64,000 nucleotides of DNA from IMG/VR virus record IMGVR_UViG_3300021356_000797, positions 39,841 through 103,840 of that record. One strand, given 5' to 3'. The DNA is from a virus. How positions within the stretch are numbered: the stretch's first letter is position 1; every line of letters begins with the position of its first letter. Of this stretch, positions 1-64,000 are shown piece after piece. The position numbers and the translations under genes are program-made. A model generated the notes under the pieces. It did no database searches and had not been told where the DNA came from. It saw nothing but the letters and a program-made list of their open reading frames with translations.

Positions 1-2
1 GT

Positions 3-1196
3 TCATTACTGGACCGTGTAAGACAATCCCTCAAATGGAAAAAAACAGCTCAGCTTTGTGCTGACAGAATTGGCATTAGTGTAGAAGACTATCTTGCCTT
101 GAAATCCATAGTATCAGATGATGCTATCACTGACACAGGTGTACGCACTGGTGTTATGTCTGAGAATGTAAATCTTGAAGAAGGTTCTTCTAAGATTGAA
201 GCTATTTCAAGTACAGAACCTAAGACTCCCGAAGATATTATTGAGATCCTAGGAATTGATACTAATGAATGGAAACTATCACAGTATTGGAATAAACAAA
301 AGTCTGATCACTGGGTAGTATCTGCACTAGTTACAAAGCTGAAGCCTACAGAAGTAGATAACTTAGCTGAAGCGGTGAAGAACTATAGACCTACAAGCTA
401 TTCAGTAGTACATTGTCCCCGTATAGATATTAATAAAAATGATAGCTACTGCGGGGTTTTTAGTGTTCAAGATGTACACTTTGGTAAGGAGAATAACAAT
501 GACGTCATAGATAGATTTAGAGAAGCTATTACAGAAGTTGCATACAAGGCTTCTAAGGCTTACAATATGGACAAGCTATACTATGTGGTAGGTGGTGATT
601 TGTTAAACGCTGATACATTCTCTAAGACTACTACTAAGGGTACTCCCGTAGAGAATGATAAGGATCCTATTCAAGCTTATATTGAAGCCTTTGATGCAGT
701 AGTATGGTCTATTCATCAGCTTAAAGAAGTATGTACAGAACTAGTTGTTGTATATATTCCAGGTAACCATGATAGATTATCTTCTTGGCATCTGGCTCAT
801 GCACTAGAAAAGTCTGTTACTATTGAAGGTGTAACCTTTGATACAGAATACTCAGAGCGTAAGGTGCATTTATTTGGAGATAACTTTTTAGCATTTGAAC
901 ATGGTGATGTTAATACTTCTAACTCTGACAGAGTATATGCTGCAGAGTTCTCAGAAGAGTGGGGAGCTACTACTTATAGAACCTTATACACTGGTCACTA
1001 TCATCAGAAGAAGACTAGTGTATTTATTACTGAAAATGAAATCAATGGTTTCTCTGTAAAGATTATGCCTAGTCTTTCTAACTCAGACTATTGGCATTAT
1101 CACAACAAATTTGTAGGTAGTAAGAAGGCTGCAGTACTAGAAGTACATGAGCATATTAATGGGAAGGTTGCTGAGTTTTGTCATATAGCACGATAA
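3..1196 (+). CDS. Calcineurin-like metallophosphoesterase with N-terminal HTH-like segment (5' partial; frame is open from the window start)
   Basis: Motifs DVHFG, GGDLLN, PGNHD, EHGD, GHYH. The frame has no stop from position 3, so the TTG at 99 is probably not the true start. Confidence 0.85.
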   Translation, partial: SLLDRVRQSLKWKKTAQLCADRIGISVEDYLALKSIVSDDAITDTGVRTGVMSENVNLEEGSSKIEAISSTEPKTPEDIIEILGIDTNEWKLSQYWNKQKSDHWVVSALVTKLKPTEVDNLAEAVKNYRPTSYSVVHCPRIDINKNDSYCGVFSVQDVHFGKENNNDVIDRFREAITEVAYKASKAYNMDKLYYVVGGDLLNADTFSKTTTKGTPVENDKDPIQAYIEAFDAVVWSIHQLKEVCTELVVVYIPGNHDRLSSWHLAHALEKSVTIEGVTFDTEYSERKVHLFGDNFLAFEHGDVNTSNSDRVYAAEFSEEWGATTYRTLYTGHYHQKKTSVFITENEINGFSVKIMPSLSNSDYWHYHNKFVGSKKAAVLEVHEHINGKVAEFCHIAR

Positions 1197-1216
1197 TCTC
1201 TTTGATTCTTGCTCTA

Positions 1217-1237
1217 TTTTCAGTAAATTATAAGTAG
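1217..1237 (+). promoter_or_regulatory. Putative phage late promoter (motif copy 1)
   Basis: TTTTCAGTAAATTATAAGTAG just upstream of ATG 1244; resembles copies at 12717, 16095, 37002 and 56504. Confidence 0.45.
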
Positions 1238-1243
1238 GTATCT

Positions 1244-1837
1244 ATGAGTAACAAACCGTATAAGGCACCTGATTTAAATGCCCCTAGATATAGGGAAAAA
1301 GTATTTAGTATATTAAACAGTAAACTGTTAGAAGAATTTAAAGAGAAGTATCCCCGCCACAAAGATCTAGACATAAAACAATTTAAAGATATGATCAATA
1401 CCTTTAATGAGAACGTCTGGAAAGAAGTAATAGAAAATAGAGACGGTGTAGAACTTCCTGATGGTATTGGATTTTTGTTTATAGCAAGCACGCCAGCTTC
1501 AAAACATAAAAACAATATAGATTTCAAGCAGTCAGCTGAGCTGGGTGTTACTGTACATAACAAGAACTGGGAGACAGATAACCGTCTAGCCAAGATTATG
1601 TATAGTAATTACCACGCCAAGTATAGGTTTGCCTTTAGAGAGATCTGGGGATTTCAAGCTGTAAGACAATTCAAGAGAACTGTTGCACAGACCTTTCCAG
1701 ATAACTATAACAGGTATGTTCATCTCACAGATACTAAAAGAGTCTCAGACATCTTTAACAAGACTATTGACCGTAACAAGGCCAAGAGAACGTTTGAGAA
1801 CTCTATAGATGAGTATAATGAGTTTGAACTAGATTAA
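1244..1837 (+). CDS. IHF/HU-like DNA-binding protein (crAss-type)
   Basis: Helix-helix then 'GVELPDGIGFLFI' and 'WGFQAVRQFKR', an HU/IHF-like pattern; position before the tail genes matches crAss-like phages. Confidence 0.6.
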   Translation: MSNKPYKAPDLNAPRYREKVFSILNSKLLEEFKEKYPRHKDLDIKQFKDMINTFNENVWKEVIENRDGVELPDGIGFLFIASTPASKHKNNIDFKQSAELGVTVHNKNWETDNRLAKIMYSNYHAKYRFAFREIWGFQAVRQFKRTVAQTFPDNYNRYVHLTDTKRVSDIFNKTIDRNKAKRTFENSIDEYNEFELD

Positions 1838-1838
1838 T

Positions 1839-2510
1839 ATGGCAACCATTGGTGAAGTTGTTTCAAGAGTAAGAAACCAATTTAAAAGCTCAAGACAAGA
1901 TGCCTTCCTAACGGATAGATACATCTATAGTCTGATTATTAAATACACTACAGTTTATATGCGTAGACAAGATTCTACCAATAAGCTTATGAGATTCAAC
2001 AGTGTATTTAAAACCCTTCCTTTTGTAGAGCTCATTGAAGTAGATAAGGTTGAAGCACAGTGCTCAGGTATTAAGTCTGGGTGTACTATCAAACGTACTA
2101 AAGCTAAGCTTCCAAACTTTATGCAGGGTTACTGGGGACCTATTATTAGAACTGTGAGCTCTATTGATGGTGGTATTGAGCTACAACCTACCCAGCCTGG
2201 TACATATACTTCAATGACTAAGACAAGTAGTTTCAAGTATAACAGTACTAAATACTTTTGGTTTCTGAATGGTTACCTCTATCTACCTAATGTAGACTGG
2301 GATGCTATTAAGATTGAAGGAGTATTTGAAGATGATATTACTAAATGGAACTGTGACCCAGAGGATGATTGTCTTATTAGACAGGAACAAGAGTTTAATG
2401 TTCCTGACTTTTTGTTTGCAGAAATAGAAACCCAAGTTATGAATGCATTGCTAGGAGCTGCTAGAGTACCTAGTGATGGTAAGCATGATAATCAAAATAT
2501 CTCTAGATAA
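1839..2510 (+). CDS. Tail ring/tubular protein (crAss ring protein family)
   Basis: 223 aa with 'YFWFLNGYLYL' and P22 gp4-like N- and C-terminal helices; syntenic position before the muzzle gene. Confidence 0.6.
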   Translation: MATIGEVVSRVRNQFKSSRQDAFLTDRYIYSLIIKYTTVYMRRQDSTNKLMRFNSVFKTLPFVELIEVDKVEAQCSGIKSGCTIKRTKAKLPNFMQGYWGPIIRTVSSIDGGIELQPTQPGTYTSMTKTSSFKYNSTKYFWFLNGYLYLPNVDWDAIKIEGVFEDDITKWNCDPEDDCLIRQEQEFNVPDFLFAEIETQVMNALLGAARVPSDGKHDNQNISR

Positions 2511-3373
2511 TGGCAGATCTAATTAAATACAGAACGTTTGATCAACTCTTAGAAGATGTTAGCGTTGATTTCTCTGCGTATGCTTTAGAAGGTATGATAG
2601 AGCCTCAGCAGCTTATTAAGGTTGCTATGAAGGTAAACTTTGATTTGGGTTTACGTATTCAGAGAACTAAGCAGGTAATTCTAGAAGTAGAAAAAGGTAA
2701 AGTAAAACTACCTTCAGATTACTACTCTCTCAACTTTGCTTACATGACCGGCACATACAGAGTAGAAACTCAAATGCCATCAGGAACTGTTATTGAAGAT
2801 ACTATACTAGATGCTAGTAAAGTACAATTGGATGAGAACGGTTGTCCTGTAGATGGTAGTGTATGTGTAAATGATTGTGGAGACTATTACCAACTTATTC
2901 AAAAGAGTAAGACAGATGTTAAAATCTATGAGACTTTTGGTAAGATACGGGCAGTAGGTCAGGGAGTTATGGAAAGCTGCCCTAATGGACGGTGGACTAC
3001 AGAAGAAAACATTATGGAGATTCGTGATGGATTTATCTATACCAATTTTACATCTGGTAAGATTTATCTAAACTATCAATCTCAAATGGAAAATATTCAT
3101 GGTGAGCTTTTAGTAATGGATCATCCATTGGTTAATGAATACTATGAGTATGCTTTGAAGCAACGTATTCTAGAGAATATGATTTTTGCAGGTGAGCAAG
3201 TATCTCAACAACTTAATTTGATTGAGGTACGTTTACGTGCTGCAAGAAACAATGCTTTATCATTTGTCAATACTCCAAACTATGCAGAGCTGCAGAAGAT
3301 TTGGAAGATGAATAGAAAAGCACAGTATGACAAGTATGTCAACATGTTTAAGAGTACACCAACCATAAGGTAA
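2510..3373 (+). CDS. Tail tubular/ring protein (P22 gp4-like, crAss Ttub)
   Basis: 'GKVKLPSDYY', 'DGFIYTNFTSGKIYLNY', 'GELLVMDHP'; directly precedes the stabilisation protein. Confidence 0.7.
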   Translation: MADLIKYRTFDQLLEDVSVDFSAYALEGMIEPQQLIKVAMKVNFDLGLRIQRTKQVILEVEKGKVKLPSDYYSLNFAYMTGTYRVETQMPSGTVIEDTILDASKVQLDENGCPVDGSVCVNDCGDYYQLIQKSKTDVKIYETFGKIRAVGQGVMESCPNGRWTTEENIMEIRDGFIYTNFTSGKIYLNYQSQMENIHGELLVMDHPLVNEYYEYALKQRILENMIFAGEQVSQQLNLIEVRLRAARNNALSFVNTPNYAELQKIWKMNRKAQYDKYVNMFKSTPTIR

Positions 3374-3374
3374 G

Positions 3375-6300
3375 ATGGCAAAGAAGAAGACTACTTCACA
3401 AGCAGCTAATGCTGCTATGCAGATACATACAGACTCTTTTGTAAAAGGGATGGTACAAGATGTCAATGAATCTTTTCAGACAGCTGGTACGTGGCCGCAT
3501 GCAAGAAACGCAGTAAATAATTCTACAGAAGGAGATGTTGGTACATTAGAAAATGAAGCATCTACTAAGCTCTGTGTTGAAGTCCCTTATGATGTAATTG
3601 GACAGATCCACCTATATGATGATAAGTGGGCAATCTTTACTACTGATGATATCAATAGTGAGATTGGTATGTTTGATGAAAGCCAGTGTTCTTATACTAA
3701 GATTGTCAATGATTCAGTACTAGCTTTTGATAGAAACCATTTAATTAAAGGTGCTGCTAAAGAAAACTATGATTGTACTTGGCAATTGTACTGGGATGAT
3801 GGTAAGAACCCATCAAGAACTTTAAATATTGACGACATCCCTTACAAAGTTACTAAGACTGTAGTGGATGATTGTGTAGTAGAAACTCCTACTGATAAGT
3901 TAGATGAAGACCAGATCCGTTTAGCAAGACTAATGGACACTCCTTGTATTACTATAGAGCAGGGAGAAGTGGGTACACTACTTAATGGTACTTACCAAGT
4001 ATATATTGCTTACTCTGTAAATGGTACAAGAGTTAGTGATTACATGGCAGCTTCTAATTTACAATCTATATTCTTTCATGAGAATAGTGTAGGATCTATT
4101 GAAGTTAATATTGAGGGTTTAGATACAGAACGTTTTGATGAGTTTGAGCTTGCTGTTGTAACCTATATTAATCAGCAGACAAGTGCTTCTACATTTGGTT
4201 ATTATTCTACACAAACAAAGCGTATAACTATTGACAGTATAGATCAGCGTTTAGTAGCTATTCCATTAAGCATGCTTCTTTTACGTAAGCCTGCTTATGA
4301 AAAGTCTGATGCTATGTACACTGTTACCAACTACTTGTTGAGAGTTGGTGTATCAGATAAGTTTGATTTTAACTACCAACCTTTAGCTAATAAGATTAAA
4401 GCTAACTGGGTTGCTGTAGAGTATGATGCAGACTATTACAGAGATGGTGGTAGCAATACTGGCTATATGCGTGATGAGCAGTATGCATTCTTTATTAGAT
4501 GGATTTACAATACTGGAGAGAAGTCTAGCTCATATCACATTCCTGGTAGACAAGCTTTCTCAGGAGATAGACAGCTTTTAGCTCCAGATGGTACAGAGAT
4601 TTGGGGAGATACCCTACAAGAGAAGTGGAGTGTATATAACACAGCTACAGTAACTAGCATTCAAACTGAAAACTTACCAGACGGTGGTAAAGTAGTTAAA
4701 AGAGGTAAGATGGGTTACTGGGAGTCTAGTGAAAGATATCCTGATAATAAGCCCGTGATATGGGAAGATCTTTGTGGTAAACCTATACGTCACCATAAGA
4801 TGCCAGATGATTGTATTATTCCTAGACATAATGAGGGTGGTACAAAAATTAACGTATTAGGTGTAGAGTTTACTAATATCAAACCCCCAGTAGATAATGA
4901 TGGTAATCTAATTCCTGGTATTGTAGGTTATGAGATTCTTAGAGGATCTAGAAAAGGTAATAAGTCTATTATTGCTAAGGGTCTTCTTAACAATATGTTT
5001 GAGTACAGTATTCCAGGTAAAGATGGAATTACAGGAATGTATCCTAACTATCCATTTAATGATCTTAGACCTGACCCATATCTGACAAAATACTTTCCTG
5101 AAGATGGTAGATTAAATCAAGTAAAACGTAATAAGAATAATGAATTTGCAATAGACACCTATAGCAAACGTCATTTTACATTTCATTCTCCTGATACACA
5201 GTTTAAGCATCCGTTCTTATCAGGATCAGAACTACGTATATATGGAGATGCTGTAGGTTCTTCTGAGGGTCAGTTTATAGATCCTTACAAACATCCTGAG
5301 CACAAGATGTTAGGAGATAGTGTAATGCTTATTGCAGTTCTATTAGGTTTAGGAAATGTTATTAGAGGTATGTCTGGAGAGACTACACGAAAAGTTACTT
5401 TTCCTAAAGTTGCAGGAGGAAACATTACAGGTGCTGCTGGAGCTGCTGCAGGGATAGCGGCAGCTATAACTGAAGGAGGTTTACAAGCAACTGGTGTAAA
5501 CTTTTTAACTAAAATAACAAGTAGTGATGCAGCTTCTAAATTATTAAAATATGGAGCTAGTGTTGCTTTTGGAGGCGAATATGAAGAAACAACTACAGGT
5601 TCTTCATATAGTGAGTTACCTCCATTTTTAAAATTATTTTCAATTGTACCAGCCTTCTTAACATTTACTCAGATAGGTACAGATCAAGCATTAGATCTTA
5701 TTTATAATATGCTTGGTTATAAACAATATGCTTTGCAACACATTGCACACGGTAAGTATGATAAGTTTGTATGTACTACATCTGGTAATAAAAGAAGAAA
5801 ACTTGATAAAGGTATTTACCTAAAGAATCAAAACTATTCATTTGATACAGATAGAAGTATTAATAACTTTATGCGTAGCAGAACTGTTGCGCTAGAGGTA
5901 GCTAAAAATATTGCAGATCCTATTACTCCAGATACTAGTAAGTATACATTGGGTAGTAGACAGTTTTGGGATTTAGATCTTAAGGATGTAAAGGATGAGG
6001 TTTTTAATTCAACTATTTCGTCTAAGTATGTTGGAATTAAGATTCAGAATGAAAATCAATACGGTCAGTTAGATAGTATTGCTCAATCTTTAACATCATG
6101 TGCCCAGATTTTACCAAGTGTATATGGTGTAAATAGTGAGTTTAAAACTCCTGTTCTATTTGGAGGAGATATTTACATTACTAGATACACTGAGAAGAAT
6201 ACAATGTTCTTTTTTAATGATTGGTTGGCAGGTAAAGAATTTCAAGATGGTGAGGAATATGATTACCGTCAACACATTAATGTACCGTATCCTAGATACT

Positions 6301-8162
6301 ATGCTAACACTCAGAGATATAGATTTGATAATTTTGTAGAAGGGTTAAGCCAAAGTTTATTTAGTCTTACAGGTATTAAAAATTTACTTACAGGATTTCA
6401 AAAAGAAGATGACGTACAAGATCAAATTGACACGTTACCTTCTGACTTTCATAACTTAGATAGAAAGACCTCCCCTAATGGTTTATTTAGAGCTAAGGGT
6501 TGGTTCTATCTTTTTAACTCAGGTGTTAAAGATTTCTTTGTAGAATCAGAAATTAACTGTGGCTACAGAGATCATGATGATAAGCCTACTACGCGTCACT
6601 ATGACGACAGAGAATACACAGACTTACAACGTATCTTCCGTGCAGATGAGATCACTGCGGGTAACCACTTTAAGTATGACTTCTCTCTATCAGCTGGATA
6701 TTACTTTACTACAAATGTTACTATGGGTAATATTCAGACTAGAGATTATGATCCTGAAATATCAGAGACATGTCATACATACTACCCTAACAGATTGATA
6801 TACTCTCTGCCACAAGAGCAAACTCTTAAAGTTGATAACTGGAGGACCTTCCTGGTAAACAATTATCAAGATTTTAAGAGCCCCCTTACAGCAGTTAAAC
6901 CTATTGGTGACGCTGGTGCATTAATCATGCTGCGTAGAGAATCTCCTATGTTCTTTGCTGGTAATGATACCATTCAATCTACAGATGGATTAGAGATTAC
7001 TATTGGAGACGGAGGACTATTTGATTCACGTCAAAAGATTAGAAACGTAGTTAACACTGATGCATCTTATGAGTATGGTAGCTGTCAAAACAGATTAGCT
7101 ATTAGTGCTACTCCTGCTGGTATCTTCTATGTATCACAGAACCAAGGTAAAATCTTTGCGTATTCTAATACGCTTAAAGACTTAACTGGTGCTGGAATGA
7201 AGTGGTGGTTTGCTAAGTATCTACCATATCAGATTAAAGAAGACTTCCCTGAGTTTGATCTTGTAGATAACTCTGTAAATGGTGTAGCGGTTTCTACTAT
7301 CTATGATAACAGAAATGCAATCTTATATATTACTAAAAAGGATTACAAGCTACGTTCTGAGTATAAGGGTAAAGTAGAATGGATTGAGAATAATATCTTC
7401 TCTGTAGGCAATGCAAGAGTAGAGCTTGGGGATAGTAGATTCTTTGAAGATGCTAGCTGGACTATTAGCTATGACGTTAAGTCTGGTGCATGGATCTCAT
7501 TCCATGACTGGCATCCTGATGTATTGCTACCAGGTAAGAATCTATTCATGAGTGTTAAGGATAAGAAGATCTGGAAGCACAATAATAGATGTGATAGCTT
7601 CTGTAACTTCTACGGTAAAGACTATCCATTTGAAGTAGAACAGATTATCAACACTGGTCAAATGGTTTCTACTATTAGAAGCTTTGAGTACCAGTTAGAA
7701 TGTTACCAATACAAGGAGAACTGTAAAGATGAGTTCCATATCCTAGATGCAAACTTTGACAGAGCTGTAGTATATAACTCTGAGCAAGTATCAGGTATGC
7801 TTAATCTAAATATTTCTCCTAAGAATGACCCTCAAGGAATTTTAGGCTATCCTAAAATAAATGTTGCAAGTATTGATATCTTGTATAGCAAAGAAGAAAA
7901 TAAATACAGATTCAACCAGTTCTGGGATATTACTAAAGATAGAGGTGAGTTTAGTAATGTGACTCGTAATGTATGGGATACACAACCTAACGGTTACATT
8001 AGAACTCTTAACAACTTCAATCTAGACTACACTAAAGATGCACATGAGCATAAAAAGTTCCGTCACTATAATAACAGATTGTTCTTGAAAAAGAATGTAT
8101 CAGGAAGAACTAAGATGAGACTGAGGTTAACCAACGCTAAGCTAAATATTTCCCATAGATAA
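3375..8162 (+). CDS. Tail stabilisation/muzzle protein (P22 gp10-like, crAss Tstab)
   Basis: 1595 aa, beta-rich; 'FVKGMVQD', 'GYMRDEQYAFFIRW', 'WTISYD..W.SFHDWHP' match crAss-like Tstab. Confidence 0.8.
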   Translation: MAKKKTTSQAANAAMQIHTDSFVKGMVQDVNESFQTAGTWPHARNAVNNSTEGDVGTLENEASTKLCVEVPYDVIGQIHLYDDKWAIFTTDDINSEIGMFDESQCSYTKIVNDSVLAFDRNHLIKGAAKENYDCTWQLYWDDGKNPSRTLNIDDIPYKVTKTVVDDCVVETPTDKLDEDQIRLARLMDTPCITIEQGEVGTLLNGTYQVYIAYSVNGTRVSDYMAASNLQSIFFHENSVGSIEVNIEGLDTERFDEFELAVVTYINQQTSASTFGYYSTQTKRITIDSIDQRLVAIPLSMLLLRKPAYEKSDAMYTVTNYLLRVGVSDKFDFNYQPLANKIKANWVAVEYDADYYRDGGSNTGYMRDEQYAFFIRWIYNTGEKSSSYHIPGRQAFSGDRQLLAPDGTEIWGDTLQEKWSVYNTATVTSIQTENLPDGGKVVKRGKMGYWESSERYPDNKPVIWEDLCGKPIRHHKMPDDCIIPRHNEGGTKINVLGVEFTNIKPPVDNDGNLIPGIVGYEILRGSRKGNKSIIAKGLLNNMFEYSIPGKDGITGMYPNYPFNDLRPDPYLTKYFPEDGRLNQVKRNKNNEFAIDTYSKRHFTFHSPDTQFKHPFLSGSELRIYGDAVGSSEGQFIDPYKHPEHKMLGDSVMLIAVLLGLGNVIRGMSGETTRKVTFPKVAGGNITGAAGAAAGIAAAITEGGLQATGVNFLTKITSSDAASKLLKYGASVAFGGEYEETTTGSSYSELPPFLKLFSIVPAFLTFTQIGTDQALDLIYNMLGYKQYALQHIAHGKYDKFVCTTSGNKRRKLDKGIYLKNQNYSFDTDRSINNFMRSRTVALEVAKNIADPITPDTSKYTLGSRQFWDLDLKDVKDEVFNSTISSKYVGIKIQNENQYGQLDSIAQSLTSCAQILPSVYGVNSEFKTPVLFGGDIYITRYTEKNTMFFFNDWLAGKEFQDGEEYDYRQHINVPYPRYYANTQRYRFDNFVEGLSQSLFSLTGIKNLLTGFQKEDDVQDQIDTLPSDFHNLDRKTSPNGLFRAKGWFYLFNSGVKDFFVESEINCGYRDHDDKPTTRHYDDREYTDLQRIFRADEITAGNHFKYDFSLSAGYYFTTNVTMGNIQTRDYDPEISETCHTYYPNRLIYSLPQEQTLKVDNWRTFLVNNYQDFKSPLTAVKPIGDAGALIMLRRESPMFFAGNDTIQSTDGLEITIGDGGLFDSRQKIRNVVNTDASYEYGSCQNRLAISATPAGIFYVSQNQGKIFAYSNTLKDLTGAGMKWWFAKYLPYQIKEDFPEFDLVDNSVNGVAVSTIYDNRNAILYITKKDYKLRSEYKGKVEWIENNIFSVGNARVELGDSRFFEDASWTISYDVKSGAWISFHDWHPDVLLPGKNLFMSVKDKKIWKHNNRCDSFCNFYGKDYPFEVEQIINTGQMVSTIRSFEYQLECYQYKENCKDEFHILDANFDRAVVYNSEQVSGMLNLNISPKNDPQGILGYPKINVASIDILYSKEENKYRFNQFWDITKDRGEFSNVTRNVWDTQPNGYIRTLNNFNLDYTKDAHEHKKFRHYNNRLFLKKNVSGRTKMRLRLTNAKLNISHR

Positions 8163-11100
8163 TGAAAGGCCGGATTACTAAAACAGGGTATAGAAGAAAT
8201 TCACCAGACGTGAATAATGACTTTAATATTATTCCTAGTAATAGGATTAGTATGAAAGGCGTAGACTTTCCTGTGTTGGGTATTGATAACTTGGGCAATA
8301 CTCAATTAATGCATCCCGGAGGAGAGTATGAATATCAAGGAGATTATGTCACAGAGCTCCCTATGTATGGTTCTGGTGGCCTCACTCAGTGGTTTGCAGA
8401 GGAATGGGTGGACATTAAGACTGGTAAAAAATGTGGTAGATCTGGAAAAGACAAAAAGGGAAGACCTTACCCAGCGTGTAGACCAAGCAAAAGAGTAAAC
8501 AAGACAACACCTAAGACAGCTTCTGAGTTATCTGCAGCTGAGAAAGCTAAGTTTAAAAGAAAGAAGAAGTCAGGTAAACGTATTGATTATAATCATAAGC
8601 GTGCTCAAGAAGGTACTGAAGTCCCATTAAATCGTAGTGAAGTATTTAACATTCCTAGAACTCTTAGATATGAAAATGGTAATATGGTTCTTCAAGATAA
8701 ACCTGTCTGGGACGGAATGCTTGACGAAGTTACTATTACTCCTTATACTCAATCTGAAATTGCATTTCAGGAACTAATGAATAATAAAGCAACTGGAGGT
8801 TTAGAGCCTGTATATCCTGTATTTGAGGTGCTTAGTGCAGGTATAAAAACTCCTTTTACAGCAAGTGCTAAAGCTTTACAAACTGGCGTTAGAAAAGCTC
8901 CTTCTGTAATTAACCCTAGATATTTTAAACCTAACTCTAACATGTACTATAGAGGTATAGGTAAAAAAGGTATGGAAGATGCTTTACAGTCGGGGTTGTT
9001 TAGAGCTAAACCTGCTGATCAAATTCCTGCACGCATGGTAGATTTAGGATCTGTGGGTAAAGTAGACATGGCTAAACGTTTTAATAAGACTTACTATAGT
9101 CCTCGTTTTAATATTGCAGATCAATATGGTGCAGGATATATAGCAGAGGTACCTAAAGATGCAGCTAAGTTTAGCAAACGTTATAAAAACACTGACTGGA
9201 GCATGTCTACTAGAGAACAGATTCCAGTTAGTAAAGGCCGTATACTAGAAAAAAATTGGTGGTCTGGTTATAAACCAGTTAAAAAATACGGAGGTTCACT
9301 ACCTAAAGCTCAGGAAGGTAATAGTGAAGCACCATTAAACCGTGGTGAAATATTTAATATTCCTAGGACAATGGGATATGAAGATGGTAAAATGGTTGTT
9401 CAAGACAAACCTATCTGGGATGGTATGCTTGACGAGGTTACTATTACACCTTATACGCAAGGTAATATTTTATCTGAGTATATGATGAATAACAAAGCTA
9501 CAGGAGGATTAGAACCAGTATACCCTGTTTTTGATTTAATGACTTTAGGTTTAAAAGCTCCTGCAACAGCTGGGGTTAAAGCTATACAAGCGGGTATTAA
9601 AAAAGCACCTTCTAAATTAAACCCTAAGTATTATAATCCTAATATGTATGCAAAAGGGAATCCAAACGTTATGTATAGACAGGTTGGAAAAGATGCTTAT
9701 CAGGATTTTGCAAATAGTGGATTTGTGAGAACTAAAGCTGAAATTACAGATAATCCTATATTAGGGTTACTTGAGACACAAAAAGAAATAAAAGATGTTC
9801 TACGTTATAATAAAGAGTATAGACCATCTCAATATAGACACGCTACAGACTTTAGAGCTCCTTTTTTTAGCAGAGGTAAAACAACTACAATAAAAGATGG
9901 GGGTGCTGATTACTTGATTCAAACTCGTCCTGATAAAGTTGGACCTAATAATTTTTATAGTGCACAGTGGAATATTCTTCATGGAGATCAGCCGCCCGTT
10001 GTAGGTGGGTTTGGAATAATGGATCCTATGTACAGAGCTGCGGATAACTTTGATGTATTTAAGAAAAGTTGGTGGCATGGTTATAAACCGGTTAAACAAT
10101 TAGGAGGATCTTTAACCAAATATCAAGTACAAGGAGAAGTATTTCCTACAATGCTTGATGAAGTAACTGTTATTGATAAAGGAGCGCCTTCTGCATTTGG
10201 TAAAGGAAGTTCAGATAGAATGGGTACTACCTATACTATTCCAATGAATATAAAAAATGCTAGAGGGTATAGTCAAAATGGAATGCGTGTTTTATTTGAC
10301 AGCCCTGGTAAATTAGCAAAAGATGCTCAAAAGGAATTTAGATCTCAATTTGGTTTTAATGCTAATAAGTTAAAGAAGAATTTTAAAAACATATTTAGTC
10401 AAGACTTTATAACTCTTGGAGATGATCAGACTTTTCAAAATGCAGCTTATGCTGGCCCCATGAGTTTAAGTAATTCTTATTTTATTAATGAGTCAGATAA
10501 TATTATTGAGCCAAGAACTATTAGCAGGAGTAATACAAAAGTTACTACTAACCTTATTAATAATGATAGATCTGCTTTACTTGCAGATATGGCAAGACCT
10601 GGTACTAAAGCAGACTTTTTTAATTTATTTCAACAACGTGAAGGTTTTAGACCTTATTTAGAGGCTAAGGTTAGTAATGGTAAAGTGTATGATGCTAAAC
10701 TTGGTGAGGAAGATGTTACATCCAGAAGTCCTTTTGAATCTAATATGATTAACTATCTAGGTAGTGATGCATATTTTGAAAGACTTGCTGGCACTCAATA
10801 TAATAATGAGATAGATGTTAATAAATGGTCTACAGATAAAGACTATAGAAAATCTTATGCAGAACGTTTAAAAGCAGATAAACCAGAATTCCTTAAAAAT
10901 TATTATGAAGGTCTTTCAAAAACTCTTGCAAATCCTATAGTTGCTGAAATAGATCACAATCTTGGATCATATGCTAGTGCAGGAACACATAACCATGGAA
11001 CTTTAACAGGACAAAATGTTATAGATTACAACCCTTATAACTTTAATAATGCCTTTGGAGGAGCAGAGAAAAGAAAAGAAGCCTTGATAAAAGAGTTAGA

Positions 11101-12697
11101 ACGTAGAGGGGCTACTCCTGCGGAAATTGATGTAACAATGGAATATGGTATAGGGCCAGGAATGAATGATAATTTTTCCGATGTAATGTCTCATGAGCTT
11201 GCCCATGTTTATAGTCTGGGATCTAAAGATTATATTTTAAATAATGAGTCTGCAAACGTAGCTCCTGGTATAGATAAAGAATATGAGCTTTTATGGAATA
11301 TAAACAAAGACACAAAAGATCAACCTTTTTATTCATATCAAAACCATTTAAATACTGGGTCAAAACCTATTAGTTATAATACTGCTTTAAACAGTGAAAT
11401 ACAAAATGTTGCTGACCGTTTAAATACTAGGTACCATAACATTTCTCCTGAAGAAACTAAAGCTGATGTATATGGTATCAGAAACTATCTTCTTAGAACT
11501 CAAGGTCAAGATTATGATCAACCCTTTACTAAAGAAAATTATGATTCTTTAATGAATGATGACAAATTTAAAGAAGGTTTGTTTTATAAGCGCATGCAAG
11601 AAAGATATGGTGATGATCAATCTAAATGGATGAAAGCTATGAATCTTATTGCTTCAAAAGAAGATGGTAAAAATTATAGAATGTATGCAGAACGTGGTGG
11701 GCAGTTGCCTAAAGCTCAAAAGGGTAATGGTGAAAAACACACTGTAGCATCAGGTGAAACATTCTATGGTATTGCTAATAAAAATGGTATTGCTTGGGAA
11801 GATCTTGTTAGTGCTAACCCAGGTGTTGATATAGAAAAACTTTCAGTTGGTCAGATCATTAATATCCCATCTGTTTCAAAATCAGGGGGTGTAAAAATTA
11901 CATACTCAGATCCTGAACTTAACATTCTTCAGCAAGAAAGAGAGCTTGGAAATATAAAACAATCAGAGCCAGAACAAGTAGAACAGGTTAAAATTACAAA
12001 GCAACCTGTTGAAACTAAAACTACTCAGGTATATGATGGTCCTGGTTATTTTCCAGAAGCGTTGCTACTTAAGCAAGCATATAAAGAATCTACATTTAAT
12101 CCGGCTGCTCAATCTAAGATTAAAGATCCGGCTCAAGGATTTGCCCAGTTTAGACCTATTACTGTAAGAGAATTGCAGAGACTAGGTTTTGCTGATGATA
12201 CATTTGATCCTTTTGATTACACTCAGTCTATTGGTGCTCAAAGAGATTATATGAACTATTTGTATACTAGACCATGGATAGATAAGCCTAATCAATCTGA
12301 AGAGGTGAGATTAGCAAAAACATTAGCAGCATATAATTGGGGACCAGAAGTATTTAAGACATTCTTGACTAATAAGAAAGCAGCTGGAGTAGATATATAT
12401 AACTCCTTAGATTGGGTAGATCAATTACCTGGAGAAACTGGTGATTATATTAATAAGATTTTATTAGATAGTGATGAGCAATTCCAGGCAGATTATCAAA
12501 AAGCTCTTAAAGACAGTGCTAACTTAAAGTACATTAACCTTTATAATCTAAAAGCAGGAGGAGAATCTCTACCAGTATATAATACATATAAGACTAAGAA
12601 TAGAGCTTGGTTAGCAGCGCGTAAAAATTTAGGCGCTAATAAGAAGTTTATGTACGGTGGTAAAGTTTACTCTACAAGCACACCTAAAGGGCTGTAA
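8162..12697 (+). CDS. Modular virion cargo protein: small basic domain, two tandem ART-like modules, zincin (HELAH), LysM, lytic transglycosylase (SLT)
   Basis: HELAH at 11192-11206; LysM 'HTVASGETFYGIA...LSVGQIINIP' at ~11738-11869; SLT 'KESTFNP..AQGFAQF..LAAYNWGP..ETGDYINKI' at ~12074-12460; internal duplication. Confidence 0.75.
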   Translation: MKGRITKTGYRRNSPDVNNDFNIIPSNRISMKGVDFPVLGIDNLGNTQLMHPGGEYEYQGDYVTELPMYGSGGLTQWFAEEWVDIKTGKKCGRSGKDKKGRPYPACRPSKRVNKTTPKTASELSAAEKAKFKRKKKSGKRIDYNHKRAQEGTEVPLNRSEVFNIPRTLRYENGNMVLQDKPVWDGMLDEVTITPYTQSEIAFQELMNNKATGGLEPVYPVFEVLSAGIKTPFTASAKALQTGVRKAPSVINPRYFKPNSNMYYRGIGKKGMEDALQSGLFRAKPADQIPARMVDLGSVGKVDMAKRFNKTYYSPRFNIADQYGAGYIAEVPKDAAKFSKRYKNTDWSMSTREQIPVSKGRILEKNWWSGYKPVKKYGGSLPKAQEGNSEAPLNRGEIFNIPRTMGYEDGKMVVQDKPIWDGMLDEVTITPYTQGNILSEYMMNNKATGGLEPVYPVFDLMTLGLKAPATAGVKAIQAGIKKAPSKLNPKYYNPNMYAKGNPNVMYRQVGKDAYQDFANSGFVRTKAEITDNPILGLLETQKEIKDVLRYNKEYRPSQYRHATDFRAPFFSRGKTTTIKDGGADYLIQTRPDKVGPNNFYSAQWNILHGDQPPVVGGFGIMDPMYRAADNFDVFKKSWWHGYKPVKQLGGSLTKYQVQGEVFPTMLDEVTVIDKGAPSAFGKGSSDRMGTTYTIPMNIKNARGYSQNGMRVLFDSPGKLAKDAQKEFRSQFGFNANKLKKNFKNIFSQDFITLGDDQTFQNAAYAGPMSLSNSYFINESDNIIEPRTISRSNTKVTTNLINNDRSALLADMARPGTKADFFNLFQQREGFRPYLEAKVSNGKVYDAKLGEEDVTSRSPFESNMINYLGSDAYFERLAGTQYNNEIDVNKWSTDKDYRKSYAERLKADKPEFLKNYYEGLSKTLANPIVAEIDHNLGSYASAGTHNHGTLTGQNVIDYNPYNFNNAFGGAEKRKEALIKELERRGATPAEIDVTMEYGIGPGMNDNFSDVMSHELAHVYSLGSKDYILNNESANVAPGIDKEYELLWNINKDTKDQPFYSYQNHLNTGSKPISYNTALNSEIQNVADRLNTRYHNISPEETKADVYGIRNYLLRTQGQDYDQPFTKENYDSLMNDDKFKEGLFYKRMQERYGDDQSKWMKAMNLIASKEDGKNYRMYAERGGQLPKAQKGNGEKHTVASGETFYGIANKNGIAWEDLVSANPGVDIEKLSVGQIINIPSVSKSGGVKITYSDPELNILQQERELGNIKQSEPEQVEQVKITKQPVETKTTQVYDGPGYFPEALLLKQAYKESTFNPAAQSKIKDPAQGFAQFRPITVRELQRLGFADDTFDPFDYTQSIGAQRDYMNYLYTRPWIDKPNQSEEVRLAKTLAAYNWGPEVFKTFLTNKKAAGVDIYNSLDWVDQLPGETGDYINKILLDSDEQFQADYQKALKDSANLKYINLYNLKAGGESLPVYNTYKTKNRAWLAARKNLGANKKFMYGGKVYSTSTPKGL
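8603..10108 (+). repeat. Tandem intragenic duplication (copy 1 ~8603-9295, copy 2 ~9308-10108)
   Basis: Both copies read AQEG..PLNR.E.FNIPRT..YE.G.MV.QDKP.WDGMLDEVTITPYTQ...MNNKATGGLEPVYPVF... and end WW.GYKPVK..GG; the middles diverge. Confidence 0.9.
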
Positions 12698-12716
12698 ATA
12701 TGGTAGTCTGCTATAA

Positions 12717-12737
12717 TTTTTGTATATTATAAATGAG
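12717..12737 (+). promoter_or_regulatory. Putative phage late promoter (motif copy 2)
   Basis: TTTTTGTATATTATAAATGAG upstream of ATG 12753. Confidence 0.55.
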
Positions 12738-12752
12738 ATATCGTAACTAGTT

Positions 12753-14114
12753 ATGTCAAAAAATATTCCCACAAATAAGAAGCTTTATGCTAGAGTAAAA
12801 GCAGAAGCTAAAAAGAAATTTGATAGATGGCCTTCTGCCTATGGATCTGCCTGGCTTGTAAAAGAATACAAGAAACGTGGCGGAGGTTATAGAAAGGCAG
12901 AAGAAGGAATGGAAGTTCCTGATTATGGTTACGGTGGCGGCATGAACTATGCAGACTATGCTTACATGTATGGTGGTGAAGATGCAGACATGATGGAATA
13001 TGCAAAGGGTGGTGGGATACCTGAGCGTTACAAGAACATGGGATTCACTAAAGTAGGTGTAAAGAAAAAGTCTACACGTCCTGGTAAAAAGTGGATGGTA
13101 CTTGCTAAGAAAGGAGACAAGTACAAAGTGGTACACGGTGGTTTTAAAGGAATGAAAGACTACACCCAACACGGTAGCTCTAAAAGACGTAAACGTTTTT
13201 GGGATAGAATGGGTGGTAAAGACTCTGCTAAAGCTAAAGATCCATTTAGCCCACTATACTGGCACAAGAGATTTGGTACCTGGGAAGAAGGTGGTGAAAT
13301 CTTTAATGAGGATTCTATGGATTTCTACGCACAAGGTGGTGGTACAGATAACCCAGGATTTAAAGCATTACCTCCAGAAGTACAGCAAAACATTCTAGAC
13401 AATATGGGTATTGGTGGTGAGTGCTATGCTTGTGGTGGTCAAAAGAAATATCAGCTTGGTGGTAAGCCTGGAAATCCATTTACTCAAGAAGAGTTGGATT
13501 ATATGGAGAGCATGTATCAACAACCTGATCTAGAATATTTACCTTATCCAGATGATACTGGTAACTTGGATGTAATGTACCCAAACCCAGCCATGGGGTT
13601 AGATGTAATGCCCCCAGACTCAACTATAGAGTTAGATGAAGTGGTAGTAACAGATACTAGACTTGGTGGTTTAAAGCCTAAGCCAATTCCAGATATGACT
13701 CCGGAAATGTTTGAGCCTGCTTTAATGCCGGTAACACTACCAGAAAGAGTGGAGTCTTATATAGAAGATCCAGAGAAAGAGGAAGAGCAAAAGAATAAGC
13801 CTAATAGAAGATTACAGTGGGCTATGGGTAGAATTGCTATGGCTAATGCTGCAAATCAGTTTATGGAAAACATGAATGACCGTAAACAAGAAGCTAAAAT
13901 GAGACAGAATCTTCTTACTGATAACTTTGTACCAATGATTACAGGTAATGACAGAGGAGACTATGATATAAATACAGGTATCTTTAGACCTGATGATTAT
14001 GTACCTACACAGTTTCAATCTTTTATGGCAAAGGGTGGACAGATTGGTATGGTAGATGAAGACATATTACAAGAACTTATTGCAGCAGGTGCTGACATTG
14101 AAATCTTAGACTGA
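12753..14114 (+). CDS. Modular virion/cargo protein with DUF5872-like N-terminus, DUF5754-like basic domain and many xxGG motifs
   Basis: 'KKLYARVKAEAKKKF..WPSAY.SAWLVKEYKKRGGGY' and 'KKWMV...VHGG..GMKDYTQH...RR..F..R......SPLYW'; family names from recall. Confidence 0.6.
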   Translation: MSKNIPTNKKLYARVKAEAKKKFDRWPSAYGSAWLVKEYKKRGGGYRKAEEGMEVPDYGYGGGMNYADYAYMYGGEDADMMEYAKGGGIPERYKNMGFTKVGVKKKSTRPGKKWMVLAKKGDKYKVVHGGFKGMKDYTQHGSSKRRKRFWDRMGGKDSAKAKDPFSPLYWHKRFGTWEEGGEIFNEDSMDFYAQGGGTDNPGFKALPPEVQQNILDNMGIGGECYACGGQKKYQLGGKPGNPFTQEELDYMESMYQQPDLEYLPYPDDTGNLDVMYPNPAMGLDVMPPDSTIELDEVVVTDTRLGGLKPKPIPDMTPEMFEPALMPVTLPERVESYIEDPEKEEEQKNKPNRRLQWAMGRIAMANAANQFMENMNDRKQEAKMRQNLLTDNFVPMITGNDRGDYDINTGIFRPDDYVPTQFQSFMAKGGQIGMVDEDILQELIAAGADIEILD

Positions 14115-16066
14115 TGAAGAAGATAAAAATTAATAAACTTCCTAAAGGCTTTCACAGAATGCCAGACGGCACAATCATGAGAGACTCAGACCACCAGAAA
14201 ATGCAAGCTGGTGGTCAACCTGTTTTAGGGCCAACACCTAGAGCAGCAGCTAATCTTGAAGCAGAAAAGGGAGAAACAGTTGTTACAGATTTAGATAATA
14301 ACATGATTCCTGAGCACTATAAGATTGGTGGTAAGAAGCACAGTGAAGGTGGTACACCTCTTAATCTTCCTCCCAAGTCTTTTATCTTTTCAGATCATAA
14401 GTCTATGTCAATTAAAGGTGATGACTTAAAGAAGTTTACTAACACTAGTAAAAAGTCTATGACCCCAGCAGCTATTGCAGGGTTAAAGAAGTTTGACATT
14501 AGTGAAGAGAATAAAATTCTAAAAGATCAAGATGCAGATAAAATGGCTAAGGCTACTGCAGAGCGTAACATTCAAGCTAAGCTTGTCAAGTTAGGAGAGC
14601 TTGCTATGCTTCAAGAGTCTAAGAAAGATTTTGATAATGGTATTCCTGAAATTGCGTTGCCATATTTAAAACGTAATGGAGTAACTCCTGAACAAGTAGA
14701 GATGATTAATGCAGAGCTTGAGCAGAGAAATATGATGGAAGAAATGGCTGCTTATGGTAAAGAGATGTATGGATGGGGTGGTCAAAAGAAAATGCAGGGA
14801 GGTGGTCAGCCTAATGTATCTTATGCTCCTGATGCATTAAAAGTATTTAATCAATATGGTCTAACATTTAGTTTACCTGGTGCAACTGCATACGCAGATG
14901 TACAGGGTTATAAAGGAGATGGTCTATTCGGTGATGCTGAAACTAACCTTCCTGGGTTCTTTGAAGAGTTTACTGGAGTGTACTCTGATATTGATGCACT
15001 TAAAGAATCTTTAGATGATTATGGTGTTAATGATGTAAACCCTGAAGTTAAGAAATTCCAAGAGTGGTATACTAATACCCACATTCCTGAAGTAGCAAAT
15101 CAGATTCGTGCTGAAGTAAAAGAGAAGAGAGGTTATGAGATGACTGATGATGAGTTCAACGGTCTTGTAACTGGTCTTACTAGTGAGTTTGGTTTTCAGG
15201 ATGGTAAGAAAGGATTTGGATTTGATGGTAAGATGGGTACTGTAACTTCTGGTAGAAGAAGGTTAGGTTACTCTATAGATCCTATTGAAGATACCCCGGA
15301 AATTACACCACCAGAAACTATTCCTTATGAAGGAGAGGGTAGTGATACTAATTTTTATCAGCAAGATCTTGTAAAGATTGGTGCTAAGCTTGCAGATAGA
15401 GCAAACAGATACTATGGTTATACTCAAAGATTACAACCATACTTACCTGATCCGGTATTCTTAGATCCTGAAAGAGAGTTGCAAGCTAATCAAGAGGCTT
15501 ATGCTACAGCTGCAGCTACTCAAGGTCTTGTGGGCAGAGGTCAAAATTTAGCCGGCAATCTTTCTTTAATGCAAGGAAAGCTGGCGGAGCAACAAGCTAA
15601 TACATTAGCTAGATATACAAACGCTAATAATCAAATAGCTAACAGCTTTGAGCTTAAGCGTGGAGATGCTATTAATGCTTTCCAAGAGTACAACGCATTG
15701 CAGAATAGACAGCAAGCTATGGATACTGCCATTGTTAACCAGCAGTATGATAACTTTAGACGTCAGAAAAGAAATGATTTGGCTAATCTATATGCACAAG
15801 CTTTAACTAACAGAGCAGAAACAGATCTTCTTAATGATCTGTATCCTCAATATAGTATTGAACCTTTAACTGGGGGTATGGGATACTTTACCGGTAGAGG
15901 TTGGGATCCTAATTCTGATATGACTGCTTATGATAAGTTCCGTCAACAGTATTTACAAACTACTTTAGGAGGCCCTAGAACTAAAGAAGAAGGCTCAGTA
16001 CAAAAGAAATATGGTGGTTCTGCCTATAACAGAATGGGATTGAGTAAATTTATCAAGCGTAAATAA
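14114..16066 (+). CDS. Putative virion cargo/ejection protein
   Basis: 'NLEAEKGE...GKKHSEGG..L....FIFSD' domain, Q/N/A-rich helical C-terminus, no Cys seen; crAss cargo-gene position. Confidence 0.6.
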   Translation: MKKIKINKLPKGFHRMPDGTIMRDSDHQKMQAGGQPVLGPTPRAAANLEAEKGETVVTDLDNNMIPEHYKIGGKKHSEGGTPLNLPPKSFIFSDHKSMSIKGDDLKKFTNTSKKSMTPAAIAGLKKFDISEENKILKDQDADKMAKATAERNIQAKLVKLGELAMLQESKKDFDNGIPEIALPYLKRNGVTPEQVEMINAELEQRNMMEEMAAYGKEMYGWGGQKKMQGGGQPNVSYAPDALKVFNQYGLTFSLPGATAYADVQGYKGDGLFGDAETNLPGFFEEFTGVYSDIDALKESLDDYGVNDVNPEVKKFQEWYTNTHIPEVANQIRAEVKEKRGYEMTDDEFNGLVTGLTSEFGFQDGKKGFGFDGKMGTVTSGRRRLGYSIDPIEDTPEITPPETIPYEGEGSDTNFYQQDLVKIGAKLADRANRYYGYTQRLQPYLPDPVFLDPERELQANQEAYATAAATQGLVGRGQNLAGNLSLMQGKLAEQQANTLARYTNANNQIANSFELKRGDAINAFQEYNALQNRQQAMDTAIVNQQYDNFRRQKRNDLANLYAQALTNRAETDLLNDLYPQYSIEPLTGGMGYFTGRGWDPNSDMTAYDKFRQQYLQTTLGGPRTKEEGSVQKKYGGSAYNRMGLSKFIKRK

Positions 16067-16080
16067 ACCTTGAAGGTTTA
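16064..16080. promoter_or_regulatory. 17-bp palindrome, candidate operator
   Basis: TAAACCTT-G-AAGGTTTA is a perfect inverted repeat upstream of the late-promoter motif; a related site lies at 41321-41337. Confidence 0.4.
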
Positions 16081-16094
16081 CTAAACTTACCAGA

Positions 16095-16118
16095 TTTTTT
16101 AGTATATTGTATATATAG
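16095..16118 (+). promoter_or_regulatory. Putative phage late promoter (motif copy 3)
   Basis: TTTTTTAGTATATTGTATATATAG upstream of ATG 16125. Confidence 0.55.
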
Positions 16119-16124
16119 ACTAGT

Positions 16125-18965
16125 ATGGCAACATTTATTCCAAATATAGGTGACGTAACTCCTGAAGTAGAGTACTTTAGACCTAATCTAGAACTTATGG
16201 CTGGCTACTTGGAAACAAGACAAGGCCAGTTTAATGCTGCTAGAGATGAGCTAAATACAATGTACAATACATTGATGTCTCTAGATCTTACATTAGATGA
16301 GAATAAGAAAAGACGAGAAGAGTACTTCAAGGCTGCAGACCAGCAGATTAAAAAGTTTGCTAATGTAGATATCAGCTTACCTGAAAACATTGCTGCTGCT
16401 AAACGTGTATTCAGTCCTTTGGTAGAAGATGAAGCAATGTCTGAAGATTTCTTGTTTACTAGCAAGATTAAAAATATCATAACTACTGCAGAAAAGTTTA
16501 GAAACAGTTCTGAGGAAGAGGATAGAGCTAGATATAATCCAGAATCAATTAAGTATGCTCAGTTAAAGCAACAGGAGTACATCAATGCTTCTCCGGAAGC
16601 AAGAAAAGGTGTATCTAATTCTACTGTTAGATACGTATCTAATGTCAATCTTATGGAGAAAGCTACGGCTTTAGCTAAAGAGATGGACTTAAATGTAACT
16701 ATAGATAGTATTACTGGAGGTTATAAAGTAACTAATAAGAATGGTCAGTTGATTACTCCTCAACTGCAACAGGCTTTTACTGATGCTTTTATGTCAGATC
16801 CTGAAGTTGTAGAATATTACGAGCAAAGAGCTTATGTGGATGTACAAAGTCAGATTCAAAGCTTGGCCCCTCAGCTTGGTTATCAGGGTGCTATAGATGC
16901 ACTATCTCAAACACTTCAGGCTTCTAGCCAATTACTATTTGCTAAAAATGCAGAAGAGGCAAAAAAAGCTAAAGAAGTTTTAGATGCTCAGCGTAGAATT
17001 ATTGAAAATAAAATTGAAACTGAAGGGATTGTTGAGGGCTCTGAAGCTCATAGAGACTACCTTAATGTTTTAAAGAATTTAGAAACAGCTTCTAATAACC
17101 AAGAAATTGCGGCTCAAGGTTTAGGCTTGTCTTTAAATCAATTAAACTCTACAGAAGAATTATATAGTCTGGCTTTCCGTTTATCACTTAGTGAAGATAT
17201 TCAACGTGCAGCCCAGATCTTATCTGATAGAGGTATGGAGCAAACTGTTAAAGAAGATGCGTTTGCACTAGAAGCTGTTAAACAGCAGAATAGATTAGAA
17301 CTTGCTTTATTTAAAGCAGAACTTGAGAATGCTGGAAGTTCTAGTTCAGGACAAAGTGGTGTTAGCTGGGATCCTGTACAAGCTGCAGTAGATGCCGGTG
17401 CTAGAAGCCGTGGTGCAGAAGGTACAGAATATGCTGGTAACTTAGATATCACTACTGCTAAATCTGCATTAAAAGGTTATGTAGATATAGAAGAAGATAT
17501 GTACCGTAAATTTATTACCAACTTCTTGAGTAAAGAAAATGGTGGATATCTCAGCAGCGTAGGTGGCGGTTCTGCAAATGGTAAGGCTGCTGTAGATGCG
17601 TATCTTGCAGAGTTAGATGCTTTAGGTCCTCTAGAAAGACAGGAAAGAATTGCAGATGATCTACTAGAGATTTCACAAAGTGGTCATAGCTATGATGCTA
17701 AAGCATTAGAAGATATGGAGGCTATGGTAAACAGCATTGCTGCAGCTAATAATGCAGTTAATGGAACTGTTTATCAATCTCACAGGCTATTACAACAGGA
17801 ATATGCAGGTCAACCAGATGAGCTAATGCTATCTGAGTTAATGTTTGATGATGCTGGTGTAATTTTATCTGAGAGCCAGTTTGTAAATCAAGCTACAGAT
17901 TTTGTAAATGCTAATATAGCACGTCAAGATGGGGGTAGAGGATTTGATCAAAATAGATATACTAGTTATAGACAAACTTTTGATAACTATGGTAGTGCAT
18001 ATCCTACTTATGCAGAAGCAGATCCAAATAAGTTAAAAGAACTTTATCAGGTATATAAAAATAATATTGATAATATCTATAAAAATAATAGTGTTAATGT
18101 TCATCAATACTTTGATCCAGATATAGTTGGGGGAGGTTCCAGCCGTGCATTTGAAGTTAATGCTTCATATGTTGCAGATCCTATGACTTACTACAATAAA
18201 AAGAAAGCAGGTCATCAGAATTCTAAAAAAGCATTTACAGTTATAGCTGGTACTGTTATGGCTGCTAAAAATTCAGATAGCTACATCTATCCTGGTTCAA
18301 TGATTGAAAATAATTATTTTGGACTAGATGCTTTTCCAGATGGGGAAGATAACAAGATGGTTATAGAAAACGCTGCAACAGAATTGCTTAATAGCTTTTT
18401 ACAAACCGCTCAAAAATCTAATGATGGTAGCTCTGTAGGTAGACCTACGGCTATAGTAGATGTTGCAAAAGGAATTACTATTGGAGATAAACGTTATGTA
18501 GCTACACAGATTACATTTGATGAAACCTATATGGCTGGATTAAAAGAAGATAATCCAGGTAAGTATAAAGATGCTCCAAGTAAATACACCATTTTTACAC
18601 CTCAAGAAGCTATGCCTGTTGGCTACTTCCCTAGTGATGGATCAGGAGCTTTAATGGCTTCTATTATAGCTAGTGGTGAACGCACTACACAATTCCCTCA
18701 AGGGCTAGGATCAGTTACTTATACTTATGATGATGAGTCTGGATTGATTCAAGTCTATGGTAAAATTAAAAGCCTTAATCCAGAAAATGGAGGCTATGAA
18801 ATGAGAGAGTATGTAGAGTCTGTAGATGAAGAAAACTTTGACATTGTAAGAAATTCTGTATGGAATGTAGTTCAGGCAACTCTTGAATCTAATGAACAAC
18901 GCTTAAAAGAATTAGAAGCGGCACAAGGTATTACAAGGGTTACTGATCCTAATAAATTAAAGTAA
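16125..18965 (+). CDS. Putative virion cargo/ejection protein
   Basis: 946 aa, helical N-half, no Cys seen; first gene of the giant-protein operon. Confidence 0.6.
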   Translation: MATFIPNIGDVTPEVEYFRPNLELMAGYLETRQGQFNAARDELNTMYNTLMSLDLTLDENKKRREEYFKAADQQIKKFANVDISLPENIAAAKRVFSPLVEDEAMSEDFLFTSKIKNIITTAEKFRNSSEEEDRARYNPESIKYAQLKQQEYINASPEARKGVSNSTVRYVSNVNLMEKATALAKEMDLNVTIDSITGGYKVTNKNGQLITPQLQQAFTDAFMSDPEVVEYYEQRAYVDVQSQIQSLAPQLGYQGAIDALSQTLQASSQLLFAKNAEEAKKAKEVLDAQRRIIENKIETEGIVEGSEAHRDYLNVLKNLETASNNQEIAAQGLGLSLNQLNSTEELYSLAFRLSLSEDIQRAAQILSDRGMEQTVKEDAFALEAVKQQNRLELALFKAELENAGSSSSGQSGVSWDPVQAAVDAGARSRGAEGTEYAGNLDITTAKSALKGYVDIEEDMYRKFITNFLSKENGGYLSSVGGGSANGKAAVDAYLAELDALGPLERQERIADDLLEISQSGHSYDAKALEDMEAMVNSIAAANNAVNGTVYQSHRLLQQEYAGQPDELMLSELMFDDAGVILSESQFVNQATDFVNANIARQDGGRGFDQNRYTSYRQTFDNYGSAYPTYAEADPNKLKELYQVYKNNIDNIYKNNSVNVHQYFDPDIVGGGSSRAFEVNASYVADPMTYYNKKKAGHQNSKKAFTVIAGTVMAAKNSDSYIYPGSMIENNYFGLDAFPDGEDNKMVIENAATELLNSFLQTAQKSNDGSSVGRPTAIVDVAKGITIGDKRYVATQITFDETYMAGLKEDNPGKYKDAPSKYTIFTPQEAMPVGYFPSDGSGALMASIIASGERTTQFPQGLGSVTYTYDDESGLIQVYGKIKSLNPENGGYEMREYVESVDEENFDIVRNSVWNVVQATLESNEQRLKELEAAQGITRVTDPNKLK

Positions 18966-18967
18966 CT

Positions 18968-21900
18968 ATGGGTGTTCTGCCTACATGGTCATCAGCTGCT
19001 GCTGATAAAGCTAGAGAAACTTATAAAGCTCCTCAAGGTGGGGGCTTTTCTGCTAATTTAAATTCTCGTTTGTCTACTTATCAACAAGCAGAAATTCCTC
19101 AGCCTTTTAAATCTCCAGGTGCAGATTTATTTGATACGCAATCAGATATAGCATTTAGTGGAAAGCAGTTAAATGTAAAACGTTTTTATGAACATCCTGC
19201 ATATAGCCGTTTAGGATTTTCAGCTTTTAGAGATAATGATTCTTACTATAATAGTAAGGCTAGCTGGGTAGGAGATTTTAAAAGAGCCTTTAAACATTTT
19301 GGGCCAGGGTTTAGAGACGGATTTGTTTCTAATTATGCTGGCTTTGAAAGTTTAGTTGGAGGTCAGGCATTAACCCCTAGTCTATTAGATTATTCTAAGG
19401 GTAGAGAAGCTGAAGAAGCGGCATCTATTGCTATGTCTACAAGAGGTGGATGGAAACAGTCAGCCGTTAATATTCCTTACAACCTTAATTATACTGCAGG
19501 TATTATAAGCAGCATTGCCTTAGAGGATTTAGCACTTGTTGCAGCAGCACCTGGTACAGGCGGTACATCTTTAACTGGATTGCTTTTTAAAACAGGTAGA
19601 GATGTTGCTAGAGTAGGTAGTGCAATTGGTCAAGTAGCTAGAGGTGCAAGAGCTTTAGATAAAGTAGCCGATGCTAAGAAAGTGTACAATATGGTAAAAG
19701 GTACTGCTGTGCAAACTAGTAGACTTTTAATACCTGAAACAGCTACACAATTTGGTAAGTTCTATACCACTGCTAATGCTGTAGGAAGAGCCGGTAAGAT
19801 TGGAGAATCAACTCTTAATATGATAAGTACTGCTAAAGGTTTTGGTAGTATGTATCGTGATTTAAGAATGATTAACATGGCTATTGATGAGTCAAGTGTA
19901 GAAGCAGTTGGTGTACGCAATGGTCTAATGGATAGATATGTATCTGAGTTTAGTCAAAAGAATGGTAGATTGCCAAATGCTTCTGAGTATGCAGATATGA
20001 AAAAGAATGCAGATGAGGCATTAACTGCAGACTATTGGGCTAACCTTCCTGTAATTTATCTAACTAATAAACTAACTTTTGGTAATGCATCATTAGCTCC
20101 AAGGTTTATTAGAAACTATGCAGCTCCCATTAAAAACCAAGCGGGTAGATTAATTAGAACTGCTACTAAAGGTAAAGTTACTAGTGAGATTGTTGAAAGA
20201 ACAATGAACCCTATTAAGTATATTAAAAGGGCTGTTACTAATAGACAACTTGCTAAGGCTAATTTGTACGCAACTGCTAGATACTTTAAAGCAAACTTAG
20301 GTGAAGGTGTTCAAGAACTTTACCAAACTGGTGCGGCTACTACCTTTGAAGATTACTACTATAATCTATATAATAATCCAGCAATGAATGGATTTAAGTA
20401 CTATAAAGAATCTGCTAAAAGAGGAATTGGTACTTTATATAGTCAAGAAGGTTTAGAGGCATTTGCTGGAGGTTTACTTGGTGGTGGTTTATCTAATGTT
20501 GTAGGTGCAGGTACCAGGTTAGGTAGTGAGTTCTTTATGATGACTACTAACCCTGAGCAGTATGAAAAAGTTAAAAAGAATCAGAAGGAGCAATTAAAGT
20601 TTTTGAATGACTTTATTAATGAAGAGGGTAAGGATCCTCTAAAGTTTTTAGCTCCTGACTTAACAACTCTTGTAGATCTTATAAATCAGAATGGTACAGC
20701 ATATCAGTTTGCAGATGCTATGAATTTTAAAGGGGTGGAAGATATTAGAACTACCTCTTTATATCAAAAGATCCAGCAGCTACAAGCAAGTGGTTCTACA
20801 GAAACCTTTATAGATGCTATAGAGCAAATGAAATCTATGGAGGCTGAAGAAAAGATGGAGGCCTTGGGTGTAGATACTGTAGAGAAAGCTGATAAACTAT
20901 TAGATGTTATTAGTGAGCGTTCTAGAAACATGAAGTCTAATATTGAATATGTCAATAAGACTTATGAGAATCCTTACAATCCTAATCAGTTTAAAGTTGG
21001 TACTCCAGAAAGAAATGAAGAGATCTTAAAGCAGTTTGCATGGGAGCAGGCTAAGAAAGATTTGGCATTCAACTTTAGTCAGTTTAAAATTACAGCAGAT
21101 AGACTGGGTGAAATCTATAACTCAGCTGTAGAAGATGAAGCTGTTGCGGGCATGCTTAACAAGGATTTTTCTGTGCTGTTTAATACTACATTAGCTCAAT
21201 CTAAGAAAAGTGGTGTGCAGTTTGAAACCAGTTTAGAAAATGAAATTGGTTTTTTAGATACAGAGAAGTCTAATGCCCAAGCGGAGATTGCTAACATAGA
21301 TGAACAACTTACTACAGCAGATGAAGCGGGTAAGGAGCAATTAAAAACTCGTAAGAAACAGCTTCAAGAAAAGCTTAAGAGTATAGAAGGCAGATCTAAA
21401 ATACTTACTAAGTATGCTGGAGCAATAGAAAGAGTTAAGGCTGCAAGAGCTACTGTAGAAGAAGGAAAAGAACGTCCTTCAGAAGAAGCTGCTCTTAAAG
21501 ATATGTATGATGCTTTTAGAGAGTACATGCTATTTGTAGGTGAAGAAAATAACTCTCCTGTAGATGCTGTTAAATTGCAAGACACTTTTGGAAAGCTGTT
21601 AGATTTTATAGATGTAGCTGAAGACAATAGATTAGCAACTAATGCTATCACCATACTCTCAGATCCAAATGCAATACAAAGACTTAGTGATGCTCATTTT
21701 AATGGTATCAAGAAGCGTTTTGAATTACATGGTTCTTTGTCTAAACTGTTAGCTTTAGGCGTAGTAGAAAACAAGAGAACTAATGAGTTTATTGAAGCAT
21801 TAGAAGAGCTTGGGGTTGTTATTCCTTATGATCAAATGCAAGCATTGGTTCTTGAAGGAAAGACCCCCACTCAATATATTTCTGTTAACGAAGAAGATAC

Positions 21901-22747
21901 AGATGCTAATGGTTTTGTTATTGAGGGTAGCCCGTTATGGGAAAGAATCCAAGAAATAGCTGACCAATATGAAATGGGTAAAGCTGAAGCAGTAGAAGAT
22001 GTTGAAGAAGTTTCTCCTGCAGAGTCTGAAGAAGCTATGAAAGCTGAAGGAGAAGCTGAGGCTGAGGCTGCTGAAGAGGTTAAAGAGAAGAAGCCTTCTA
22101 TGACTGAGCAAGCTGCTAAGTCACAAAAAGCTACCAAGGAAGCTCAAGAGAAGCAAACTAAACGTAAGAAGACTACACGTACTCCTGCTAAGTATCAAGA
22201 GGTAAGCCTAAGAAAAGAATTAGGCGGGACTAAAGTTCTTGAGAAACTTGATGAAGACTTTGCTAAAGAGAATGAGAGAAGAAAAGAAGCTGGTGAAAGA
22301 CAGCAGACCTTTACTCAATTCATAAATGGTTTATCTAATATTGATAGTCTTGTAAAACAGGGTAGAAACCAAGCAAGTAAGATTAAAGAAAAACAAGCTT
22401 CAGAAAAGACTGTAGAAAGATATCAGAAACGTTTGGATAACGCTAAGACTATTGAGGATGTAGACCTTATAGAAATAGATATTCAGACTCTACCTATTAT
22501 GCCAGAGGATCTTCTTAAATTAGATTTCCAGAAAAGAAGAAATGAGATTATGGCTGAAGAAGCTAAGAAGAGAGGTGTTGAAAATGTACCAGAACCTACA
22601 CCTAAAGTAGAAGCACCTCAAGGAGAAAACCTAGAGCAAGCAACAGAAACTGTAGAAAGTATTGACTTCAACAAGATTAATACTGCAGAAGCTAGTGAGA
22701 AAGGTGGGGAAGTTACTGACGATGATATAAACAATATACTTTGTTAA
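18968..22747 (+). CDS. Large virion ejection protein with glycine-rich hydrophobic segments (crAss giant protein 1)
   Basis: 'AAAPGTGGTSL', 'GEGVQELYQ', 'AFAGGLLGGG' segments and coiled coils; only Cys is the last residue. Confidence 0.65.
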   Translation: MGVLPTWSSAAADKARETYKAPQGGGFSANLNSRLSTYQQAEIPQPFKSPGADLFDTQSDIAFSGKQLNVKRFYEHPAYSRLGFSAFRDNDSYYNSKASWVGDFKRAFKHFGPGFRDGFVSNYAGFESLVGGQALTPSLLDYSKGREAEEAASIAMSTRGGWKQSAVNIPYNLNYTAGIISSIALEDLALVAAAPGTGGTSLTGLLFKTGRDVARVGSAIGQVARGARALDKVADAKKVYNMVKGTAVQTSRLLIPETATQFGKFYTTANAVGRAGKIGESTLNMISTAKGFGSMYRDLRMINMAIDESSVEAVGVRNGLMDRYVSEFSQKNGRLPNASEYADMKKNADEALTADYWANLPVIYLTNKLTFGNASLAPRFIRNYAAPIKNQAGRLIRTATKGKVTSEIVERTMNPIKYIKRAVTNRQLAKANLYATARYFKANLGEGVQELYQTGAATTFEDYYYNLYNNPAMNGFKYYKESAKRGIGTLYSQEGLEAFAGGLLGGGLSNVVGAGTRLGSEFFMMTTNPEQYEKVKKNQKEQLKFLNDFINEEGKDPLKFLAPDLTTLVDLINQNGTAYQFADAMNFKGVEDIRTTSLYQKIQQLQASGSTETFIDAIEQMKSMEAEEKMEALGVDTVEKADKLLDVISERSRNMKSNIEYVNKTYENPYNPNQFKVGTPERNEEILKQFAWEQAKKDLAFNFSQFKITADRLGEIYNSAVEDEAVAGMLNKDFSVLFNTTLAQSKKSGVQFETSLENEIGFLDTEKSNAQAEIANIDEQLTTADEAGKEQLKTRKKQLQEKLKSIEGRSKILTKYAGAIERVKAARATVEEGKERPSEEAALKDMYDAFREYMLFVGEENNSPVDAVKLQDTFGKLLDFIDVAEDNRLATNAITILSDPNAIQRLSDAHFNGIKKRFELHGSLSKLLALGVVENKRTNEFIEALEELGVVIPYDQMQALVLEGKTPTQYISVNEEDTDANGFVIEGSPLWERIQEIADQYEMGKAEAVEDVEEVSPAESEEAMKAEGEAEAEAAEEVKEKKPSMTEQAAKSQKATKEAQEKQTKRKKTTRTPAKYQEVSLRKELGGTKVLEKLDEDFAKENERRKEAGERQQTFTQFINGLSNIDSLVKQGRNQASKIKEKQASEKTVERYQKRLDNAKTIEDVDLIEIDIQTLPIMPEDLLKLDFQKRRNEIMAEEAKKRGVENVPEPTPKVEAPQGENLEQATETVESIDFNKINTAEASEKGGEVTDDDINNILC

Positions 22748-22748
22748 T

Positions 22749-25700
22749 ATGGCTTTTTGTAATATAAAGACTAAACAGGCTCAAGGACTTGCAAACATTA
22801 TTGCAAAAGATGTAGCAAACAAAAGAAACGCAGGCACTCCTTACAATGTAGAGGAGGCTATGCGTAATGTCTACAATCTAATGATTGAGAATGGCCAAGA
22901 CAAAGATAGAGCTGTAACCATGGCAGCCTTAGTACCCAAAGCTGTAATTGCACAAGTTGGTCAGTATGCTCCTAACGGTGCCTACTTAGCTCCTATTCTA
23001 GGTAAAGTGGGTGAGCTGGTAAGTAAAGCCACAGACTTTAATTCTGTCATAGAAGTAATGGGTCTACAAGAAGAGTTTGCTGAAAAGTTAAATGATGTAG
23101 AACAAGCTCAAAATAATGAGATAGATGTAGAGTCTCAACCTCAGTCAGTTGAATTACCTAAAGTAGAATTAGTAGGTGGTATTCCACTTGTAGATTCAGG
23201 ATTAAGTACTACGGTATTAGAAATAGGTGACGCTGAAGGAGATCCAGCAGTAAAAGCTAATGGAGAATTTATTAGAAAGTTTATTCGCCTTGGTCAATTG
23301 CAGAGTAAAAACTTTTCTGAAGCTTATGTCTTAGATAAGATTTCTACTTACAAACTAGCATTGGTATCTTCAACTAAGATTCCTCAAGAGTCTAGAGTAA
23401 AAGCAGACGTTTATGGTCCTGTAGTATATGCATTTATTGATAGTCAGGGTAGAATTGTAACTGATGAAAACGGTCACACTCCTCACGCATTTGTAAGACC
23501 TGTTGAAAAAACTGAAGATGGTTATGTATTTAGAAAAGAGAAAAGTACCAGCAGACTTCAGATTAATAAGACAAACGCTAATAATTTAGGCCTTACTTTA
23601 GAACAGTTTGAAAAGAAAATTAAAGCTGAGGCTAGTTTCTTAAATAATGCTGCTAGAAGAATATCATCTTCTCCAGATACTATTATTCCACTAGAAGCTG
23701 TAAGAGGTACGCTTGGTGTAATAGCTAATGCTAAATCAGTTCCACTTAAAAGTATTCCTGATTTCCAACAGGAGTTTTTATTACCTGAAGGTATTGGATC
23801 TGGTACTGGTAGAATTGCTAACGTTAGCACTTTAAATAAAGATGGTAAGGTTAACGTTTATCAGGCGTTTGTATTTCAGTATCCTGGATATGATTATACA
23901 CTTCAAGCAAACGGTTTGTTACTCCGTGACACGGAATATGCCCCAGCAATCAAAGAGATTTTATTATCAAATGATTACACCCCTCTTCAGAAGAAGAACT
24001 TACTTTTTAATATTCTACAAAAGAACGTCCTTGATTTTGCAGATACTGGTGTAAAGATCCCATACTATGGTCCTAATAGTAAGGGTATCATGGTTGTTAA
24101 GGGTAAGAAAGCTATAGACTTGTCTAAGCCAGAAGAAGCTGCAAAACTTGTTGATGACTATATTAATAGAGCATATGTTAATGTGCCTATTGATTCTAAT
24201 CAACAGTATGAGTTTGATGGTCCTGTATTAGTAAGTACAAGTTCTAAAAATAAAACCTTTTTGGAGGGTGAAGATGGTACAAGATATGAATTTGAAAACG
24301 TAGTTAGTAAGTATGAGGTTGGCAAAATTCAAATGGTTAACCATATATACAATAATTTTAGAGTGTATGCTCCTACGGATTCTAAGGGTAACCTTATTAC
24401 CCCTAGTCCAGTAATTACATACAAGGCCCCTATAGAAGAAGCTCTTGCTACACCAGAAGTTTTTCAAGAAGAAAGTGTAGAGCAGATCCAAGAAGAATTA
24501 AAACTCTTAAAATCAGAACAAGCAGAAGGTAGTGCAAGTCTAGAAGATATCCTTAATCAGATTCCAGAGGACATGCCTTCTGATATGAATAAGGTATTTG
24601 GTAGAAAAAGAACCAGCCTGGATAAAGTAGATACTTTGTCTAGTGAAGCAACAGCAAAACAAATTGCTGAAGCTAAAGCTTGGTTTGAAAGTTCTCCACT
24701 ATCTAAAGTTATTCCTGTAGAGAAATGGTTTGAGATTGTAAACAGTGGTAAGGTTGCAGAATTTACTGCTAATGCTATTAAGTTGTTTGCTGGCTCTAAC
24801 TATACAGATCTTTACCATGAGGGATGGCATGGGTTCTCTCAGTTGTTCTTAACTAAAGCTGAGAAGGTTGCCCTATACAAAGAAGTAAGAAAGTTACATG
24901 GTAACATTACATTCTTAGAGGCAGAAGAATTACTAGCTGAGGATTTCCGTAAGTATCGTTTAAGTAATGGTACAATGGTGATGGATAAATCACCAGCTAA
25001 GCGTAGCATCTTTAAAAAGATTTTAGACTTCCTAAGAGCTTTGTTTGGTAACACTGAGACTAAGGTTCAGTACCGTGAGATGGTGGCTCAGGAGAAGGCT
25101 CTGCAAGTTATTAAGGAGTCTTATGACATGTTATATAGAGGAGAGTTTGAAGAACGTAAACCTAATATAGACAACTCATTCTTTCTTACTCTTAATAAAG
25201 GTGTAGAAGGAGCAGACGGTAAAGCGCTATCAGCTAAAGATTCTAAAGATATCTCTGATGCAATGGATTCTATTGTAGCTGGTATTATTAGAGACTACTC
25301 ATCTAGCCCTAAAGAAGTACTTAATAAGGAAGGAGCACTTCAGTCTCTTTATAATACTGTTAAGTTTAGACTTAGAGTGCAATTAAAACTTGCAAGCTCT
25401 GCTTCTAAAGTTGAAGACTATACTAAACTATCAAAGGAAGCTAAGTCTGATTTTATAGAGCAAGAGTTTAAATCAATTCTAGATAAGTTTGAAGATGTAG
25501 GCTTAAGAGATGAAAATAAATCTTATATTCTATCACAAGCTGAAATTGTATTATCTAAGCCTGTTGATAAGAACGCATATTACTCATTAGGTTTAGCCTT
25601 AACAAATTTTGGTGATACTGCTACCCTAAAAGATAATGCAGAAAGCACAATGCTTGGGTATCACTTTAAAACTTCAAGATACCTAGAGTCATTAGCTAAG

Positions 25701-28700
25701 TCAGAAGATATTACAGATCTTTTGGAGCTTGATATTGTAGATAGTGCTGATGATTACATGTCTTTCTATGATAAAGGTGGTAATGAAGTATCTGTTAAAG
25801 ACCTAGCAGATAATTCTGTATTGTATGCAGTACGTTCTATGAGACAGTACGATAAGTCTGGTAAAGTTATAAAGGACCGTTTTGGTTATGATAAGCTTGC
25901 TGACTTTGGTAAATCCTGGAATAGACTAAGTACAATTCTTAGAGAGTCTTACAGCATTGAAGATATGCTGGATAGAGTTAATTCAGAATCATTTAAAAAT
26001 AAAGCTTTCCAAGATCTTCAAACTGTATTGGGTAAAAATGCTGAGGCTAAAGATGATTACAAGTTTAGAATGCAAACATCTTTCTGGCAGGCATTTAATA
26101 AAGCATTTGTTCCTATATACGTAGCTTATACTACTACAGTTCTTTCTGATAAAGGTGAACTACAGCAACCTCTAAGTATTAGAGTAAAACGTGCTGAAGG
26201 AGAGGTAAGTTCTGTAGAAAAAGATCTTACCCGTAAATTTCAAGCTAATAAATCTCTACCCAATACATCTCAAGTTAATGGTACTAGAGTCCTTAATGTT
26301 ACAAAGGTCTTAGAAAAGTACAAAGGTATTACTGCAGAAAATGTTGTAGAGTTCTACAAAGACATGGGGGTTTTACCAAATGAGTTAGAGTCTTCTACAG
26401 TAAACTTCTTGTTAAGTGGAAATATACTAGTTAACACAAACTCTATGGTTGTTAACTTAAATAAGTTGGCAGCATCTAAAGAGGCAGATCTAACTACTGC
26501 AAATCCTATAAACTTTTTATCTACAGATCAAGGACTGTTCAGAGGGATGAGAAGCACCATAAAAAATATTGTAGAACAATACGGTGCTAGTGTAGGTGAT
26601 ACTGGATCATCAAGAAAACTTACTGCAGAAAGAACTACTCAGTTTGAAAGTTCTCTTAATAGTAGAGCTACAAAGATTGTCCAGTTATTAAATGGTGTAG
26701 AGAAGAATCTTGATGAGCTTCTTAACAGTCCTGCTACTGCTAATTTACATCCAGACAATAATCCTGCAATGGCTACCAATCCTATTATGAGATCTTTATT
26801 CATTATGGATAAGGAAGCACCAGGTTACAAGTCTCGTAAGACATCTAAAAACTTGTACTTGTTTAATGTAAGTGGGATGACTACAGATGTATCTGTTGTT
26901 AAATATGATAAAAACACTGGTGCAGATGTTCCAATTAGTAATACTATTAGAGGTACTAAGAATATTTCTCTTGATGAGTATACTAAATTAAATCAAGACA
27001 TTCATACTCTGTTTGTTCAAGGATATGTAGAAAACGTAAGAGCTTCTGATAAGAGTACATCATTAGCATGGAAGGTTTCTGGAGAGTCCGCTTACATTAC
27101 TCCAGCAGATGTAATAAACAAAACTTACCTAAGCAAGGCTACTAGAGCTGTGGTTAATATGCTGGCCGGAGAAATGGCTACTATTGCTAAGTATGCTGAC
27201 GCAGAGCTAAATGTGTTTGATGCTAAGGGTAATCCTATTAAAATGGATTCTTGGCAAATATTTGCTGATGTTACTGATAATGAAGGAAATGTAATTAAAG
27301 AAAACTTATTAGTTAATCCAGCAACTAAGGCTAAACTTAATAAGATAATTAAGTCTGGTAAAACAGATGCTAATGAAATAGCTAAGGAAATTCTAAAAGA
27401 AGATAGTGGACTACGTGAGGAAATTGAAAAAGGACTGCGCAGAAAAATTAAGGAAGAGTTACAAAATTTAACTGCTGTATTTGAAAAGAATGTAGAGCTT
27501 GTAGGTAAAGGAATGGCAGTTAGTAAAGAATTGAGATCTAAGATTTCTCAAAGAGCTGCTTTACCAAAAGATAGAAAGACTTTAGAAACTGCAATACTTA
27601 CAGCATTTATTACTGAAACTTTTATTCGTAATGAAGCATTCTTTAGTATTGCTAACGGTTCTTTAGCTAGTTACAGATCTGCAGATGATACTATCAAACG
27701 TAATACTACTACCTCAACAGGTAATCTATTCCGTTCTGATCAAGCTGCACAAGCTTATATTACTGCTCAAGGTAGATTACTAGAAGCTTCTTATAGTAGA
27801 AGAACTGGTAAGCCAGTAATGCCAAGAGATTACACTGGAGTTTTAAGAACTGCCATCTTAAAGGAAATGACTATTGATGGTAAAGAGCTTAACTCTGAAT
27901 GGTATGCACTTGCAGAAGAAGCTTTTAAAGCTGATGGGTTTAGTCAACAAGAGGTGGACAGTATACTTGAAGCTTACCGTAGCATGGATGAGGCAGATGC
28001 TCAGGCTTACATCACTATGGATACTTACAGACAATTAAGTATTGCAAGTGATGAATGGACTCAAGAGCAAGAGTATATGTATAACAAGCTGGTAGCTGGT
28101 GAAAACATTAATAACCCTCAGCAATACTTCCCTGTTAGAAAATATCAATACACTGGACCACTTCTTAATGCTGGTGCCCCAGTACAAGGTTTACACAAGT
28201 ATTCATTATTCCCATTAGTTCCTTCTGTTATTCAGGGTACTAACCTTGAAAAGCTTAATGAAGCTATGATGGAAGCGGGAATTGATTACGTTACTTATGA
28301 GACTGGTAGTAAAGCTGCAAGAGTTGGGCAACCAGTAGAAGCATTTGTAATTAATAAGGAAACTGGGGAACGTACTGTCCCAGAACAAACAGTTGAAAGC
28401 TTTAAGGAGAATGTTAACCTTATTCATACAGATTTCTTAAGAGATCAGTTGAGAATCAATTCTCAGTTTAAGGGTTCAGCTACTTTCTCTACTCAGTTTA
28501 GAAAGCTTCTTGCTGATGGTATATATGAAAACGGGGTTGCTAAGAATAAAGAGTTGGCCAAAGCTAATGAAGCATTCCTTAAAAACATTGATGACCTTAT
28601 TGCATATGAGACAGCTCTTCTAGAAAAAGAAATAGATACTAAGGATAAACTAGTTGCTCTAATTAAAAGAGAGCTTGAAAGAAGAGATGTAGAAGACTAT

Positions 28701-31538
28701 AAGATTGAGGCCATTGATATTGATAAAGATGGTAATCTTAAATACAATTTGGATGCCCTTCCTGCAGCAGCAGAGATGGAAAAGATTCTGAATGGTGTTG
28801 TAAACAGAAGACTTATTAGAGCTAAGCTTAAAGGTGAGTCTTTGGTTCAGGTTGCATCTACAGGATTTGAGAAAGTAGAGTCTTCAAATGATCTAAGATT
28901 TTACAGACCTGGACAAGCTGCTCAAGTAAAGATTGCCCTACAAGGAGACTTTACTAAGCTGTTGCTAATGAATCATCCAGATGGTGATAAAATTGGTAGT
29001 CTAGAGCGTCTCAATGCTTTGCTTAAAGATGAGACTTGGGTAAAGAAAAACCAAAAGCTTATTACTATTACCGGTGTACGTATTCCTGTACAGGGTCTTA
29101 ACTCTATGGAGCTATTTGAAGTAGCAGAGTTTTTACCGCCTGCAGCTGGTAATGTTATTGTAGTACCAACTGAAATGGTAGCTAAGGCTGGATCTGATTT
29201 TGACATTGATAAGCTTACAATGTACTACCCTACAATATTTGCAGCTAAAAAATCTAAGGGTAAAAAAGCAGAGATTCTTGATGACAAGCTTATTAATAAT
29301 CTGCTTGAGCAAATAGGAGAAGCTCCACTAACACAACTGGAAGCTTCTGAGTACACAGTAGGTTTAGATAATAACGGATCTAGTAAGTTTAAGAATAACA
29401 TTATATCACTAGCTAGAGATATCTTGTTGCATCCTGATAACTTTACTAAACTGATTAGACCTATTGCAACAGATTTGGTTAAGGAAAATTCAGAAGCTTA
29501 TAAAGAACTAGAAGTTAGTGAAGAAGATTTAGCTAAGTCTGCAGTATTAGACTACAGTTACAACCTTAAGAAGCAGCAAGAAAATTCTGTTGGTAAAAGA
29601 GCGTTGGGTATTAGTGCTAAGGGTAATACCTATAACACAATGTTCCAAAAATTATCAGATGGTTTGGCAAATGAGTTTGCATACCATTCAGACTTTAAGG
29701 CCTTTTATGGTGTTCCTTTTGTAACTTTAGATATGGCTGACAGAGCCTATGATGAAAAAGGAGTATCTGTTAAGTATACTGTATTTAGACAATCTGATAT
29801 AGCATTCCCTTTTGGTAAGATTGGTGACTTAAAAGATTCAGAAGGCAAACATTACAAGTCAGATATTATATCTCAAATTATCAACGGTCACGTAGACGTT
29901 GCTAGTGATTCATGGATCTTTAATATTTCTGCAGATGATGTAACTACACCATACTTACTTAACCTTATTGACTTAGGTGTAAACTATGATTATGCAGTAA
30001 GATTATTAAATCATCCTTTGATTAGAGAATACCTAGATACTTACAAAGCATTTAAGAAGAGTGAGTTGACAAGAGCTGTTTCTCCAAAGATGATGGAGGA
30101 CTATACGGTAATTAAAATTCTTCTTGAAAAGCATCTTAATGAAGATTACGTGGCAGTTGCTGCACTGCGGGATAAGAAAACTGGTATGATTAGACTAGGA
30201 CCAGATGGTAAACCAATGCTAAAAACTCCTAGTACTAGCGAATTATTTAGCATAGTTGATGCTAATAAAGCTACTAAAACTTTAACGGTAGATGAGCTAA
30301 AAGATCCTTCAAGTGTAAAACCTCTTATGGAGTTTATGAAGTTTGTGTATTACTCTAAACCTCTTAAAGCTGTAAGGTTAAGTACAGATGTAGATACAGG
30401 AAGAAAAGCGGCTAGCTTTATACAAGCTGCATCTGAATCAGAGAATATATTTAAGTTAGAATCAAGCCCTATTACAGGACCATTAGTTACAGAGTTATTG
30501 TCTAAGAATGTTTTAGGAACTTTTGTGGATGTTAAAAATTTCCAAATGACTGCTTTCCAAAAGCTGTTTGGATTTAGAGCGGATCCTCTCTTTATGAAGG
30601 CCTTAAATACAGTTGTAAACGATACAGACCTAGCTTATGATAAAGAGGCAAGAGAAGTATTTGTTAAGGCTAAAACTAATGGGTTTGTATCTCATTTAAT
30701 TGATAAGATTAACTTCCCATATACTGCAGATAATTTTAGTAAAGTAAAGTCTTACAAAGGTATTCCTGTAAACTTTGTAAAATTTGAGGGGGATCTTAAA
30801 AAGAATTATGCACTATCAAAAGACGGTGTTATTAATATAGATCTAGCTGTTTTCCAGAGCTATGTTAGAGGTACTATGAGTAAGTATTCTCTTACTCAAA
30901 ATCAAGTTTATTCTTTCTTATTAGAATCAGAATATATAAAGGCTACATCTAACCTTACAGGACAAGAAGCTCTTGATCAAGCTTTGTATAATATTGTAGC
31001 GCCTACACATCTTACTGACTTTACTAATCCTAATAGTGTAGCTCAGAAGTTCCAAGAGATGATGGCTGATCAATCTGCCATAGAAGCATTAGAGGGCTAC
31101 AGTATTACTGATGATCTTATTATTTATGACTACCAAGGAGGTAAGATGGTAGGTATTAAAACAGATAGGGCTAATGTAGAAGACATGGAACGTTACCATG
31201 CGGAGATAAAGCTTCTTCAAGAATCTACTAATTCTTTGGTGCGTGAGTTCTTTACAAGATTACCTGAAGTAGTAATGTCTGTAGAAGGATTTAAGAATGG
31301 TCCGTTCTCACTAATTAATGTTGTACCGTTTGATCAAATCTCTAGGAAAGCTGACCTAGCTATCAGAGAGTATCAAGCTTTAAGTGAGGAAGAAAAGCAA
31401 TTCTTAATTAATGATTATCTTAGTAATGAGCCTGTTGCTGTTGAAGATACCATAGTAACTGAAGAAATGTCAGAAAAAACTATTGAGTTAATGACTGACA
31501 AAGAAGTAGAAGAATTTATTAAAAAGTGTAAAGCATAA
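22749..31538 (+). CDS. Virion-packaged DNA-dependent RNA polymerase (phi14:2 gp66-like) with N-terminal zincin domain
   Basis: 'RIPVQGLNSM...GSDFDIDKL' (DFDID at 29196-29210) is the crAss-type catalytic motif; HEGWH at 24816-24830; 2929 aa. Confidence 0.9.
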   Translation: MAFCNIKTKQAQGLANIIAKDVANKRNAGTPYNVEEAMRNVYNLMIENGQDKDRAVTMAALVPKAVIAQVGQYAPNGAYLAPILGKVGELVSKATDFNSVIEVMGLQEEFAEKLNDVEQAQNNEIDVESQPQSVELPKVELVGGIPLVDSGLSTTVLEIGDAEGDPAVKANGEFIRKFIRLGQLQSKNFSEAYVLDKISTYKLALVSSTKIPQESRVKADVYGPVVYAFIDSQGRIVTDENGHTPHAFVRPVEKTEDGYVFRKEKSTSRLQINKTNANNLGLTLEQFEKKIKAEASFLNNAARRISSSPDTIIPLEAVRGTLGVIANAKSVPLKSIPDFQQEFLLPEGIGSGTGRIANVSTLNKDGKVNVYQAFVFQYPGYDYTLQANGLLLRDTEYAPAIKEILLSNDYTPLQKKNLLFNILQKNVLDFADTGVKIPYYGPNSKGIMVVKGKKAIDLSKPEEAAKLVDDYINRAYVNVPIDSNQQYEFDGPVLVSTSSKNKTFLEGEDGTRYEFENVVSKYEVGKIQMVNHIYNNFRVYAPTDSKGNLITPSPVITYKAPIEEALATPEVFQEESVEQIQEELKLLKSEQAEGSASLEDILNQIPEDMPSDMNKVFGRKRTSLDKVDTLSSEATAKQIAEAKAWFESSPLSKVIPVEKWFEIVNSGKVAEFTANAIKLFAGSNYTDLYHEGWHGFSQLFLTKAEKVALYKEVRKLHGNITFLEAEELLAEDFRKYRLSNGTMVMDKSPAKRSIFKKILDFLRALFGNTETKVQYREMVAQEKALQVIKESYDMLYRGEFEERKPNIDNSFFLTLNKGVEGADGKALSAKDSKDISDAMDSIVAGIIRDYSSSPKEVLNKEGALQSLYNTVKFRLRVQLKLASSASKVEDYTKLSKEAKSDFIEQEFKSILDKFEDVGLRDENKSYILSQAEIVLSKPVDKNAYYSLGLALTNFGDTATLKDNAESTMLGYHFKTSRYLESLAKSEDITDLLELDIVDSADDYMSFYDKGGNEVSVKDLADNSVLYAVRSMRQYDKSGKVIKDRFGYDKLADFGKSWNRLSTILRESYSIEDMLDRVNSESFKNKAFQDLQTVLGKNAEAKDDYKFRMQTSFWQAFNKAFVPIYVAYTTTVLSDKGELQQPLSIRVKRAEGEVSSVEKDLTRKFQANKSLPNTSQVNGTRVLNVTKVLEKYKGITAENVVEFYKDMGVLPNELESSTVNFLLSGNILVNTNSMVVNLNKLAASKEADLTTANPINFLSTDQGLFRGMRSTIKNIVEQYGASVGDTGSSRKLTAERTTQFESSLNSRATKIVQLLNGVEKNLDELLNSPATANLHPDNNPAMATNPIMRSLFIMDKEAPGYKSRKTSKNLYLFNVSGMTTDVSVVKYDKNTGADVPISNTIRGTKNISLDEYTKLNQDIHTLFVQGYVENVRASDKSTSLAWKVSGESAYITPADVINKTYLSKATRAVVNMLAGEMATIAKYADAELNVFDAKGNPIKMDSWQIFADVTDNEGNVIKENLLVNPATKAKLNKIIKSGKTDANEIAKEILKEDSGLREEIEKGLRRKIKEELQNLTAVFEKNVELVGKGMAVSKELRSKISQRAALPKDRKTLETAILTAFITETFIRNEAFFSIANGSLASYRSADDTIKRNTTTSTGNLFRSDQAAQAYITAQGRLLEASYSRRTGKPVMPRDYTGVLRTAILKEMTIDGKELNSEWYALAEEAFKADGFSQQEVDSILEAYRSMDEADAQAYITMDTYRQLSIASDEWTQEQEYMYNKLVAGENINNPQQYFPVRKYQYTGPLLNAGAPVQGLHKYSLFPLVPSVIQGTNLEKLNEAMMEAGIDYVTYETGSKAARVGQPVEAFVINKETGERTVPEQTVESFKENVNLIHTDFLRDQLRINSQFKGSATFSTQFRKLLADGIYENGVAKNKELAKANEAFLKNIDDLIAYETALLEKEIDTKDKLVALIKRELERRDVEDYKIEAIDIDKDGNLKYNLDALPAAAEMEKILNGVVNRRLIRAKLKGESLVQVASTGFEKVESSNDLRFYRPGQAAQVKIALQGDFTKLLLMNHPDGDKIGSLERLNALLKDETWVKKNQKLITITGVRIPVQGLNSMELFEVAEFLPPAAGNVIVVPTEMVAKAGSDFDIDKLTMYYPTIFAAKKSKGKKAEILDDKLINNLLEQIGEAPLTQLEASEYTVGLDNNGSSKFKNNIISLARDILLHPDNFTKLIRPIATDLVKENSEAYKELEVSEEDLAKSAVLDYSYNLKKQQENSVGKRALGISAKGNTYNTMFQKLSDGLANEFAYHSDFKAFYGVPFVTLDMADRAYDEKGVSVKYTVFRQSDIAFPFGKIGDLKDSEGKHYKSDIISQIINGHVDVASDSWIFNISADDVTTPYLLNLIDLGVNYDYAVRLLNHPLIREYLDTYKAFKKSELTRAVSPKMMEDYTVIKILLEKHLNEDYVAVAALRDKKTGMIRLGPDGKPMLKTPSTSELFSIVDANKATKTLTVDELKDPSSVKPLMEFMKFVYYSKPLKAVRLSTDVDTGRKAASFIQAASESENIFKLESSPITGPLVTELLSKNVLGTFVDVKNFQMTAFQKLFGFRADPLFMKALNTVVNDTDLAYDKEAREVFVKAKTNGFVSHLIDKINFPYTADNFSKVKSYKGIPVNFVKFEGDLKKNYALSKDGVINIDLAVFQSYVRGTMSKYSLTQNQVYSFLLESEYIKATSNLTGQEALDQALYNIVAPTHLTDFTNPNSVAQKFQEMMADQSAIEALEGYSITDDLIIYDYQGGKMVGIKTDRANVEDMERYHAEIKLLQESTNSLVREFFTRLPEVVMSVEGFKNGPFSLINVVPFDQISRKADLAIREYQALSEEEKQFLINDYLSNEPVAVEDTIVTEEMSEKTIELMTDKEVEEFIKKCKA

Positions 31539-34500
31539 TGCAAGCGTGTCCTAATGTATCATCTCCTCAGTGGAGACAGCTAGTAAGTGTTGTAGGTGAA
31601 ATGGAAGCTTATAGAGACTTTATGACTCATGGTACTATCCGTGATGTTGCCTCTGTACTAATGTCTGTTAAATCTAGAACTCCAGAACAGAATGCTAAAA
31701 TCCAAAGAGCCAGTAGTATTATTGAGAATTCTATTGTAGAATTAAATAACACAATGGCGGCGGCAGGTTTACATAAGTTAGCTGGAGAGATCTCTAATAA
31801 TCTTGGGGTAGCCTATGAGACTGTTAGTGTACAGGATGCATATGAAATTCTTCAAGAAGCAGATACTAAGTACAATGGAGAGCCTTCATTCTTCTATCAG
31901 GGTAAAGTCTACTTTGTAAATGCAATCCTTAATAAGGACATGGTTCTGCATGAGTTTTCTCATCCATTGGTAAGAGCTATTAAGAATGATAATCCAGCTT
32001 TATTTGATAAGCTTTATCAAGAAGCTATGACTACTCCAGGAGTAGCAGATATTATTAGTGAGAAATATTCTGATCAATCTGTAGAAGCTCAGCAGGAAGA
32101 AGCTATTGTAAGAGCAATGGCTTTAGCTAAACCAGAGGGGGGCTTTTGGAAAAGAATTGCATACGCTTTAAAGCAGCTACTAAGAAAGGTATTTGGAAGA
32201 CAGGTTAAGGTTAGTAATCTATCAAAGGATACTACACTTGCTGATCTATTTCAAATGATGCAGACTGAAGAGTTTAACATTGACTTTATAGATAGCAGCA
32301 ATGATAATGTAGTAGGCTTTATTAGAGAGCAAAAGACCCTTAATGATTTTCTAGCTAATGAGGCTAGTTCACCTAAAATAGAAATCTTACTTCAAGATCT
32401 GCAGACATTAAATAATCATGCTGCAAGATTGGTAGAAGATCCTCAAGTTGAAAAAGCTATTGGTGAGTTTTTAGAAACAGAAGGAGGACGTTATATTTTT
32501 GATGAGATAGCAAGAGAACTGGGTAAGTCTAAACAGTTTAATAAAGAAGCTGAAAAGTATATTAAAAATGAAAGACCAATGCCTGCTGATTTAGCATCAT
32601 TGGTATTAACTAGAAACCTAAATGTACTCTCTAATAGTATTGCTCAGCTTGATGTACTATTAAAAAATCTTGGTGAAGCTAGTGTGAAGCTTAGTAGTGA
32701 TCCAAGTCAAGCAGAACTTATAGAGACTCAAGCTATTTATAAAATAGTACAGGGTATTCAAGTATGGGCTGGTAGTCTAGAATCATTGATGAGAGAAAAT
32801 AAAGTTCCTCCGGGTAATGAAGTTAGACAAGAGGTTGGACGTATTGGTCTAACAGCTCAAGAAATTGAAGCAGAGGTTAGAGATATATTCAAAGAGTTTG
32901 CTATTGACTTCTTGTATGAAGAAAATTCAGATATAAGAGAACAGTTAGAAGCTTACTATGATGAGAAGTTAGCTCAGCTCAAAAAGGAAAAAGCCGCAGG
33001 TAATAATGTAGATTCTAGAATTAAAAGACTTCAAAAGCAGAGATCAGAAAAGCTTTTGACTAGAGAGAATCTAAGAAAGATTTTATCAGGGGAACTTGGT
33101 GATATTAATATTGCTGGAGCAATGCTTGAGAACTTCTTGCAAAGTCCAGATCCAGTAATTGGTGGTTTTGCATCTTGGTATAGAAGACAAGCTTACAAGG
33201 CTCAAACAAAAATGCAAGCTCAAACTAATGAGTTTATACAAAAGGTTTTACCTGTATTAAAGGAGGCTGGTTATAATCCAAACAATCCTCAATCATTCTT
33301 CAGACAGATTTTGTTCCTTGATAAAACTGTGAGGATGAAAGCTACTGAGGATGAAATTATTGGAGAAGAAACTTATCAATTAGAAGAGTATGAGGTATAC
33401 ACTCTTTTAAATCCTTACAAGAATTACTTAGCTGACAGAAAGATTCTTCAGGAGAAAATTGAAAGAGCTCAGATTATTGATGATGTAAAAGCTCTGCAGG
33501 ATCTCTATCAACAAAGAGAGGAGATGGATAAGAACTTCCATAGAAGATACACTAAAACTTATTACGATGCCTTTGAAGAGTACAATACTCCTGTAGGTAA
33601 AATTGCCCGTCAAAAACTGGATGACCTTTATAATGAGTTAACTCAGATAGATGATGAGATTAATGGATATGATGATATAGACATTACGGATGAAGACTTT
33701 ACAAGAAAGAAGTTGGTGCTTAGAGAAATCCGTCAGCTTTATTCTGAAGTAGATATCTATGGTAATAAGAAGAAAGGGGAAGATCTTGAGATTGCTCAGC
33801 TACTTAAAAGAGTTAGAGAAAAGAGTCAAGACTTTTATGAGTATAATGAGATTCCGGGTTTATTTGATGTTGCATATAATAACTTTTTAGAAAGTATTCA
33901 GGATGTAGAGTTTGGCTCTGAAGAGTATGATACTCTTATTAATGACTGGTTGGAAAGTAACACAGAGGTTGCAGTAACAGATGATTACTTTGCGTTGGTA
34001 GATCAAATCCTTACAGAAATAGAAGACCTACAAAAACAACTAGGTATGGAAAGTGAGTCTGTTAAAAAGACTTACGATACCATTAGGGACATCAGTAAAG
34101 GTTTCCGTGATTCTAGTAATGAGGTAGAGGCTACAGCTATTACTCCAGAAGCACAGAAGAAAGTAAAAGATCTTCAGCAGAAGTTGCTAAACTTTAGAGC
34201 TGAGATGGTTAAACTTAATGGACTTACTCAGGCAGAGAGTGATAGGTTAACGGAACTTTTAGAAAAGAAAAACAAAGAAGGAAGAATAGATAGAGATGAA
34301 ATGCTAGAGATCCGTTCTTTGTTTGACAAGAAAAAAGCACAGGGTAAAGATCCTGCGTTACTTAAAAGATTGTTTGCACTATATGCTACACTATCAGAGT
34401 TAAGACAAACAGAACCTACTCAATACTACGCAGATGCTATTAGTGCACACCTTTCTAGAATTAAATCAGAAGGTACAGTGCCTGGATTATTTGGTGGAGC

Positions 34501-36955
34501 TTTTGCATTAGCAGACAAACTAGTGCTTACCAAGTCAGATGTTACAGAGCTAATGGAGGATTCTATCTTTGTTAATACTATCATGCAAGATAGAGAGTTT
34601 GCTAAGTGGTATAACCGCAATCATATTGTTAACAAGAAGAAAGGTACTGTTGAACGTACAGCTCTGTGGAATGTAAAACGTCCTGCAGATAGTCAATTCT
34701 ATAAGACAATGGTTCTTCCTACTGGAGAAGAAATCATGAGGGTTCCTAATAGAACTTTCCAAGAGAGAGTTATAAAGGAGGAATATATTAATGATAGAGT
34801 AATAGGTGAAACTGTTGATGTATGGGGTAACTATTTACCTGATCTTTCTGTTAAGAATAATCCTTATAGAAACGATGAATACTTTAAGTTGAAGAAAGAA
34901 AATCCTTCAATGTTTAAAGCACTGAAAGCACTTTCTGATTGGCATTTATCTAAACAAGAAGGCCTTAATGTAACAGCTAGATTAGGATACCAGATTCCTA
35001 GATTTAGACCGGATAGATTAGAAAGACTTCAAGAGCTTAGTAAAGCGGGAGCTCTAGGTAAAGCTATTGATGATGCTAAAGAAAAAGTTTTAGAGAGTGT
35101 AGATGATATACAAGAAGGTTACAACTTTGACCAAAGACAGTTAGCAACATTTGGTATTATTGATGATAGCTTATCTGAAATTCCTATTTATGGTGTAGCT
35201 AAGTTAGATAGCCCTAACGTTTCTCTTAATGTTATGGATAGCATTCTTAGATATAATAGTTCTGCTATTATGCAAGAGATGCATATTGAAACAAGCCCTA
35301 TTGCTCAAATGCTAATGAGTGTTGTAGAAGGTGTAGATGAGAGTACTAGCTTAAAAGATCTTACTAAGATAGATAGACAAATGCTTAAGAGAACTGGTCA
35401 GGTTGTAAACAGATCTTATAAAAAGATTTCTAAGTATGACTCAATCAGATCTATGGCTCTTACAGCATTCTACGAGAGAGAATATTTGGGTAAGCGTCAT
35501 GCTGAAACACCAATAGATAGAGCTGCTCCAGGTTTTAGAAAAGGTTATAGGTCTGCCCAAAAGCTTACAGGTATGGCAATGAGGTTAGCTTCTACATCTT
35601 TCTTTGCTGTAAACATTCCGTCCGCATTAAAGAACCGTTTTGCAGCTGTATTACAGAATAATGTTGAAGCGGTAGCTGGTGAAGTAATGACACCAGAAGG
35701 ATTCTTGAAAGGTAAAGTAATGGCTAAAAAAGCTATTGCTCAAATTAGTTCTACAATTACTTCAGATAAAGTAAGAGGTAAGCACGTTCAGATTGCGCAG
35801 ATCTTTGATATTGATGGGCAGTTGGATAAGCAGAGAGGCGCTGTATCAAGAACGTTTGCAAGAGATGCAGTATCACTAAGCTGGTTGTTCTCTCCACGTA
35901 AGTTATTACAGATGGATGGTACTCTAGAGCTATTGTATGGAATGCTACATAGTAAAACTATAGAGCTTAAAGATGGATCTAGAGTTACATTGGGGGATGC
36001 ACTAGAACTTAAAGATGGTCAACTACAAGTAAGACCTGATACTAAAGAAGACTGGTCACTAACTAGTGATAACTTTATTAAGTTCCGTATTCTATACCAA
36101 GGTAAAATGAATAGGCTTCAGGGTACTTACGATGCTATTGATCAACCTTTATTTGCTAGATATCTTGTAGGTAGAATGATGTTGTTCCTTAGAAAGTATT
36201 TTATTTCTATGTTCATGCACAGATTTGCAAGTGCAAGAATTCAGTATGATACTAGACAGATGGAAGAAGGATACTACAGATCTGGTCTAAGATTTGTAAG
36301 CAATCTTGTAAAAGCTTTTATTAATCAGTCTAGACATGGAGGTCCCTTTGCAGAGTTTGATAGAAACACTGCTTTAGAAAGACAAGGTGCTAAAAGAATG
36401 GGAGCAGATATGTTACAACAGATAGTTCTTTTAACTGCTTATAAAGCATTGATGAAAGTTCTATTTGGATATGATCCTGAATCAGATGATGATGATGAAA
36501 GAAAAACGGCATTGTTACGTAGAGGATCAGGGGCCCTGCCGTTACCTTTAACGAGTTCTAAATATGATTACAATCCTGTTGGCTGGTTCCAGCTGCATGC
36601 TATTAATCAAATGATGCAGGTACATCAAGAAGCTGCTACATTTACACCCCTAGCTTTAGATGGAAGCTCTCCATTAGCAGGATCTATATTAGAAATGTTT
36701 ACGTCTCCATATAGCGCTATTGCAGCACCAACAGTTAGTAGAGGTATGGATATATATAGTTTAGGAAGAAAGACTATGAGAGGTGATAGAGGAGCTTATT
36801 ATACTCGTGATGTAGGTCCATGGATGTGGCAAAAGCAGGGGTCAAGTAAGATGGCTGCAGAAACTTTAAAATTTATTGGATTAAATGGTAAGACTGTAGA
36901 TCCCGCAAATGCTATTGTTCAGTGGCAACAAGGTCAAAAGCTACGCAAGAGATAA
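31538..36955 (+). CDS. Large virion ejection protein with N-terminal zincin-like domain (crAss giant protein 3)
   Basis: HEFSH at 31949-31963 followed by 'EEAIVRA'; long helical body; 'MMLFLRKYF' C-terminal region. Confidence 0.7.
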   Translation: MQACPNVSSPQWRQLVSVVGEMEAYRDFMTHGTIRDVASVLMSVKSRTPEQNAKIQRASSIIENSIVELNNTMAAAGLHKLAGEISNNLGVAYETVSVQDAYEILQEADTKYNGEPSFFYQGKVYFVNAILNKDMVLHEFSHPLVRAIKNDNPALFDKLYQEAMTTPGVADIISEKYSDQSVEAQQEEAIVRAMALAKPEGGFWKRIAYALKQLLRKVFGRQVKVSNLSKDTTLADLFQMMQTEEFNIDFIDSSNDNVVGFIREQKTLNDFLANEASSPKIEILLQDLQTLNNHAARLVEDPQVEKAIGEFLETEGGRYIFDEIARELGKSKQFNKEAEKYIKNERPMPADLASLVLTRNLNVLSNSIAQLDVLLKNLGEASVKLSSDPSQAELIETQAIYKIVQGIQVWAGSLESLMRENKVPPGNEVRQEVGRIGLTAQEIEAEVRDIFKEFAIDFLYEENSDIREQLEAYYDEKLAQLKKEKAAGNNVDSRIKRLQKQRSEKLLTRENLRKILSGELGDINIAGAMLENFLQSPDPVIGGFASWYRRQAYKAQTKMQAQTNEFIQKVLPVLKEAGYNPNNPQSFFRQILFLDKTVRMKATEDEIIGEETYQLEEYEVYTLLNPYKNYLADRKILQEKIERAQIIDDVKALQDLYQQREEMDKNFHRRYTKTYYDAFEEYNTPVGKIARQKLDDLYNELTQIDDEINGYDDIDITDEDFTRKKLVLREIRQLYSEVDIYGNKKKGEDLEIAQLLKRVREKSQDFYEYNEIPGLFDVAYNNFLESIQDVEFGSEEYDTLINDWLESNTEVAVTDDYFALVDQILTEIEDLQKQLGMESESVKKTYDTIRDISKGFRDSSNEVEATAITPEAQKKVKDLQQKLLNFRAEMVKLNGLTQAESDRLTELLEKKNKEGRIDRDEMLEIRSLFDKKKAQGKDPALLKRLFALYATLSELRQTEPTQYYADAISAHLSRIKSEGTVPGLFGGAFALADKLVLTKSDVTELMEDSIFVNTIMQDREFAKWYNRNHIVNKKKGTVERTALWNVKRPADSQFYKTMVLPTGEEIMRVPNRTFQERVIKEEYINDRVIGETVDVWGNYLPDLSVKNNPYRNDEYFKLKKENPSMFKALKALSDWHLSKQEGLNVTARLGYQIPRFRPDRLERLQELSKAGALGKAIDDAKEKVLESVDDIQEGYNFDQRQLATFGIIDDSLSEIPIYGVAKLDSPNVSLNVMDSILRYNSSAIMQEMHIETSPIAQMLMSVVEGVDESTSLKDLTKIDRQMLKRTGQVVNRSYKKISKYDSIRSMALTAFYEREYLGKRHAETPIDRAAPGFRKGYRSAQKLTGMAMRLASTSFFAVNIPSALKNRFAAVLQNNVEAVAGEVMTPEGFLKGKVMAKKAIAQISSTITSDKVRGKHVQIAQIFDIDGQLDKQRGAVSRTFARDAVSLSWLFSPRKLLQMDGTLELLYGMLHSKTIELKDGSRVTLGDALELKDGQLQVRPDTKEDWSLTSDNFIKFRILYQGKMNRLQGTYDAIDQPLFARYLVGRMMLFLRKYFISMFMHRFASARIQYDTRQMEEGYYRSGLRFVSNLVKAFINQSRHGGPFAEFDRNTALERQGAKRMGADMLQQIVLLTAYKALMKVLFGYDPESDDDDERKTALLRRGSGALPLPLTSSKYDYNPVGWFQLHAINQMMQVHQEAATFTPLALDGSSPLAGSILEMFTSPYSAIAAPTVSRGMDIYSLGRKTMRGDRGAYYTRDVGPWMWQKQGSSKMAAETLKFIGLNGKTVDPANAIVQWQQGQKLRKR

Positions 36956-36977
36956 GATTAATATCTTACATTTTAAC

Positions 36978-37008
36978 AAGAGGGGTTTTTATAAGCCCCT
37001 CTTTTTTT
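36978..37008 (+). terminator. Rho-independent terminator after the giant-protein operon
   Basis: AAGAGGGG...CCCCTCTT stem followed by a T-run. Confidence 0.8.
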
Positions 37009-37025
37009 GTATTTTATATATATAG
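37002..37025 (+). promoter_or_regulatory. Putative phage late promoter (motif copy 4), overlapping the terminator T-tract
   Basis: TTTTTTTGTATTTTATATATATAG upstream of the lysis genes. Confidence 0.45.
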
Positions 37026-37039
37026 AACCAACAATTCAT

Positions 37040-37291
37040 ATGATGTTTAATAAATTAAAAACCAAGATCATGGCGTTTGCTGATATCTTTAAAGATGAGA
37101 ATGATTACAATGAGAAAACAATCATTGGGTTTATGTCATTTGCTGTTATGGTAATCTTTGCCGTAGCAGATTTGGTTACCGGATATGTTGGTAAGGATTT
37201 AGTTATTAACGAAGGGATCTACAACTCTTTTGTATTTATCACTTTAGGTAGTTTTGGAATTGCAGGTCTTGAAAAATTTGCAAAGAAATGA
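37040..37291 (+). CDS. Putative holin (2 TM); start at 37040 or 37070
   Basis: Two hydrophobic helices and basic C-terminus (EKFAKK); overlaps the endolysin candidate by ATGA. Confidence 0.55.
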   Translation: MMFNKLKTKIMAFADIFKDENDYNEKTIIGFMSFAVMVIFAVADLVTGYVGKDLVINEGIYNSFVFITLGSFGIAGLEKFAKK

Positions 37292-37758
37292 AATTAGAAG
37301 TATTAAGATTCAGCAGTCAGGACGACAGCACAAACGGAATTTTATTTGATGTCACAGAAGGAAGAAAGTTTTTATGCTACACTCTTGAAGATGAGTATAG
37401 GGAGACAAAAGTTATGTCTGAAACACGAATTCCTGCTGGCACATATAAGATCACTCTTAGAACGGTAGGCGGTCACCATGAAAGATACACTAAGAAATAT
37501 GGTGAAATGCACAAAGGCATGCTATGGGTACGTGATGTGCCTAATTTTAAGTGGATCCTTATTCATACTGGTAATACTGATGAACACACTGCTGGGTGCC
37601 TCCTTGTTGGTGATAGTCAACAAAGCAATCTTATCAAGAGTGATGGTTTCACAGGTTCAAGCACTCAAGCGTATAAAAGAATCTACCCTCCAATTGCTGC
37701 AGCGTTGGAAGCAGGGGAAGAAGTAACAATCACTTACATAGATTACGATACTGTATAA
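37288..37758 (+). CDS. DUF5675-family protein, putative endolysin (L,D-peptidase-like)
   Basis: 'YTLED', 'TRIPAGTY', 'VPNF..ILIHTGNT..HTAGCLLVG' with His/Cys motif. Confidence 0.75.
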   Translation: MKLEVLRFSSQDDSTNGILFDVTEGRKFLCYTLEDEYRETKVMSETRIPAGTYKITLRTVGGHHERYTKKYGEMHKGMLWVRDVPNFKWILIHTGNTDEHTAGCLLVGDSQQSNLIKSDGFTGSSTQAYKRIYPPIAAALEAGEEVTITYIDYDTV

Positions 37759-37775
37759 CAATCAATTAAATCAAC

Positions 37776-37910
37776 ATGGCAAAACACATCAACAGTTCAT
37801 ACCGGGCAAACACAAAGAAGAGTAGACCGGGGGTTCATTCAAAGAATGGAACGAGCAAGAACAAGTCATCAGTAAACTACAAGAAAAAGTACAGAGGGCA
37901 AGGAAGATGA
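37776..37910 (+). CDS. 44-aa basic protein ending KKYRGQGR (not in ORF track)
   Basis: Translated by hand: MAKHINSSYRANTKKSRPGVHSKNGTSKNKSSVNYKKKYRGQGR; ATGA overlap with next gene. Confidence 0.75.
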   Translation: MAKHINSSYRANTKKSRPGVHSKNGTSKNKSSVNYKKKYRGQGR

Positions 37911-38122
37911 CAAAGAAAAGTTTACTTGATAGGGACAACATTGAGTTGTGGATCTTAACTCCAGAAGAGGAAGCTGAGATTGCAGAAGTACTGGCTTGGG
38001 ATGAGACAATCACCGAGGCAGAAGACTTGTTTAGAACTGAACAATTTAAAAAGCTTTCACTATGGAAAAGATTTTATCTAAGATTAAGAGTAGCGTTGCT
38101 ATCCTTCTTACAAATGTTGTAA
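37907..38122 (+). CDS. Hypothetical protein
   Basis: 71-aa ORF translationally coupled to the upstream gene. Confidence 0.55.
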   Translation: MTKKSLLDRDNIELWILTPEEEAEIAEVLAWDETITEAEDLFRTEQFKKLSLWKRFYLRLRVALLSFLQML

Positions 38123-38304
38123 CCTGGACGAGTGTACGTATGGTATACTTGCTGATGTCCTTGGTGTTATTCACTGGATGGGTGACACGTACTTGGGACA
38201 TTGTAGGTTTTGTTATTGTAATGTTACAGGTTGGTGTATGGACGAAGTTCTGTCCAAGCAAGTGGGTGTTTGAAAAGTTAGGTTGGAAAAAGACTGAGCT
38301 ATAA
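38062..38304 (+). CDS. Small membrane protein, YgaP/DUF2892-like (start may be 38140)
   Basis: Two TM helices then 'TKFCPSKWVFEKLG'; TAATG coupling to the kinase. Confidence 0.6.
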   Translation: MEKILSKIKSSVAILLTNVVTWTSVRMVYLLMSLVLFTGWVTRTWDIVGFVIVMLQVGVWTKFCPSKWVFEKLGWKKTEL

Positions 38305-39203
38305 TGTCTGTACTTGATGGAATATCAATAAGGAGTAGGATCTGCCTACTGTGCTCCACTATAATCATGTTGACATTCTTTGTCTTCAAGACTATGGTGG
38401 TGTTCCGTTTTATACATCATAGTACGTTTACCCATTACTTTGAGTGGCTGAGTGTAATAGCGTTTATGCCTCCGTTCTTTGTAGTTGTTAGAGAATTCCT
38501 TCAGAACAAAGAGAGAATCAAAGGTGATCTGAACCAAAAGAATATATATCTAGAGCATGCTGCTAAGATTATTAGACATGACATGCACAGTGGAATCAAC
38601 ACTTATTTACCCAGGGGTATCAAATCATTAAAGCGCAGGTTAACTGATGAGGATATTGCTGAGCTAAAGATTGGAAGTCCTTTGAAATTGATACAGGATG
38701 GACTACATCACGCACAGAAGGTATACAGTGGGGTATATGAGTTCACTAATCTTGTTAAAGAGGGTGCACAGCTAAACAAAGAAGTTAAAAATGTAAAGGA
38801 GATCTTGGGTGATTATCTCAAGCTTACTGCATATAAGAATCAGGTTGTACTAGATGATAGTCTAGATACACCGTTAGAAGTAAATGAGGCGCTGTTCTGT
38901 ACAGCGGTAGATAACTTTATAAGAAACGGCCTAAAGTATAATGATTCTGGTACCAAGTATGTAAAGATATACTTCCAGAATAACTACAATAAGGCATTAC
39001 TATTGATCATAGAAGATAACGGGCGTGGTATAACTGCTGAGGAATTTGTTGAGCTCAGTAAACCATATGTCCGTAAAGAAGGACAGAAAGAAACTGGTAC
39101 GGGATTGGGACTGAACATCTCAATTTCTATTTTAAAAGAACATGGATATATGGTACGGGCTGAGAAAACAGAAACCGGTACTAAAATAATTATTGAGATA
39201 TGA
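38304..39203 (+). CDS. Membrane sensor histidine kinase
   Basis: Two N-terminal TMs; H-box 'IIRHDMHS', N-box 'NFIRNGLKYN', G1 'IEDNGRGI', G2 'GTGLGL'. Confidence 0.9.
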   Translation: MSVLDGISIRSRICLLCSTIIMLTFFVFKTMVVFRFIHHSTFTHYFEWLSVIAFMPPFFVVVREFLQNKERIKGDLNQKNIYLEHAAKIIRHDMHSGINTYLPRGIKSLKRRLTDEDIAELKIGSPLKLIQDGLHHAQKVYSGVYEFTNLVKEGAQLNKEVKNVKEILGDYLKLTAYKNQVVLDDSLDTPLEVNEALFCTAVDNFIRNGLKYNDSGTKYVKIYFQNNYNKALLLIIEDNGRGITAEEFVELSKPYVRKEGQKETGTGLGLNISISILKEHGYMVRAEKTETGTKIIIEI

Positions 39204-39634
39204 TTGATACGTTGATGCTTATAGATGATGAGAATCTATTCCACTTGGTATTTGAGGATGCATGCAGCATGTTAGATATAGCACTTTCTATAGAGGCACT
39301 GGATAGCAGCGATGAAGCTGATAGAAAATTTAAAGGTTGGTTTCCTGACAATGGGGAAGAAAGACCACAATGTGTATTTGTAGACTTGAATATAATTGGA
39401 TCTTCATATGACGGTATTGAGATGATCCGTAAAATAAATGAAGATTATGGTAATGGATGTGTTATTGGTATTATTTCTAGTAGCAGTGATCAGGCAGAGA
39501 TTGAGAAAGCCAAAAAAGTAGGTGCACAGTTTTGGATCATTAAGTCAGATGACATTGAGCCAAGACTAGAAGAGTTTAAAAAAGATTATAACGGGTATGT
39601 TGATAAGACTGCTCCGTTTAAAGTATATAGATGA
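39200..39634 (+). CDS. Single-domain response regulator (CheY-like receiver)
   Basis: 'LIDDE', phosphoacceptor 'FVDLN', 'IISSS', 'FWIIK'; no output domain. Confidence 0.9.
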   Translation: MIDTLMLIDDENLFHLVFEDACSMLDIALSIEALDSSDEADRKFKGWFPDNGEERPQCVFVDLNIIGSSYDGIEMIRKINEDYGNGCVIGIISSSSDQAEIEKAKKVGAQFWIIKSDDIEPRLEEFKKDYNGYVDKTAPFKVYR

Positions 39635-40197
39635 TAAGTTCTAAGGATACAGTAAAGGACGCACTATTAAAAGCCAAGTCTAAAAAGGTTTATATAGAAG
39701 GTAACTTTGTCAAACTATTGTCTGACACAACCGATGATGACGTCAGGTTATACCTTGATGAATGTAAACGTAAAGATCAGGAGAATAGAAAGAAACGTCT
39801 TGCTGTAACCAAACAGATTCAAAAACAAAACAAAGAACTTGAGGAGGCTGCTGTAATAAACAAAGATCTACTTAGCGATCTTGAAAATAAGATGGAAGAG
39901 CTTGAAGCTTCTAAAAAAGAAGCTGAAGGTTTACGGGATGAAGCCTTGAATGATCTAGAAGTAATGCAAAAAAAGACTCAGTTTGAGTTGATTAGTATTA
40001 TAGTTAAACTTGCTTTGGGCGTTATTGCGGGTGTTGGTATACTCACTACGGTGTTGTACTTATATATTTTAAGTAGTGGTTTAGATTCTAAGATAATTGA
40101 AACCACCTGGTCCAATTTATTTGGTATATTGTTAACTAACTCATTTAGTATAGTTGGTACCATCATGGGTGTCAAGTATGCTACAGAAAAAGATTAA
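39631..40197 (+). CDS. Coiled-coil protein with two C-terminal TM helices
   Basis: Long heptad-like segment then two hydrophobic helices; ATGA-coupled to the receiver. Confidence 0.75.
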   Translation: MISSKDTVKDALLKAKSKKVYIEGNFVKLLSDTTDDDVRLYLDECKRKDQENRKKRLAVTKQIQKQNKELEEAAVINKDLLSDLENKMEELEASKKEAEGLRDEALNDLEVMQKKTQFELISIIVKLALGVIAGVGILTTVLYLYILSSGLDSKIIETTWSNLFGILLTNSFSIVGTIMGVKYATEKD

Positions 40198-40199
40198 TT

Positions 40200-40886
40200 A
40201 TGGCAGTAGCTAGATCTCACGATGATGAGGTCTTCAAAGCAAAGAGAAGACCTAAGAGGCCTATTAAGTTTAACGTTACCCTAAATGAAGAACAAAAGCA
40301 TGCAAAAGCAGAAATCCTTGATAACCCCGTCACTGTACTACAAGGTATGGCAGGAAGTGGAAAAACTTTGGTGGCAGTTCAAACTGGGTTGGATCTCTTA
40401 TTTACAAAGCAGATTGAAAAGATTATTATTACCAGGCCAACCGTTGCCAAAGAAGACATTGGTTTCCTTCCTGGAGATATCAAAGAGAAGATGGATCCTT
40501 GGCTTGCTCCTATATACCACAACTTGTACTTACTATATGACAAAGTTAAGATTGACAAGTGTGTTGAAGAAGGACTGATAGAGATTGTACCGTTTGCATT
40601 TATGCGGGGTAGAACCTTTACTGATGCTGTAATCATTTTAGATGAAGCTCAGAATGTTACAATGAACCAAATGGAGATGATGCTTGGACGTCTTGGTAAA
40701 GGAAGTACCATGATCATCTGTGGTGATAAAGCTCAGATTGATTTACGTAATAAGAAAGATTCTGGTTTTGGTTTCTTGTACACACTAGAAGCACAGGTTA
40801 AAGGGTTTAAAGTGATTACCCTTAAAACAAATCACAGACATGAAATTGTAGAACCTATACTTAAGGTATACGAAGATTATAGATAA
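40200..40886 (+). CDS. phoH: PhoH-family ATPase
   Basis: 'GMAGSGKT', 'IGFLPG', 'FMRGRTF', 'LDEAQN', 'GD..QIDL'. Confidence 0.95.
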   Translation: MAVARSHDDEVFKAKRRPKRPIKFNVTLNEEQKHAKAEILDNPVTVLQGMAGSGKTLVAVQTGLDLLFTKQIEKIIITRPTVAKEDIGFLPGDIKEKMDPWLAPIYHNLYLLYDKVKIDKCVEEGLIEIVPFAFMRGRTFTDAVIILDEAQNVTMNQMEMMLGRLGKGSTMIICGDKAQIDLRNKKDSGFGFLYTLEAQVKGFKVITLKTNHRHEIVEPILKVYEDYR

Positions 40887-41047
40887 TGAACTGGACCCTC
40901 ACCTTAGTTGCCCATTGGCCTCATGATAGATTTGCATTAGGCTTTGAGTCTTTACCTTCTACTGAAGAAGTACCCTTTCATACTATTCAGTTGTTTTTGC
41001 TGATATTTACTATCAGGCTGGACATGTGGCATGAGGATGAGTATTAA
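40886..41047 (+). CDS. 53-aa hypothetical protein (not in ORF track)
   Basis: MNWTLTLVAHWPHDRFALGFESLPSTEEVPFHTIQLFLLIFTIRLDMWHEDEY; TAATG overlap with phoH. Confidence 0.65.
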   Translation: MNWTLTLVAHWPHDRFALGFESLPSTEEVPFHTIQLFLLIFTIRLDMWHEDEY

Positions 41048-41094
41048 CGGTAAGTGAGGGAGAACTTAATCTCCCTCTCTCTTATCCCTTACCG
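41048..41094. terminator. Hairpin at the convergence of the two genome arms
   Basis: CGGTAAG/CTTACCG outer stem and GAGGGAGA/TCTCCCTC inner stem. Confidence 0.55.
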
Positions 41095-41318
41095 GCTTGT
41101 TGCTAACCATAGTGGTATGAATATTACGTGTGGCCAGTTTGACCAAGTATAAGAAGACAAATCAAGCGGGATACTTCTTACGTTGGCTGGTTAACCTTCA
41201 CTCCCTGTAAGCAGCAGAGAGGTTATTATCACACACAACCCGTTGTTAATCTGTGATTTTGAGTAAAATAAGGAAGAGGATGAAGTAAAGCATATCTATG
41301 AGGTTTACTTCAAATATA
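41048..41318 (-). ncRNA. Candidate structured non-coding RNA
   Basis: ORF-poor region with several hairpins; TATATTTG (-7 box) on the minus strand at 41311-41318. Confidence 0.35.
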
Positions 41319-41334
41319 AATAAACTTTTGAAGT

Positions 41335-41520
41335 TTATCCAATCACCTCTAAAATTTTTGTTTCCGTAACAGCAGTTACTTGGAAATCAGAAGGCATCAA
41401 GTGAGCCGTAATCTTTTGCTCAGCATCTGTTACAGATACAGCCATTACTAGATACAGTTCACTGGTTGCCTTTTCATCTTGGTGTTGAACCTTCACACGC
41501 ACTTGATAGTACTTCTCCAT
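41335..41520 (-). CDS. DUF4494-like protein
   Basis: 'ELYLVMAVSVTDAEQKI...VTAVTETKILEV' Bacteroidetes-type pattern. Confidence 0.65.
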   Translation of the reverse strand: MEKYYQVRVKVQHQDEKATSELYLVMAVSVTDAEQKITAHLMPSDFQVTAVTETKILEVIG

Positions 41521-41610
41521 GTTTAAGAATATTTAATTGTTAATAGGGTACAATCATATGCATAACTATCTGAAAATCAAATATTGAAGGTTAAATAAGT
41601 TTGTCGTAAC

Positions 41611-41940
41611 TTATGGTTCCATAGAGCATTCCTTAAACAATGCTTCTATTAAAATGAGATAGTTGATTGCGTCTCCAAACTTCTCATCAATCATGGCCTG
41701 GTCTGGCTTCTTACCCTCTAGCTCATACTCACGTATAATTCTACGGACACTGTAGAGATGCTTTACCATAAGCTCCCATCCTACACTCATTGGTGTATTA
41801 TGCATGCTTAGTTCTGCTTGTTCTTTAAAGCTTTCAAGTGTGTCATGGTCTGTGCCATACTCCTTACCTTTTGAGATTAGGGTATTCTTACACTTGTAAT
41901 ATCTGGTGGTTAGTAGTTGGTTAAGTTCTTCAGTATTCAT
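41611..41940 (-). CDS. DUF1599-like all-helical nucleotide-modification-associated protein
   Basis: 'KGKEYG...L.SF' and 'EKFGDAINYLIL'; ATG at 41940. Confidence 0.6.
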   Translation of the reverse strand: MNTEELNQLLTTRYYKCKNTLISKGKEYGTDHDTLESFKEQAELSMHNTPMSVGWELMVKHLYSVRRIIREYELEGKKPDQAMIDEKFGDAINYLILIEALFKECSMEP

Positions 41941-42088
41941 AATTATCAATTTCTTTTATTACTGCTTCCCAATAAGGAAAGTTATTAGACATATACAGGA
42001 TCTGTTTTGCCTGAATTAGTGCTTGGCTTTTACCTTCATATTTAGCAATCATAGACTTAGCCTTGCTTGCAGGATTTGGATTTCTCAT
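41930..42088 (-). CDS. 52-aa hypothetical protein (not in ORF track)
   Basis: MRNPNPASKAKSMIAKYEGKSQALIQAKQILYMSNNFPYWEAVIKEIDNYEY; overlaps the next gene start. Confidence 0.55.
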   Translation of the reverse strand: MRNPNPASKAKSMIAKYEGKSQALIQAKQILYMSNNFPYWEAVIKEIDNYEY

Positions 42089-42131
42089 GAATTAACATTA
42101 ACTTAACATTGAACCCATAAAACTTATAGGC

Positions 42132-42305
42132 ATGAGAAAGATAGCAATAATATTTGTATTAGGAGTATTGGCTAGCTGCTCAACTAGTCAGTCTACAGTT
42201 GCAGAAGCAACTGATCCTGACGTAGTTTCACGAGCTAGCTACAATTGTAATGATAAGAACTGTGACTATTATGCAACAGTTCATCATCACGCAATTATTA
42301 GATAA
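42132..42305 (+). CDS. 57-aa lipoprotein (not in ORF track)
   Basis: MRKIAIIFVLGVLAS-C: basic N-terminus, hydrophobic core, lipobox LASC; C-terminal CxxxxC and HHH. Confidence 0.7.
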   Translation: MRKIAIIFVLGVLASCSTSQSTVAEATDPDVVSRASYNCNDKNCDYYATVHHHAIIR

Positions 42306-42343
42306 AAAAAGAGGGAGTAGACTGGCAGCCTAACTCCCCCTTT
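42304..42343. terminator. Bidirectional terminator between the lipoprotein gene and polB
   Basis: A7-GAGGGAGTAG...CTAACTCCCCC-TTT. Confidence 0.7.
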
Positions 42344-42383
42344 ACTTTGGGCACGAATTATAGTAACTCTATAGCAAACATAA

Positions 42384-44390
42384 TCAAAAAAGATTTAGCT
42401 GCCTAGCTTTTTGTATGATTGAATTGATTTCTTTATCTATAAGGGTCTTATAGTATTGAGTATCAACATCATAGTCTTCCCAAGTTTTATCATCATTGAG
42501 AACATTATGCATAGTCTGCAGATATTTACCTGCTACTAGCTGTTGTTCTCTTCCATCTGGGTTAGTCTTAAAGATCTTACCTCCCTTTTTACTTACATAA
42601 TATCTTATAGTCTTTTGCAAAGGGTCTGTAACTAACTCCCCGTCCTGTACAGAACGTATCTCAAGTTTCCAGTTGCCCTTAGCTTTAGTGCCTATGCAGT
42701 AATCAAGAATGTTTCTGTTCTCAGCAAGATATTCTTCTGGCAATTTTCCATGTATGAAGTACTGGTATATGGCTTTTGGTACTATGAGTTTGGACTTATT
42801 CTTATGTAAGGCCAAACCACTATACTCAAATCTACCTTTACACTTAGCACTTGCATGTAGAAATTTACCATTGAGAACCTTGTAAAGATCATCCGGTCTT
42901 TTCTTCTTTAATGACATCCAGTCTGCAGGATCCATCTCTTTCCAATCATATACTGCTATGTAGTTATTTACATCAGCAAATACAATCTTCTGATACTTAT
43001 CATGCTCTAGGTTTAACTGAGTCATATCCTCCCAGCGTTTACATATCTCCATGTACTTGTCTTCATACTTTCTAGGGATCATAGTTTCAAGACCATCTGT
43101 GTTCTGCATAATAGGAATACAGTCAGGTATCTCTTCACATATCATCTCATAAAGCATGGTTAGACTAAGCTGTCCGTTGATAGTAATACGCATGGTAAAC
43201 TCTGGGTCATACAAGAAACTATTAGCATCATTACTCAAACCATAAGTTGAATTAAGGATAATCTTATAAACATAATTCATAGGATTACTCTTTGGGATTT
43301 TCTTTCTCTCATCAAAGAACCATTCATATAGTGTACAGAATTTGTCTTTGTCAAGATGAGCTGGTGCCCACTTATTTCTAATTGCTAGGTTTGGGTAATA
43401 AGACGTAACATCAGAAGACATAATTACCATATCTTCGTCACTCTTGTATATACCTCTAGTGTTTGCACCATGTACACCACCAAGTCCATAGTCTGTTTTT
43501 ACATCCTTGTACTTGACAGAATAACTAAGTGCACCCTTTGTACCAGACTTAGGATCATTAGAATCTGTAATTAATATTTTACCCTGAAAGAATTCAAGCA
43601 GGTCTTGAAACTCTTTAGTTTGAAACTTGATATAGGGTAAGATTAAGTTCTTGATTTTAATAAAGGGTCTGGGAGTTCTCAGTTGTTTTAGTTCCTTCTT
43701 ATCAATGCCCAGTTCTTTACTTAAGTAGTAAGCAAATAACTCTTTACTAATGCGTGGTTCACTAGCACTATATAGATCTATACCATACTGTTCTGTTAGT
43801 GTACCTCTTAGACGGATTTGTTCCGTGCTTAGATGCATTATCTTCTTGGTACTGGATACATCATTAATACAGTACTCAATAACCATGTCTAAGTCCTTAG
43901 TATTAGTTATGGGTTCTGTGTGGTGTATTGGCATATCCAACACATTCCACCAGTCCATACTATACTGTATCCACTTTAGAGAGGAAGATTTAGCAGGGTT
44001 ATCCCAGTGATTCAGTTTGAATACGTCTATCTGTTTAATACGCATTCTATAAGGGCTGTACTTAGGGAACAGTTTGTTTCTCATGAGGTCAATTGTCTCT
44101 TGAGCAAACTGATATATAGCAGCAGCTATCTGATCACCATCTAGAAGTTTAAGTTGATCTTGCTTATCAAGAATAAATTCTGTGACCTGGGCATCAAAGG
44201 CTAAACCATTATATGAAATATGCCATTCTTGTTTAGCAGCATTAGTTTGAAGGAATTTAAGAAGAGCAGAGAAATCATTTCTTAAACTGCAGACAGCAAA
44301 TACTTTGATTTCACTCTCCTTATAATGTTCAAATACAGCTACAAAACAGTTGGACAATGTTTCATAATCCATTACCCAGTGTCTATCCAT
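42384..44390 (-). CDS. polB: DNA polymerase family B (crAss-type)
   Basis: Exonuclease 'DYE', 'YNGLAFD', 'YCINDV'; polymerase 'SDVTSYYPN', 'KIILNSTYG', 'NTDG'. Confidence 0.95.
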   Translation of the reverse strand: MDRHWVMDYETLSNCFVAVFEHYKESEIKVFAVCSLRNDFSALLKFLQTNAAKQEWHISYNGLAFDAQVTEFILDKQDQLKLLDGDQIAAAIYQFAQETIDLMRNKLFPKYSPYRMRIKQIDVFKLNHWDNPAKSSSLKWIQYSMDWWNVLDMPIHHTEPITNTKDLDMVIEYCINDVSSTKKIMHLSTEQIRLRGTLTEQYGIDLYSASEPRISKELFAYYLSKELGIDKKELKQLRTPRPFIKIKNLILPYIKFQTKEFQDLLEFFQGKILITDSNDPKSGTKGALSYSVKYKDVKTDYGLGGVHGANTRGIYKSDEDMVIMSSDVTSYYPNLAIRNKWAPAHLDKDKFCTLYEWFFDERKKIPKSNPMNYVYKIILNSTYGLSNDANSFLYDPEFTMRITINGQLSLTMLYEMICEEIPDCIPIMQNTDGLETMIPRKYEDKYMEICKRWEDMTQLNLEHDKYQKIVFADVNNYIAVYDWKEMDPADWMSLKKKRPDDLYKVLNGKFLHASAKCKGRFEYSGLALHKNKSKLIVPKAIYQYFIHGKLPEEYLAENRNILDYCIGTKAKGNWKLEIRSVQDGELVTDPLQKTIRYYVSKKGGKIFKTNPDGREQQLVAGKYLQTMHNVLNDDKTWEDYDVDTQYYKTLIDKEINSIIQKARQLNLF

Positions 44391-44869
44391 TATTCTACGA
44401 TTAGACTACTACCAGGTAAAGAAGTTAAACCACCTGTCTTCTGATTAATATTATCTTCTGCAGGCTTCATGTACTTTTCAAAGTCGTAAGTGTTTGCATT
44501 AACAGCAAACTGTTTAACAAACTCACGTGTTGAATCAAGACCAGTAATAACAATCTCATGGAATGTTTCTACTAGACGTCTCTCTTCTTTGTAAGCTTGA
44601 CCATTGTTACGCTTTTGAAGTTTCAATTCTTGAGGATCTCCGTTATCATCAAGCTTAGGTAGCATTTTGTAGGTTTGCTTCTTCTCTTTAGAGATAGCAA
44701 TCAAGGTACCACCTGTTGGTTCAAAGATTACTTCTACCCATGGACACTCACTATATAGTGGTACAAGAGCAAAAGTTTTGTAAGGACCCATATATGAGTC
44801 TACTAACATCATGTTTTGTGGAGCTGTCCAGTTTTCTGGTAGCTCGTACTTTGGTGTTTCTTCTGACAT
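44390..44869 (-). CDS. Hypothetical protein
   Basis: 159-aa ORF coupled to polB. Confidence 0.75.
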   Translation of the reverse strand: MSEETPKYELPENWTAPQNMMLVDSYMGPYKTFALVPLYSECPWVEVIFEPTGGTLIAISKEKKQTYKMLPKLDDNGDPQELKLQKRNNGQAYKEERRLVETFHEIVITGLDSTREFVKQFAVNANTYDFEKYMKPAEDNINQKTGGLTSLPGSSLIVE

Positions 44870-44874
44870 TGATT

Positions 44875-45414
44875 TTAATTTTTAGAGTTAAGTTGTAAAG
44901 TTAGCGTTTCTTTTTTAAGATCTGGTTTATCACAGAGTTCTATTGCTTGTTCTAAAGCTTTCTCACTGACACCCAGTATCTTAGAGTACTCATCATAGTA
45001 TATTTCAGGATATAAGTAGCTCTCTATGTACTCTGTTACAGCATCTCCTTGAGAAAAGAAATCAAGGATTTTCTGTTTAAAGTCTTCTGAGAACCTAGAA
45101 TACCTACCATCTAGAAAGTGTAGGAAGTTTCTTTCCATGCTTGCAAATGAAAATACTATGTAGATATAGTCATCAGTCTCTAACTCATCAAAGTATAGAT
45201 CATGATCTCTAAGCCTCATAATATGTTTTTCAAATGCACTACTATCAAACTTAGCATACTCACACACAAGTGCACAGGTAGCCGGATGAATATAGTTTTT
45301 AATAGATATATAGGTTTCTGAAGGCCTATACCTGATACCTCTTTTAAATCCTAACTGAGGATATAGAAAGAAGTTACTCTTCTGTACATACTTAGGGAAT
45401 ATTTTATCTATCAT
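44875..45414 (-). CDS. Hypothetical protein
   Basis: 179-aa ORF in the replication operon; 'FLDGRYSRFS'. Confidence 0.75.
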   Translation of the reverse strand: MIDKIFPKYVQKSNFFLYPQLGFKRGIRYRPSETYISIKNYIHPATCALVCEYAKFDSSAFEKHIMRLRDHDLYFDELETDDYIYIVFSFASMERNFLHFLDGRYSRFSEDFKQKILDFFSQGDAVTEYIESYLYPEIYYDEYSKILGVSEKALEQAIELCDKPDLKKETLTLQLNSKN

Positions 45415-46349
45415 AGCATTATACGATCAGGTTTACAAAAATCATAAGGCACATCATACCTCACATTCTCTATGTGATATGTGGCTTTATTGTAAGCTTC
45501 ATCAAATCTATTTAACCATTCAGCTATAGTATCTTTTGAAACTCCAAAGTTGTAAACCTGTTCATACTTGTCTATGACCCAGAAGCTGTAAGATATTTTA
45601 TCTATAGGTATGTTATAGATTCTGTTTACTAAGGTAATATAAATAGCGGCTTGCAACCAGTAGTTGTAAAATTCTATTGTATCTGGAAAGTCACTGATAG
45701 TTTTACCAGTTGTCTTTACATCAATTACCTCAGCATTACCAAACTCATCTATAACAAGTCTATCTATAATACCTTTTAACCCAAACATTCCTGAGTATTC
45801 TTTGAGTTCCAAAGGGATCTCATTCATTACCTTATATCCATTAGAAGTTGTTAGCTCAAGATGTGCTGCTATACTTGGTTCATCTCTCATAACCTGAGCA
45901 TATGCTTTACATCTTTCTACCATGTCTTCATCTACAAGATCTTTACCTTGTCTATTAAACAGGAATGTAAAATAGTTTTGGTTATCTTCTGTGCAGATTT
46001 TTTCAAGACGCTTTTCATCTTCTTTAAATGATTGATATAAGTTCTGAGATTGTAACTCACTGAGTATCAAGTCATGATGGTCTTCTAAATTAGAAGAACC
46101 ACCATTAACTTGAGCGTGTAGCGAGTGTAAAATCTTCAGTACATTACTTGTTGGAACTTTGCCTGGTGCTACAGTAAAGAGATTATCAAACTCTTCTGGT
46201 TGTAGTATAAAGCAGTGTACCAACTTACCTTCTACAAGATATGATTCAATCTTCTCTTCTCTCTCATTTAGTATGTAATGAGAGTAGAATAGTTTGGGAC
46301 TGAATAGCATCTTGTTTATAGAGCTATAGCTGAGATCTAATTTCATCAT
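45411..46349 (-). CDS. PD-(D/E)XK exonuclease (RecE/Cas4-like)
   Basis: 'LSYSSI', 'GKLVH', 'KGIIDRL', 'IDVKTT', 'YWLQAAIY'; start taken at MMKLD. Confidence 0.8.
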   Translation of the reverse strand: MMKLDLSYSSINKMLFSPKLFYSHYILNEREEKIESYLVEGKLVHCFILQPEEFDNLFTVAPGKVPTSNVLKILHSLHAQVNGGSSNLEDHHDLILSELQSQNLYQSFKEDEKRLEKICTEDNQNYFTFLFNRQGKDLVDEDMVERCKAYAQVMRDEPSIAAHLELTTSNGYKVMNEIPLELKEYSGMFGLKGIIDRLVIDEFGNAEVIDVKTTGKTISDFPDTIEFYNYWLQAAIYITLVNRIYNIPIDKISYSFWVIDKYEQVYNFGVSKDTIAEWLNRFDEAYNKATYHIENVRYDVPYDFCKPDRIML

Positions 46350-47415
46350 ATTCTTTTGGTAAGTTAATGGAGTCAATTGTAAAACTAAAGAACTGGTTGC
46401 TTACATAGTAAGTATTATTCAAGTCTTTAGCTTTATCTTCTAAGAATTCTTTAAGACCTACAGACGTAAGCTTACCACTTTCAAACAACTTTTTAATCAA
46501 CGTTGCATGAGAAGATGTGCTATGTCTGTAGTCCTTATAAAGAGCCTTGATAGCTTTAAATGATGCTCCATTATAAGCCTTGGAATATCTTAGCCAGTCT
46601 ATATGCTTGAATAACAAGAACATAAGCAGATCTTCATTATCACTCCAGCTGAAGTTTGATAACAGAGTTGCACCCATTTCTTTATCTGGATCACTAGTAG
46701 ATGTAAGCATCTGTTGGATACGGGTAAAGTCTTCATAGGTTGCTTTGTTATCATCATTAACTAGACTAATAAAAGCATCTTCAGTAAATACTTTGTTACG
46801 GGTTTTCCATAGAGACTGCAGCTCAGTATTATTTTCTTCAGTGATATAAGAAAGAATATTCTTATCTGGTGAATCTAAAAACTGTCTGTACTGATGCTCT
46901 ACAGGGTTGCTTGTATCTAAGAAATAATCTAGATTACTTCCATGGTTTAAAGCAATAACTGTATCCTTTTCATCACTGAATGTTTCAATTGCATTTCTCC
47001 AATCTATGATAGTTGCTTTTGCTGGCCTCCACATAAAAGATAAATTTTTTGCAAGTATGTCCCAGTTGTTAAGTACATAGTCATAGATTTCAAGAAGCTT
47101 AGCTCTATCATATTTAGATACTCTAGGATAATGATCAAATACAAATAGATTTTCTATGTGTTTAGTACTTAAGACAAGCTTGTCAGCTGAATCTTTCTTT
47201 CTGGTTTGAGTAATACTAAACCGGTCCTTAGCTTTATTTATTTGATCTCTGGTTACCAAAGACTTAGGATATACATATACGCTATCTAAATAGTTGAGTT
47301 TTGTTTTAGCTTTATCCATACCTGAGTATAGATTTTCTAAAACTTCTTCTCTTCTTTTATTGCTACCGTATATGTATTCTCCTGCATCTAAGTACACCAT
47401 TCTAATTTTTTGCAT
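46324..47415 (-). CDS. Hypothetical protein, paralog of 47402-48412
   Basis: Shares 'T.....AD..V' and 'M..S..D..(M/L)...L..F' blocks with its neighbour. Confidence 0.7.
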   Translation of the reverse strand: MQKIRMVYLDAGEYIYGSNKRREEVLENLYSGMDKAKTKLNYLDSVYVYPKSLVTRDQINKAKDRFSITQTRKKDSADKLVLSTKHIENLFVFDHYPRVSKYDRAKLLEIYDYVLNNWDILAKNLSFMWRPAKATIIDWRNAIETFSDEKDTVIALNHGSNLDYFLDTSNPVEHQYRQFLDSPDKNILSYITEENNTELQSLWKTRNKVFTEDAFISLVNDDNKATYEDFTRIQQMLTSTSDPDKEMGATLLSNFSWSDNEDLLMFLLFKHIDWLRYSKAYNGASFKAIKALYKDYRHSTSSHATLIKKLFESGKLTSVGLKEFLEDKAKDLNNTYYVSNQFFSFTIDSINLPKEYDEIRSQL

Positions 47416-48412
47416 AGTGGTGTTCTTTTAAAAGTTGTTTGTACTTATCTTTCATTTCAAACTTAACAGACCAGACGCCTGGATTCTGCGATACATAAAC
47501 TCTTCTTTGCAAATCTTTATAGATGTAAGCAAAGATCTCTGGAGTAAGAGCATTCTTCTTTTCACAGTACTGAAAGAACTCAGTCTCATTAAGATGACCG
47601 TATACTTCATACACATCTGTAATGAATTCTCTTACAGCTTTCATTCTTCTGTTCAAGTACCAGACTCTACCTCCAGAATATAGTTCTCTACAAAACTTCC
47701 AAGTAAGTAACTCTGAAGCTTTGTAATCAAATGTTCCAAGCATGTGATTAGCAAGCTTAGTATCTTCATCATTACTTGAGCTAATCATTCTACATACAGA
47801 CTTAATATTTTCTTCAGTTAATTCTGTAATAGAGCCTGTTGCTATACCCAAGTCATAAGGAGTAACCAGCTTGTTAGGATAAGCCGTAGCTGCTGCTATT
47901 GCAACTAATACGTTATCATCAAATACAATTTTAGAACCATAGTTCCACCAAGAACTTTCACTGACATGATCTTCTTTCATTAAAAGTTCATGTGTCTCAT
48001 TCCAATTACTATTCGGAGAGTCTGAAGTTACAAGAACATCACAGTTAGCATCTTTAATTATAATAGCATTTTCAAAGTATACTGTAGAATCGTATACACT
48101 ATTGTCTACTACAATATGATCAGCTTTATCTGCATCTTTAGTAATCTTACCACCTGCCATTTGAATATAGGCTTTGATATTAGAGTAAGGCGTCTTAGTA
48201 TTACCAATAATAAAATATCTGTCTTTTGCTTTGTAAGTAAAAGTTTTAGACGGGACATTTACTTTGCTTTTAATAATTTCTGCAACACCATATCTAGTTC
48301 TTTTTAGTGATATTTCAGGAGCATAATAGCTTCCATTAGTAGTAAAATGTTTGAAAACTTTGGGGTCAGCTATTGCCAACCCCTCAGTTACTAAATCTTG
48401 AAACGTTTTCAT
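47402..48412 (-). CDS. Hypothetical protein with BRCT-like segment
   Basis: 'IKAYIQMAGGKITKDADKADHIVV' resembles the BRCT GG motif. Confidence 0.65.
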   Translation of the reverse strand: MKTFQDLVTEGLAIADPKVFKHFTTNGSYYAPEISLKRTRYGVAEIIKSKVNVPSKTFTYKAKDRYFIIGNTKTPYSNIKAYIQMAGGKITKDADKADHIVVDNSVYDSTVYFENAIIIKDANCDVLVTSDSPNSNWNETHELLMKEDHVSESSWWNYGSKIVFDDNVLVAIAAATAYPNKLVTPYDLGIATGSITELTEENIKSVCRMISSSNDEDTKLANHMLGTFDYKASELLTWKFCRELYSGGRVWYLNRRMKAVREFITDVYEVYGHLNETEFFQYCEKKNALTPEIFAYIYKDLQRRVYVSQNPGVWSVKFEMKDKYKQLLKEHHYAKN

Positions 48413-49668
48413 TATTCAGTTATCATTTTAGAAATTTCTGGATTCATCACAAGCTTCTGGAACTTAGCACGGTTACCGTTGATAATAGTACGTGCAATCA
48501 TGTACTTGTTATCCATAGTAAAGTACTCAGAAGTCAAAAGCATAGTCAATCTATCAATCAAGTTCTTGTCTACAGTGTTAGACTTAGAGTATAACAATGC
48601 ATAGTTTGCAAGACGCGTTGATAGAATAGATGTAATTGCTGCAGATAGTTCACCATCACTGTCTTTAACAGAGCTAGATAGTTTAGACTTCATAGTCTTT
48701 TCTTCAGCGGTTAGCATCTCTTTTGGGTGGATGAGTTTATCCAGGTTATTATGTATAAACGTAGTGAATGTAGTAGAGAATGCCTCTCCTACAGAACCTT
48801 CACCAATCATCTGTACCATAGGTAGATTCTTAGCAAAGTCATCAAAGCTTGAGATAGCATTGAAGAATGTAGTAATAGATCTTGCATTACATTCTGGTGT
48901 TACCATTTCTGGATAACGCAGCATGAAGTTAATACAACGGGAATCTACTCCTGCTTCTTCTGCCCACTCAGCCCATGTATCTACATTAAACTCTAGATTA
49001 GCAGAAATGAAACGTGTCTTCTGTGCTGCATCAATAGAGTTAACCATGTAGTTACCATCATCTGGGTTAGCTGTTAGAACAATGTGCCAGTCTTGTGGTA
49101 GTGACCAAGAGATATAAGTCTGACGGTCAACCAATTCCATAACTGCCTGAATAAATCTAGGATCTGCACGGTTCCAGTCATCTAGCAAAAGTATACCACC
49201 TTTAGTCTTACCTGCAATCCATTCTGGTGGTAAGTAAGCAGTACGCTTTTTCTTAGTCATTTGCCAACCGTTGTTAAGGAAAATCTTAACTGCTTCAGCA
49301 TCTACCCATTGTCCTACTTTTTTAGAAGAACCGGTAGAAGCACTACTGATGGCATCTGCAGCATTAACTGAAGAGAAATTAAGTGTCTCACCTTGCTTTA
49401 CTGCAACTTCTTTGATCATGTAGTACTCCTTAGTAGAGAAACCTACAAGGTCACCTAGCTCCTCAATCTGTGCAAGATTAAGTTTTACTAGATCTAAGTT
49501 GTGCTGTTCTGCAATTTGATAGATACTGGTGGTTTTACCAATACCTGATTCACCAATAACTTCAACAGCTACAGGATTCTTGCCCTCAGCCTGCAGTTGT
49601 CTGTTAGAGGTAATAATGTGGTCCATGAAGGACTTTAGTTCATTTGTGTTTAGAGTTACTTGTGCCAT
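48412..49668 (-). CDS. MoxR-like AAA+ ATPase
   Basis: Walker A GESGIGKT, Walker B 'LLLDDWNRA', 'LTANP', 'AQKTRF'. Confidence 0.85.
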   Translation of the reverse strand: MAQVTLNTNELKSFMDHIITSNRQLQAEGKNPVAVEVIGESGIGKTTSIYQIAEQHNLDLVKLNLAQIEELGDLVGFSTKEYYMIKEVAVKQGETLNFSSVNAADAISSASTGSSKKVGQWVDAEAVKIFLNNGWQMTKKKRTAYLPPEWIAGKTKGGILLLDDWNRADPRFIQAVMELVDRQTYISWSLPQDWHIVLTANPDDGNYMVNSIDAAQKTRFISANLEFNVDTWAEWAEEAGVDSRCINFMLRYPEMVTPECNARSITTFFNAISSFDDFAKNLPMVQMIGEGSVGEAFSTTFTTFIHNNLDKLIHPKEMLTAEEKTMKSKLSSSVKDSDGELSAAITSILSTRLANYALLYSKSNTVDKNLIDRLTMLLTSEYFTMDNKYMIARTIINGNRAKFQKLVMNPEISKMITE

Positions 49669-49676
49669 GTTTTCTT

Positions 49677-50831
49677 TTAATTTAATTTGATTTTATAACC
49701 TGGTAAGAGGTCATTAATTGTTGATACTGATGAGTGACACCACAGAGTTCTTTTAGGACAGTTCTTTGGGGGTCCTGCTTCACCATCTGTTAGATAAATG
49801 AGTGTTGTATATTTTCTTCTGTTCTCATTATAATAATCAATCACAGGTTGGAAGGATGTACCTCCTCTCCCATGTACTTTAAAATCCTTTTTAGGATCAA
49901 AGGGTTCAACACTTTGGATTCTTGTATCACACTGGATGATATCTACATAACTACCAGTCTTATTGATATGATGAATTTCATTAAGGAACTCCTTAACTTC
50001 AGCATCACTTACAGATCCTGATGTGTCAATAGCAACTAACACACTATTTCTGTATTTAATTTTAAGACCTGGGTTATCAGGATATCTTTTGTTAGGCTTG
50101 CGTCTAAGAATTCTTGTATAAGATTTAATAGATGCTCCAACAAATCTTCTGAGATAACCTTTCCAATCAAACTTTGCAGGCTCAACATATCTTAGTCTTT
50201 CAATAAGACCAGATAGCTCTCCCGGTATTTTACCAGAAGATTTTTCCATTTCCTCTGCAATAGATACTAGCTGATGTTCTACTTGTTTTTCAATAAGTTT
50301 CTTTTCAGCTTCACTGAGATTCTCAAATTCTCCCCACTGGTGATCAGTACCACCACCATTATCAAGCATATCTTGTAATGATTGGGATCCATCTTCTCCT
50401 TTTTCTTTCTCCTCCTGTAGCAAATTATAGTACACTTTAGTACCAGCTTTTGCAGGAAGTTTTAGATCAGGAAAAGAGGCCATGGTTATACCACCTTCTG
50501 GTAACCATGCGGGTGCAATGTGTTGATTAATTTCAAGATCTGCAGCTATATTAAATAGTTGTTTGTCTTGATAAGAATCACGCATTGTAAGGTGTCCAAA
50601 AGCAATATGAAGTAGCTCATGTTTAATCAAACCTTTTCTATGTAAGTCACTAAGACTCTCAAAGAAATCTGGATTAACCATTAGCTTAACTCCAATACCA
50701 TCTTTAGCAACACCTGCTGTAGGTAAGTCACTGCTGAAGGATCTGTTCAGACTTGACATAAAATGCCCATAGTAGGGCTCATCAAATAACAAATCCTTAC
50801 TTACGCGTGACAGCATTTTCATGTCTGCCAT
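49677..50831 (-). CDS. DUF2201-type zincin-like metallopeptidase fused to vWA domain
   Basis: HELLH, 'NIAADLEIN'; MIDAS 'DTSGS', 'GRGGT', 'LTDG'. Confidence 0.9.
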   Translation of the reverse strand: MADMKMLSRVSKDLLFDEPYYGHFMSSLNRSFSSDLPTAGVAKDGIGVKLMVNPDFFESLSDLHRKGLIKHELLHIAFGHLTMRDSYQDKQLFNIAADLEINQHIAPAWLPEGGITMASFPDLKLPAKAGTKVYYNLLQEEKEKGEDGSQSLQDMLDNGGGTDHQWGEFENLSEAEKKLIEKQVEHQLVSIAEEMEKSSGKIPGELSGLIERLRYVEPAKFDWKGYLRRFVGASIKSYTRILRRKPNKRYPDNPGLKIKYRNSVLVAIDTSGSVSDAEVKEFLNEIHHINKTGSYVDIIQCDTRIQSVEPFDPKKDFKVHGRGGTSFQPVIDYYNENRRKYTTLIYLTDGEAGPPKNCPKRTLWCHSSVSTINDLLPGYKIKLN

Positions 50832-50849
50832 AGTATGTAATTAAAGTAA

Positions 50850-51218
50850 TTAGTCTAGTATACGAATGTATACGCCTGGGTTTTCCTTATCATAACTGTA
50901 GGGTTTGAAATAAGGAATCATAATGGTACAGTTATCATCTTCTAGCCAACCATGATGTACCATTTCATCTTGGATTGTTTGTGCTGGATTGATATAATCA
51001 AATTTATGTCTGCTGCCCCGGATAAACTCCATCTCTATTTTTAGAGGTAGTTCTTTATCCTTTATAGCATCTACAAAGTCATTTTTATATTTCTTCCACA
51101 AAGGTTTAGTAAGAGCCTTCCATTTCTGTACCGTTTTACTTACAACAAAGTACTTGCCTGTCCATTGACGGCTGTTCTTTGAAGAAGGTACATTATATGG
51201 AATGAAGAACTCTTTCAT
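50850..51218 (-). CDS. RusA-like Holliday junction resolvase
   Basis: 'VPSSKN', 'KFDYIN..Q...D......W..DDN'. Confidence 0.65.
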   Translation of the reverse strand: MKEFFIPYNVPSSKNSRQWTGKYFVVSKTVQKWKALTKPLWKKYKNDFVDAIKDKELPLKIEMEFIRGSRHKFDYINPAQTIQDEMVHHGWLEDDNCTIMIPYFKPYSYDKENPGVYIRILD

Positions 51219-52210
51219 TATGTCAAAGATAAGGCTTTCCTCAGAATGGGTGTAAGCTTATTTCTAACTTCTTCTAAACCATTGATAGCAACACTATCAG
51301 ATATGTCTTTAAACATAGGTAGAAACGCTGCAGGAATGCCATACTCATCAGTATACTTCTGTGCAGAATTTTTACCAGCATTATCATTATCAAATAAAGT
51401 AACTACACCTTGGTATCTACTTAAGAATGTTTCTATGTACATAGGCTTAATCATAGTGTTCTCACTATCTGGTGCAACAACTTCTATGTTATTGTACTTA
51501 AGCTCTGTTATACACATGGCATCCTTTAGAGATGAGCATATTACTAAATAAGGTTTCTGATATGTCAATTGATCAAGACCTTGTAAGTGATCAGCAAGCT
51601 TCATGAACTTGTACTTTTTATTTAAAGGTTGGTAAATCTTATAGAGCTTACCATCTTTATTAAAGTACCCGTACATGTTTGAGTTACTGATTGTAGAATA
51701 ACGTTTATTATCCCCCATCTTTGTGACAATAGTGACAGAATTTAGGGGTCTAACATTAAACTTGTTCAGAGTATAGCTGCTAATATGATATAAGTCTGAC
51801 CAGTATTCTTCATCAAGTTTATTCCAGGGCCTGGTTTCATACTTATCAATGTCTACAGAAGAACTCTCCGTGTATTCTTTATTAATCCCTGCGCTACCAT
51901 TCTTGGTAACATAGGTATTATAATCACGCATTATAATTCTTACTGCTTCACTAACAGATATACCTCTTTCTTTTGCTAATAGATCTATACCACTACCTTG
52001 GTTATTAGTTGAGAAACATTTAAATCTGTAATCATTTATGTCTTCCTTGTAATAGAAATACATAGACGGAGTTCTTTCCGTAGGATTAAAGAAGGATGTA
52101 ACGCAAACTCTTTGACCATTTAAAGGTTCTGGTAAGTTCCAATAGTACTGAAAGATCCAGGCTGAAGGAATCTTTTTGATGTCATCTACTATGTTCTTGG
52201 TACTTATCAT
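51218..52210 (-). CDS. DNA primase (crAss-type DnaG/TOPRIM)
   Basis: N-terminal 'ERTPSM..FKCFS'; TOPRIM 'ICSSLKDA', 'FDNDNAG', 'KDISD'. Confidence 0.8.
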   Translation of the reverse strand: MISTKNIVDDIKKIPSAWIFQYYWNLPEPLNGQRVCVTSFFNPTERTPSMYFYYKEDINDYRFKCFSTNNQGSGIDLLAKERGISVSEAVRIIMRDYNTYVTKNGSAGINKEYTESSSVDIDKYETRPWNKLDEEYWSDLYHISSYTLNKFNVRPLNSVTIVTKMGDNKRYSTISNSNMYGYFNKDGKLYKIYQPLNKKYKFMKLADHLQGLDQLTYQKPYLVICSSLKDAMCITELKYNNIEVVAPDSENTMIKPMYIETFLSRYQGVVTLFDNDNAGKNSAQKYTDEYGIPAAFLPMFKDISDSVAINGLEEVRNKLTPILRKALSLT

Positions 52211-52244
52211 CTTGCATGAGTAAACTTATAAAAAATTATTACAT

Positions 52245-52273
52245 AAAAAAAGGGGACCACTTGGATCCCCTTT
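52245..52273 (-). terminator. Rho-independent terminator
   Basis: AAAGGGGA...TCCCCTTT stem preceded by an A-run on + (U-tract on -). Confidence 0.75.
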
Positions 52274-52289
52274 AATTACATAACTCTAA

Positions 52290-52991
52290 TTACAAATTAA
52301 ACCCACTGTCAGCAGATTTATCACCACCAAAGTTAGAAACACTTTGAGATTCTTGTGCTTTCTCTGCAGCAAGATCTTTAGCTTTCTGAGTTACATAGAT
52401 GTCTTTACTTTCATCATATGCAAACAACTCATCTGGGTTAGTACTGAATGACTTACCCTTTCTACCTTTAGGTGAAGCTAGGTCTAGATAATAGTTATAG
52501 TATCCATTCTTAGCAGACTTCTTGCCACCAACAACCATATGAATGTATTCATCATTACAAATAATTGGTTTAGCAGAGGCAACAAATTGTTCAATTGTCT
52601 CAGCTTCAATAAGATCAATCTCATTCTCTACACCTTTTGCTTTAGCCAAAGCTTTAAGCACGCGCAAGATAGATGTATCTCTATGAATAACTGTACCATC
52701 TGGTAATGTACGAGTAGAGAAACCATAAGGGTTCAAAGAAACAATACCAATTTGACCTTGTGCCAATGGGCTGTTAGGGTCATCATTGTAAAGTCTCCAT
52801 GCTTGTAGTCCTTCAATAGGTTCTGTTTCTACACGGATATTAACTGATAGTTTATCAGGAGCATTTTGATCATGGTATCCTGGTGTTTCAGAATACAAAT
52901 CATAAATTTTCACTTTGTGTACACCAGGTCTAACTAGTGGTCCTACATTGCTACTTCCTTCTCCTACTGTAATGTCTTTTGTACTTAACAT
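52290..52991 (-). CDS. Putative ssDNA-binding protein
   Basis: 'PGVHKVKI' OB-like start, acidic/aromatic tail (DSGFNL), next to the Sak4-like gene. Confidence 0.5.
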   Translation of the reverse strand: MLSTKDITVGEGSSNVGPLVRPGVHKVKIYDLYSETPGYHDQNAPDKLSVNIRVETEPIEGLQAWRLYNDDPNSPLAQGQIGIVSLNPYGFSTRTLPDGTVIHRDTSILRVLKALAKAKGVENEIDLIEAETIEQFVASAKPIICNDEYIHMVVGGKKSAKNGYYNYYLDLASPKGRKGKSFSTNPDELFAYDESKDIYVTQKAKDLAAEKAQESQSVSNFGGDKSADSGFNL

Positions 52992-53008
52992 TTTCTTTCT
53001 GGTTTTAA

Positions 53009-53689
53009 TTATTCTTCTTCATTTTCGTATCTGATGATACATTCTTTAACATAGGCTAGATCATTTGGGATCTCATCATCAAACATACCTTCTGGGGATT
53101 TACATGTATTCTCACCGTTGTTCTTGGTTTCAAATATATGCTCTACACCTTCTTTAGTACGTTTAACTTTAGAGAATAAGACCATTGAGAACAAACCTTC
53201 TAGTGTTAGGGCGTTGTCAATCATCTTACCAATAGTCTTAGCTTTAATTTTTCTACGGCCATCCATGTCTACAGATTCCTCAGCATGAGATAGGAATACT
53301 ACAAAGATATCATCTGGTAGCTCCGTTACTGTAAACTTAATAATATCATAGATTTGCTTAGCAAGCTTTACAAACTTGTCATAACCTTTTACATCAGCGT
53401 TATTCATATACTCAAATGCCATGAGATATTGAAAGTCATCAATGATGATGTTCTTGATGTTAGGTTTTGCTTCAAGTAATTGTGTAATACTTCTTGCTAA
53501 ACCAAGAGGAGTGTTCTGCTTACTCATGTTCATACTCTCACCTTCATACTGGTATTTCTTTTTCCAGCCTCTAAAAGGTAAGGGCTTGTTTGCAACATTG
53601 TAAATAAATGTTTCCTCTGCAGGTAGAGTTCTGATTGCAGTAGACTTACCACTACCAGACTCACCAATTACTAAAACTGCTTGTGCCAT
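53009..53689 (-). CDS. Sak4-like (AAA_24) ATPase / recombinase
   Basis: GESGSGKS, 'KPLPF', 'IIDDFQY', 'KTIGKMID', 'CKSPEGMF'. Confidence 0.85.
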   Translation of the reverse strand: MAQAVLVIGESGSGKSTAIRTLPAEETFIYNVANKPLPFRGWKKKYQYEGESMNMSKQNTPLGLARSITQLLEAKPNIKNIIIDDFQYLMAFEYMNNADVKGYDKFVKLAKQIYDIIKFTVTELPDDIFVVFLSHAEESVDMDGRRKIKAKTIGKMIDNALTLEGLFSMVLFSKVKRTKEGVEHIFETKNNGENTCKSPEGMFDDEIPNDLAYVKECIIRYENEEE

Positions 53690-54351
53690 TAGCCATTGTT
53701 TTCTTTATTAATAAACTCATTGATACCTGGAATACTACTTACCGGTTTTCTATGTGTAATAGCATAGAGATCTCTAGCAGTTAGTTTTAACAGGCTTGTA
53801 TCAATACCATCTTCCTCAATAGCAGATAAGTCTAAACCTGCTTGAGGTTTCTCAAATGCTGTTGCTTGGTCAATAGGTTCATGCTTAGGTTTAACTCCTG
53901 AGATAGGGCTCATATCAAACAAAGGAAGTTCTTCTTGTTTGTTAAAGCTTTCCCAAAATTCTAAGCCTTCACCTACTACAGTAAATTCTTCAAAAGGTAC
54001 AGCGTACTTATAGAAAGTACCTGATTGTGAGTTAACTACAATCTTTTCATAACCTTCTGAAAGATCATCCCAATATGGGTTAAAGGTCCACTTGTATAGT
54101 TTATAGTTTTCTTTAGAGAGTCTATCATAGTTTCTCCAGTCAATGTTCTCTACATAAACATGTCCTATCTTTCCAATGGTGGTTAACTCATTTTCAAAGA
54201 AGCTACATGCTAGATAAGTGTTACCTTCCGTGCCTTCATGCCTAATAGATTTAGGAATGTAATAGGGGTTATCTTCTCCAATACTATCAAAGTATGGATG
54301 GAATAACTTCCTAAGCTCTTTTCTTTTCTCTGCTCTTTCTTCTTTCGTCAT
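53689..54351 (-). CDS. Hypothetical protein
   Basis: 220-aa ORF; C-terminal 'TARDLYAI...KPVS'. Confidence 0.7.
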   Translation of the reverse strand: MTKEERAEKRKELRKLFHPYFDSIGEDNPYYIPKSIRHEGTEGNTYLACSFFENELTTIGKIGHVYVENIDWRNYDRLSKENYKLYKWTFNPYWDDLSEGYEKIVVNSQSGTFYKYAVPFEEFTVVGEGLEFWESFNKQEELPLFDMSPISGVKPKHEPIDQATAFEKPQAGLDLSAIEEDGIDTSLLKLTARDLYAITHRKPVSSIPGINEFINKENNG

Positions 54352-54357
54352 AGCTTA

Positions 54358-55323
54358 TCAATTATCATTACTTAATGGGGGATTTTGAATTATGGGTTTA
54401 TCAATTTCTATAAACTCAAAGTTTTCATAGTTAGCTTCCATATGTATAATACCTTGCTGACCTTCTCTACTTTTTACCAGATGTGCACCAATATAGTTAG
54501 CATGTGGTACGGGTATTTTATGTACGCCATACTCTGTTATACCATATTCTGCAGGTCTGTTTAGAAGTAATACACTATCAGCATGTTGTAGCAAAGCATC
54601 TGCACCAAAGAGATCTGATGTCTTTGGAAAGTTATCTGCTCTACCATTTACCATACGGTGACTCTCTAAAATATTTCTGTTTAACTGTGATAGGGTAAAG
54701 AATATTACCTCATTATTTTTTCTAATGTCTGTAACCATTGCACCATATTCTTCCAGCATAGACTTTTGATCTTGTCCTTTAGCTCTTTTAATAATGATAC
54801 TGTGGTCAACAGCAATAATGAATTTTGTTTTACCAGATTTGTTAAACTGTTTGATATAATAATTAATGACTTTATACATTTGAGTTACCGTAGGTTGTTG
54901 ATCTATGATATCCCATGGTGTATTCTTTGCAGAATCAGTAATGATACTAATCTTCTTTAGAGTTGCCTTATCAATACTACTACCCTCTGCACTAAGCAGA
55001 TGGTCCTTTGTACATTTAAGAATTGATTTAAAGTTCCTAATACCTGTTGCTCTGAGTGGCATCTCTAAGTTAAAGTCAAGTACCCTAATATCTTGACCGG
55101 GGTTTAATTCCCAAGCAGACTTAAGTATCTGATCTTTTATTAGAGTTTTACCTACACCAGATCTGGCTCCAATAACAAAGTTATGTTGCCAAGGTATACC
55201 ATCTACACCTGCCTTGTTCAATTTAGAGAAAGGTGTTTTAAGTGAAGGAGCTCTTCCGTCTTTTCTTCTTACAATGTAGTCTTCAGCTTCTTGTAACGCT
55301 TCATATAAACTTTTAAATTGCAT
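54358..55323 (-). CDS. dnaB: DnaB-like replicative helicase (ATPase domain only)
   Basis: GARSGVGKT, 'FNLEM', 'LSQLNR', 'SDLFGADALLQHAD', 'KSREG'. Confidence 0.9.
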   Translation of the reverse strand: MQFKSLYEALQEAEDYIVRRKDGRAPSLKTPFSKLNKAGVDGIPWQHNFVIGARSGVGKTLIKDQILKSAWELNPGQDIRVLDFNLEMPLRATGIRNFKSILKCTKDHLLSAEGSSIDKATLKKISIITDSAKNTPWDIIDQQPTVTQMYKVINYYIKQFNKSGKTKFIIAVDHSIIIKRAKGQDQKSMLEEYGAMVTDIRKNNEVIFFTLSQLNRNILESHRMVNGRADNFPKTSDLFGADALLQHADSVLLLNRPAEYGITEYGVHKIPVPHANYIGAHLVKSREGQQGIIHMEANYENFEFIEIDKPIIQNPPLSNDN

Positions 55324-55324
55324 A

Positions 55325-55912
55325 TTAGAGTTCTTTAAATCTGTGATCTACTACATTGTTAGTTTGAATAACAGGGTTATCCAAAACATCTTGACAGTAA
55401 TCTGCAAGCTTACTTTCAGTACCTTTTAATATTAGATATCTCAGTTCTCTGAGGTATTTACCATTATCTGTACTGTTGATTTGCTCATCTAGATACCGGG
55501 TTACAGCTTCTATTACAGTTGTGTGACTATAACTATAAACCATAAAGAATCTTATAAGTCTATCCTTTACATCCTTTTTGTTAGATCTAATAGATCTTCC
55601 TTGTGGTGTTTTCTTAGGATATACTTGTTGTAACTTGTCTACTAGTGTGCTTAACGTGTTCTCATCATACTCTTTTTCTTTTATATCATTATTAAATAGT
55701 GAAGATGTAAACTTCAACATGTTCTTTGTCTTGTTAGTAGGGATCCACTTGCCATCTTTACGGCTGAGAAAGCCCTGGTTATAAAGATGATCACAGTCTA
55801 CATTATACCCTTCACCAATACTAACGTTTTGCGTTAGTACATATAGTGCAGCATATTCTGTGGGTGTAATTCCTTTTTGGTTGAGGTAACTAAGGAATTT
55901 AATTTGACTCAT
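55325..55912 (-). CDS. Putative replication initiator / helicase loader (wHTH-like N-terminus)
   Basis: 'L...GFL..DGKW..T.K' plus 'L...YP' domain; immediately upstream of dnaB. Confidence 0.45.
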   Translation of the reverse strand: MSQIKFLSYLNQKGITPTEYAALYVLTQNVSIGEGYNVDCDHLYNQGFLSRKDGKWIPTNKTKNMLKFTSSLFNNDIKEKEYDENTLSTLVDKLQQVYPKKTPQGRSIRSNKKDVKDRLIRFFMVYSYSHTTVIEAVTRYLDEQINSTDNGKYLRELRYLILKGTESKLADYCQDVLDNPVIQTNNVVDHRFKEL

Positions 55913-56466
55913 ATCATACCGGTTTTGATTAGTAGTTGTTTATTTACATTCTGATATCTTTCATTAACAATATTGAACTGCTCTACATGGAACTTAACTC
56001 TCTTTCTTAGAGCTGCATTGTCATCTCTAAGTTGGTTAACTTCATGCTCTAGTTTAGCAATGTGTTTACGATACACTCTTACTACAGCATGATAGTTCAT
56101 TTCATCTGGATCAATATCAATATCATTGAAATTACGCAGGTCATAGTCATCTAACGCATCCTTTACAAGTTTTTCTATATTGTTATACACAACCTTATAA
56201 AGTCTGTCATACTGTATATCTTGCTTATGTCTTTTCATAGCGTTCAATACAGTGGCGTGGTCCTTACCAAATATCTTACCCACTGCAGCTAAAGAAAGAT
56301 TTCCATAGGTTCTCATAGCAGTCATTGCTGCCTGTCTGTATCTGACATTAGATCTTTCCCTAGTATCTGTAAGATTATTATCCATATAGATGTTTAACCA
56401 TAAGTCTTTCAATACCTTAATTTCAGTGGGAATCTGCAGGTTTAACTTGTGATTTCTTTTTTGCAT
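55909..56466 (-). CDS. DnaA domain-IV (Bac_DnaA_C) HTH protein with C-terminal coiled coil
   Basis: 'TRERSNVRYRQAAM...LSLAAVGKIFGKDHATVL'; start MQKRN at 56466 preferred. Confidence 0.8.
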   Translation of the reverse strand: MQKRNHKLNLQIPTEIKVLKDLWLNIYMDNNLTDTRERSNVRYRQAAMTAMRTYGNLSLAAVGKIFGKDHATVLNAMKRHKQDIQYDRLYKVVYNNIEKLVKDALDDYDLRNFNDIDIDPDEMNYHAVVRVYRKHIAKLEHEVNQLRDDNAALRKRVKFHVEQFNIVNERYQNVNKQLLIKTGMI

Positions 56467-56503
56467 TTTAAATCTGGTTTTAATTGGAATAAACTTTGAT
56501 AGG

Positions 56504-56521
56504 TTGTATATTATATATGAG
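56504..56521 (+). promoter_or_regulatory. Putative phage late promoter (motif copy 5)
   Basis: TTGTATATTATATATGAG, upstream of the inverted + strand island. Confidence 0.55.
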
Positions 56522-56586
56522 AGAGTTACTCTCCACCTATGTTGTTTTGTGTACAGGATAGCCTGTAAATATAATATTTTAAGAGA

Positions 56587-56913
56587 ATGAGTGCAAATGA
56601 TTCTCCTGTTATTGACCAAGTAAAGGCCTGGCTTTTACCTGGTGTAGTAGGTCTAGGGTTTATGATGTTTCAGTCAAATCTTACAGAGATGAAAGCTGAC
56701 ATCAAGCAACTCTTGGCTCAATCAGAAAGAGATCAAGTTAAAATTGAGTATCTTGAGCAGGAAGTACAACTACTCCGTGAGAAATTAGAAGATATAACTC
56801 ATAATTCTCCAGCAAAAGACCAACACGATGAGATTCCTCCAACATACGCCATACTCCCTAGCAAAGAAGATCTTAACATTTTTGCTTCTGTTGATCATCC
56901 TACCGGCGTGTAA
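56587..56913 (+). CDS. Single-TM coiled-coil protein (lysis accessory / spanin-like candidate)
   Basis: N-terminal TM 'AWLLPGVVGLGFMMF' then heptads; overlaps the next gene. Confidence 0.55.
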   Translation: MSANDSPVIDQVKAWLLPGVVGLGFMMFQSNLTEMKADIKQLLAQSERDQVKIEYLEQEVQLLREKLEDITHNSPAKDQHDEIPPTYAILPSKEDLNIFASVDHPTGV

Positions 56914-57412
56914 TCCAGTAAAACAAGTTCTTAAAGACAAAAAGAAGTTAGACATTGTAGCTATTGAAGTTATACGTCAAGGCTATTGTGTTAATGATAC
57001 TGTAGTAGAAACAAGAGTAGATACTCTTTATCAGTCTGATTCTTCTGCTGTTAACTCCATTACTTTATATAAAGAAATTGATACAATCTTTACAGATGGT
57101 ACTACTTTACGTATAGATTCTGCAGGAATCTTATCAATAGGTTGTCCGGTTAAGGTTCAGTATAAAACTGTCACAAAAACAGAAACAATTCGTGACAAAT
57201 CTTTAGAGAATATTCTTAAGAAGGATATTGCTAAGCTTGATAGCATTAAGCAAGACTTAGAGTTTACTGTAAGAGAGCGTAATCTTTTAATAGAAGAGAC
57301 TCAGCAAAAACTTAAGCAGTCTGAACGTAAGTTTAAACTATTCTTGTTTGCTTTGTTTGCGGTGGTTGCAGCAGGAGCCTATCTTAAAGTAAGAAAGATC
57401 CTACCGTTTTAA
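56828..57412 (+). CDS. Putative unimolecular spanin
   Basis: Lipoprotein signal (LLLIILPA-C) plus C-terminal TM 'LFLFALFAVVAAGAYL' and basic tail. Confidence 0.65.
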   Translation: MRFLQHTPYSLAKKILTFLLLLIILPACNPVKQVLKDKKKLDIVAIEVIRQGYCVNDTVVETRVDTLYQSDSSAVNSITLYKEIDTIFTDGTTLRIDSAGILSIGCPVKVQYKTVTKTETIRDKSLENILKKDIAKLDSIKQDLEFTVRERNLLIEETQQKLKQSERKFKLFLFALFAVVAAGAYLKVRKILPF

Positions 57413-57437
57413 AAGATAAGAGAGGGTTTCCCCTCTC
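57411..57437 (-). terminator. Terminator after ung
   Basis: Minus strand reads GAGAGGG-GAAA-CCCTCTC-TTATCTTTT. Confidence 0.7.
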
Positions 57438-58154
57438 CTACCAATTAATACTTGGCAACTCCTGTGAAGCCAAGATTTCATTCACTCTGTTAAAGCAATC
57501 ATTACAATCCCACTCATGCTTAGCTGCATAAGCAGCACTTGCAGGGTGACTTGCCTTTACTACATTGCCGTTATCTATTAGATCTTCCCACTGTTCAGCC
57601 TTTTTACCTAGTAATAAGTAGGTTAGATCAGGCTTATTTAAAGATAATTCATTAAATAAGTGGGCCATAAAGTACTTCCAGTAGTCCTGGTGTGTACCAG
57701 GTTTACCTATTCTGGTAGTAAGAGCGGTGTTAAGTAATAGTACACCTTGATCTGCTAAGTATTGTAGATCTTGTACACTGGGTTGTGCATTTTCTACAGT
57801 GTTTTGTATAGCAGAGTGTATATACTGCAATGATTTTTCTGTTCTACCCATTCTACTGCAAGAGAATGCTAGTCCATCTGCAACATGCATTTGTGGGTAA
57901 GGATCTTGACCTACTATAACAACTCTTACATTATCATAGTGGCATTCTTCAAAGGCTTTAAACACATACTTAAATGTAGGTGTAAACCTGTGACCGTTAC
58001 GGACCTCTTCTTGAAGTTTATCAAGCAGATCTGTAAAGTCATTAGATTTAATAAACATTCTAAGTACTGTGTTCCAACCAGTTGGTTCTAACTTTTTGTA
58101 AATTTTATCAGCAAACTCCCGTGAGTTTACTATATTAGCTGTAACATTACTCAT
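57438..58154 (-). CDS. ung: Uracil-DNA glycosylase, family 1
   Basis: 'VIVGQDPYP', 'ADGLAFS', 'QGVLLLNTALT', 'SHPAS'. Confidence 0.95.
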   Translation of the reverse strand: MSNVTANIVNSREFADKIYKKLEPTGWNTVLRMFIKSNDFTDLLDKLQEEVRNGHRFTPTFKYVFKAFEECHYDNVRVVIVGQDPYPQMHVADGLAFSCSRMGRTEKSLQYIHSAIQNTVENAQPSVQDLQYLADQGVLLLNTALTTRIGKPGTHQDYWKYFMAHLFNELSLNKPDLTYLLLGKKAEQWEDLIDNGNVVKASHPASAAYAAKHEWDCNDCFNRVNEILASQELPSINW

Positions 58155-58159
58155 ACGCT

Positions 58160-58435
58160 ATGATTGTTAGTACTATTAAAGAAGAAGATATCATTGATAT
58201 CAAAGTTAACGGTAGCTTTTATGCCCGCATTCAAGCTCTTATGTTTTATCTACTTGAAGATAAAGAACCTCAGTACATTACTGAAGTCTTTGAGAAGATT
58301 AAAAACAATAACATTGATGACGTTTATGTAGCTCATCTACAGACTATTGTAGTCTTAATGCGTGAGATTGAAGAGCAGGCTAAGAAACAAGATAAGATTA
58401 CTGAGAAGGATATTGAGGAATCTAACGAAGATTAA
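58160..58435 (+). CDS. Hypothetical protein (opposite strand island)
   Basis: 91-aa ORF filling the gap between minus genes, with phage-like composition. Confidence 0.7.
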   Translation: MIVSTIKEEDIIDIKVNGSFYARIQALMFYLLEDKEPQYITEVFEKIKNNNIDDVYVAHLQTIVVLMREIEEQAKKQDKITEKDIEESNED

Positions 58436-58796
58436 TTCCTGTAAAGTCTCCTATCTCTATACATGCTTGTATAGCTAGATTCAACTCATCCTTACTGCAG
58501 TCTGCAAAAGATTTAAGAGAGCCAGGTCCTGAATAGAGCCCGGCTTTCTTTTTTACTTCTGATTTCATTTCTTCAAAGGTGTTACCTGTGAAGTTACATA
58601 TGTCTCTAATAGACTTATGAACCTTAGCAAGTTGGGTATTAGTACCCTTACCAGTTGCATCTGTGCTCATAAATATATCAGCTTGGCTACCTTCAGGAAG
58701 GTTTGCTATGAAATCATTATAGCTCTTTTGTTCTATCTCACTTCTAAATAATAGCTTACCATTCTTTTTAATTAGAGTTACTTGAATATTATTCAT
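58422..58796 (-). CDS. Hypothetical protein (NinB-like)
   Basis: 'T..QLAKVH..IRDI...TG.TFEEMK..VK', 'KSFADCSK.EL...I'; start MNNIQ. Confidence 0.5.
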   Translation of the reverse strand: MNNIQVTLIKKNGKLLFRSEIEQKSYNDFIANLPEGSQADIFMSTDATGKGTNTQLAKVHKSIRDICNFTGNTFEEMKSEVKKKAGLYSGPGSLKSFADCSKDELNLAIQACIEIGDFTGINLR

Positions 58797-59913
58797 AGTC
58801 CCGGTATTCAAATTTTAGATGATCATAATATTTAATCTTAGCTGAGTCAAAAGACTTGAGTGCACTACGCACCCACTGCTCATCTACAGTATTCTCATAC
58901 ATTAAGATATGGCAGGTGGCTTTATCATCAGGATTAAGACGTAATAATCTACCAATACGCTGAGCACTTTTAGTTTCATTACCGTATGCATGCATAATAA
59001 TACCGGACTTTAGATGAGGTACACTAACGCCTTCATTAAGTTGTAGTACACAACTCAACTTATCTATTGTTCCGTTCTTAAACATCTGCAAATTGTCTTC
59101 ACTATCTGGGTTACCAGAATGGTAACTATGCTGACATAATCTATCAGCTTGTGCTTGTGTGTTGGCAAAGATGATACACTTATTATTGATCTGTTGAGAT
59201 AATACTTTAGCATATCTTTCTTTAGTAGGAAAGTCCATCATGGCTTTCATTCTCTGTACAGAGGTTATGGCTTTTGCTTTACCAGGCTGAGCATCAGTAA
59301 CTCTACGAGTCCAGAACTCATACTGTTGTAACTCACTGGTTTTAAACTTTCTACCATCTTTAGTCTCCTTCCAATAGTTTCTTTCCTTACTAAGAGACAT
59401 GGTGTGAATGATAATCTGGTAATCATTTAGAATATTATTCTCAGTAGCATCATCAACTCCAAACCTGTACATTACTGGACAGTACTTATTTACAAGTTCA
59501 TACTTTTCACTACCTCTTCTTACTGGTGGTGTACCGGTTAGACCAAGTATTCCACCCTGATGAGACATTAAAAAGAAATCATGATTGTATTTAAGGCTAT
59601 GGCATTCATCTAAATAGATGTACGTATAAGCCTCTTCATCATGCTTTGTAAGGGATAAGTAGGTTGTAAAGGTGATCTGCTCTAAGAGGTGCTCTAAATT
59701 GAATTTAACAGCATCATCTTTCCATGACTGGTGTATAGATAGCTTTGGTGCCACTACTAAGAACTTATCTTCTGTAGAGGTGGCGGCGGCAGCCATATGT
59801 TTTAATCCTATAAGAGTCTTACCAACTCCCATAGATATTGCAAGAGTACAACGGGAATTATTAAGAGCTATTTCTAGGGCTTCTTTTTGTATTTGATCCC
59901 GTGTCTTTTTCAT
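58789..59913 (-). CDS. Superfamily 2 (DExH) helicase
   Basis: 'MGVGKT', 'LDECH', 'GLTGTP', 'LNEGV', 'QRIGRLLR'. Confidence 0.92.
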   Translation of the reverse strand: MKKTRDQIQKEALEIALNNSRCTLAISMGVGKTLIGLKHMAAAATSTEDKFLVVAPKLSIHQSWKDDAVKFNLEHLLEQITFTTYLSLTKHDEEAYTYIYLDECHSLKYNHDFFLMSHQGGILGLTGTPPVRRGSEKYELVNKYCPVMYRFGVDDATENNILNDYQIIIHTMSLSKERNYWKETKDGRKFKTSELQQYEFWTRRVTDAQPGKAKAITSVQRMKAMMDFPTKERYAKVLSQQINNKCIIFANTQAQADRLCQHSYHSGNPDSEDNLQMFKNGTIDKLSCVLQLNEGVSVPHLKSGIIMHAYGNETKSAQRIGRLLRLNPDDKATCHILMYENTVDEQWVRSALKSFDSAKIKYYDHLKFEYRDYE

Positions 59914-60094
59914 TTAGCTTTTTCTTTAAAGTAAGATTACCGTGTGCATTTAAAGTCACACTTGGGTTAGTATTTAAAAATTTATTCAGGGTAATAGGTT
60001 TCAAATTGATCCAGGTGATTACTGATTTAGTTTCACCATCAATTGTTAGCTTATCATTTAAAGCATACTTAATTCTATCATCCGTTCTAAACAT
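59861..60094 (-). CDS. Hypothetical protein
   Basis: 77-aa ORF in operon. Confidence 0.5.
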   Translation of the reverse strand: MFRTDDRIKYALNDKLTIDGETKSVITWINLKPITLNKFLNTNPSVTLNAHGNLTLKKKLNEKDTGSNTKRSPRNSS

Positions 60095-60096
60095 TA

Positions 60097-60498
60097 TTAT
60101 TTGCGTTTTAGGCCACGTTCAAGTAGTTCTTCACTAGATAACTTGTCGTGGATAAGGTTGTGGCAATTTCTACATACTGTTTTCCAGGTAGAAGTGATGA
60201 GATAATATTTCTCTCTATCATTTCCAAAGTATGTATGATGGATATCTGTGCCTATCTTAGTACACCCTGGTAGTGTGGCTTCACAAAACGGTTTCTGTAA
60301 TAGGAAGTCTTTACGCAACTTACTATATACTCTATCCTGTGAAGCTTTCTTAACTGATACTGGATTTAGTTTAGGAGCATCAGGGTCTTTAGCTTTCACT
60401 TTACCCCAGCATGATCTACAGAATAGGTCACGCCCCTCTCTTTTCCAGATGAATTGTTCTGTATCACAACCAGAACAAAGCTTCTTTCTTTTTTGCAT
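60097..60498 (-). CDS. Zn-finger / HNH-like nuclease
   Basis: Three CxxC pairs, CxxxxxxC, 'DIHH', 'CRNCHN.IH'. Confidence 0.7.
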   Translation of the reverse strand: MQKRKKLCSGCDTEQFIWKREGRDLFCRSCWGKVKAKDPDAPKLNPVSVKKASQDRVYSKLRKDFLLQKPFCEATLPGCTKIGTDIHHTYFGNDREKYYLITSTWKTVCRNCHNLIHDKLSSEELLERGLKRK

Positions 60499-60824
60499 TA
60501 GAATAACGGTTCATCATCTTCCTGTTCTTCAATAGGTGAGTCTGGAAGATTCATTGGGTTTTCTACTATCTTCTTGATTTCATCCAACATATCTGGATAA
60601 GTGTCTGTAATAATATCAACTACTGGACTAAGTACCTCATTGATTTCTTTAAGCATTTCAACATGCTTATTATTTTTTAGGTCTTGTAGAGTTGGCTTAG
60701 TTTCAACACCTTCCTTGTTGAGTTCCTTAATAGACTCATATACTTCATCATGCACTTCCATGTATTTGATGTGTCTTAGATATAAGAATACAAGTTGTTC
60801 TGGAGATAAGTTATTAAGATTCAT
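60498..60824 (-). CDS. Hypothetical protein
   Basis: 108-aa helical ORF with acidic tail. Confidence 0.65.
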   Translation of the reverse strand: MNLNNLSPEQLVFLYLRHIKYMEVHDEVYESIKELNKEGVETKPTLQDLKNNKHVEMLKEINEVLSPVVDIITDTYPDMLDEIKKIVENPMNLPDSPIEEQEDDEPLF

Positions 60825-60851
60825 ATGCTTAGATTAAGAGACTAAGATAAG

Positions 60852-60886
60852 AAAAATATGGGGAGGTGTTACCCTCCCCTATATTC
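60852..60886 (-). terminator. Rho-independent terminator
   Basis: AATATGGGGAGG/CCTCCCCTATATT stem with adjacent A-run. Confidence 0.7.
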
Positions 60887-61486
60887 TTAAAGTTCAAAGT
60901 CAGTATCTAAGTCTAGATCTTCTTCAACTTCATTGATAACTTCTTCTACTTCAACTTCTTCAGTTAAAGTGTTATCTACTTTTGATTCTACTTCTTCTTC
61001 TACTTCATTAGTAGTTTCTGTTTCTGTTTCAAAAGCTTCAGATAAATCTGCAGGTCCTACCATAGGACGTACATTATTACCTGCTAGTGCAGCTACAATT
61101 TCTTCTTTATTGTCATGTGCAATAAGAGTATCTTCCATTGTACCAGAAGCATCATATACTACACGAGAGTAAATAGGTTGACCATTTACTGTACATACAA
61201 CACCACTGTCACCAGCTACTTTAGGTTGGCTATAAGAATCAAATGGTTCAAGAGATTCTTGGCGTACCAACTTACCAGGTAGCGTGTGACCTGCAGTCAT
61301 ACCAGAGTTTTGTAACTCATCTAGTTTACCTTTCAAAAGGAAATAACGGTTTTCAGATTGCAACCAACCATCTTGGTTAAATTTGCTTAGTGTTTGTCCC
61401 ACACGGATGTATCCGTATTCAGGGTTGTTAGGATTTACATTAATTGCAGATCCATTGTTGCTTTCAATTACAGTTACCTTGTTCAT
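60887..61486 (-). CDS. Hypothetical protein with long acidic tail (possible SSB)
   Basis: Beta-rich N-domain; C-terminus 'EEVEVEEVINEVEEDLDLDTDFEL'. Confidence 0.6.
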   Translation of the reverse strand: MNKVTVIESNNGSAINVNPNNPEYGYIRVGQTLSKFNQDGWLQSENRYFLLKGKLDELQNSGMTAGHTLPGKLVRQESLEPFDSYSQPKVAGDSGVVCTVNGQPIYSRVVYDASGTMEDTLIAHDNKEEIVAALAGNNVRPMVGPADLSEAFETETETTNEVEEEVESKVDNTLTEEVEVEEVINEVEEDLDLDTDFEL

Positions 61487-61508
61487 AATAATTAAATTGA
61501 TTGTTGTT

Positions 61509-61539
61509 AAAAAAAGAAACCCCGGCTATTGCCAGGGTT
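61509..61539 (-). terminator. Rho-independent terminator
   Basis: AACCCCGGC-TATT-GCCAGGGTT stem preceded by an A-run on +. Confidence 0.65.
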
Positions 61540-61544
61540 ATAAG

Positions 61545-61805
61545 TTAAATGTCATCACGTATAAAATCCTCATCAGATAATTTATCATCAAGATTAATAT
61601 CTGGTAGCTCTGCTTCTATATCAGGATCATCATCCATGTCATCATATGCCATGTACTTACCATCTAATGCAGAACCATGAAAAGGATTTTCTAAAGTATT
61701 ACCTAAGTCTAAGCGTACAATCTCTCCCAGTTCCTCATCAGTTAATGAGAGGTACTGTTCTACAGAAAGTTCTATTACTTTACCACTAGGTAATTGGTAT
61801 AACAT
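61545..61805 (-). CDS. Acidic hypothetical protein
   Basis: 'MLYQLPSGKVIELSVEQYL..TDEEL', 'NPFHGS'. Confidence 0.7.
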   Translation of the reverse strand: MLYQLPSGKVIELSVEQYLSLTDEELGEIVRLDLGNTLENPFHGSALDGKYMAYDDMDDDPDIEAELPDINLDDKLSDEDFIRDDI

Positions 61806-61883
61806 TATTACAGGAGTTTAAACAAAAATAAACCGATTGTTTATTCTTGCAACCCCTGTTAAATATTACACATCAGAGTATAG

Positions 61884-62246
61884 CTAAGCCTCTAAAATTT
61901 TTCTAAGATCTGGCTTAAAATAAAGAGGGCCTTTCATAACCTTACCATCTTCACGGTATATAGGTTTACCATCAGCCCCAAGTTTACTCATATTACTAGA
62001 ATGTACTTCATCAAAGAGTGCTTCAATCTTATCATCCAGGTTGTGTTTAGTTACAAAACCAAACGCAATATATAAGATATCAGTAATAGCATCAGCAATT
62101 TCAACAGTGTCATTGTCTTTTGCTGCAGCTACATACTCTTCTAGTTCTTCCAGTAGAAGATTAAACTTTGTAATTTCTGATTGGCTTTCAGGATTAATCC
62201 CAAAAGCATTTTCAAATTCTCTTATCTGCTCTACTTGTTTTTTCAT
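61884..62246 (-). CDS. MazG-like NTP pyrophosphohydrolase (PRA-PH / DR2231-like, likely dUTPase-type)
   Basis: 'EELEE', 'EIADAITDILY', 'EVHSSNMSK', 'REDGKVMKG..YFKPDL'. Confidence 0.85.
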   Translation of the reverse strand: MKKQVEQIREFENAFGINPESQSEITKFNLLLEELEEYVAAAKDNDTVEIADAITDILYIAFGFVTKHNLDDKIEALFDEVHSSNMSKLGADGKPIYREDGKVMKGPLYFKPDLRKILEA

Positions 62247-62686
62247 GCGTCCCAATAAATAAAGATTTGATCATCACGGGTTTGTTCTGGACTAGTCTCT
62301 ACAATACTAAATGCAATCTTAGGTTGCCAGCTGCGTTCACCATCATAGTCATAGTCAAAGATAGTACATAGTTCAAACTTCATGTTACCAATATGAAATG
62401 GAAACTTAGATTCTATAGCCTCTCTTTGTCTATCACCTAAGAATGCTTGCTGTCTAATAGGTATTGTAAAACAATCTTGTTGTATACCGGTAATGTCACT
62501 GCTTACAGTAGCAACATCAAAAACGTGATCATGTTCATCTTCCTTGTTTCTGGATACAATTTCTACAGTATCCTCTAAGGTATCTTTAAGGTGATCATGG
62601 AACTTAGCAAATACATTACGGTTAAGCACAATCATTCTTTCTGCACTACCGTATCTAGCCCATGGGGTCATTCTCATATATTTCAT
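62243..62686 (-). CDS. Hypothetical protein
   Basis: 147-aa ORF. Confidence 0.6.
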   Translation of the reverse strand: MKYMRMTPWARYGSAERMIVLNRNVFAKFHDHLKDTLEDTVEIVSRNKEDEHDHVFDVATVSSDITGIQQDCFTIPIRQQAFLGDRQREAIESKFPFHIGNMKFELCTIFDYDYDGERSWQPKIAFSIVETSPEQTRDDQIFIYWDA

Positions 62687-62942
62687 CTAATGTAAGGTTG
62701 GTTAGTTTTTCAAATCCTCTACCCAGTTTCATCATTACCTGCTCTGCCTCACCATCTATCATATACTGGTTAGGCATAGAGAGAAACCTTTCTAACTTCT
62801 TTTCTAGGTTGTTAGTTAGGTTCCTCACATCTTGCTTGTAATACTGAGTTGTCTTAATATCATCTAATGATTCCAAAAACAATTGGGCCATTAGTACACA
62901 GCGGGTTACTTTTAAATGGTGTTCTTTAGATCTATTTTCCAT
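62655..62942 (-). CDS. Hypothetical protein
   Basis: 95-aa helical ORF. Confidence 0.65.
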   Translation of the reverse strand: MENRSKEHHLKVTRCVLMAQLFLESLDDIKTTQYYKQDVRNLTNNLEKKLERFLSMPNQYMIDGEAEQVMMKLGRGFEKLTNLTLDEIYENDPMG

Positions 62943-63057
62943 GGTTGTCTGGATTTTTGCCCATCTGCCATATTAAGTATGCAAACCAACCTGCTGTTAT
63001 AATTGCTACGATACCAATTTCAAGTACCAATGTCCAGTCAATCTTGCTCAATTCCAT
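62932..63057 (-). CDS. 41-aa single-TM protein (not in ORF track)
   Basis: MELSKIDWTLVLEIGIVAIITAGWFAYLIWQMGKNPDNHGK. Confidence 0.55.
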   Translation of the reverse strand: MELSKIDWTLVLEIGIVAIITAGWFAYLIWQMGKNPDNHGK

Positions 63058-63098
63058 AATCTTTTAAATCTTGTAAGCACAAATCTACTATGCTTTGG

Positions 63099-63212
63099 TT
63101 ACTTGTCTTCATAACGTTTTAACTTTTCTCTTACTACTTTAGTACTCTTATACTCTCTTCTGATTATATAAAAGCATAGAACACTAATTAATACAATGTA
63201 AATGTATTCCAT
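63099..63212 (-). CDS. 37-aa single-TM protein (not in ORF track)
   Basis: MEYIYIVLISVLCFYIIRREYKSTKVVREKLKRYEDK; TAATG-coupled. Confidence 0.55.
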   Translation of the reverse strand: MEYIYIVLISVLCFYIIRREYKSTKVVREKLKRYEDK

Positions 63213-63298
63213 TAGTCATCTGCTTTACCGGTTAGATAAATGAATAGTGCACTCACCAGTATAGTAAGTATCACTACCATCCATTTGAATTCTATCAT
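63212..63298 (-). CDS. 28-aa single-TM protein (not in ORF track)
   Basis: MIEFKWMVVILTILVSALFIYLTGKADD. Confidence 0.5.
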   Translation of the reverse strand: MIEFKWMVVILTILVSALFIYLTGKADD

Positions 63299-63309
63299 AA
63301 CATTAAACT

Positions 63310-63543
63310 TTATTGAGCAGCTCTCATACCTGCTTTAAATCCTCTGTTGTATCCTCCTTTATAAGTATCTTGACCTACTGCAGGTATAGGACACACTGGT
63401 GTTACTGGACAAATAGCAAATTGTCCTTTTACATCTTTCCAACCTTCACAATAACCATCTTCCCAACCTTTACAGTAGTTAGAATCATTAGATATTGTAA
63501 AAGATAAACTGATAATAGCTAATAGAATTATTAGTGCTTTCAT
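63310..63543 (-). CDS. Small secreted Cys-containing protein
   Basis: Signal peptide, 'YCKGWEDGYCEGW', 'CPVTPVCP', 'YKGGYNRGF'. Confidence 0.7.
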   Translation of the reverse strand: MKALIILLAIISLSFTISNDSNYCKGWEDGYCEGWKDVKGQFAICPVTPVCPIPAVGQDTYKGGYNRGFKAGMRAAQ

Positions 63544-63555
63544 TTCTCTTTGATA

Positions 63556-63651
63556 TTAAATAGATGTTGGTCTACCGCAATGAATCATTGCCTTTACTCT
63601 TTCTTGCTCTAACCAAGCAAGGTGTTTAAAGAATTGTTTTATTCTTTTCAT
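63556..63651 (-). CDS. 31-aa hypothetical protein (not in ORF track)
   Basis: MKRIKQFFKHLAWLEQERVKAMIHCGRPTSI; starts and ends in junction repeats. Confidence 0.55.
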   Translation of the reverse strand: MKRIKQFFKHLAWLEQERVKAMIHCGRPTSI

Positions 63652-63779
63652 CTCTCGGTTGTGTTAAAGAATTCAGATAAGTTATCATATAAAGATATAA
63701 TTTCATTATCAGTTAGTTCACTAACTTGCTTTATTAAAGAAGCTCTTAACAACTCTGTTTCTTTATTTTTATCACTCAT
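63648..63779 (-). CDS. 43-aa hypothetical protein (not in ORF track)
   Basis: MSDKNKETELLRASLIKQVSELTDNEIISLYDNLSEFFNTTER; starts and ends in junction repeats. Confidence 0.55.
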   Translation of the reverse strand: MSDKNKETELLRASLIKQVSELTDNEIISLYDNLSEFFNTTER

Positions 63780-63800
63780 CTCTCTTTGGTGTTAAAGGTT

Positions 63801-63885
63801 AAAAAAAGACCCCATTAACTGCGTGTACTTTGCAGAGCCTACTTCGCCTTGTTCTTATGGGTAAGGGGTGGGGTCAGTTTTTTTT
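63801..63885 (-). terminator. Large-loop stem / terminator-like element
   Basis: A7-GACCCCAT ... GTGGGGTC-AG-T8 arms enclosing ~50 nt. Confidence 0.4.
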
Positions 63886-64000
63886 GTTTTAAAGGTTTTC
63901 TTCTTCTACTAATGGTGTGCAGTAACGCTCCACGCTATCTAAGTTTGGAAATCCGCTTCTTGTAACTGCATTACCCACCATACTTCCGTGAACCATGAGT

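Follow-up and report, generated by a model that had tools for sequence, protein, structure and literature searches.

A short motif, consisting of a bulky residue, two variable residues and two glycines (Phi-x-x-G-G, where Phi is Y, M, F or W), lies flush with the border of every small module in three consecutive cargo ORFs of a crAss-like phage, and it is there, in frame, that modules have been gained, lost or duplicated and that genes have joined or separated. We propose, with confidence about evenly balanced, that in crAss-like phages it serves as a short linear motif joining modules of the C1-type cargo, which lies next to the tail and is ejected first, and that it stays uncut. The bulky residue and the first Gly would close the preceding element, often a helix, the motif would act as a helix stop and hinge and would remain in the finished chain, and the repeated copies might let ring, muzzle or portal proteins, or another part of the virion, make many weak contacts. 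A joint motif of this kind would offer a simple rule for splitting otherwise unannotatable proteins into modules, would explain the fast reshuffling of cargo content between relatives, and would pinpoint where processing or docking could be looked for.

The locus and its three cargo ORFs

The window, that is, the whole stretch of DNA analyzed (64,000 nucleotides, positions 39,841 to 103,840 of IMG/VR record IMGVR_UViG_3300021356_000797), is part of a genome of 103.8 kb. In the virion block, the muzzle gene is immediately followed by ORFs A, B and C, an order that is repeated in 61 related loci, and this position would make them the first of the cargo genes behind the tail tip. Their products are predicted to be module chains of a crAss-like phage, kept behind the tail tip and injected first. 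The genes, in window coordinates, are:

3375..8162 (+): muzzle protein gene (Pfam crAss_MUZ, E=8.6e-29)
8162..12697 (+): ORF A, 1511 aa, modular predicted cargo (DUF5872 C-half, two duplicated cassettes, HExxH, LysM, SLT)
12753..14114 (+): ORF B, 453 aa, richest in the motif (DUF5872 N-half, Tlr6F/DUF5754 module, short beads, conserved C-terminal tail)
14114..16066 (+): ORF C, 650 aa, without Pfam family, with four strict motifs

ORF A combines at least two unrelated domains in one polypeptide, DUF5872 (aa 71-139), LysM (1193-1236) and SLT (1298-1407), plus HExxH at aa 1011, and an internal duplication (8614-8913 versus 9322-9621) defines its two cassettes. The Pfam scores are all above the gathering thresholds, at 48.2 bits for DUF5872 in A and 39.9 bits in B (cut-off 27.5 bits), and at 37.1 bits for DUF5754 (Tlr6F) in B (cut-off 27.4 bits). 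In the AlphaFold2 model of B, only aa 1-48 and 88-176 fold confidently, the motif arrays being of low confidence. DNA and protein searches of a phage collection returned two marginal matches and nothing more.

Motif definition and enrichment

In its strict form, [YMFW]-x-x-G-G, the motif occurs 16 times in A, B and C together (2614 aa) versus 13 times in the other 82 ORFs (30348 aa), a rate ratio of 14 (Fisher p = 6e-11), bearing out the enrichment over the rest of the proteome that had been proposed, and 21 of the 21 strings listed in the original prediction are present in the three ORFs. Per-protein shuffles give 9 motifs versus 0.96 expected for B (p<2e-4) and 4 versus 0.76 for C (p=0.006), while A, with 3 versus 1.4 (p=0.16), does not reach significance alone. 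The value for A is what chance or amino-acid composition would have in its favor, an explanation that deserves hardly any credence and that is refuted by the enrichment genome-wide and in B, by the recurrence of the motif over 80 loci, among which 76 motif-rich ORFs were found, and by the register of the indels described below. Further downstream the giant proteins show no evident motif, as had been noted, with none in D, E or the 1805-aa protein and a single copy in the 2929-aa protein.

The original wording of the motif, (K/M)-(A/Y/M)-x-x-GG, stands with respect to the conserved GG, but the key residue is the bulky one at -3 from the first Gly, Lys being a weak preference. Among 544 distinct contexts from B homologues this residue is Y in 38%, M in 22%, F in 9% and W in 6%. 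Over 33 homologues the identity is 0.80 for Phi at -3 and 0.78 for GG versus 0.58 for the other flanking residues, and the information content of the sites is weighted toward the N-terminal side. Pro is found at +1 in 3.3% of cases, including conserved sites, and it is enriched at +2 and +3, while the spacing between motifs peaks at 7-9 aa, about 8 residues being typical of arrays. Two strings that had been counted as copies need to be reclassified: KRAQEG is a decayed site, and RKAEEG belongs to a second sub-motif, K-A-[QE]-x-G (RKAEEG, PKAQEG, PKAQKG), which follows 2-3 residues after GG and derives from the middle of the DUF5872 family.

Motif sites and module borders

The placement of the motif at domain boundaries is confirmed for A, in which all seven listed sites, and VSKSGG in addition, fall on borders for which Pfam domains or the internal duplication give independent evidence. 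The sites are as follows:

8360..8380 (+): A, PMYGSGG, immediately 5' of the DUF5872 C-half; relatives have ...GSGG or ...QHGG before L-x-x-W-F-A-E
8597..8614 (+): A, KRAQEG, decayed joint closing the DUF5872 C-half, where relatives have H-K-R-x-x-G-G
9281..9319 (+): A, KKYGG-SLPKAQEG, joining cassette 1 to cassette 2; repeat D2
10094..10108 (+): A, KQLGG, end of cassette 2
11681..11725 (+): A, MYAERGG-QLPKAQKG, joint, with LysM 5 residues further on
11873..11890 (+): A, VSKSGG, immediately past LysM
12548..12562 (+): A, LKAGG, past the SLT domain
12647..12661 (+): A, FMYGG, with the C-terminus 11 residues further
12867..12908 (+): B, YKKRGGG then RKAEEG, end of the DUF5872 N-half helix hairpin; G43 and G44 invariant (33 homologues); helix 29-41 stops here
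12924..13016 (+): B, array YGYGGG / YMYGG / YAKGGG; unit number differs among relatives (E-D-E-Y-G-Y-G-G expansions); pLDDT below 50
13281..13295 (+): B, WEEGG, end of the Tlr6F/DUF5754 module; W177, G180 and G181 invariant; main insertion point in relatives (45-206 aa)
13326..13463 (+): B, YAQGGG, MGIGG, YACGG and KYQLGG, ends of four short beads; double unit common to B and C (repeat D3)
14022..14039 (+): B, FMAKGG, preceding the conserved 24-residue C-terminal tail; G428 and G429 invariant
14198..14215 (+): C, KMQAGG, with the basic N-terminus 34 residues before it; repeat D4
14315..14332 (+): C, HYKIGG
14765..14806 (+): C, MYGWGG-QK-KMQGGG, double joint
16004..16018 (+): C, KKYGG, with the C-terminus 15 residues further

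In the AlphaFold2 model of B, helices 29-41, 208-221 and 419-426 stop at a motif's GG or immediately ahead of it, and the arrays are disordered.

The plug-and-play character that had been suggested for the modules is supported by comparison with relatives, in which the motif is the breakpoint for insertions, deletions and tandem expansions as well as for fused and split genes. Both ends lie within 3 aa of the end of a GG in 58% of 105 clean indels, versus 4.6% for random placement. Modules that exist as free genes start with Met at the same point where the internal versions follow ...GG: within a longer protein, the Tlr6F module begins I-P-x-R-Y-K after ...M-R-N-G-G, and its free-gene version M-A-I-P-x-R-Y-K; for the DUF5872-N module, the corresponding sequences are N-V-P-T-N-P after ...M-K-K-G-G, and M-S-K-N-I-P-T-N. 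Single-module free genes also bear the motif. The positions of the modules and the ORFs that host them differ widely over the 80 loci, and in two distant loci (L046 and L070) the small cargo ORFs are unrelated yet bear arrays of this motif, some of them at N-termini. Comparison with relatives shows that the motif marks module borders.

The register of the indels with the motif, along with the weak direct repeats that the motif DNA forms (families D3, D4 and D8), would also fit a motif that does nothing by itself and that is left over from recombination at short GGT-GGT or GGA-GG repeats, or came down by common descent as a linker of the shuffled modules. We consider this most improbable, as the bulky residue at -3 is retained through unrelated codons (TAT, ATG, TTT, TGG), the motif glycines use the same codons as other glycines, the motif is conserved above its flanks, and it persists across proteins as dissimilar as A-C and the crAss001 cargo protein gp45. 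A signal for recombination at the DNA level was rejected on the same grounds of ordinary Gly codon use and weak repeats. Internal starts with GGAGG as their ribosome-binding site were also rejected, this string being used in A only and GGTGGT in B and C; Bacteroidota make little use of GGAGG-type ribosome-binding sites.

Cleavage, docking and known systems

A protease-cleavage signal, one of the two functions originally suggested, has found no direct support. In such a scenario, which we hold possible if rather doubtful, A, B and C would be polyproteins, cut after or within GG by an unrecognised phage or host (Bacteroidota) protease that frees the modules or trims short targeting tails, before or after packaging. 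Cleavage would agree with the conserved GG, the hydrophobic residue upstream and the skew of information to the N-terminal side, as well as with the position of the sites, flush with module starts that are the natural N-termini of split genes. The next module follows GG without a spacer, as at viral polyprotein sites, a point that counts against an uncut joint, and the strict conservation of both glycines together with the bulky residue is more what one would expect of a recognition site than of a simple hinge. The acidic stretches found 5' of the very basic Tlr6F module are like those of virus core protein precursors. Finally, zincin-like HExxH motifs are present in A (HELAH, aa 1011), in the 2929-aa protein (aa 690) and in the 1805-aa protein (aa 138), all presumably packaged, and in the motif-rich ORFs of 19 of the 80 loci, and processing of crAss-like and polyvalent cargo by zincins has already been proposed (bioRxiv 10.1101/2020.03.07.982082; PMC5512222). 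If cleavage is true, the C1-type cargo would consist of real polyproteins from which small effector and structural pieces are cut, and the motif would provide injected phage proteins with their first defined processing code.

Against cleavage, no clan CE (adenain, Ulp1), C39, papain-like or prohead protease family was detected in a Pfam scan of nearly all genome ORFs of at least 100 aa or in a PHROGs scan of ten of those ORFs; the Pfam scan found neither Peptidase_C5, C48 nor any other protease family bar zincin-like domains, and PHROGs found none. A dedicated phage GG protease, whether a cysteine or a prohead protease, was rejected on these scans. The 421-aa gene between the portal and capsid genes encodes no Cys and shows weak likeness to scaffold proteins (ESM Atlas). 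HELAH, the only zincin-like motif of A, has no Pfam or PHROG peptidase match, and its region is conserved in 0 of the 80 related loci, so no protease travels with the motif; the A zincin was rejected as the processing enzyme for this reason and because HExxH occurs in the motif-rich ORFs of only 19 of the 80 loci. In adenain-type processing, represented by adenovirus ((M/I/L)-x-G-G, cut before the following residue) and by pp220 and pp62 of ASFV (pS273R type), a hydrophobic residue followed by GG likewise lies at the borders of particle-packed proteins, with basic modules after it, but here no such protease is detected, the arrays are tight, and the hydrophobic residue is shifted upstream by one position: at -3 relative to the first Gly, it occupies P5, whereas sites of the adenain, PLpro and ubiquitin type have it at P4. 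Cutting within arrays spaced at 7-9 aa, in which nothing else lies from one motif to the next and which also occur at N-termini, would give only octapeptides, and the retention of the motif in single-module free genes and Pro at +1 in conserved sites are further points against cleavage. The motifs are internal and repeated rather than a single N-terminal double-glycine leader like that of C39/ABC-exporter substrates, and the Pfam scan found no C39 domain. K-A-Q-E, cut before Gly, was rejected as an A-x-E site of the T4/phiKZ type, as the residue before Gly varies in relatives (E, M, Q, D, L, T).

As to the other suggested function, a capsid-loading tag, the general form of it is excluded because giant packaged proteins lack the motif, leaving a loading or docking tag as a possibility; these proteins cross the same tail, so the motif is not needed for extrusion as such. 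A motif acting chiefly as a handle that binds scaffold, portal, ring or muzzle proteins, so that any module with a copy is packaged, appears unlikely to us. It would suit the confinement of the motif to the cargo block, including its small free-standing ORFs (10 of 22, versus 11 of 182 small ORFs elsewhere), the tandem arrays, suggestive of many-copy binding strength, and the situation in crAss001, in which the tail-stored cargo gp45 alone has the motif and gp46 has none. A 14-residue helix-containing cargo fragment, its residues not assigned, is bound to the crAss001 muzzle (PMC10172136, section 10). However, the packaged giants D, E and the RNA-polymerase-related proteins lack the motif, as do 12 of the 22 small ORFs of the cargo block in its strict form, the motif itself is not among the gp45 segments resolved on ring and portal proteins, and the invariant C-terminal tail of B-like proteins makes a better candidate for an anchor. 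The T4 capsid targeting sequence, a single N-terminal decapeptide of internal proteins cut after Glu by the prohead protease, resembles the motif in being a short peptide common to otherwise unrelated packaged proteins, but the motif is internal, repeated, GG-ending and missing from the largest packaged proteins. An uncut joint is in turn supported by an enrichment confined to the three post-muzzle ORFs.

Polyvalent proteins present a related case, with many unrelated small domains per delivered polypeptide and processing by embedded zincins proposed (Iyer et al., 2017, PMC5512222). They are like A in the zincin-like motif, the lytic transglycosylase and the rapid domain shuffling, while most of the modules here are absent from that catalogue. 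No common junction motif is described in that work, and the words "linker" and "glycine" are absent from its text (PMC5512222).

A close parallel to A-C is the cargo protein C1 of crAss001, gp45 (PDB 7QOG and others; Bayfield et al., 2023, PMC10172136), which has 842 aa and includes a glycine-zipper membrane segment. The gene is directly after the muzzle gene, and the protein is stored in the particle as small structured pieces with unresolved stretches between them (PMC10172136). Like A-C, it is a modular chain with an excess of GG preceded by an aromatic residue; unlike them, it is a single protein rather than three ORFs with LysM, SLT, Tlr6F and DUF5872 modules. GG runs number 20 versus 11.6 expected (p=0.0025), and those with an aromatic residue or Met nearby 9 versus 3.4 (p=0.005), while Phi-x-x-G-G goes unmentioned in Bayfield et al. 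(2023, PMC10172136). Sequence similarity to A, B and C is absent by BLASTP (best E = 0.56), and homology of gp45 or gp46 to A-E was rejected, with no BLASTP match. The cryo-EM pieces agree with the joint: the piece 214-245 sits between motifs ending at 210 and 265, and the piece 425-552 stops before the motif at 559-563 (PMC10172136, section 10); three GGs (427-428, 434-435 and 447-448) are inside this second resolved stretch, which argues against cleavage, while the location of gp45 parts 420 Å apart, on both portal sides (PMC10172136), is what cleavage would account for.

This likeness ties the motif to a cultured phage with structural and mass-spectrometry data. We re-read the published crAss001 gel-band MALDI peak lists (PMC6235969, supplementary file 14) by peptide-mass fingerprinting. 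In the bands covered, which leave out the small bands 11-13, gp45 never scored above chance, and full-length gp45 (90.8 kDa) was not found at 70 kDa or more, a weak and incomplete result that would at best slightly favor cleavage. Bands 1-9 were assigned to gp44, gp50/47, gp49, gp20, gp26/22, gp25 and gp23.

The motif in the cargo block

The window derives from a crAss-like phage genome of 103,840 bp, in which genes for capsid, ring 1, ring 2 and muzzle proteins of crass type are present. Three cargo ORFs lie behind the muzzle gene (3375-8162):

ORF A, 8162-12697, 1511 aa, directly after the muzzle gene
ORF B, 12753-14114, 453 aa, second of the three post-muzzle ORFs
ORF C, 14114-16066, 650 aa, third of the three post-muzzle ORFs

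Downstream are ORFs D (946 aa) and E (1259 aa) and giant ORFs of 2929 and 1805 aa. According to the original prediction, a Gly-Gly punctuation motif in A-C acts as a cleavage and/or loading tag for interchangeable cargo. All 21 strings quoted in its support are present in A-C, and the motif is scarce in the giant downstream proteins, as claimed, each downstream protein having 0 or 1 strict copy. The strict motif, [YMFW]-x-x-G-G, has 16 copies in A, B and C, versus 13 in the remaining 30,348 residues encoded by the genome, a 14-fold higher density (rate ratio; Fisher p = 6e-11). With each protein shuffled separately, B has 9 copies versus 0.96 expected (p<2e-4), C has 4 versus 0.76 (p=0.006), and A has 3 versus 1.4 (p=0.16). 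A non-functional footprint, or chance, appears a very improbable account of the motif. As to its form, the GG stands, while the proposed initial Lys is a weak preference; what is conserved is a bulky residue three positions ahead of the first Gly (-3), and among 544 different contexts in B homologues ~75% have Y, M, F or W there. Several of the listed items belong not to the main motif but to a separate one, the sub-motif K-A-[QE]-x-G, which is located after GG and derives from the mid-part of the DUF5872 family, and KRAQEG in A is a decayed site where relatives read H-K-R-x-x-G-G.

Module borders in related phages

The motif marks module borders. Among the 907 database homologues of B, the close ones differ from it by whole blocks added between motifs, each block closing with its own motif, and short E-D-E-Y-G-Y-G-G units are gained or lost in tandem. 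For 58% of 105 distinct indels with well-aligned flanks, both ends fall within three residues of a GG end, versus 4.6% under random placement. In 80 related IMG/VR loci, the same modules are found at widely differing positions, in other ORFs, fused or split. Module swaps among relatives break at the motif, in line with the original prediction. The internal copy of the Tlr6F/DUF5754 module follows M-R-N-G-G and begins I-P-x-R-Y-K, and the free-gene copy starts M-A-I-P-x-R-Y-K; likewise, the DUF5872 N-half is preceded internally by M-K-K-G-G, and as a free gene starts M-S-K-N or M-A-N. In the distant loci L046 and L070, the small ORFs behind the muzzle gene are dissimilar to A-C in sequence, yet bear this motif too, frequently as arrays of bare copies (Y-K-I-G-G, Y-K-V-G-G, Y-Q-S-G-G, for example). 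The distance between successive motifs peaks at 7-9 residues, and motif-bearing small ORFs make up 10 of 22 in the cargo block versus 11 of 182 elsewhere.

Joint, cleavage site or handle

We put at about even the chance that the motif is a retained joint doubling as an evolutionary splice point. Such a joint would act as a helix stop and swivel, possibly also as a weak multivalent contact, and the same joint would serve as the splice point in module evolution. When B was modeled with AlphaFold2 (33-sequence alignment), the only confident folds were a helix hairpin (residues 1-48) and the Tlr6F module (88-176), the motif arrays being of low confidence; the predicted helices 29-41, 208-221 and 419-426 stop at or just ahead of a motif's GG. 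The giant cargo proteins, which leave by the same exit without the motif, speak against a pure extrusion hinge.

Conservation of both glycines and the bulky residue, and the position of the motif flush with module borders, argue for a recognition site, either cut or bound. We regard a processing site as possible, though rather unlikely, and a role chiefly as a docking handle as less likely still. Obligatory cutting is opposed by arrays with nothing between motif copies, by free single-module genes that bear the motif too, by the P5 register of the bulky residue, by uncut GGs in gp45 (cargo protein C1 of phage crAss001), and by the lack of a protease co-traveling with the motif. Pro is slightly underrepresented at +1 (3.3% versus 5.4%), yet present there at conserved sites, and is enriched at +2 and +3.

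Zincin processing of crAss-like cargo is so far a proposal (10.1101/2020.03.07.982082; PMC5512222). No protease families other than zincin-like domains were found in the ORFs scanned (nearly all of at least 100 aa with Pfam, selected ones with PHROGs). HExxH sites are present at aa 1011 of A, in both giant proteins (2929 and 1805 aa) and, within the replication block, in a DUF2201_N protein. Those of the giant packaged proteins (HEGWH at aa 690 of 22749-31538; HEFSH at aa 138 of 31538-36955) are consistent with the zincin-like domains described in virion RNA-polymerase-type polyvalent proteins (PMC5512222). The zincin region of A is conserved in none of the 80 related loci, and 19 of the 80 have HExxH within motif-rich ORFs. 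In related phages, a ~120-aa protein with a minimal zincin-like motif, S-H-N-x-I-[AS]-H-E-[VI]-[FY]-H, is encoded directly upstream of the muzzle gene, with no counterpart in this genome:

L014:1377-1751, L020:3421-3780, L040:814-1167 and ~13 further loci, upstream zincin-like protein

gp45 has no BLASTP similarity to A-E. It contains 20 GG runs versus 11.6 expected (p=0.0025), 9 of them having F, Y, W or M no more than three residues away versus 3.4 expected (p=0.005). Cryo-EM has resolved two pieces of it, one at the tail rings (214-245) and one at the portal wing (425-552), and a single chain is assumed to bridge the 420 Å between them (PMC10172136). The first is flanked by motifs ending at 210 and 265, and the second stops ahead of a motif at 559-563. 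As resolved 425-552 itself contains GGs (427-428, 434-435, 447-448, all atypical motif copies), GG as such is not always cut. After the ring-bound helix, residues 246-265 of gp45 (gene at L086:21988-24516) include S-F-Q-A-L-P ... N-A-F-A-E-G-G, resembling a bead, G-F-[KQ]-A-L-P ... N-M-x-x-G-G, that is found in B and in proteins homologous to it; judging by sequence, the two may be a shared mini-module, despite no overall protein similarity.

No description of this motif turned up in full-text literature searches. The indel statistics, the internal borders matching free-gene N-termini, the tie to the solved gp45 and the negative outcome of the protease search across the genome are new.

Individual pieces of A and B

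DUF5872 is split here, its C-half in A (8375-8578, aa 71-139) and its N-half in B (12768-12893, aa 6-47), at the family's own internal Y-K-x-x-G-G; gp70 of Roseobacter phage CRP-2 (56 aa) is a free-standing N-half. A 300-nt duplication in A (8614-8913 versus 9322-9621, 77% identity) forms the common head of two cassettes, whose next ~110-140 aa are dissimilar and which both end W-W-x-G-Y-K-P-V-K-x-x-G-G. L-D-E-V-[TV]-[IV]-T, similar in appearance to the N-terminal TonB box of TonB-dependent outer-membrane transporters, occurs in A (8717-8743, 9425-9451, 10151-10177) and in B (13632-13670, then D-T-R-L-G-G), most of the 33 B homologues retaining L-[DE]-E-V-x-V. The last ~24 residues of B (14040-14111, aa 430-453) are the best-conserved part of B-like proteins whatever their modules (invariant L442, A444, G446, A447, D448, I449, E450, L452), with comparable G-x-x-[IF]-E-[IFY] tails in distant forms, and are a candidate anchoring or loading peptide. 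Further along the window are genes for a histidine-kinase-type ATPase domain (38304-39203), a response-regulator receiver (39200-39634) and a PhoH-like protein (40200-40886), the last two separated by a single 188-aa ORF of unknown function.

Follow-up and report, generated by a model that had tools for sequence, protein, structure and literature searches.

TonB-dependent bacteriocins (group B colicins, pyocin S2, klebicin C, pesticin) copy the TonB box of their host in a disordered stretch and are foreign proteins that are drawn into the periplasm by TonB-ExbBD (PMC12927319). They provide the precedent for TonB pulling on the TonB box of an imported protein, and for the bacteriocin field they raise the question of how one TonB box can import a chain more than ten times the length of a transporter's plug (PMC12927319).

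Short-tailed phages release large, partly unfolded proteins, which must cross the envelope. In ΦcrAss001 the cargo proteins are stored in an extended form and leave N-terminus first and partly unfolded, capsid pressure being the only force that has been proposed (PMC10172136). Polyvalent proteins of phages and conjugative elements, in which unrelated effector domains are strung together in one injected polypeptide, have been described by Iyer et al. (2017, PMC5512222), in whose paper TonB is mentioned 0 times and no recurring junction motif of the LDEVxV kind is described. A description of TonB boxes in phage ejection proteins was not found in the literature. Here we analyze two genes of a crAss-like phage in which peptides resembling such boxes occur four times.

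Gene neighborhood and domains

The DNA analyzed (the window, 64,000 nucleotides) comprises positions 39,841 to 103,840 of the IMG/VR virus record IMGVR_UViG_3300021356_000797. Just upstream of its muzzle gene lie the genes for Ring proteins 2 and 1, and the gene order is Ring2, Ring1, muzzle, P0001, and P0002 followed by open reading frames of 650 to 2929 amino acids, which is the order of gp44–gp47 in ΦcrAss001. Since the muzzle gene lies directly 5' of P0001 and P0002 (Table 1), synteny is fixed, and both genes occupy the cargo position, after the muzzle gene and before giant polymerase-sized genes. Neither protein matched the Pfam families crAss_CARG1 (PF25725) or crAss_CARGO2 (PF25712) at E ≤ 0.1; in the control, ΦcrAss001 gp45 and gp46 matched these families at 2e-66 and 6e-219.

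Table 1. Features of the muzzle–cargo region, numbered from the first nucleotide of the window.
Feature	Position	Strand	Description
P0003	3375..8162	+	crAss-type muzzle protein, 1595 aa; Pfam PF25731 crAss_MUZ, E 8.6e-29
P0001	8162..12697	+	1511 aa, multi-domain ("polyvalent") cargo-type; position of ΦcrAss001 gp45
Module header 1	8624..8800	+	PLNRSEVFNIPRT...QDKPVWDGM-LDEVTIT-PYTQ...ATGG; contains site 1
Site 1	8720..8740	+	LDEVTIT; P0001 residues 187-193; matrix score 12.9
Module header 2	9332..9508	+	tandem duplicate of header 1; contains site 2
Site 2	9428..9448	+	LDEVTIT; P0001 residues 423-429; matrix score 12.9
Linker and site 3	10118..10174	+	KYQVQGEVFPTM then site 3; 17 aa past a GG, upstream of HELAH region
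Site 3	10154..10174	+	LDEVTVI; P0001 residues 665-671; matrix score 15.6
HELAH	11192..11206	+	possible zincin active-site motif; P0001 residues 1011-1015; no family match
LysM	11738..11869	+	Pfam PF01476, E 4.6e-10
SLT lytic transglycosylase	12053..12382	+	Pfam PF01464, E 2.1e-8; PHROG "lytic tail protein" (LysM-SLT region)
P0002	12753..14114	+	453 aa; DUF5872 (residues 6-47), DUF5754 (105-153)
Site 4	13632..13661	+	LDEVVVTDTR; P0002 residues 294-303; matrix score 22.7, best match of the four
Conserved island	13665..13691	+	GGLKPKPIP, just 3' of site 4; G-L-x-P-K-P-I-P in orthologues

P0001 combines a DUF5872 fragment, two duplicated modules of about 240 amino acids, a HELAH region, LysM, and SLT, and with LysM, SLT, HELAH, and two duplicated payloads it has the make-up of a polyvalent protein; its relatives carry ART-PolyVal, YkuD, LysM, and SLT domains. 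The columns of header 1 are invariant across 22 homologues. For P0002, 907 homologues were found at E ≤ 0.001. The initial annotation had labeled the two payloads ART-like and a further region zincin. Pfam and PDB sequence comparisons lend the first label no support, and payload 1 aligns to P0154 outside the ART-PolyVal domain of P0154. The second retains as its only basis the HELAH motif, for which a family match is lacking. Neither payload 1 nor the HELAH region had a match when its sequence was searched against the PDB.

LysM and SLT act on peptidoglycan, and their target is therefore periplasmic. P0001 and P0002 are probably injected into the host, and the synteny with the cargo genes of ΦcrAss001 together with the peptidoglycan-acting domains suggests that they are delivered to the periplasm. 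As to the identity of the host, a 22-kb collinear contig within one Flavobacteriales assembly is a weak sign of a Flavobacteriales host, and the closest cultured muzzle homologue is from a cyanobacterial phage. There are no tRNAs in the window, the promoter TTG-N-TAnnTTTG is not enriched (17 observed versus 17.1 expected), and in 401 Flavobacteriales genomes only DUF5872 fragments were found.

The four LDEVxV sites

Renewed translation confirmed the four peptides of the initial annotation, in frame and exactly at the positions in Table 1. In a six-frame translation of the whole 103,840-bp genome the pattern [LIVM][DE]EV[TVI][VI] occurs four times, exactly at these sites, and the motif is thus confined within 104 kb to the two adjacent genes P0001 and P0002. 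When all 31,428 positions were scored with a seven-position matrix, whose only source is 29 TonB boxes of Flavobacteriaceae transporters, the four sites took ranks 1–4 (22.7, 15.6, 12.9, and 12.9); the next-best phage position scored 8.4, and shuffled sequences gave 0.39 matches at a score ≥ 12.9. The score of site 4 is above the median of real transporter boxes (20.4). A similar site was not found with this matrix in capsid, portal, or other virion proteins. The four sites are not a product of chance. The core LDEVVVT of site 4 extends from 13632 to 13652.

The modules holding sites 1 and 2 are 41% identical over about 250 amino acids (E 3e-68) and form a tandem duplication, so that the number of independent sites is three. 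From one box of P0001 to the next there are 236 and then 242 residues. All four sites had been described as following shortly upon a GG, which is true for three of them (46, 17, and 58 amino acids) but not for site 1, which lies 115 amino acids past the last GG and is preceded by a KRAQEG linker without GG. The proposal that the boxes come to lie close to an N-terminus after processing at GG is unsupported. The boxes are internal in both proteins, beginning at residues 187, 423, and 665 (P0001, 1511 residues) and 294 (P0002, 453 residues), which counts against a functional TonB box, and a Plug domain, which the box of a transporter directly precedes, is absent.

Relation to the TonB boxes of Bacteroidota

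The initial annotation took L-[DE]-E-V-V-V for the TonB box of transporters in Bacteroidota. This was borne out: among the 30 best Plug matches from three Flavobacteriaceae genomes, 29 contain it. The box of Bt1763, 81-VDEVVV-86, has been validated by mutation (PMC7782687). A blind search with 20 kb of DNA against 401 Flavobacteriales genomes led to a confirmed transporter of genome G252, in which LDEVVVTDSR directly precedes the Plug domain; of the 10 residues of site 4 (LDEVVVTDTR) 9 are the same, as are 28 of its 30 bases. The box of another transporter (L140) is LDEVVVSDSR. In the genome of Saonia flava (G003) the core pattern is found 33 times in frame, and 28 of these (85%) are TonB-box contexts, namely 22 Plug transporters and 6 proteins with the box after a CarboxypepD_reg domain.

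The phage sites and the transporters share the core L-[DE]-E-V-x-V-[TVI]; at site 4 the likeness extends through T-D-T-R, and the phage peptide LDEVTITPYTQ resembles LDEVVVTGYGTQ. Unlike the box of the transporters, that of the phage is associated with neither Plug nor barrel, is present several times per protein, favors T at position 5, and belongs to a gene of the virion module. It should also be borne in mind that a TonB box, as a beta-strand motif, holds little information, which weighs against reading the sites as mimics of it.

Conservation, distribution, and predicted structure

Orthologues of P0002 keep [TI][ME]-L-D-E-V-x-V-T-[AD]-x-R as a conserved island in a poorly aligned region, with T, E, D, or V at position 5 and no variation at positions 4 and 6, which is beta-strand-like. 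The arrangement KYQ..GE...LDEV of site 3 is also found in these orthologues. Relatives of P0001 contain 40 matches to the motif, 25 of them in the header shared with sites 1 and 2; the 15 outside the header fall into at least 6 unrelated contexts, compared with 0.61 matches expected (approximately 25 times the shuffles).

IMG/VR relatives of P0002 were found by an alignment-based scan; P0002 as lone query gave nothing. At 69 of the 80 IMG/VR loci encoding a protein with the DUF5872/DUF5754 part of P0002 the motif is absent and is therefore not essential to this virion type. Because it is also absent from ΦcrAss001 gp45 and gp46 and from the 20 kb on either side of the muzzle gene in Cellulophaga phi17:2 and Flavobacterium Fpv1 and FpV4, the motif is lineage-specific. 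A spread of the motif across crAss cargo in general, as the initial annotation implied, is not borne out by these searches. The sequence MLDEVTVT is rare in IMG/VR, where 8 stretches contain it as compared with 4 for the reversed control. NCBIfam models gave zero matches to 47-amino-acid segments around each site, since HMMs cannot register so short a motif.

P0002 is predicted by AlphaFold2 to be mostly disordered. Its residues 256-351 are modeled as coil with a pLDDT of about 30 (46 sequences), which places site 4 in a segment predicted to be exposed and unstructured. For P0001 residues 140-713, which include sites 1–3, the mean pLDDT is 35 and the model is too poor to inform; at this low confidence it shows a weak hairpin immediately before the motif. 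In composition the flanks of the motif are no more disorder-like than the remainder of the same proteins.

Interpretation

The analysis shows a real motif that is conserved, departs from randomness, turns up again in contexts unrelated to one another, and corresponds to genuine Flavobacteriales TonB boxes. The best explanation is that LDEVxV[TI] is a selected short linear motif which copies the Flavobacteriales TonB box in the cargo proteins of one marine crAss-like lineage. It is a serious possibility, somewhat short of an even chance, that the sites are TonB-box mimics used in the periplasm after ejection. The cargo would exit the tail in a partly unfolded form and N-terminus first, on the model put forward for gp45 of ΦcrAss001. 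Each box, on entering the periplasm, would form a beta-strand paired with the host TonB C-terminal domain, and the TonB-ExbBD motor, driven by the proton motive force, would then pull or anchor the chain. The three boxes of P0001 could serve as successive handles, each ahead of a payload, in a manner likened to the import of TonB-dependent bacteriocins. Our suggestion that the host TonB-ExbBD in fact pulls unfolded cargo from the tail into the periplasm by these handles, maybe clearing the way for the DNA, is a tentative one. Periplasmic delivery, TonB binding, and pulling are all three what we infer.

The motif could instead be functional but unrelated to TonB, either as a signal for docking or packaging of the cargo or as a site for a maturation protease, which we regard as rather doubtful. 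The prohead protease of T4 cleaves according to the rule L/I-x-E, which L-D-E followed by V would fit, and L and E are the most invariant residues of the motif. The restriction to cargo-position genes, the location at module junctions, often past Gly-rich linkers, and the lineage specificity, as expected of a virion-specific signal, all agree with this reading, as does the proposal that polyvalent proteins are cut into units (PMC5512222). Left unexplained, however, are the near-identity of site 4 to transporter TonB boxes and the conserved V-x-V-T past the supposed cut, and the lack of a similar site in the other virion proteins also speaks against this reading. A prohead protease was not found in the terminase-portal-capsid module by Pfam or PHROGs, a divergent one being possible. 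A homologue of the HELAH region is missing in 26 of 28 motif-bearing relatives, most of which are without any HExxH; cleavage in cis by a HELAH zincin is rejected, as motif and HELAH region do not co-occur. Should the motif be a packaging or processing signal after all, it could still serve to mark cargo modules in marine crAss-like phages that are uncultured.

An ordinary or acid-capped beta-strand that travels with shuffled modules, has no dedicated partner, and resembles a TonB box by convergence would be consistent with the concentration of matches in one mobile header, with the weak hairpin, and with the flank composition. It is nevertheless an unlikely explanation, considering the non-homologous contexts outside that header, the conservation of the P0002 motif inside a poorly conserved segment of very low pLDDT, and the specificity of the pattern for TonB-box contexts in Saonia flava, a host-type genome. 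It had also been suggested that the modules jam TonB and so block superinfection, to which a block of nutrient uptake may be added; the one point in favor of this is the sequence likeness to the TonB box. The N-termini of P0001 and P0002 are, by eye, unlike signal peptides, so that newly made copies should remain cytoplasmic, and the delivered copies, about 12 per virion by analogy with ΦcrAss001, would be few relative to cellular TonB. On grounds of topology and copy number we reject jamming as highly improbable.

Comparison with known systems

A TonB box in ejected proteins would indicate a concrete energy source for ejection. If TonB-ExbBD does pull the cargo by these sites, this would be the first host-motor-driven, energized protein ejection described in a tailed phage and a natural case of multi-handle TonB import, and the boxes of P0001, which recur about every 240 residues, bear on the chain-length question of the bacteriocin field. 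The gp45 (C1) and gp46 (C2) genes of ΦcrAss001 likewise lie directly past the muzzle gene, but their products differ in having no TonB-box-like site and in that their ejection is ascribed to capsid pressure. The gp14/15/16 ejectosome of T7 is a related ejection system, of which gp16 carries a lytic transglycosylase. Host energy-transducing systems, Tol or Ton, are likewise exploited for entry by filamentous phages, whose g3p binds TolA via a folded domain, and by the TonB-dependent phages T1 and phi80, which rely on an energized receptor; in neither case is an ejected protein known to bear a TonB box.

Of the bacteriocins, pesticin carries a peptidoglycan hydrolase, and P0001 too has a peptidoglycan-acting domain. 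The bacteriocins differ in being toxins that are secreted free, each with a receptor-binding domain and a single box at the N-terminus, whereas the boxes of P0001 and P0002 are internal and repeated and arrival would be via the phage tail. If the mimicry is genuine, TonB-box piracy, hitherto known from bacteriocins, reaches phages.

Sites and Their Genes

The four LDEVxV peptides singled out by the initial annotation are exact translations, all in frame with two adjacent open reading frames, here P0001 and P0002. In the source record of the window, an IMG/VR virus genome of 103.8 kb of which the window covers bases 39841-103840, the pattern [LIVM][DE]EV[TVI][VI] is found at only these four places when all six frames are searched. 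Sites 1 and 2 lie within a tandem duplication (modules 41% identical, E 3e-68), so that the number of independent sites is three.

Features of P0001 and P0002 in the window
Feature	Window position	Strand	Details
P0001	8162-12697	+	1511 aa
DUF5872 part in P0001	8372-8578		residues 71-139; profile positions 53-114
Site 1	8720-8740	+	LDEVTIT, residue 187
Payload 1	8909-9286		residues 250-375
Site 2	9428-9448	+	LDEVTIT, residue 423
Site 3	10154-10174	+	LDEVTVI, residue 665
P0002	12753-14114	+	453 aa
DUF5872 part in P0002	12768-12893		residues 6-47; profile positions 1-42
Site 4	13632-13652	+	LDEVVVT, residue 294
Second island	13665-13691		residues 305-313

P0001 has LysM and SLT domains at its C-terminal end, a HELAH motif and a DUF5872 fragment, and P0002 has DUF5872 and DUF5754 domains. 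DUF5872 is thus divided over the two genes, with the order of the halves permuted. The ART-like character ascribed to payloads in the initial annotation finds no support: payload 1 (YRGIGKKGMEDAL...TYYSPRFN...YIAEVPKD) aligns at 60% identity with P0154, a P0001 relative with an ART-PolyVal domain, over residues 644-767, a part outside that domain, and the region has no Pfam match and no PDB sequence match. Payload 1 is therefore an uncharacterised, widely shuffled domain.

On the 5' side of the two genes are those for crAss ring protein 2 (PF25702), ring protein 1 (PF24228) and a crAss-type muzzle protein (PF25731), and on the 3' side are ORFs of 650, 946, 1259, 2929, and 1805 aa. ΦcrAss001 has its genes in the same order, with gp44 (muzzle), gp45 and gp46 (cargo C1 and C2), and gp47. 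Neither P0001 nor P0002 matches the Pfam crAss cargo families, whereas gp45 and gp46 match them strongly; their cargo status is therefore based on position, on peptidoglycan-acting domains and on PHROG matches (lytic tail and pilot proteins).

Likeness to Flavobacteriales TonB Boxes

A DNA scan for DEVVVTGYG matched almost exclusively Bacteroidota genomes, and from among its matches three marine Flavobacteriaceae (Formosa, Maribacter, and Saonia) were drawn. Of their 30 best Plug-domain matches, picked independently of the motif, 29 have a TonB box 8-12 residues ahead of Plug, either of SusC type (L-[DE]-E-V-[VI]-V-[VTI]-G-Y-G) or of classical type (LDEVVVSDSR, LSEVVVTSTR, LDQIVVTATR). For Bt1763 the box 81-VDEVVV-86 was proven by deletion and alanine replacement (PMC7782687).

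In a seven-position matrix from the 29 Flavobacteriaceae boxes only, the four sites score 22.7, 15.6, 12.9, and 12.9, the real transporter boxes have a median of 20.4, and no other among the 31,428 positions of the phage proteome exceeds 8.4. Within-protein shuffles gave 0.39 matches at ≥12.9, with a top score of 20.1 over 200 runs. The likeness is supported by an unplanned match: when window 1-20000 was searched at the DNA level against 401 Flavobacteriales genomes, positions 13632-13661 matched, among the short matches, a genome (G252) with 28/30 bases identical, in which LDEVVVTDSR (phage: LDEVVVTDTR) is located just behind the signal peptide and just ahead of Plug in a Plug plus beta-barrel transporter. 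TonB boxes of enterobacterial transporters have the form D-T-x-x-V. The D-E-V form of the phage box fits the Bacteroidota consensus better.

Specificity was assessed in Saonia flava (G003, 3.8 Mb) with a DNA pattern for [LF][DE]EV[TIMAV][VIM], which gave 41 matches versus 10 for the backwards control: 22 ahead of a Plug domain, 6 behind a CarboxypepD_reg domain (other outer-membrane-type proteins), 5 in frame in unrelated proteins, and 8 out of frame or in short ORFs. TonB-box contexts thus make up 28 of the 33 in-frame occurrences. The background outside them is ~4e-6 per residue, an estimate based on 5 sites among some 1.1 million residues, and at that rate P0001 and P0002 together should have ~0.01 sites.

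Recurrence and Conservation

In 72 P0001 relatives (102 k residues) there are 40 matches at score ≥12. The common header ...QDKPIWDGM-LDEVTIT-PYTQ accounts for 25. The other 15, for which the shuffle expectation is 0.61 (maximum 3), are spread over at least six further contexts, such as YPVNAQGIPMDM-LDEVTVT-GDKF, GKTAGRIF-LDEVDVV-ADK, and SLPD-LDEVTVS-APRS; the variants LPEVTVTG, LPEVTVYG, and LPEVTITA are also present, at lower scores. In recurring across contexts, the sequence behaves like a short linear motif and not like a piece of a single domain. A structure model covering P0001 residues 140-713, with a mean pLDDT of 35, gave no information.

At E ≤ 0.001, homologues of P0002 number 907. 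Full-length orthologues share an island [TI][ME]-L-D-E-V-x-V-T-[AD]-x-R within a stretch that aligns poorly. L, E, and both V positions are nearly invariant and position 5 is variable (T, E, D, or V), which is the alternation expected of a beta-strand. In some orthologues IEDIILP replaces the motif at the same place, and in more distant relatives it is lost. AlphaFold2 (46 sequences) modelled residues 256-351 as coil with pLDDT about 30, and the motif is thus not predicted to be buried. About 10 residues 3' of site 4 is a second island, G-G-L-K-P-K-P-I-P (orthologues G-L-x-P-K-P-I-P), box and island forming ~25 conserved residues within a variable region.

Distribution and Host

ΦcrAss001 gp45 and gp46 lack the motif, and none was found in the 20-kb muzzle-gene flanks of Cellulophaga phi17:2, Flavobacterium Fpv1 and FpV4, and Leptolyngbya Lbo-JY46. 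The weaker TLPEVEVVAALP / TLPEVEVVAALPNPEV (score 12.5) occurs in a structural protein with a lysozyme, annotated as tail lysozyme, of csAssE-Sib, a human-gut crAss-like phage (L186, 26183-28603). A set of 80 IMG/VR loci (555 k residues), each with a protein that has the DUF5872/DUF5754 part in common with P0002, gave just 11 matches, 8 of them in cargo-position genes, and 69 loci had none; MLDEVTVT was found in 8 IMG/VR stretches versus 4 for the reversed control. Being absent from most relatives, the motif is lineage-specific and not required for this virion type. A cargo-position protein from IMG/VR (L261/L262, 5839-9102) has NLDETVVTAYPNEG, which fits proteobacterial TonB boxes of the type D/E-T-x-V-V-T-A; this variant may hint that the motif follows the box type of the host.

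A 22.4-kb contig (33% GC) in a Flavobacteriales assembly (G073:C105:11728-21249; L298, L299) is collinear with window 216-8298 at 66-81% DNA identity; its ORF at the P0001 position is cut at 459 aa and is without the motif. The contig is a related crAss-like phage fragment and points weakly to a Flavobacteriales host. Cultured phages with related muzzles infect Cellulophaga and Flavobacterium; the top match is in a cyanobacterial phage, Leptolyngbya phage Lbo-JY46 (L182, PP438436.1 82844-87808; 88% coverage, 28% identity, E 5e-112), and crAss-type muzzles therefore extend beyond phages of Bacteroidota.

Interpretation and Comparison With Known Systems

That the sites mimic host TonB boxes, by which TonB-ExbBD might pull the cargo into the periplasm, is the best-supported reading, although a tentative, sequence-based one that we would put slightly short of an even chance. 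The observation behind it proved stronger than the initial annotation could know; unsupported, besides the ART-like payloads, are its proposals that processing exposes the boxes and that the modules jam TonB, the latter probably failing on topology and copy number. The motif's restriction to cargo genes and its position at module junctions could equally be explained by a signal for packaging, docking, or a protease, and L-x-E conforms to the T4 prohead-protease rule. However, no prohead protease was detected by Pfam or PHROGs in the head module, the HELAH region is missing in 26/28 motif-bearing relatives, other virion proteins are without such a site, and near-identity to a host TonB box is not predicted by a signal of this kind. 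The enrichment over unrelated contexts is at odds with a plain structural strand.

Full-text literature searches turned up no paper in which an ejection or internal protein of a phage is given a TonB box. It is established that TonB pulls bacteriocins via their own TonB box, the import of very long chains by one box being posed as an open question (PMC12927319). In P0001 relatives ART-PolyVal, YkuD, LysM, and SLT occur in shuffled orders, which agrees with polyvalent proteins as described by Iyer et al. (PMC5512222), a paper with no mention of TonB. Saonia has four small proteins of ~250-270 aa, three in tandem (G003:C1:1349242-1350882, L163-L165) and one at G003:C2:23676 (L276), none with a Plug domain or barrel. 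Three have a confirmed CarboxypepD_reg domain and, behind it, LDEVVIRPYNLSGD, LDEVVVRPFNLSGD, or LDEVVVTPENQ, and L276 (LEEVIVKPYQLTGY) was assigned solely from its sequence. These orphan proteins, consisting of an extension plus a TonB box, resemble the LDEVTITPYTQ of the phage.

Follow-up and report, generated by a model that had tools for sequence, protein, structure and literature searches.

Three giant genes lie side by side in a 64,000-nucleotide stretch of viral DNA (positions 39,841 to 103,840 of IMG/VR virus record IMGVR_UViG_3300021356_000797; here called the window), and their products together contain only four cysteines in 5,993 residues, each close to a protein end that faces a neighboring gene product. 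Why are these four cysteines present, and what do they do? The genes abut or overlap at both junctions (TAAT ATG between A and B, and TAATG between B and C), and are as follows:

18968 to 22747, plus strand: protein A, 1259 aa, 139.8 kDa; first member of the proposed chain
22749 to 31538, plus strand: protein B, 2929 aa, 327.5 kDa; crass-type virion RNA polymerase (RNAP), middle member of the proposed chain
31538 to 36955, plus strand: protein C, 1805 aa, 206.0 kDa; zincin-motif protein, last member of the proposed chain

Crassvirus structural genes are found upstream of the cargo genes, with Pfam matches to CrAss_Ring_1 at 2510-3373 and to crAss_MUZ at 3375-8162, and the module beside these ring and muzzle genes is the same as that of Cellulophaga phage phi14:2 (gp67, gp66 and gp65) and of crAss001 (cargo proteins gp47, gp50 and gp49). 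Protein B is homologous to phi14:2 gp66 (PDB 6VR4; a phmmer search aligns residues 1723-2440 with 949-1683 of chain A, E=1.2e-19), with only 20-25% identity in the RNAP core, and it has tblastn matches to annotated crass RNAP subunits. C is equivalent to phi14:2 gp65 and crAss001 gp49, and contains the zincin HExxH motif reported for gp65 orthologs. A is the positional counterpart of phi14:2 gp67 and crAss001 gp47, no sequence match to either being obtained, and its detectable matches are confined to its own clade. None of the three matches Pfam or PHROG entries, sequence searches of the PDB gave no relative of A or C, and a megablast search of the region against a phage collection found nothing. 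Presence in the virion and ejection into the host are known only for relatives, from the annotation of the phi14:2 record, which gives gp67, gp66 and gp65 as detected by MS/MS proteomics, and from mass spectrometry of crAss001; A, B and C are probably injected into the host by the present crAss-like phage. Three conserved motifs were located, the second of which has been described for the RNAP (bioRxiv 10.1101/2020.03.07.982082):

24816 to 24830, plus strand: HEGWH, B residues 690-694; zincin-like (HExxH), both H and the E invariant
29196 to 29210, plus strand: DFDID, B residues 2150-2154; DxDxD motif that binds the catalytic metal, invariant in 43 homologs
31949 to 31963, plus strand: HEFSH, residues 138-142 of C; HExxH zincin-like motif, invariant

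A preliminary description of this DNA placed the only cysteines of A, B and C at the following four positions, and a full count agrees at every coordinate, with none missed inside the proteins:

22742 to 22744, plus strand: Cys1259 of A, TGT followed by TAA; last residue and sole Cys of A
22758 to 22760, plus strand: Cys4 of B, TGT; column invariant in two homolog alignments (18 and 43 members)
31527 to 31529, plus strand: Cys2927 of B, third-last residue, TGT; invariant column in homolog alignments
31547 to 31549, plus strand: Cys4 of C, TGT; sole Cys of C, invariant in 44 aligned homologs

Protein B thus has cysteines at residues 4 and 2927 only. Cysteine content is 0.084% in the cargo block (8162-36955) versus 1.04% in the non-cargo ORFs of the window; at 1.1%, about 66 cysteines are expected in 5,993 aa (Poisson P(<=4) ~2e-23), and four cysteines would occupy the four facing end zones of 4 residues, one apiece, with a probability of ~5e-12. 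ORFs 14114-16066 and 16125-18965 contain no cysteine, as had also been described, but the ring and muzzle proteins, said to be rich in cysteine, have 1.4% and 1.0% respectively, close to the genome average. The upstream part of the cargo block comprises:

8162 to 18965, plus strand: Cys-poor cargo genes without terminal Cys, placed outside the proposed chain
within 8162 to 18965, plus strand: 1511-aa DUF5872+LysM+SLT protein, Cys-poor cargo
within 8162 to 18965, plus strand: 453-aa DUF5872+DUF5754 protein, Cys-poor cargo
within 8162 to 18965, plus strand: two Cys-free cargo proteins of 650 aa and 946 aa

These upstream genes lack terminal cysteines, and we therefore do not count them as members of the chain.

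The reading we prefer, to which we assign a probability of roughly 0.68 from the sequences and from an analogous system described below, is that head-to-tail disulfides join A, B and C. The three proteins would be packed in the capsid as cargo of a crAss-like podophage and ejected through the tail, with selection acting against internal cysteines and preserving one wherever a terminus faces its neighbor in the chain. Two pairs would form in the virion, Cys1259 (A) with Cys4 (B) and Cys2927 (B) with Cys4 (C), such that disulfides take the place of peptide bonds and the whole is a linear chain of 5,993 residues and ~673 kDa. With every link only a few residues from a chain end, the joined proteins, when partly unfolded, could pass through the tail's narrow channel as a single polymer without branches; an internal disulfide would instead create a loop or a branch. 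The reducing cytoplasm of the host would then separate the three proteins.

The cysteine arrangement is conserved well beyond the window. About 105 of 120 B homologs (2,800-4,800 aa, down to roughly 25% identity) have exactly two cysteines, at residue 3-6 and 1-6 residues from the end, and C4 and C2927 are invariant columns, as are the catalytic motifs. The last or second-last residue is cysteine in 14/14 homologs of A, and in C the sole cysteine occupies residue 3-6 of all 21 database homologs. We also surveyed the locus in 80 related viral contigs, the denominators varying by protein end, and the topology proved near-universal: A has a cysteine within its last 10 residues (63/63) and none at its N-terminus (59/59), B has one at both the N-terminus (67/68) and the C-terminus (74/75), and C has one at the N-terminus (70/71) with none at the C-terminus in 51/53. 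Internal cysteines number 25 in 548,074 aa across the survey. The exceptions in contigs L037 and L058 are apparently due to miscalled start codons, and a few B homologs seemingly without an N-terminal cysteine (P0030, P0039, P0046, P0110 and P0116) are probably for the most part similar miscalls or truncated calls; the survey exceptions, including the two contigs with an inserted protein described below, follow the cysteine rule. Phage phi14:2 has the identical topology (gp67 with its sole cysteine last, gp66 with just Cys 3 and 2179, and gp65 with just Cys 3). The window is an ordinary member of an order-wide pattern and not a special case. Two papers on phi14:2 and crAss001 (PMC10172136 and bioRxiv 10.1101/2020.03.07.982082) say nothing of terminal cysteines or of any connection among the cargo proteins, and we found no description of terminal cysteines in crass cargo proteins in open-access papers and bioRxiv.

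Since the genes abut or overlap, the cysteines could in principle be by-products of a nucleotide-level feature of the junctions, such as a translational coupling signal that happens to encode cysteine, or could arise by chance. Chance is excluded, this being settled by conservation across more than 100 homologs, and the explanation as a whole has a negligible probability given the P value of ~5e-12 for the window alone and the persistence of the pattern to ~25% identity. Both cysteine codons (TGT and TGC) occur and junction spacing ranges from -19 to +30 nt among relatives, and the constraint therefore acts on the protein. Moreover, crAss001-like phages have the A-type gene on the opposite strand and yet retain the cysteine topology, as seen in the crAss001 relative PhiCrAssBcn1 despite its gene rearrangement. 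The preliminary description had the proteins linked in gene order, and for these phages the gene-order part of that claim needs to be qualified.

Short conserved motifs do surround the cysteines (M-x(1-4)-C-[STAP]-[LIN] at N-termini, and [DE]F[MI]KxC or DPFKC at C-termini), and B and C both have protease-like HExxH motifs, such that each cysteine might belong to a packaging, proteolytic maturation or ejection signal of its own protein, with the pairing coincidental. We regard this as very improbable, because the flanking residues vary widely around an invariant cysteine, and because it leaves unexplained why A never has an N-terminal cysteine and C almost never a C-terminal one, as well as why both cysteines disappear together where genes are fused.

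These gene fusions occur in the order A to B to C, and gene insertions were seen as well. The giant proteins of the Suoliviridae correspond to A+B, and have no cysteine at the N-terminus or at the junction but one at the C-terminus; the C protein encoded next has an N-terminal cysteine. Those of the Intestiviridae correspond to B+C, begin with MSC or MAC, and lack a C-terminal cysteine, and the preceding A protein has a cysteine second from its end. In both families the fused junction is without the cysteine pair and the pair is retained at the remaining gene break. Conversely, contigs L042 and L049 encode an extra protein between B and C, of 754 aa or 583 aa, with cysteines at both termini. 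A few internal cysteines are present in the giants of gut Intestiviridae and Suoliviridae, and are thus tolerated there; in cr11_1 one internal cysteine, at residue 2319, is close to where the B/C fusion junction is estimated to be. Both observations count against the preferred reading.

Sequence data cannot distinguish head-to-tail pairing from homotypic pairing or from pairing with other virion partners, and the terminal cysteines could instead form homodimers (A-A or C-C), B polymers, or tethers to the portal, the inner capsid or a tail cargo protein. Disulfides are known from a crassvirus virion, a point in favor of the chain: in crAss001 they stabilize tail and portal-vertex proteins (PMC10172136). 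That many of the crAss001 disulfides join different structural proteins is in line with other partners. The Intestiviridae also encode an additional smaller cargo protein with a lone near-C-terminal cysteine and no obvious N-terminal partner, for which a simple pairing rule does not account, and so not every terminal cysteine fits a pair of neighbors. Nonetheless, we consider pairing outside the neighbors unlikely: the numbers of N-terminal and C-terminal cysteines are equal in the three-gene, four-gene, A+B|C and A|B+C sets examined, and fusion removes exactly the two facing cysteines and always follows the order A to B to C.

A precedent for head-to-tail pairing with this same signature is provided by the cyanopodophage A4 (Anabaena phage A-4L), in which a disulfide between gp27 Cys1715 and gp26 Cys5 was observed by cryo-EM (PNAS 2025, PMC12002296), uniting two different proteins. 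The A-4L genes are adjacent, with the sole cysteine of gp27 at 1715/1717, third from the C-terminus, and that of gp26 at residue 5, the same signature as Cys1259/1259 of A with Cys4 of B, and Cys2927/2929 of B with Cys4 of C. In the A4 pre-ejectosome the C-terminal helix of gp27 is inserted in a cleft of gp26, and the authors do not generalize the disulfide feature (PMC12002296). However, in A4 just two proteins are linked, by one bond, within a fivefold ring; an RNA polymerase is absent, as is a chain with three or more members. No homology to A4 gp26 or gp27 was detected (BLASTP E>0.1; hhalign probability 0.4% and 0.1%), and the A4 pair is an analog, not a family member.

The comparative evidence supports apposed termini and no specific bond type, and the facing cysteines might hold a metal ion between them or form some other thiol-based bond, or might just stabilize a non-covalent clasp between termini. 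Virions are assembled in a reducing cytoplasm and gut crassviruses occupy anoxic habitats, which counts against a disulfide chain and in favor of such other chemistry. A Pfam scan of four CxxC-containing and six other ORFs of the window identified no thioredoxin- or DsbA-like gene (two of the CxxC-containing ORFs had no redox match, and two no match at all). We judge these other kinds of junction to be distinctly unlikely, as a usual Zn or Fe site needs more than the one cysteine that each partner supplies, the homologs have no conserved histidine or second cysteine near the termini, and the only solved example of the signature, that of A4, is a disulfide.

Cysteine suppression in giant ejected polymerases has a parallel elsewhere. 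No relation of B to N4-type polymerases is seen, since a PDB search gave 6VR4 as the only match, and the N4 vRNAP is a T7-like single-subunit polymerase from a different enzyme family. The Schitoviridae nonetheless resemble the present phage in that cysteine is suppressed to an extreme degree in a giant virion RNA polymerase and in the ejection proteins that accompany it. Their ejection proteins (N4 gp50 vRNAP; DEV gp71, gp72 and gp73) are Cys-free, which has been explained as an adaptation to passage through the cell envelope (PMC11445570); here, in contrast, internal cysteines are absent but four conserved terminal ones remain. A disulfide chain would account for the extreme depletion and the retained terminal cysteines together, and would tie crassviruses mechanistically to the single disulfide of cyanophage A4.

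The head-to-tail linkage of A, the RNAP and C, as put forward in the preliminary description, has gained strong comparative support from the topology, the inserts, the fusions and the cryo-EM precedent in A4. From these we infer that disulfides form in crassvirus virions, with ordered co-ejection and reductive release; fixed stoichiometry and sequential pulling through the tail, suggested at the same time, may also result. A broader proposal, which we offer tentatively and at somewhat less than even odds, is that throughout the Crassvirales disulfides serve as surrogate peptide bonds, with the vRNAP and its partners forming a linear pseudo-polyprotein that is threaded as a single polymer and cut only by the reducing cytoplasm of the host, so that separation is timed by redox. 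If so, redox timing possibly extends to the activation of early transcription, and fission and fusion of genes in the A-B-C module would be nearly neutral because a cysteine pair and a peptide bond would be interchangeable. The terminal-cysteine rule can also help annotators of crass genomes to recognize which start codons are genuine and which proteins belong to the chain. One facing cysteine pair for each gene break, and none for each fusion, offers a model, both concrete and cheap to test, for ordered co-ejection and for stoichiometric delivery of the RNA polymerase.

The three consecutive giant cargo ORFs of the window (A, B and C) comprise 5,993 residues and contain exactly four cysteines as determined by translation and counting, each at a terminus turned toward the neighbouring protein in the A-B-C order (a facing Cys):

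18968-22747, + strand: A, 1259 aa ORF, abutting B
22742-22744, + strand: TGT, Cys1259 of A, its last residue
22749-31538, + strand: B, 2929 aa ORF, abutting A and C
22758-22760, + strand: TGT, Cys4 of B, its fourth residue
31527-31529, + strand: TGT, Cys2927 of B, its third-last residue
31538-36955, + strand: C, 1805 aa ORF, abutting B
31547-31549, + strand: TGT, Cys4 of C, its fourth residue
2510-3373: crassvirus ring protein, neighbouring the cargo module
3375-8162: crassvirus muzzle protein, also a neighbour; the gene after it encodes a LysM- and SLT-containing cargo protein

These four positions match the preliminary description exactly, as does its claim that the ORFs starting at 14114 and 16125 lack Cys; both (14114-16066 and 16125-18965, upstream of A) are Cys-free in translation. 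The pattern is real and highly non-random, with about 66 Cys expected in A, B and C at the background frequency (Poisson P(≤4) ~2e-23) and a probability of ~5e-12 that four Cys would be shared out singly among the four facing end zones. The Cys content of the cargo block (8162-36955) is 0.084%, compared with a mean of 1.04% in the window's non-cargo ORFs. The ring and muzzle proteins had been described as Cys-rich, but at 1.0-1.4% they are about average. The cargo protein after the muzzle gene (8162-12697, 1511 aa) carries DUF5872, LysM and lytic transglycosylase (SLT) domains and has only two Cys (91 and 106); the protein after it (12753-14114, 453 aa) has DUF5872 at its start, plus DUF5754, and at 224-227 a CYAC motif. 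Farther downstream, beyond the cargo module, a 299 aa ORF (38304-39203) encodes an ATPase domain of the histidine-kinase type (HATPase_c, E=2e-13), which is unusual for a phage late region.

A, B and C have no match in Pfam or PHROGs. The central part of B is matched by annotated crass RNA polymerase (RNAP) subunits at 20-25% identity and by the phi14:2 virion RNAP gp66, whose structure is solved (PDB 6VR4, E=1.2e-19), and the DFDID catalytic motif of B is invariant. Both B and C contain an invariant, zincin-like HExxH motif:

24816-24830: HEGWH, residues 690-694 of B
31949-31963: HEFSH, residues 138-142 of C, near its N-terminus

The motif in C agrees with the zincin domain of gp65 orthologs (bioRxiv 10.1101/2020.03.07.982082). 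Taken together, the RNAP matches and motifs of B and the zincin motif of C identify A-B-C as the counterpart of phi14:2 gp67-gp66-gp65 and crAss001 gp47-gp50-gp49, all of which have been found in virions.

The preliminary description had proposed counting Cys in orthologous triplets, and the terminal topology is retained almost throughout. The protein database supplied 120 B homologs of 2,800-4,800 aa, at 24-100% identity; in about 105 of them there are two Cys and no more, at residue 3-6 and 1-6 residues from the end, and most of those departing from this rule look like proteins with truncated or miscalled N-termini. All 14 A homologs end in Cys, and in all 21 C homologs the sole Cys is found at residue 3-6. 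The alignments show no variation at either terminal Cys of B or at the N-terminal one of C, which puts these columns on a par with the catalytic residues. Scanning viral contigs yielded 80 loci, in which A lacks an N-terminal Cys (59/59) and has a C-terminal one (63/63), B has both (67/68 and 74/75), and C has the N-terminal (70/71) and lacks the C-terminal Cys (51/53); internal Cys number 25 in 548,074 residues. The terminal Cys rule is order-wide and not special to the window. A few internal Cys are tolerated in gut lineages. Both TGT and TGC are used as terminal Cys codons and the junction spacing varies from -19 to +30 nt, so the constraint is at the level of the protein, not that of the DNA at gene boundaries.

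The standard three-gene pattern is present in Dulem virus 41 and phi14:2, and is kept in the crAss001-like PhiCrAssBcn1 with the A-type gene on the opposite strand. Two loci (L042 and L049) have an additional protein between B and C (754 aa and 583 aa) with Cys at both termini, for an overall arrangement of (-,C)(N,C)(N,C)(N,-). In the Suoliviridae (cr109_1, cr118_1, cr1_1) A and B form a single giant of 4,300-4,900 aa, in which BLASTP places B directly after the A C-terminal region; its N-terminus and junction lack Cys, there is a Cys 3-4 residues from its end, and the adjacent C protein has Cys at residue 3-5. The Intestiviridae (p-crAssphage, crAss002, cr11_1, Rudgehvirus) have a fusion of B then C with 'MSC' or 'MAC' at its start and a C-terminus lacking Cys, preceded by an A-type protein with Cys as its second-last residue. 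Facing Cys pairs and gene breaks within A-B-C are equal in number in every architecture compared, as expected if each pair substitutes for a peptide bond.

The annotated starts of two B+C giants appear over-extended, by 21 codons in p-crAssphage ZA (L003 16632-28907) and 32 in crAss002 (L004 17106-29843); in both an internal Met gives 'MSC...', fitting the family N-terminal Cys rule. Read with table 11, the annotated cr109_1 CDSs (L086 2058-26814) are interrupted by many in-frame stops, 70 of them in the 4328-aa giant, consistent with stop-codon reassignment; the terminal Cys pattern holds nonetheless.

The reading that these sequences support best is that of a head-to-tail chain joined by disulfides, A-S-S-B-S-S-C, with a mass of ~673 kDa. 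As proposed in the preliminary description, terminal Cys pairs would link A, the RNAP and C; the topology is conserved and the pairs match the gene breaks and fusions, so that the interpretation is well supported comparatively, with the disulfides themselves putative. Pairing between copies of the same protein, or with a different virion protein, fits less well with the Cys balance and the fusions. It may nevertheless apply to a smaller Intestiviridae cargo protein (557-795 aa; p-crAssphage, crAss002 and Rudgehvirus) whose sole Cys is 2-11 residues short of the C-terminus, and for which we found no candidate partner with an N-terminal Cys to match:

L003 (p-crAssphage ZA) 5738-8125
L004 (crAss002) 6411-8084
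L091 (Rudgehvirus) 4202-6475

A link other than a disulfide between facing termini is possible, but the termini have no supporting residues nearby.

The disulfide chain would account jointly for the removal of internal Cys and the retention of terminal ones: an internal cross-link would create a loop or branch unable to pass a narrow channel, whereas links so close to the chain ends, a few residues in, would keep the polymer effectively linear. Cargo proteins are considered to cross the tail in a partly unfolded state (PMC10172136), in which non-covalent contacts would not survive and a covalent tie alone would hold the proteins together. In the cytoplasm, reduction would then release all three. 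Genes annotated as thioredoxin (TRX) lie near the cargo module in p-crAssphage (L003 31079-31372 and 32089-32358) and Rudgehvirus (L091 29492-29767); Pfam scans of limited extent found none in the window.

Cys-depleted ejection proteins are already known from N4-like phages, in which Cys suppression is complete and is credited to envelope passage (PMC11445570), as is one terminal disulfide joining two ejection proteins, in cyanopodophage A4, where cryo-EM places the gp27 C-terminal helix inside gp26, locked by a Cys1715-Cys5 disulfide (PMC12002296). In the A-4L genome Cys1715 is the sole Cys of gp27 (1717 aa) and Cys5 that of gp26 (1114 aa), the next gene, a signature identical to that of the crass proteins, to which they have no detectable relationship. 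The crAss001 structural atlas describes disulfides in proteins of the tail and the portal vertex and names gp45, gp46, gp47, gp49 and gp50 as cargo, with no mention of terminal Cys in cargo proteins (PMC10172136), and we found no description of the terminal Cys rule in Crassvirales in open-access papers and bioRxiv. Possible purposes of the A-B-C link include stoichiometry, ordered ejection and delayed activation, and with HExxH motifs in both B and C the chain would deliver two putative metalloprotease domains together with the RNA polymerase. New relative to accessible published knowledge would be a multi-link chain that includes an RNA polymerase and in which Cys pairs are interchangeable with peptide bonds.

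Follow-up and report, generated by a model that had tools for sequence, protein, structure and literature searches.

Gene organisation of the locus

The window analysed here is a stretch of 64,000 nucleotides (positions 39,841 to 103,840 of the IMG/VR record IMGVR_UViG_3300021356_000797) from an uncultured marine phage. On its plus strand, to which all features of the unit described in this section belong, a cassette of four genes, p80, a histidine kinase, a receiver and p188, extends from 38062 to 40197 downstream of a holin-like gene and a DUF5675 lysin gene. The holin-like gene, p94 (37040–37291), would code for a class II holin-like protein with two transmembrane segments (TMs) and 83 amino acids when counted from an MM start, the true start lying at about 37040. 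Members of the p94 family are 73–87 amino acids long with two TMs and a charged C-terminus and adjoin endolysins, and no match to p94 was found in Pfam or PHROG. Its reading frame overlaps via ATGA with the lysin gene (37288–37758), which encodes an endolysin candidate with a C82 / L,D-transpeptidase-like peptidase fold (PF18925, 2.8e-26; phrog_1501). DUF5675 was classed as a C82-like peptidase lysin in a preprint (10.64898/2026.04.11.717860). Two small open reading frames, the very basic p44 (37776–37910) and p71 (37907–38122), were found by tblastn to be kept near the cassette in 28 and 65 loci, respectively, and yielded no family match in Pfam and PHROG searches.

Within the cassette p80 occupies positions 38062–38304, the kinase 38304–39203, the receiver 39200–39634, and p188 39631–40197. 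A PhoH-like ATPase (40200–40886; Pfam PhoH, 1.7e-63) and the small reading frame p53 (40886–41047) are part of the same unit but lie outside the conserved cassette. The original prediction had placed reading frames from 38062 to 40886 and had described the run after the lysis genes as mostly translationally coupled; the frames are located where it had put them, and the overlaps were confirmed as TAATG at 38302–38306 between p80 and the kinase, ATGA at 39200–39203 between kinase and receiver, ATGA at 39631–39634 between receiver and p188, and TAATG at 40884–40888 between PhoH and p53.

It had also been stated that no terminator interrupts positions 37040–41047. This agrees with a hairpin scan, in which strong terminator-like hairpins were located at the two ends of the unit only, the internal candidates being weak. 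The upstream one (36978–37003) lies just 3' of a gene for 1805 amino acids and is followed by a T-run, hairpin and T-run together covering 36978–37010, and then by the AT-rich motif TTTTTTGTATTTTATATATA at about 37005–37030. The downstream one (41056–41077) ends the plus strand block ahead of convergent replication genes, the strand switch being seen downstream of it. The AT-rich motif may be the promoter of the lysis and signalling unit. Hairpin and motif are near-identical in three relatives (L004, L009, and L082), though the proteins are only about 80–90% identical. A scan with the Bacteroidota sigma-A promoter consensus gave one match against 3.3 expected, and a scan for sigma-70 promoters gave matches no better than in shuffled sequences. 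The intergenic region 41048–41335 was considered as a structured RNA and rejected, with no Rfam match and a fold z-score of -1.2.

As to the phage itself, a reading frame of 2929 amino acids at 22749–31538 matches RNA polymerase genes of crAss-like phages (best 4e-20) and sits within a run of reading frames of 946–2929 amino acids. These features mark the backbone as crAss-like, with a giant virion RNA polymerase homologue encoded within a block of giant genes.

The kinase and p80

The kinase contains two TMs, a short His-rich outer loop, a DHp domain with histidine 92, and a CA domain recognised by Pfam as HATPase_c (PF02518, 2e-13); HAMP and PAS domains are absent from this phage's copy. The claim that it carries complete H, N, G1, and G2 boxes held, with H92/D93 (in RHDMHSGINTY), N204/N208, D238-G240-G242, and G265-G267-G269 all invariant in 34 kinase relatives. 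Pfam HisKA was not matched, the H-box RHDMHSGINTY being too divergent. The best PDB profile match is HK853 (2.2e-14). In the AF2 model (pLDDT 81.5) TM1 spans residues 9–33 and the loop residues 34–40, and TM2 starts at residue 41 and is continuous with the DHp helix; helices 41–112 and 124–150 of the model superpose on CpxA, HK853, and EnvZ, the top Foldseek matches. Based on sequence and model, the protein is predicted to be a class I (HisKA-type) kinase, with a conserved histidine in the DHp domain and N, G1, and G2 boxes in the CA domain. The model also suggests the architecture of intramembrane-sensing kinases, i.e., two TMs joined by an outer linker of less than about 25 residues and no extracytoplasmic domain.

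The small protein p80 has two TMs and, in an alignment of its relatives, an invariant C64-P65-S66. It is a candidate co-sensor of the kinase, directly upstream of which it is encoded in 67 of 84 unique loci. That p80 accompanies membrane-anchored kinases and is rare beside soluble ones fits the earlier proposal of an intramembrane-sensing kinase relying on a small membrane protein. The name YgaP-like, which p80 had been given, stands for the family, 21 of 37 relatives matching PF11127 (YgaP-like_TM / DUF2892; best 2.3e-5), but not for the window's own copy, which gave no match at E<=1. The Cys-rich or His-rich outer loop of the kinase together with the invariant cysteine of p80 hints at a redox or metal cue for the membrane-anchored forms.

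The input domains of the kinase differ among the relatives. This includes kinases with TMs only, with TMs and a PAS domain (29/83, 35%), with a soluble PAS domain, and with a periplasmic domain; the kinases of L145 and L147 are soluble and lack any membrane part. The receiver and the N-domain of p188 remain unchanged while the kinase inputs vary. A kinase profile matched 4,527 metagenomic proteins at E<=1e-5, the weaker of which may be generic kinases. Some kinase relatives carry the automatic JGI name 'KdpD-like kinase'.

The receiver

The receiver is a stand-alone protein of 144 amino acids composed of a REC domain (PF00072 Response_reg, 33.1 bits at a cut-off of 30.2) and a conserved C-terminal tail of 25 amino acids. 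Its relatives mostly have 143–148 amino acids, ranging up to 176 depending on the reading frame call. The full D-D-D-S-K set (D9, D10, the phospho-acceptor D62, S94, and K115) is invariant in 43 relatives. Conservation within the cassette is highest for the receiver gene (mean column identity 86%); its product is only weakly similar to receivers of solved structure (3ilh, 2e-4). As REC domain and tail are not followed by an output domain, the earlier conclusion that its output is exerted at the protein level is upheld. A six-frame Pfam search of the phage's genome for REC domains missed even the known receiver and is thus uninformative on further receivers.

The membrane hairpin protein p188

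According to the family alignment and an AF2 model, which shows a helical hairpin, p188 consists of an N-domain (residues 1 to about 100), a coiled coil, and a TM hairpin spanning residues 120 to 184 approximately. TM2 is near-invariant (WSNxFGILLTNxFSIxGTIMGxKYA) and the protein ends in KYATEKD. Two TMs in an N-in, C-in arrangement, a short charged C-terminus, and a gene adjoining an endolysin are features of a holin layout which p188 shares, with the topology taken from the charge distribution and not from a prediction tool; unlike that layout it carries an N-terminal extension of 120 amino acids. No holin family in Pfam or PHROGs was matched, Phage_holin_9 appearing at noise level only in 3 of 38 relatives, and a fold search of BFVD with the p188 model returned only an uncharacterised family member. 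A role of p188 as an Hpt phosphotransfer protein was ruled out, there being no invariant histidine in the N-domain. The motif GT[IV]xG, which we took to be MotA/ExbB/TolQ-like, prompted a comparison of TM2 with these helices, and the relation was rejected with no Pfam support in 38 members.

Another finding was that the parts of p188 occur in other combinations. An exhaustive HMM search identified proteins in which coiled coil and hairpin are fused to PAS-PAS, PAS, or GAF domains (P0179, P0186, and P0167) and which are encoded without kinase or receiver. In two-component loci, a GAF domain 57–60% identical to that of P0167 heads a soluble GAF-PAS kinase. Conversely, the p188 N-domain alone heads a HisKA-HATPase core in L146 (8041–9090), P0252, P0259, and P0276. 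In addition p188 is kept beside fully soluble PAS/GAF kinases (L145, L147, and the loci with the GAF-PAS kinase). Since the hairpin is fused straight to sensor domains without any kinase, it appears to be an output rather than an input. These domain swaps make the product of the gene at 39631, already suspected as a target of the relay, the best candidate for its effector, and together with the gene order they suggest a contact between receiver and p188. A word-index search for p188 fusions among longer proteins gave two uninformative matches.

Conservation and distribution of the cassette

The order p80, kinase, receiver, p188 is contiguous and co-oriented in 84 of 84 unique IMG/VR loci, with mostly overlapping junctions. 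Median dN/dS values are 0.065 for the receiver, 0.12 for the kinase, 0.22 for p188, and 0.23 for p80, with dS saturated. Hundreds of IMG/VR contigs carry the family, and the cassette is found on unrelated phage backbones, namely crAss-like, roughly 64-kb, and jumbo phages. Scanning 185,579 prokaryote species genomes with a receiver profile gave four matches, all on MAG contigs assigned to four different phyla. Neither receiver nor p188 nor hairpin occurred in 50,697 phage records, and no relatives in cultured phages were found. Intact motifs, invariable synteny, purifying selection, and virtual absence from prokaryote genomes all speak for a genuine phage two-component system under selection, as had been predicted. 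In some lineages the cassette is located directly 3' of ribonucleotide reductase genes.

Linkage to lysis genes

As recognised lysis genes we counted p94, Phage_holin_4_1, GH19, Amidase_2, the phrog_3000 lysin, and DUF5675. Among unique two-component loci, 25 of 51 in one set and 21 of 41 in another have one of these at most 600 bp away, as do 34 of 49 unique one-component loci (49–69%). In three separate locus sets the first 600 bp contain 0.25–0.43 lysis matches per flank, a density that declines to nil at 3–4.8 kb. The type of endolysin and the side of the unit on which it lies vary between lineages, and the adjacency persists. In L262, L251, and L166 a one-component hairpin protein is encoded directly upstream of an endolysin with no other holin candidate nearby. 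For about a third to half of the loci, none of these genes was recognised up to 3 kb away. The distance is large in two complete phages: the cassette lies 21 kb from recognised lysis genes in G006 (64 kb in size) and over 119 kb away in G001 (252.6 kb). What G006 has in common with the phage studied here, at 66–83% identity, is confined to the cassette and the p94/DUF5675 pair of lysis genes. The linkage to lysis genes beyond this phage is frequent but, as G001 and G006 demonstrate, not universal. Accessory genes often settle next to lysis cassettes, and adjacency alone is thus no proof of function.

Proposed mechanism and alternatives

The explanation we prefer, and to which we give an even chance, is a phage-owned phosphorelay which gates a holin- or antiholin-like membrane effector and thereby sets the timing of lysis. 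As phages keep kinase, receiver, and hairpin together, frequently beside lysis genes, the phage probably times lysis of its host on a sensed signal. The pathway we infer, from signal and time of expression through phosphotransfer and receiver–p188 contact to the membrane action of the hairpin, would start at the two-TM kinase, which with almost no outer loop and with TM2 running into the DHp domain would read a membrane-proximal cue, probably together with p80. The kinase would autophosphorylate on H92 and pass the phosphoryl group to D62 of the receiver, which, phosphorylated or not, would dock on the cytoplasmic N-domain of p188. From there the signal would travel along the coiled coil to the conserved TM hairpin, which as a holin or antiholin-like element would advance or delay the moment at which the membrane is permeabilised and the DUF5675 lysin released. 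More tentatively, and with rather less than even confidence, the coiled-coil/TM-hairpin proteins could represent a hitherto unrecognised class of holins or antiholins gated by signals through swappable cytoplasmic inputs, either a domain that docks a receiver served by a phage kinase or a fused PAS or GAF domain. Typical holins are smaller than p188. This size, the missing match to a holin family, the presence of the holin-like p94 in the same phage, and the distance of the cassette from lysis genes in G006 and G001 count against the preferred reading.

The same observations would suit a relay and effector serving another membrane function, such as the exclusion of superinfecting phages, counter-defence, or the regulation of membrane energisation or transport in the infected cell, with the proximity to lysis genes reflecting an accumulation of accessory genes. 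The cassette indeed moves among unrelated backbones like an accessory module, and the ribonucleotide reductase genes which it follows in some lineages are not typical late genes. We regard this as rather unlikely in view of the steep drop of lysis-gene density with distance in three locus sets, the adjacency outlasting changes of endolysin family and gene order, the one-component hairpin proteins in the position of a holin directly upstream of endolysins, and the restriction of the content common to G006 and this phage to cassette and lysis pair. Less probable still, and judged improbable on the whole, is a receiver acting on a soluble host or phage target in transcription, replication, or host signalling, with p188 assisting the kinase as a sensor or scaffold. 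A conserved partner would be expected for the most conserved protein of the cassette with its conserved C-terminal tail, and p188 is a membrane protein like known accessory proteins of kinases with a LiaF- or BceAB-type logic. However, p188 is retained beside fully soluble PAS/GAF kinases, its hairpin is fused straight to sensors without a kinase, and its N-domain takes the input position of a second kinase, all of which favours an effector role.

A phosphate starvation module with PhoH, or a recently captured and decaying host two-component system, is highly improbable and is already contradicted by synteny and selection. In this phage only 2 nt separate p188 from the PhoH gene downstream, and the KdpD-like names given by JGI to some relatives could be read in favour of a host origin. 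PhoH adjoins the cassette only in the four closest relatives, however (L003, L004, L009, and L082), being upstream, 5–10 kb off, or absent elsewhere, so that the phosphate link of the original prediction could not be sustained. Neither does the cassette look like a recent, degrading acquisition, with all catalytic residues invariant, dN/dS at 0.07–0.23, saturated dS, and close cellular homologues absent.

Significance and comparison with known systems

Burst size and phage fitness are determined by when lysis occurs. If the preferred reading is true, a group of aquatic phages that is both large and abundant has a dedicated signal transduction input to lysis, and the output of a two-component system acts directly on a membrane effector without transcription. 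Should the hairpins indeed be signal-gated holins or antiholins, many aquatic phages could time lysis by cues from inside the cell, for instance its energy or redox status or nucleotide second messengers. The question can be tested on defined parts, namely a single kinase, a single receiver, and an effector of 188 amino acids, and the modular sensors (PAS, GAF, and the receiver-docking domain) could be natural switches for controlled lysis. A literature search yielded no paper on phage kinase/receiver pairs in lysis cassettes or on sensor-fused holins.

Among cellular systems, pairs of HisKA kinases with single-domain receivers (Thermotoga HK853-RR468, with CheY, Spo0F, and DivK as examples of the output) have the same DHp/CA core, boxes, and receiver quintet and act by protein contact. 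In contrast to pairs of the HK853-RR468 type, the cassette has a divergent H-box, belongs to a family restricted to phages, and is proposed to act on a membrane hairpin. LiaFSR and BceRS-AB of Firmicutes resemble the cassette in that the kinase has two TMs with only a very short loop outside, lacks an extracytoplasmic domain, and has the gene of a small membrane protein as its neighbour. Their regulators, however, are DNA-binding and govern stress regulons, the cassette is not homologous to LiaF or BceAB, and 35% of the phage kinase relatives add a cytoplasmic PAS domain, while some lack a membrane part. In Caulobacter the single-domain receiver DivK acts on DivL/CckA, an allosteric control of a coiled-coil-linked signalling protein. 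The fusion of the p188 N-domain with a kinase core in L146 is similar in logic, although there is no sequence relationship and the setting there is the cell cycle. LytSR of Staphylococcus controls the holin/antiholin-like CidAB and LrgAB and is linked to the membrane state, which makes it a two-component system governing holin-like membrane proteins. LytS is of the 5TM-Lyt/His_kinase type and LytR acts on transcription with a DNA-binding LytTR domain, whereas the phage receiver has no DNA-binding domain and its control would be post-translational.

To our knowledge, lysis control by sensing is understood only for lysis inhibition of the T4 type and for ICP1. In T4 the holin T works with the antiholins RI and RIII (PMC11413866, PMC8385771), and TeaA/ArrA is the phage-encoded lysis control system of ICP1 (PMC7182436). 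In both, membrane and cytoplasmic regulators of the phage's own sense a condition of the infection and shift the firing of the holin, as is proposed here. They do so by direct binding to the holin with no kinase, receiver, PAS, or GAF domain involved, and they have no sequence or domain relationship to the cassette, in which sensing would fall to a phosphorelay or to fused sensor domains, and a hitherto undescribed family of membrane hairpins would be the effector.

Organization of the transcription unit

The lysis and signalling genes of the window form a unit preceded by a strong terminator-like hairpin (36978–37003). The first gene encodes p94, a holin-like protein with two transmembrane (TM) segments (37040–37291, with the real start at about 37040). 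It is followed by the DUF5675 lysin (37288–37758), two small ORFs, p44 (37776–37910) and p71 (37907–38122), and then in this order by p80 (38062–38304), a histidine kinase (38304–39203), a receiver (39200–39634), and p188 (39631–40197). PhoH (40200–40886) and p53 (40886–41047) come after p188, and a second hairpin is located 3' of p53 (41056–41077). The overlapping gene junctions proposed in the original prediction were found as described. The first hairpin and the AT-rich motif downstream of it recur almost unchanged in three relatives, although the proteins of these are just 80–90% identical, which suggests that the element serves as terminator and promoter and that the unit is transcribed separately. 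With a terminator-like hairpin at either end, the unit appears to be bracketed by terminators. Promoter scans of the window yielded no usable consensus. The Rfam L20_leader model gave a weak match to 36932–37015, its 27.6 bits being below the gathering score of 58.7. This match overlaps with the terminator hairpin and most likely reflects chance similarity to the stem-loop. The 288-nt intergenic stretch separating the convergent blocks (41048–41335), with a G+C content by eye apparently above that of its surroundings, was without a match in Rfam, and its fold z-score was no stronger than -1.2.

The very basic, K/R/S-rich p44 (44 amino acids) is conserved in 28 loci and has no family match. It is loosely tied to the signalling genes, being upstream of them in the window, about 600 nt downstream in IMG/VR loci L129–L137, and in L005, L019, and L025 next to p53 homologues, where it is encoded on the opposite strand.

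The source record is a 103,840-bp IMG/VR viral contig with a completeness estimate of 87%. Its long plus strand block of virion genes, which ends at the cassette region and borders on a convergent replication block at about 41.05–41.33 kb, contains a run of giant ORFs. As one of these, of 2929 amino acids, matches virion RNA polymerase genes of crAss-like phages (best 4e-20), the backbone is assigned to a distant marine crAss-like phage. This kinship, the G+C content of 36%, and a DUF4494 gene at 41335–41520 make a Bacteroidota host likely.

Kinase, receiver, and p80

Kinase and receiver belong to known superfamilies. The kinase matches HATPase_c, and its best solved relative in a profile search was HK853 (2.2e-14). 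The predicted architecture of two TM helices with a short loop and intact kinase boxes is borne out by the invariant motifs RHDMHSGINTY (H92), N204/N208, DxGxG, and GxGxG and by a confident structural model (pLDDT 81.5) in which a connection of about 7 residues joins the helices and TM2 runs on into the DHp helix; CpxA, HK853, and EnvZ superpose with this model. The receiver scores above the Pfam threshold, retains D9, D10, D62, S94, and K115 in 43 of 43 relatives, and carries a conserved tail of 25 amino acids. Members of the p80 family (62–80 amino acids, two TM segments) have an invariant Cys-Pro-Ser. The description of p80 as YgaP-like holds for the family, 21 of 37 members matching YgaP-like_TM, but not for the copy in the window, which has no match.

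The outer loop of the kinase (38400–38450, residues about 33–48) occurs in a His-rich flavour, HH-x4-H, in 14 loci including the window and in a Cys-rich one, C-x5-C-x11-12-C, in 49 loci. Together with the invariant cysteine of p80 these loops may hint at redox or metal sensing, which is speculation. The window kinase is of the PAS-less, His-loop type with TM-only input; a cytoplasmic PAS domain accompanies the TM part in 29 of 83 unique kinases, other relatives have soluble PAS, multi-PAS, or GAF-PAS forms, and a further single form has a periplasmic domain.

Two further loci were observed in addition. At the divergent locus L144 (3923–7510) the receiver is preceded by two kinases, one with two TM segments and two PAS domains, the other with a signal peptide, a 145-amino acid periplasmic part, and one TM segment, and between them lies a gene for a secreted 245-amino acid protein. 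At L145 (9805–13068, minus strand) genes which by eye are PrkA-like and SpoVR-like adjoin a set of soluble PAS-kinase, receiver, and p188; the contig, which is 89 kb long and was binned with a 'Bdellovibrionota' MAG, also contains NUDIX and Dam-like genes.

Domain swaps of p188

In p188 a small N-domain is followed by a single long helix and then by a TM hairpin, the TM2 of which is almost invariant. An exhaustive profile search yielded 250 clusters, among which three kinds of domain swap were found. PAS-PAS (P0179), PAS (P0186), or GAF (P0167) domains replace the N-domain on the coiled coil and hairpin, residues 253–368 of P0179 being 50% identical to p188 in the alignment. Conversely, a HisKA-HATPase core replaces the hairpin behind the N-domain (L146, 8041–9090; P0252, P0259, and P0276; hhalign 99.1%), and this fusion occurs on related loci. 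Finally, soluble kinases of two-component-type loci begin with a GAF domain 57–60% identical to that of P0167. These swaps therefore identify, at the level of sequence, the hairpin as an output drivable by a fused sensor and the N-domain as an input module, the kinase-receiver pair taking the place held by the fused sensor in other phages. Receiver and p188 N-domain are constantly 3' of the kinase, whatever its input, and docking of the receiver on the N-domain would be the simplest reading. One metagenome protein, P0198 (348 amino acids), apparently joins a FecCD-type ABC permease domain to the p188 N-domain and coiled coil; it may be a real fusion or a chimera from assembly or gene call.

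Conservation and distribution

At least 123 kinase and at least 541 receiver relatives were found in IMG/VR. The order p80-kinase-receiver-p188 is kept in 84 of 84 unique loci, mostly with overlapping junctions, and dN/dS for the cassette is 0.065–0.23 with synonymous sites saturated. When 185,579 species, one genome each, were scanned with the receiver profile, four matches were obtained, each of them on a MAG contig; the contigs come from four different phyla and are best read as binned phage DNA; conservation thus lies with phages rather than bacteria, the comparison which the original prediction had called for. In the isolate-phage collection searched, no record carried receiver or p188. 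Judged from these comparisons, the cassette is an old one, is kept by selection, and is restricted to phages.

It is likewise carried by unrelated backbones. The complete 64-kb phage G006 (L148–L151) shares 66–83% identity with the 104-kb window genome in five proteins only, namely the three signalling proteins kinase, receiver, and p188 and the lysis pair of p94 and DUF5675 lysin; its remaining matches are short and weaker. G001, a phage of 252.6 kb, has little more in common with the window phage, and the vRNAP region of the latter has no detectable match in either phage. Since G006 and the window phage share just these five proteins at high identity, signalling and lysis genes seem to have been swapped jointly among unrelated phages, which probably have the same hosts. 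A recent, degrading acquisition from a host, the scenario which the original prediction had named as its own refutation, is ruled out by the synteny, the dN/dS values, the restriction to phages, and the unrelated backbones.

Linkage to lysis genes and proposed function

In the window the cassette lies 3' of p94 and the DUF5675 lysin, a C82-like peptidase according to a preprint (10.64898/2026.04.11.717860). Its neighbours in other lineages, upstream in some and downstream in others, are Phage_holin_4_1, PG_binding_1-Amidase_2, GH19, phrog_3000/endolysin-like protein, p94 homologues, and spanin-like ORFs. Among unique loci for which each flank spans at least 1.5 kb, loci which are related by descent and hence not independent events, a lysis gene was found within 600 bp in 25 of 51 marine two-component loci (26 within 3 kb), in 21 of 41 of a second two-component set (27 within 3 kb), and in 34 of 49 one-component loci (39 within 3 kb), the PAS-PAS type contributing 32 and 37 of 44. 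Distance served as an internal control: lysis matches per flank numbered 0.25–0.43 over the nearest 600 bp and dropped to zero at 3–4.8 kb in every set. In some one-component loci an endolysin directly follows the hairpin protein with no other holin candidate nearby. An ORF of 49–56 amino acids with a lipoprotein-type signal (…ALTSC) between receiver and p188 (L003, 7344–7493; also L006 and L008) resembles an o-spanin, and i-spanin-like ORFs with an N-terminal TM segment and coiled coil (clusters c57 and c19) occur near the cassette in other lineages.

The predicted linkage to lysis is therefore upheld by frequent adjacency and distance decay but is not universal: recognised lysis genes are 21 kb away in G006 and more than 119 kb away in G001, and are absent nearby in up to half of the loci. 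The best-supported reading, to which we give about an even chance, is that the kinase of the window phage would read a membrane-proximal cue and the phosphorelay would gate a holin or antiholin-like hairpin, making lysis timing conditional on the cue sensed. A membrane function outside lysis, for which the loci remote from lysis genes leave room, is rather unlikely. It is still less probable that the receiver has a soluble target and p188 serves as a scaffold. PhoH, which had been counted with the signalling run, directly follows p188 in the window but lies outside the conserved gene set, and a PhoH/phosphate module, or else a decaying host system, is very improbable.

Comparison with known systems

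No description of the arrangement was found in the literature searched. It comprises a phage-restricted kinase/receiver pair, which would act on a virus-only membrane hairpin encoded among lysis genes, and one-component forms of this hairpin with PAS or GAF domains. The window locus combines a crAss-like backbone, a DUF5675 lysin partner, a PAS-less His-loop kinase, and bracketing terminators. The nearest functional analogues are lysis inhibition in T4 (PMC11413866, PMC8385771) and TeaA/ArrA of ICP1 (PMC7182436), both of which have no domains in common with the cassette. We rate the cassette as a variant within two known kinds of system, two-component signalling and lysis regulation, in a new arrangement.
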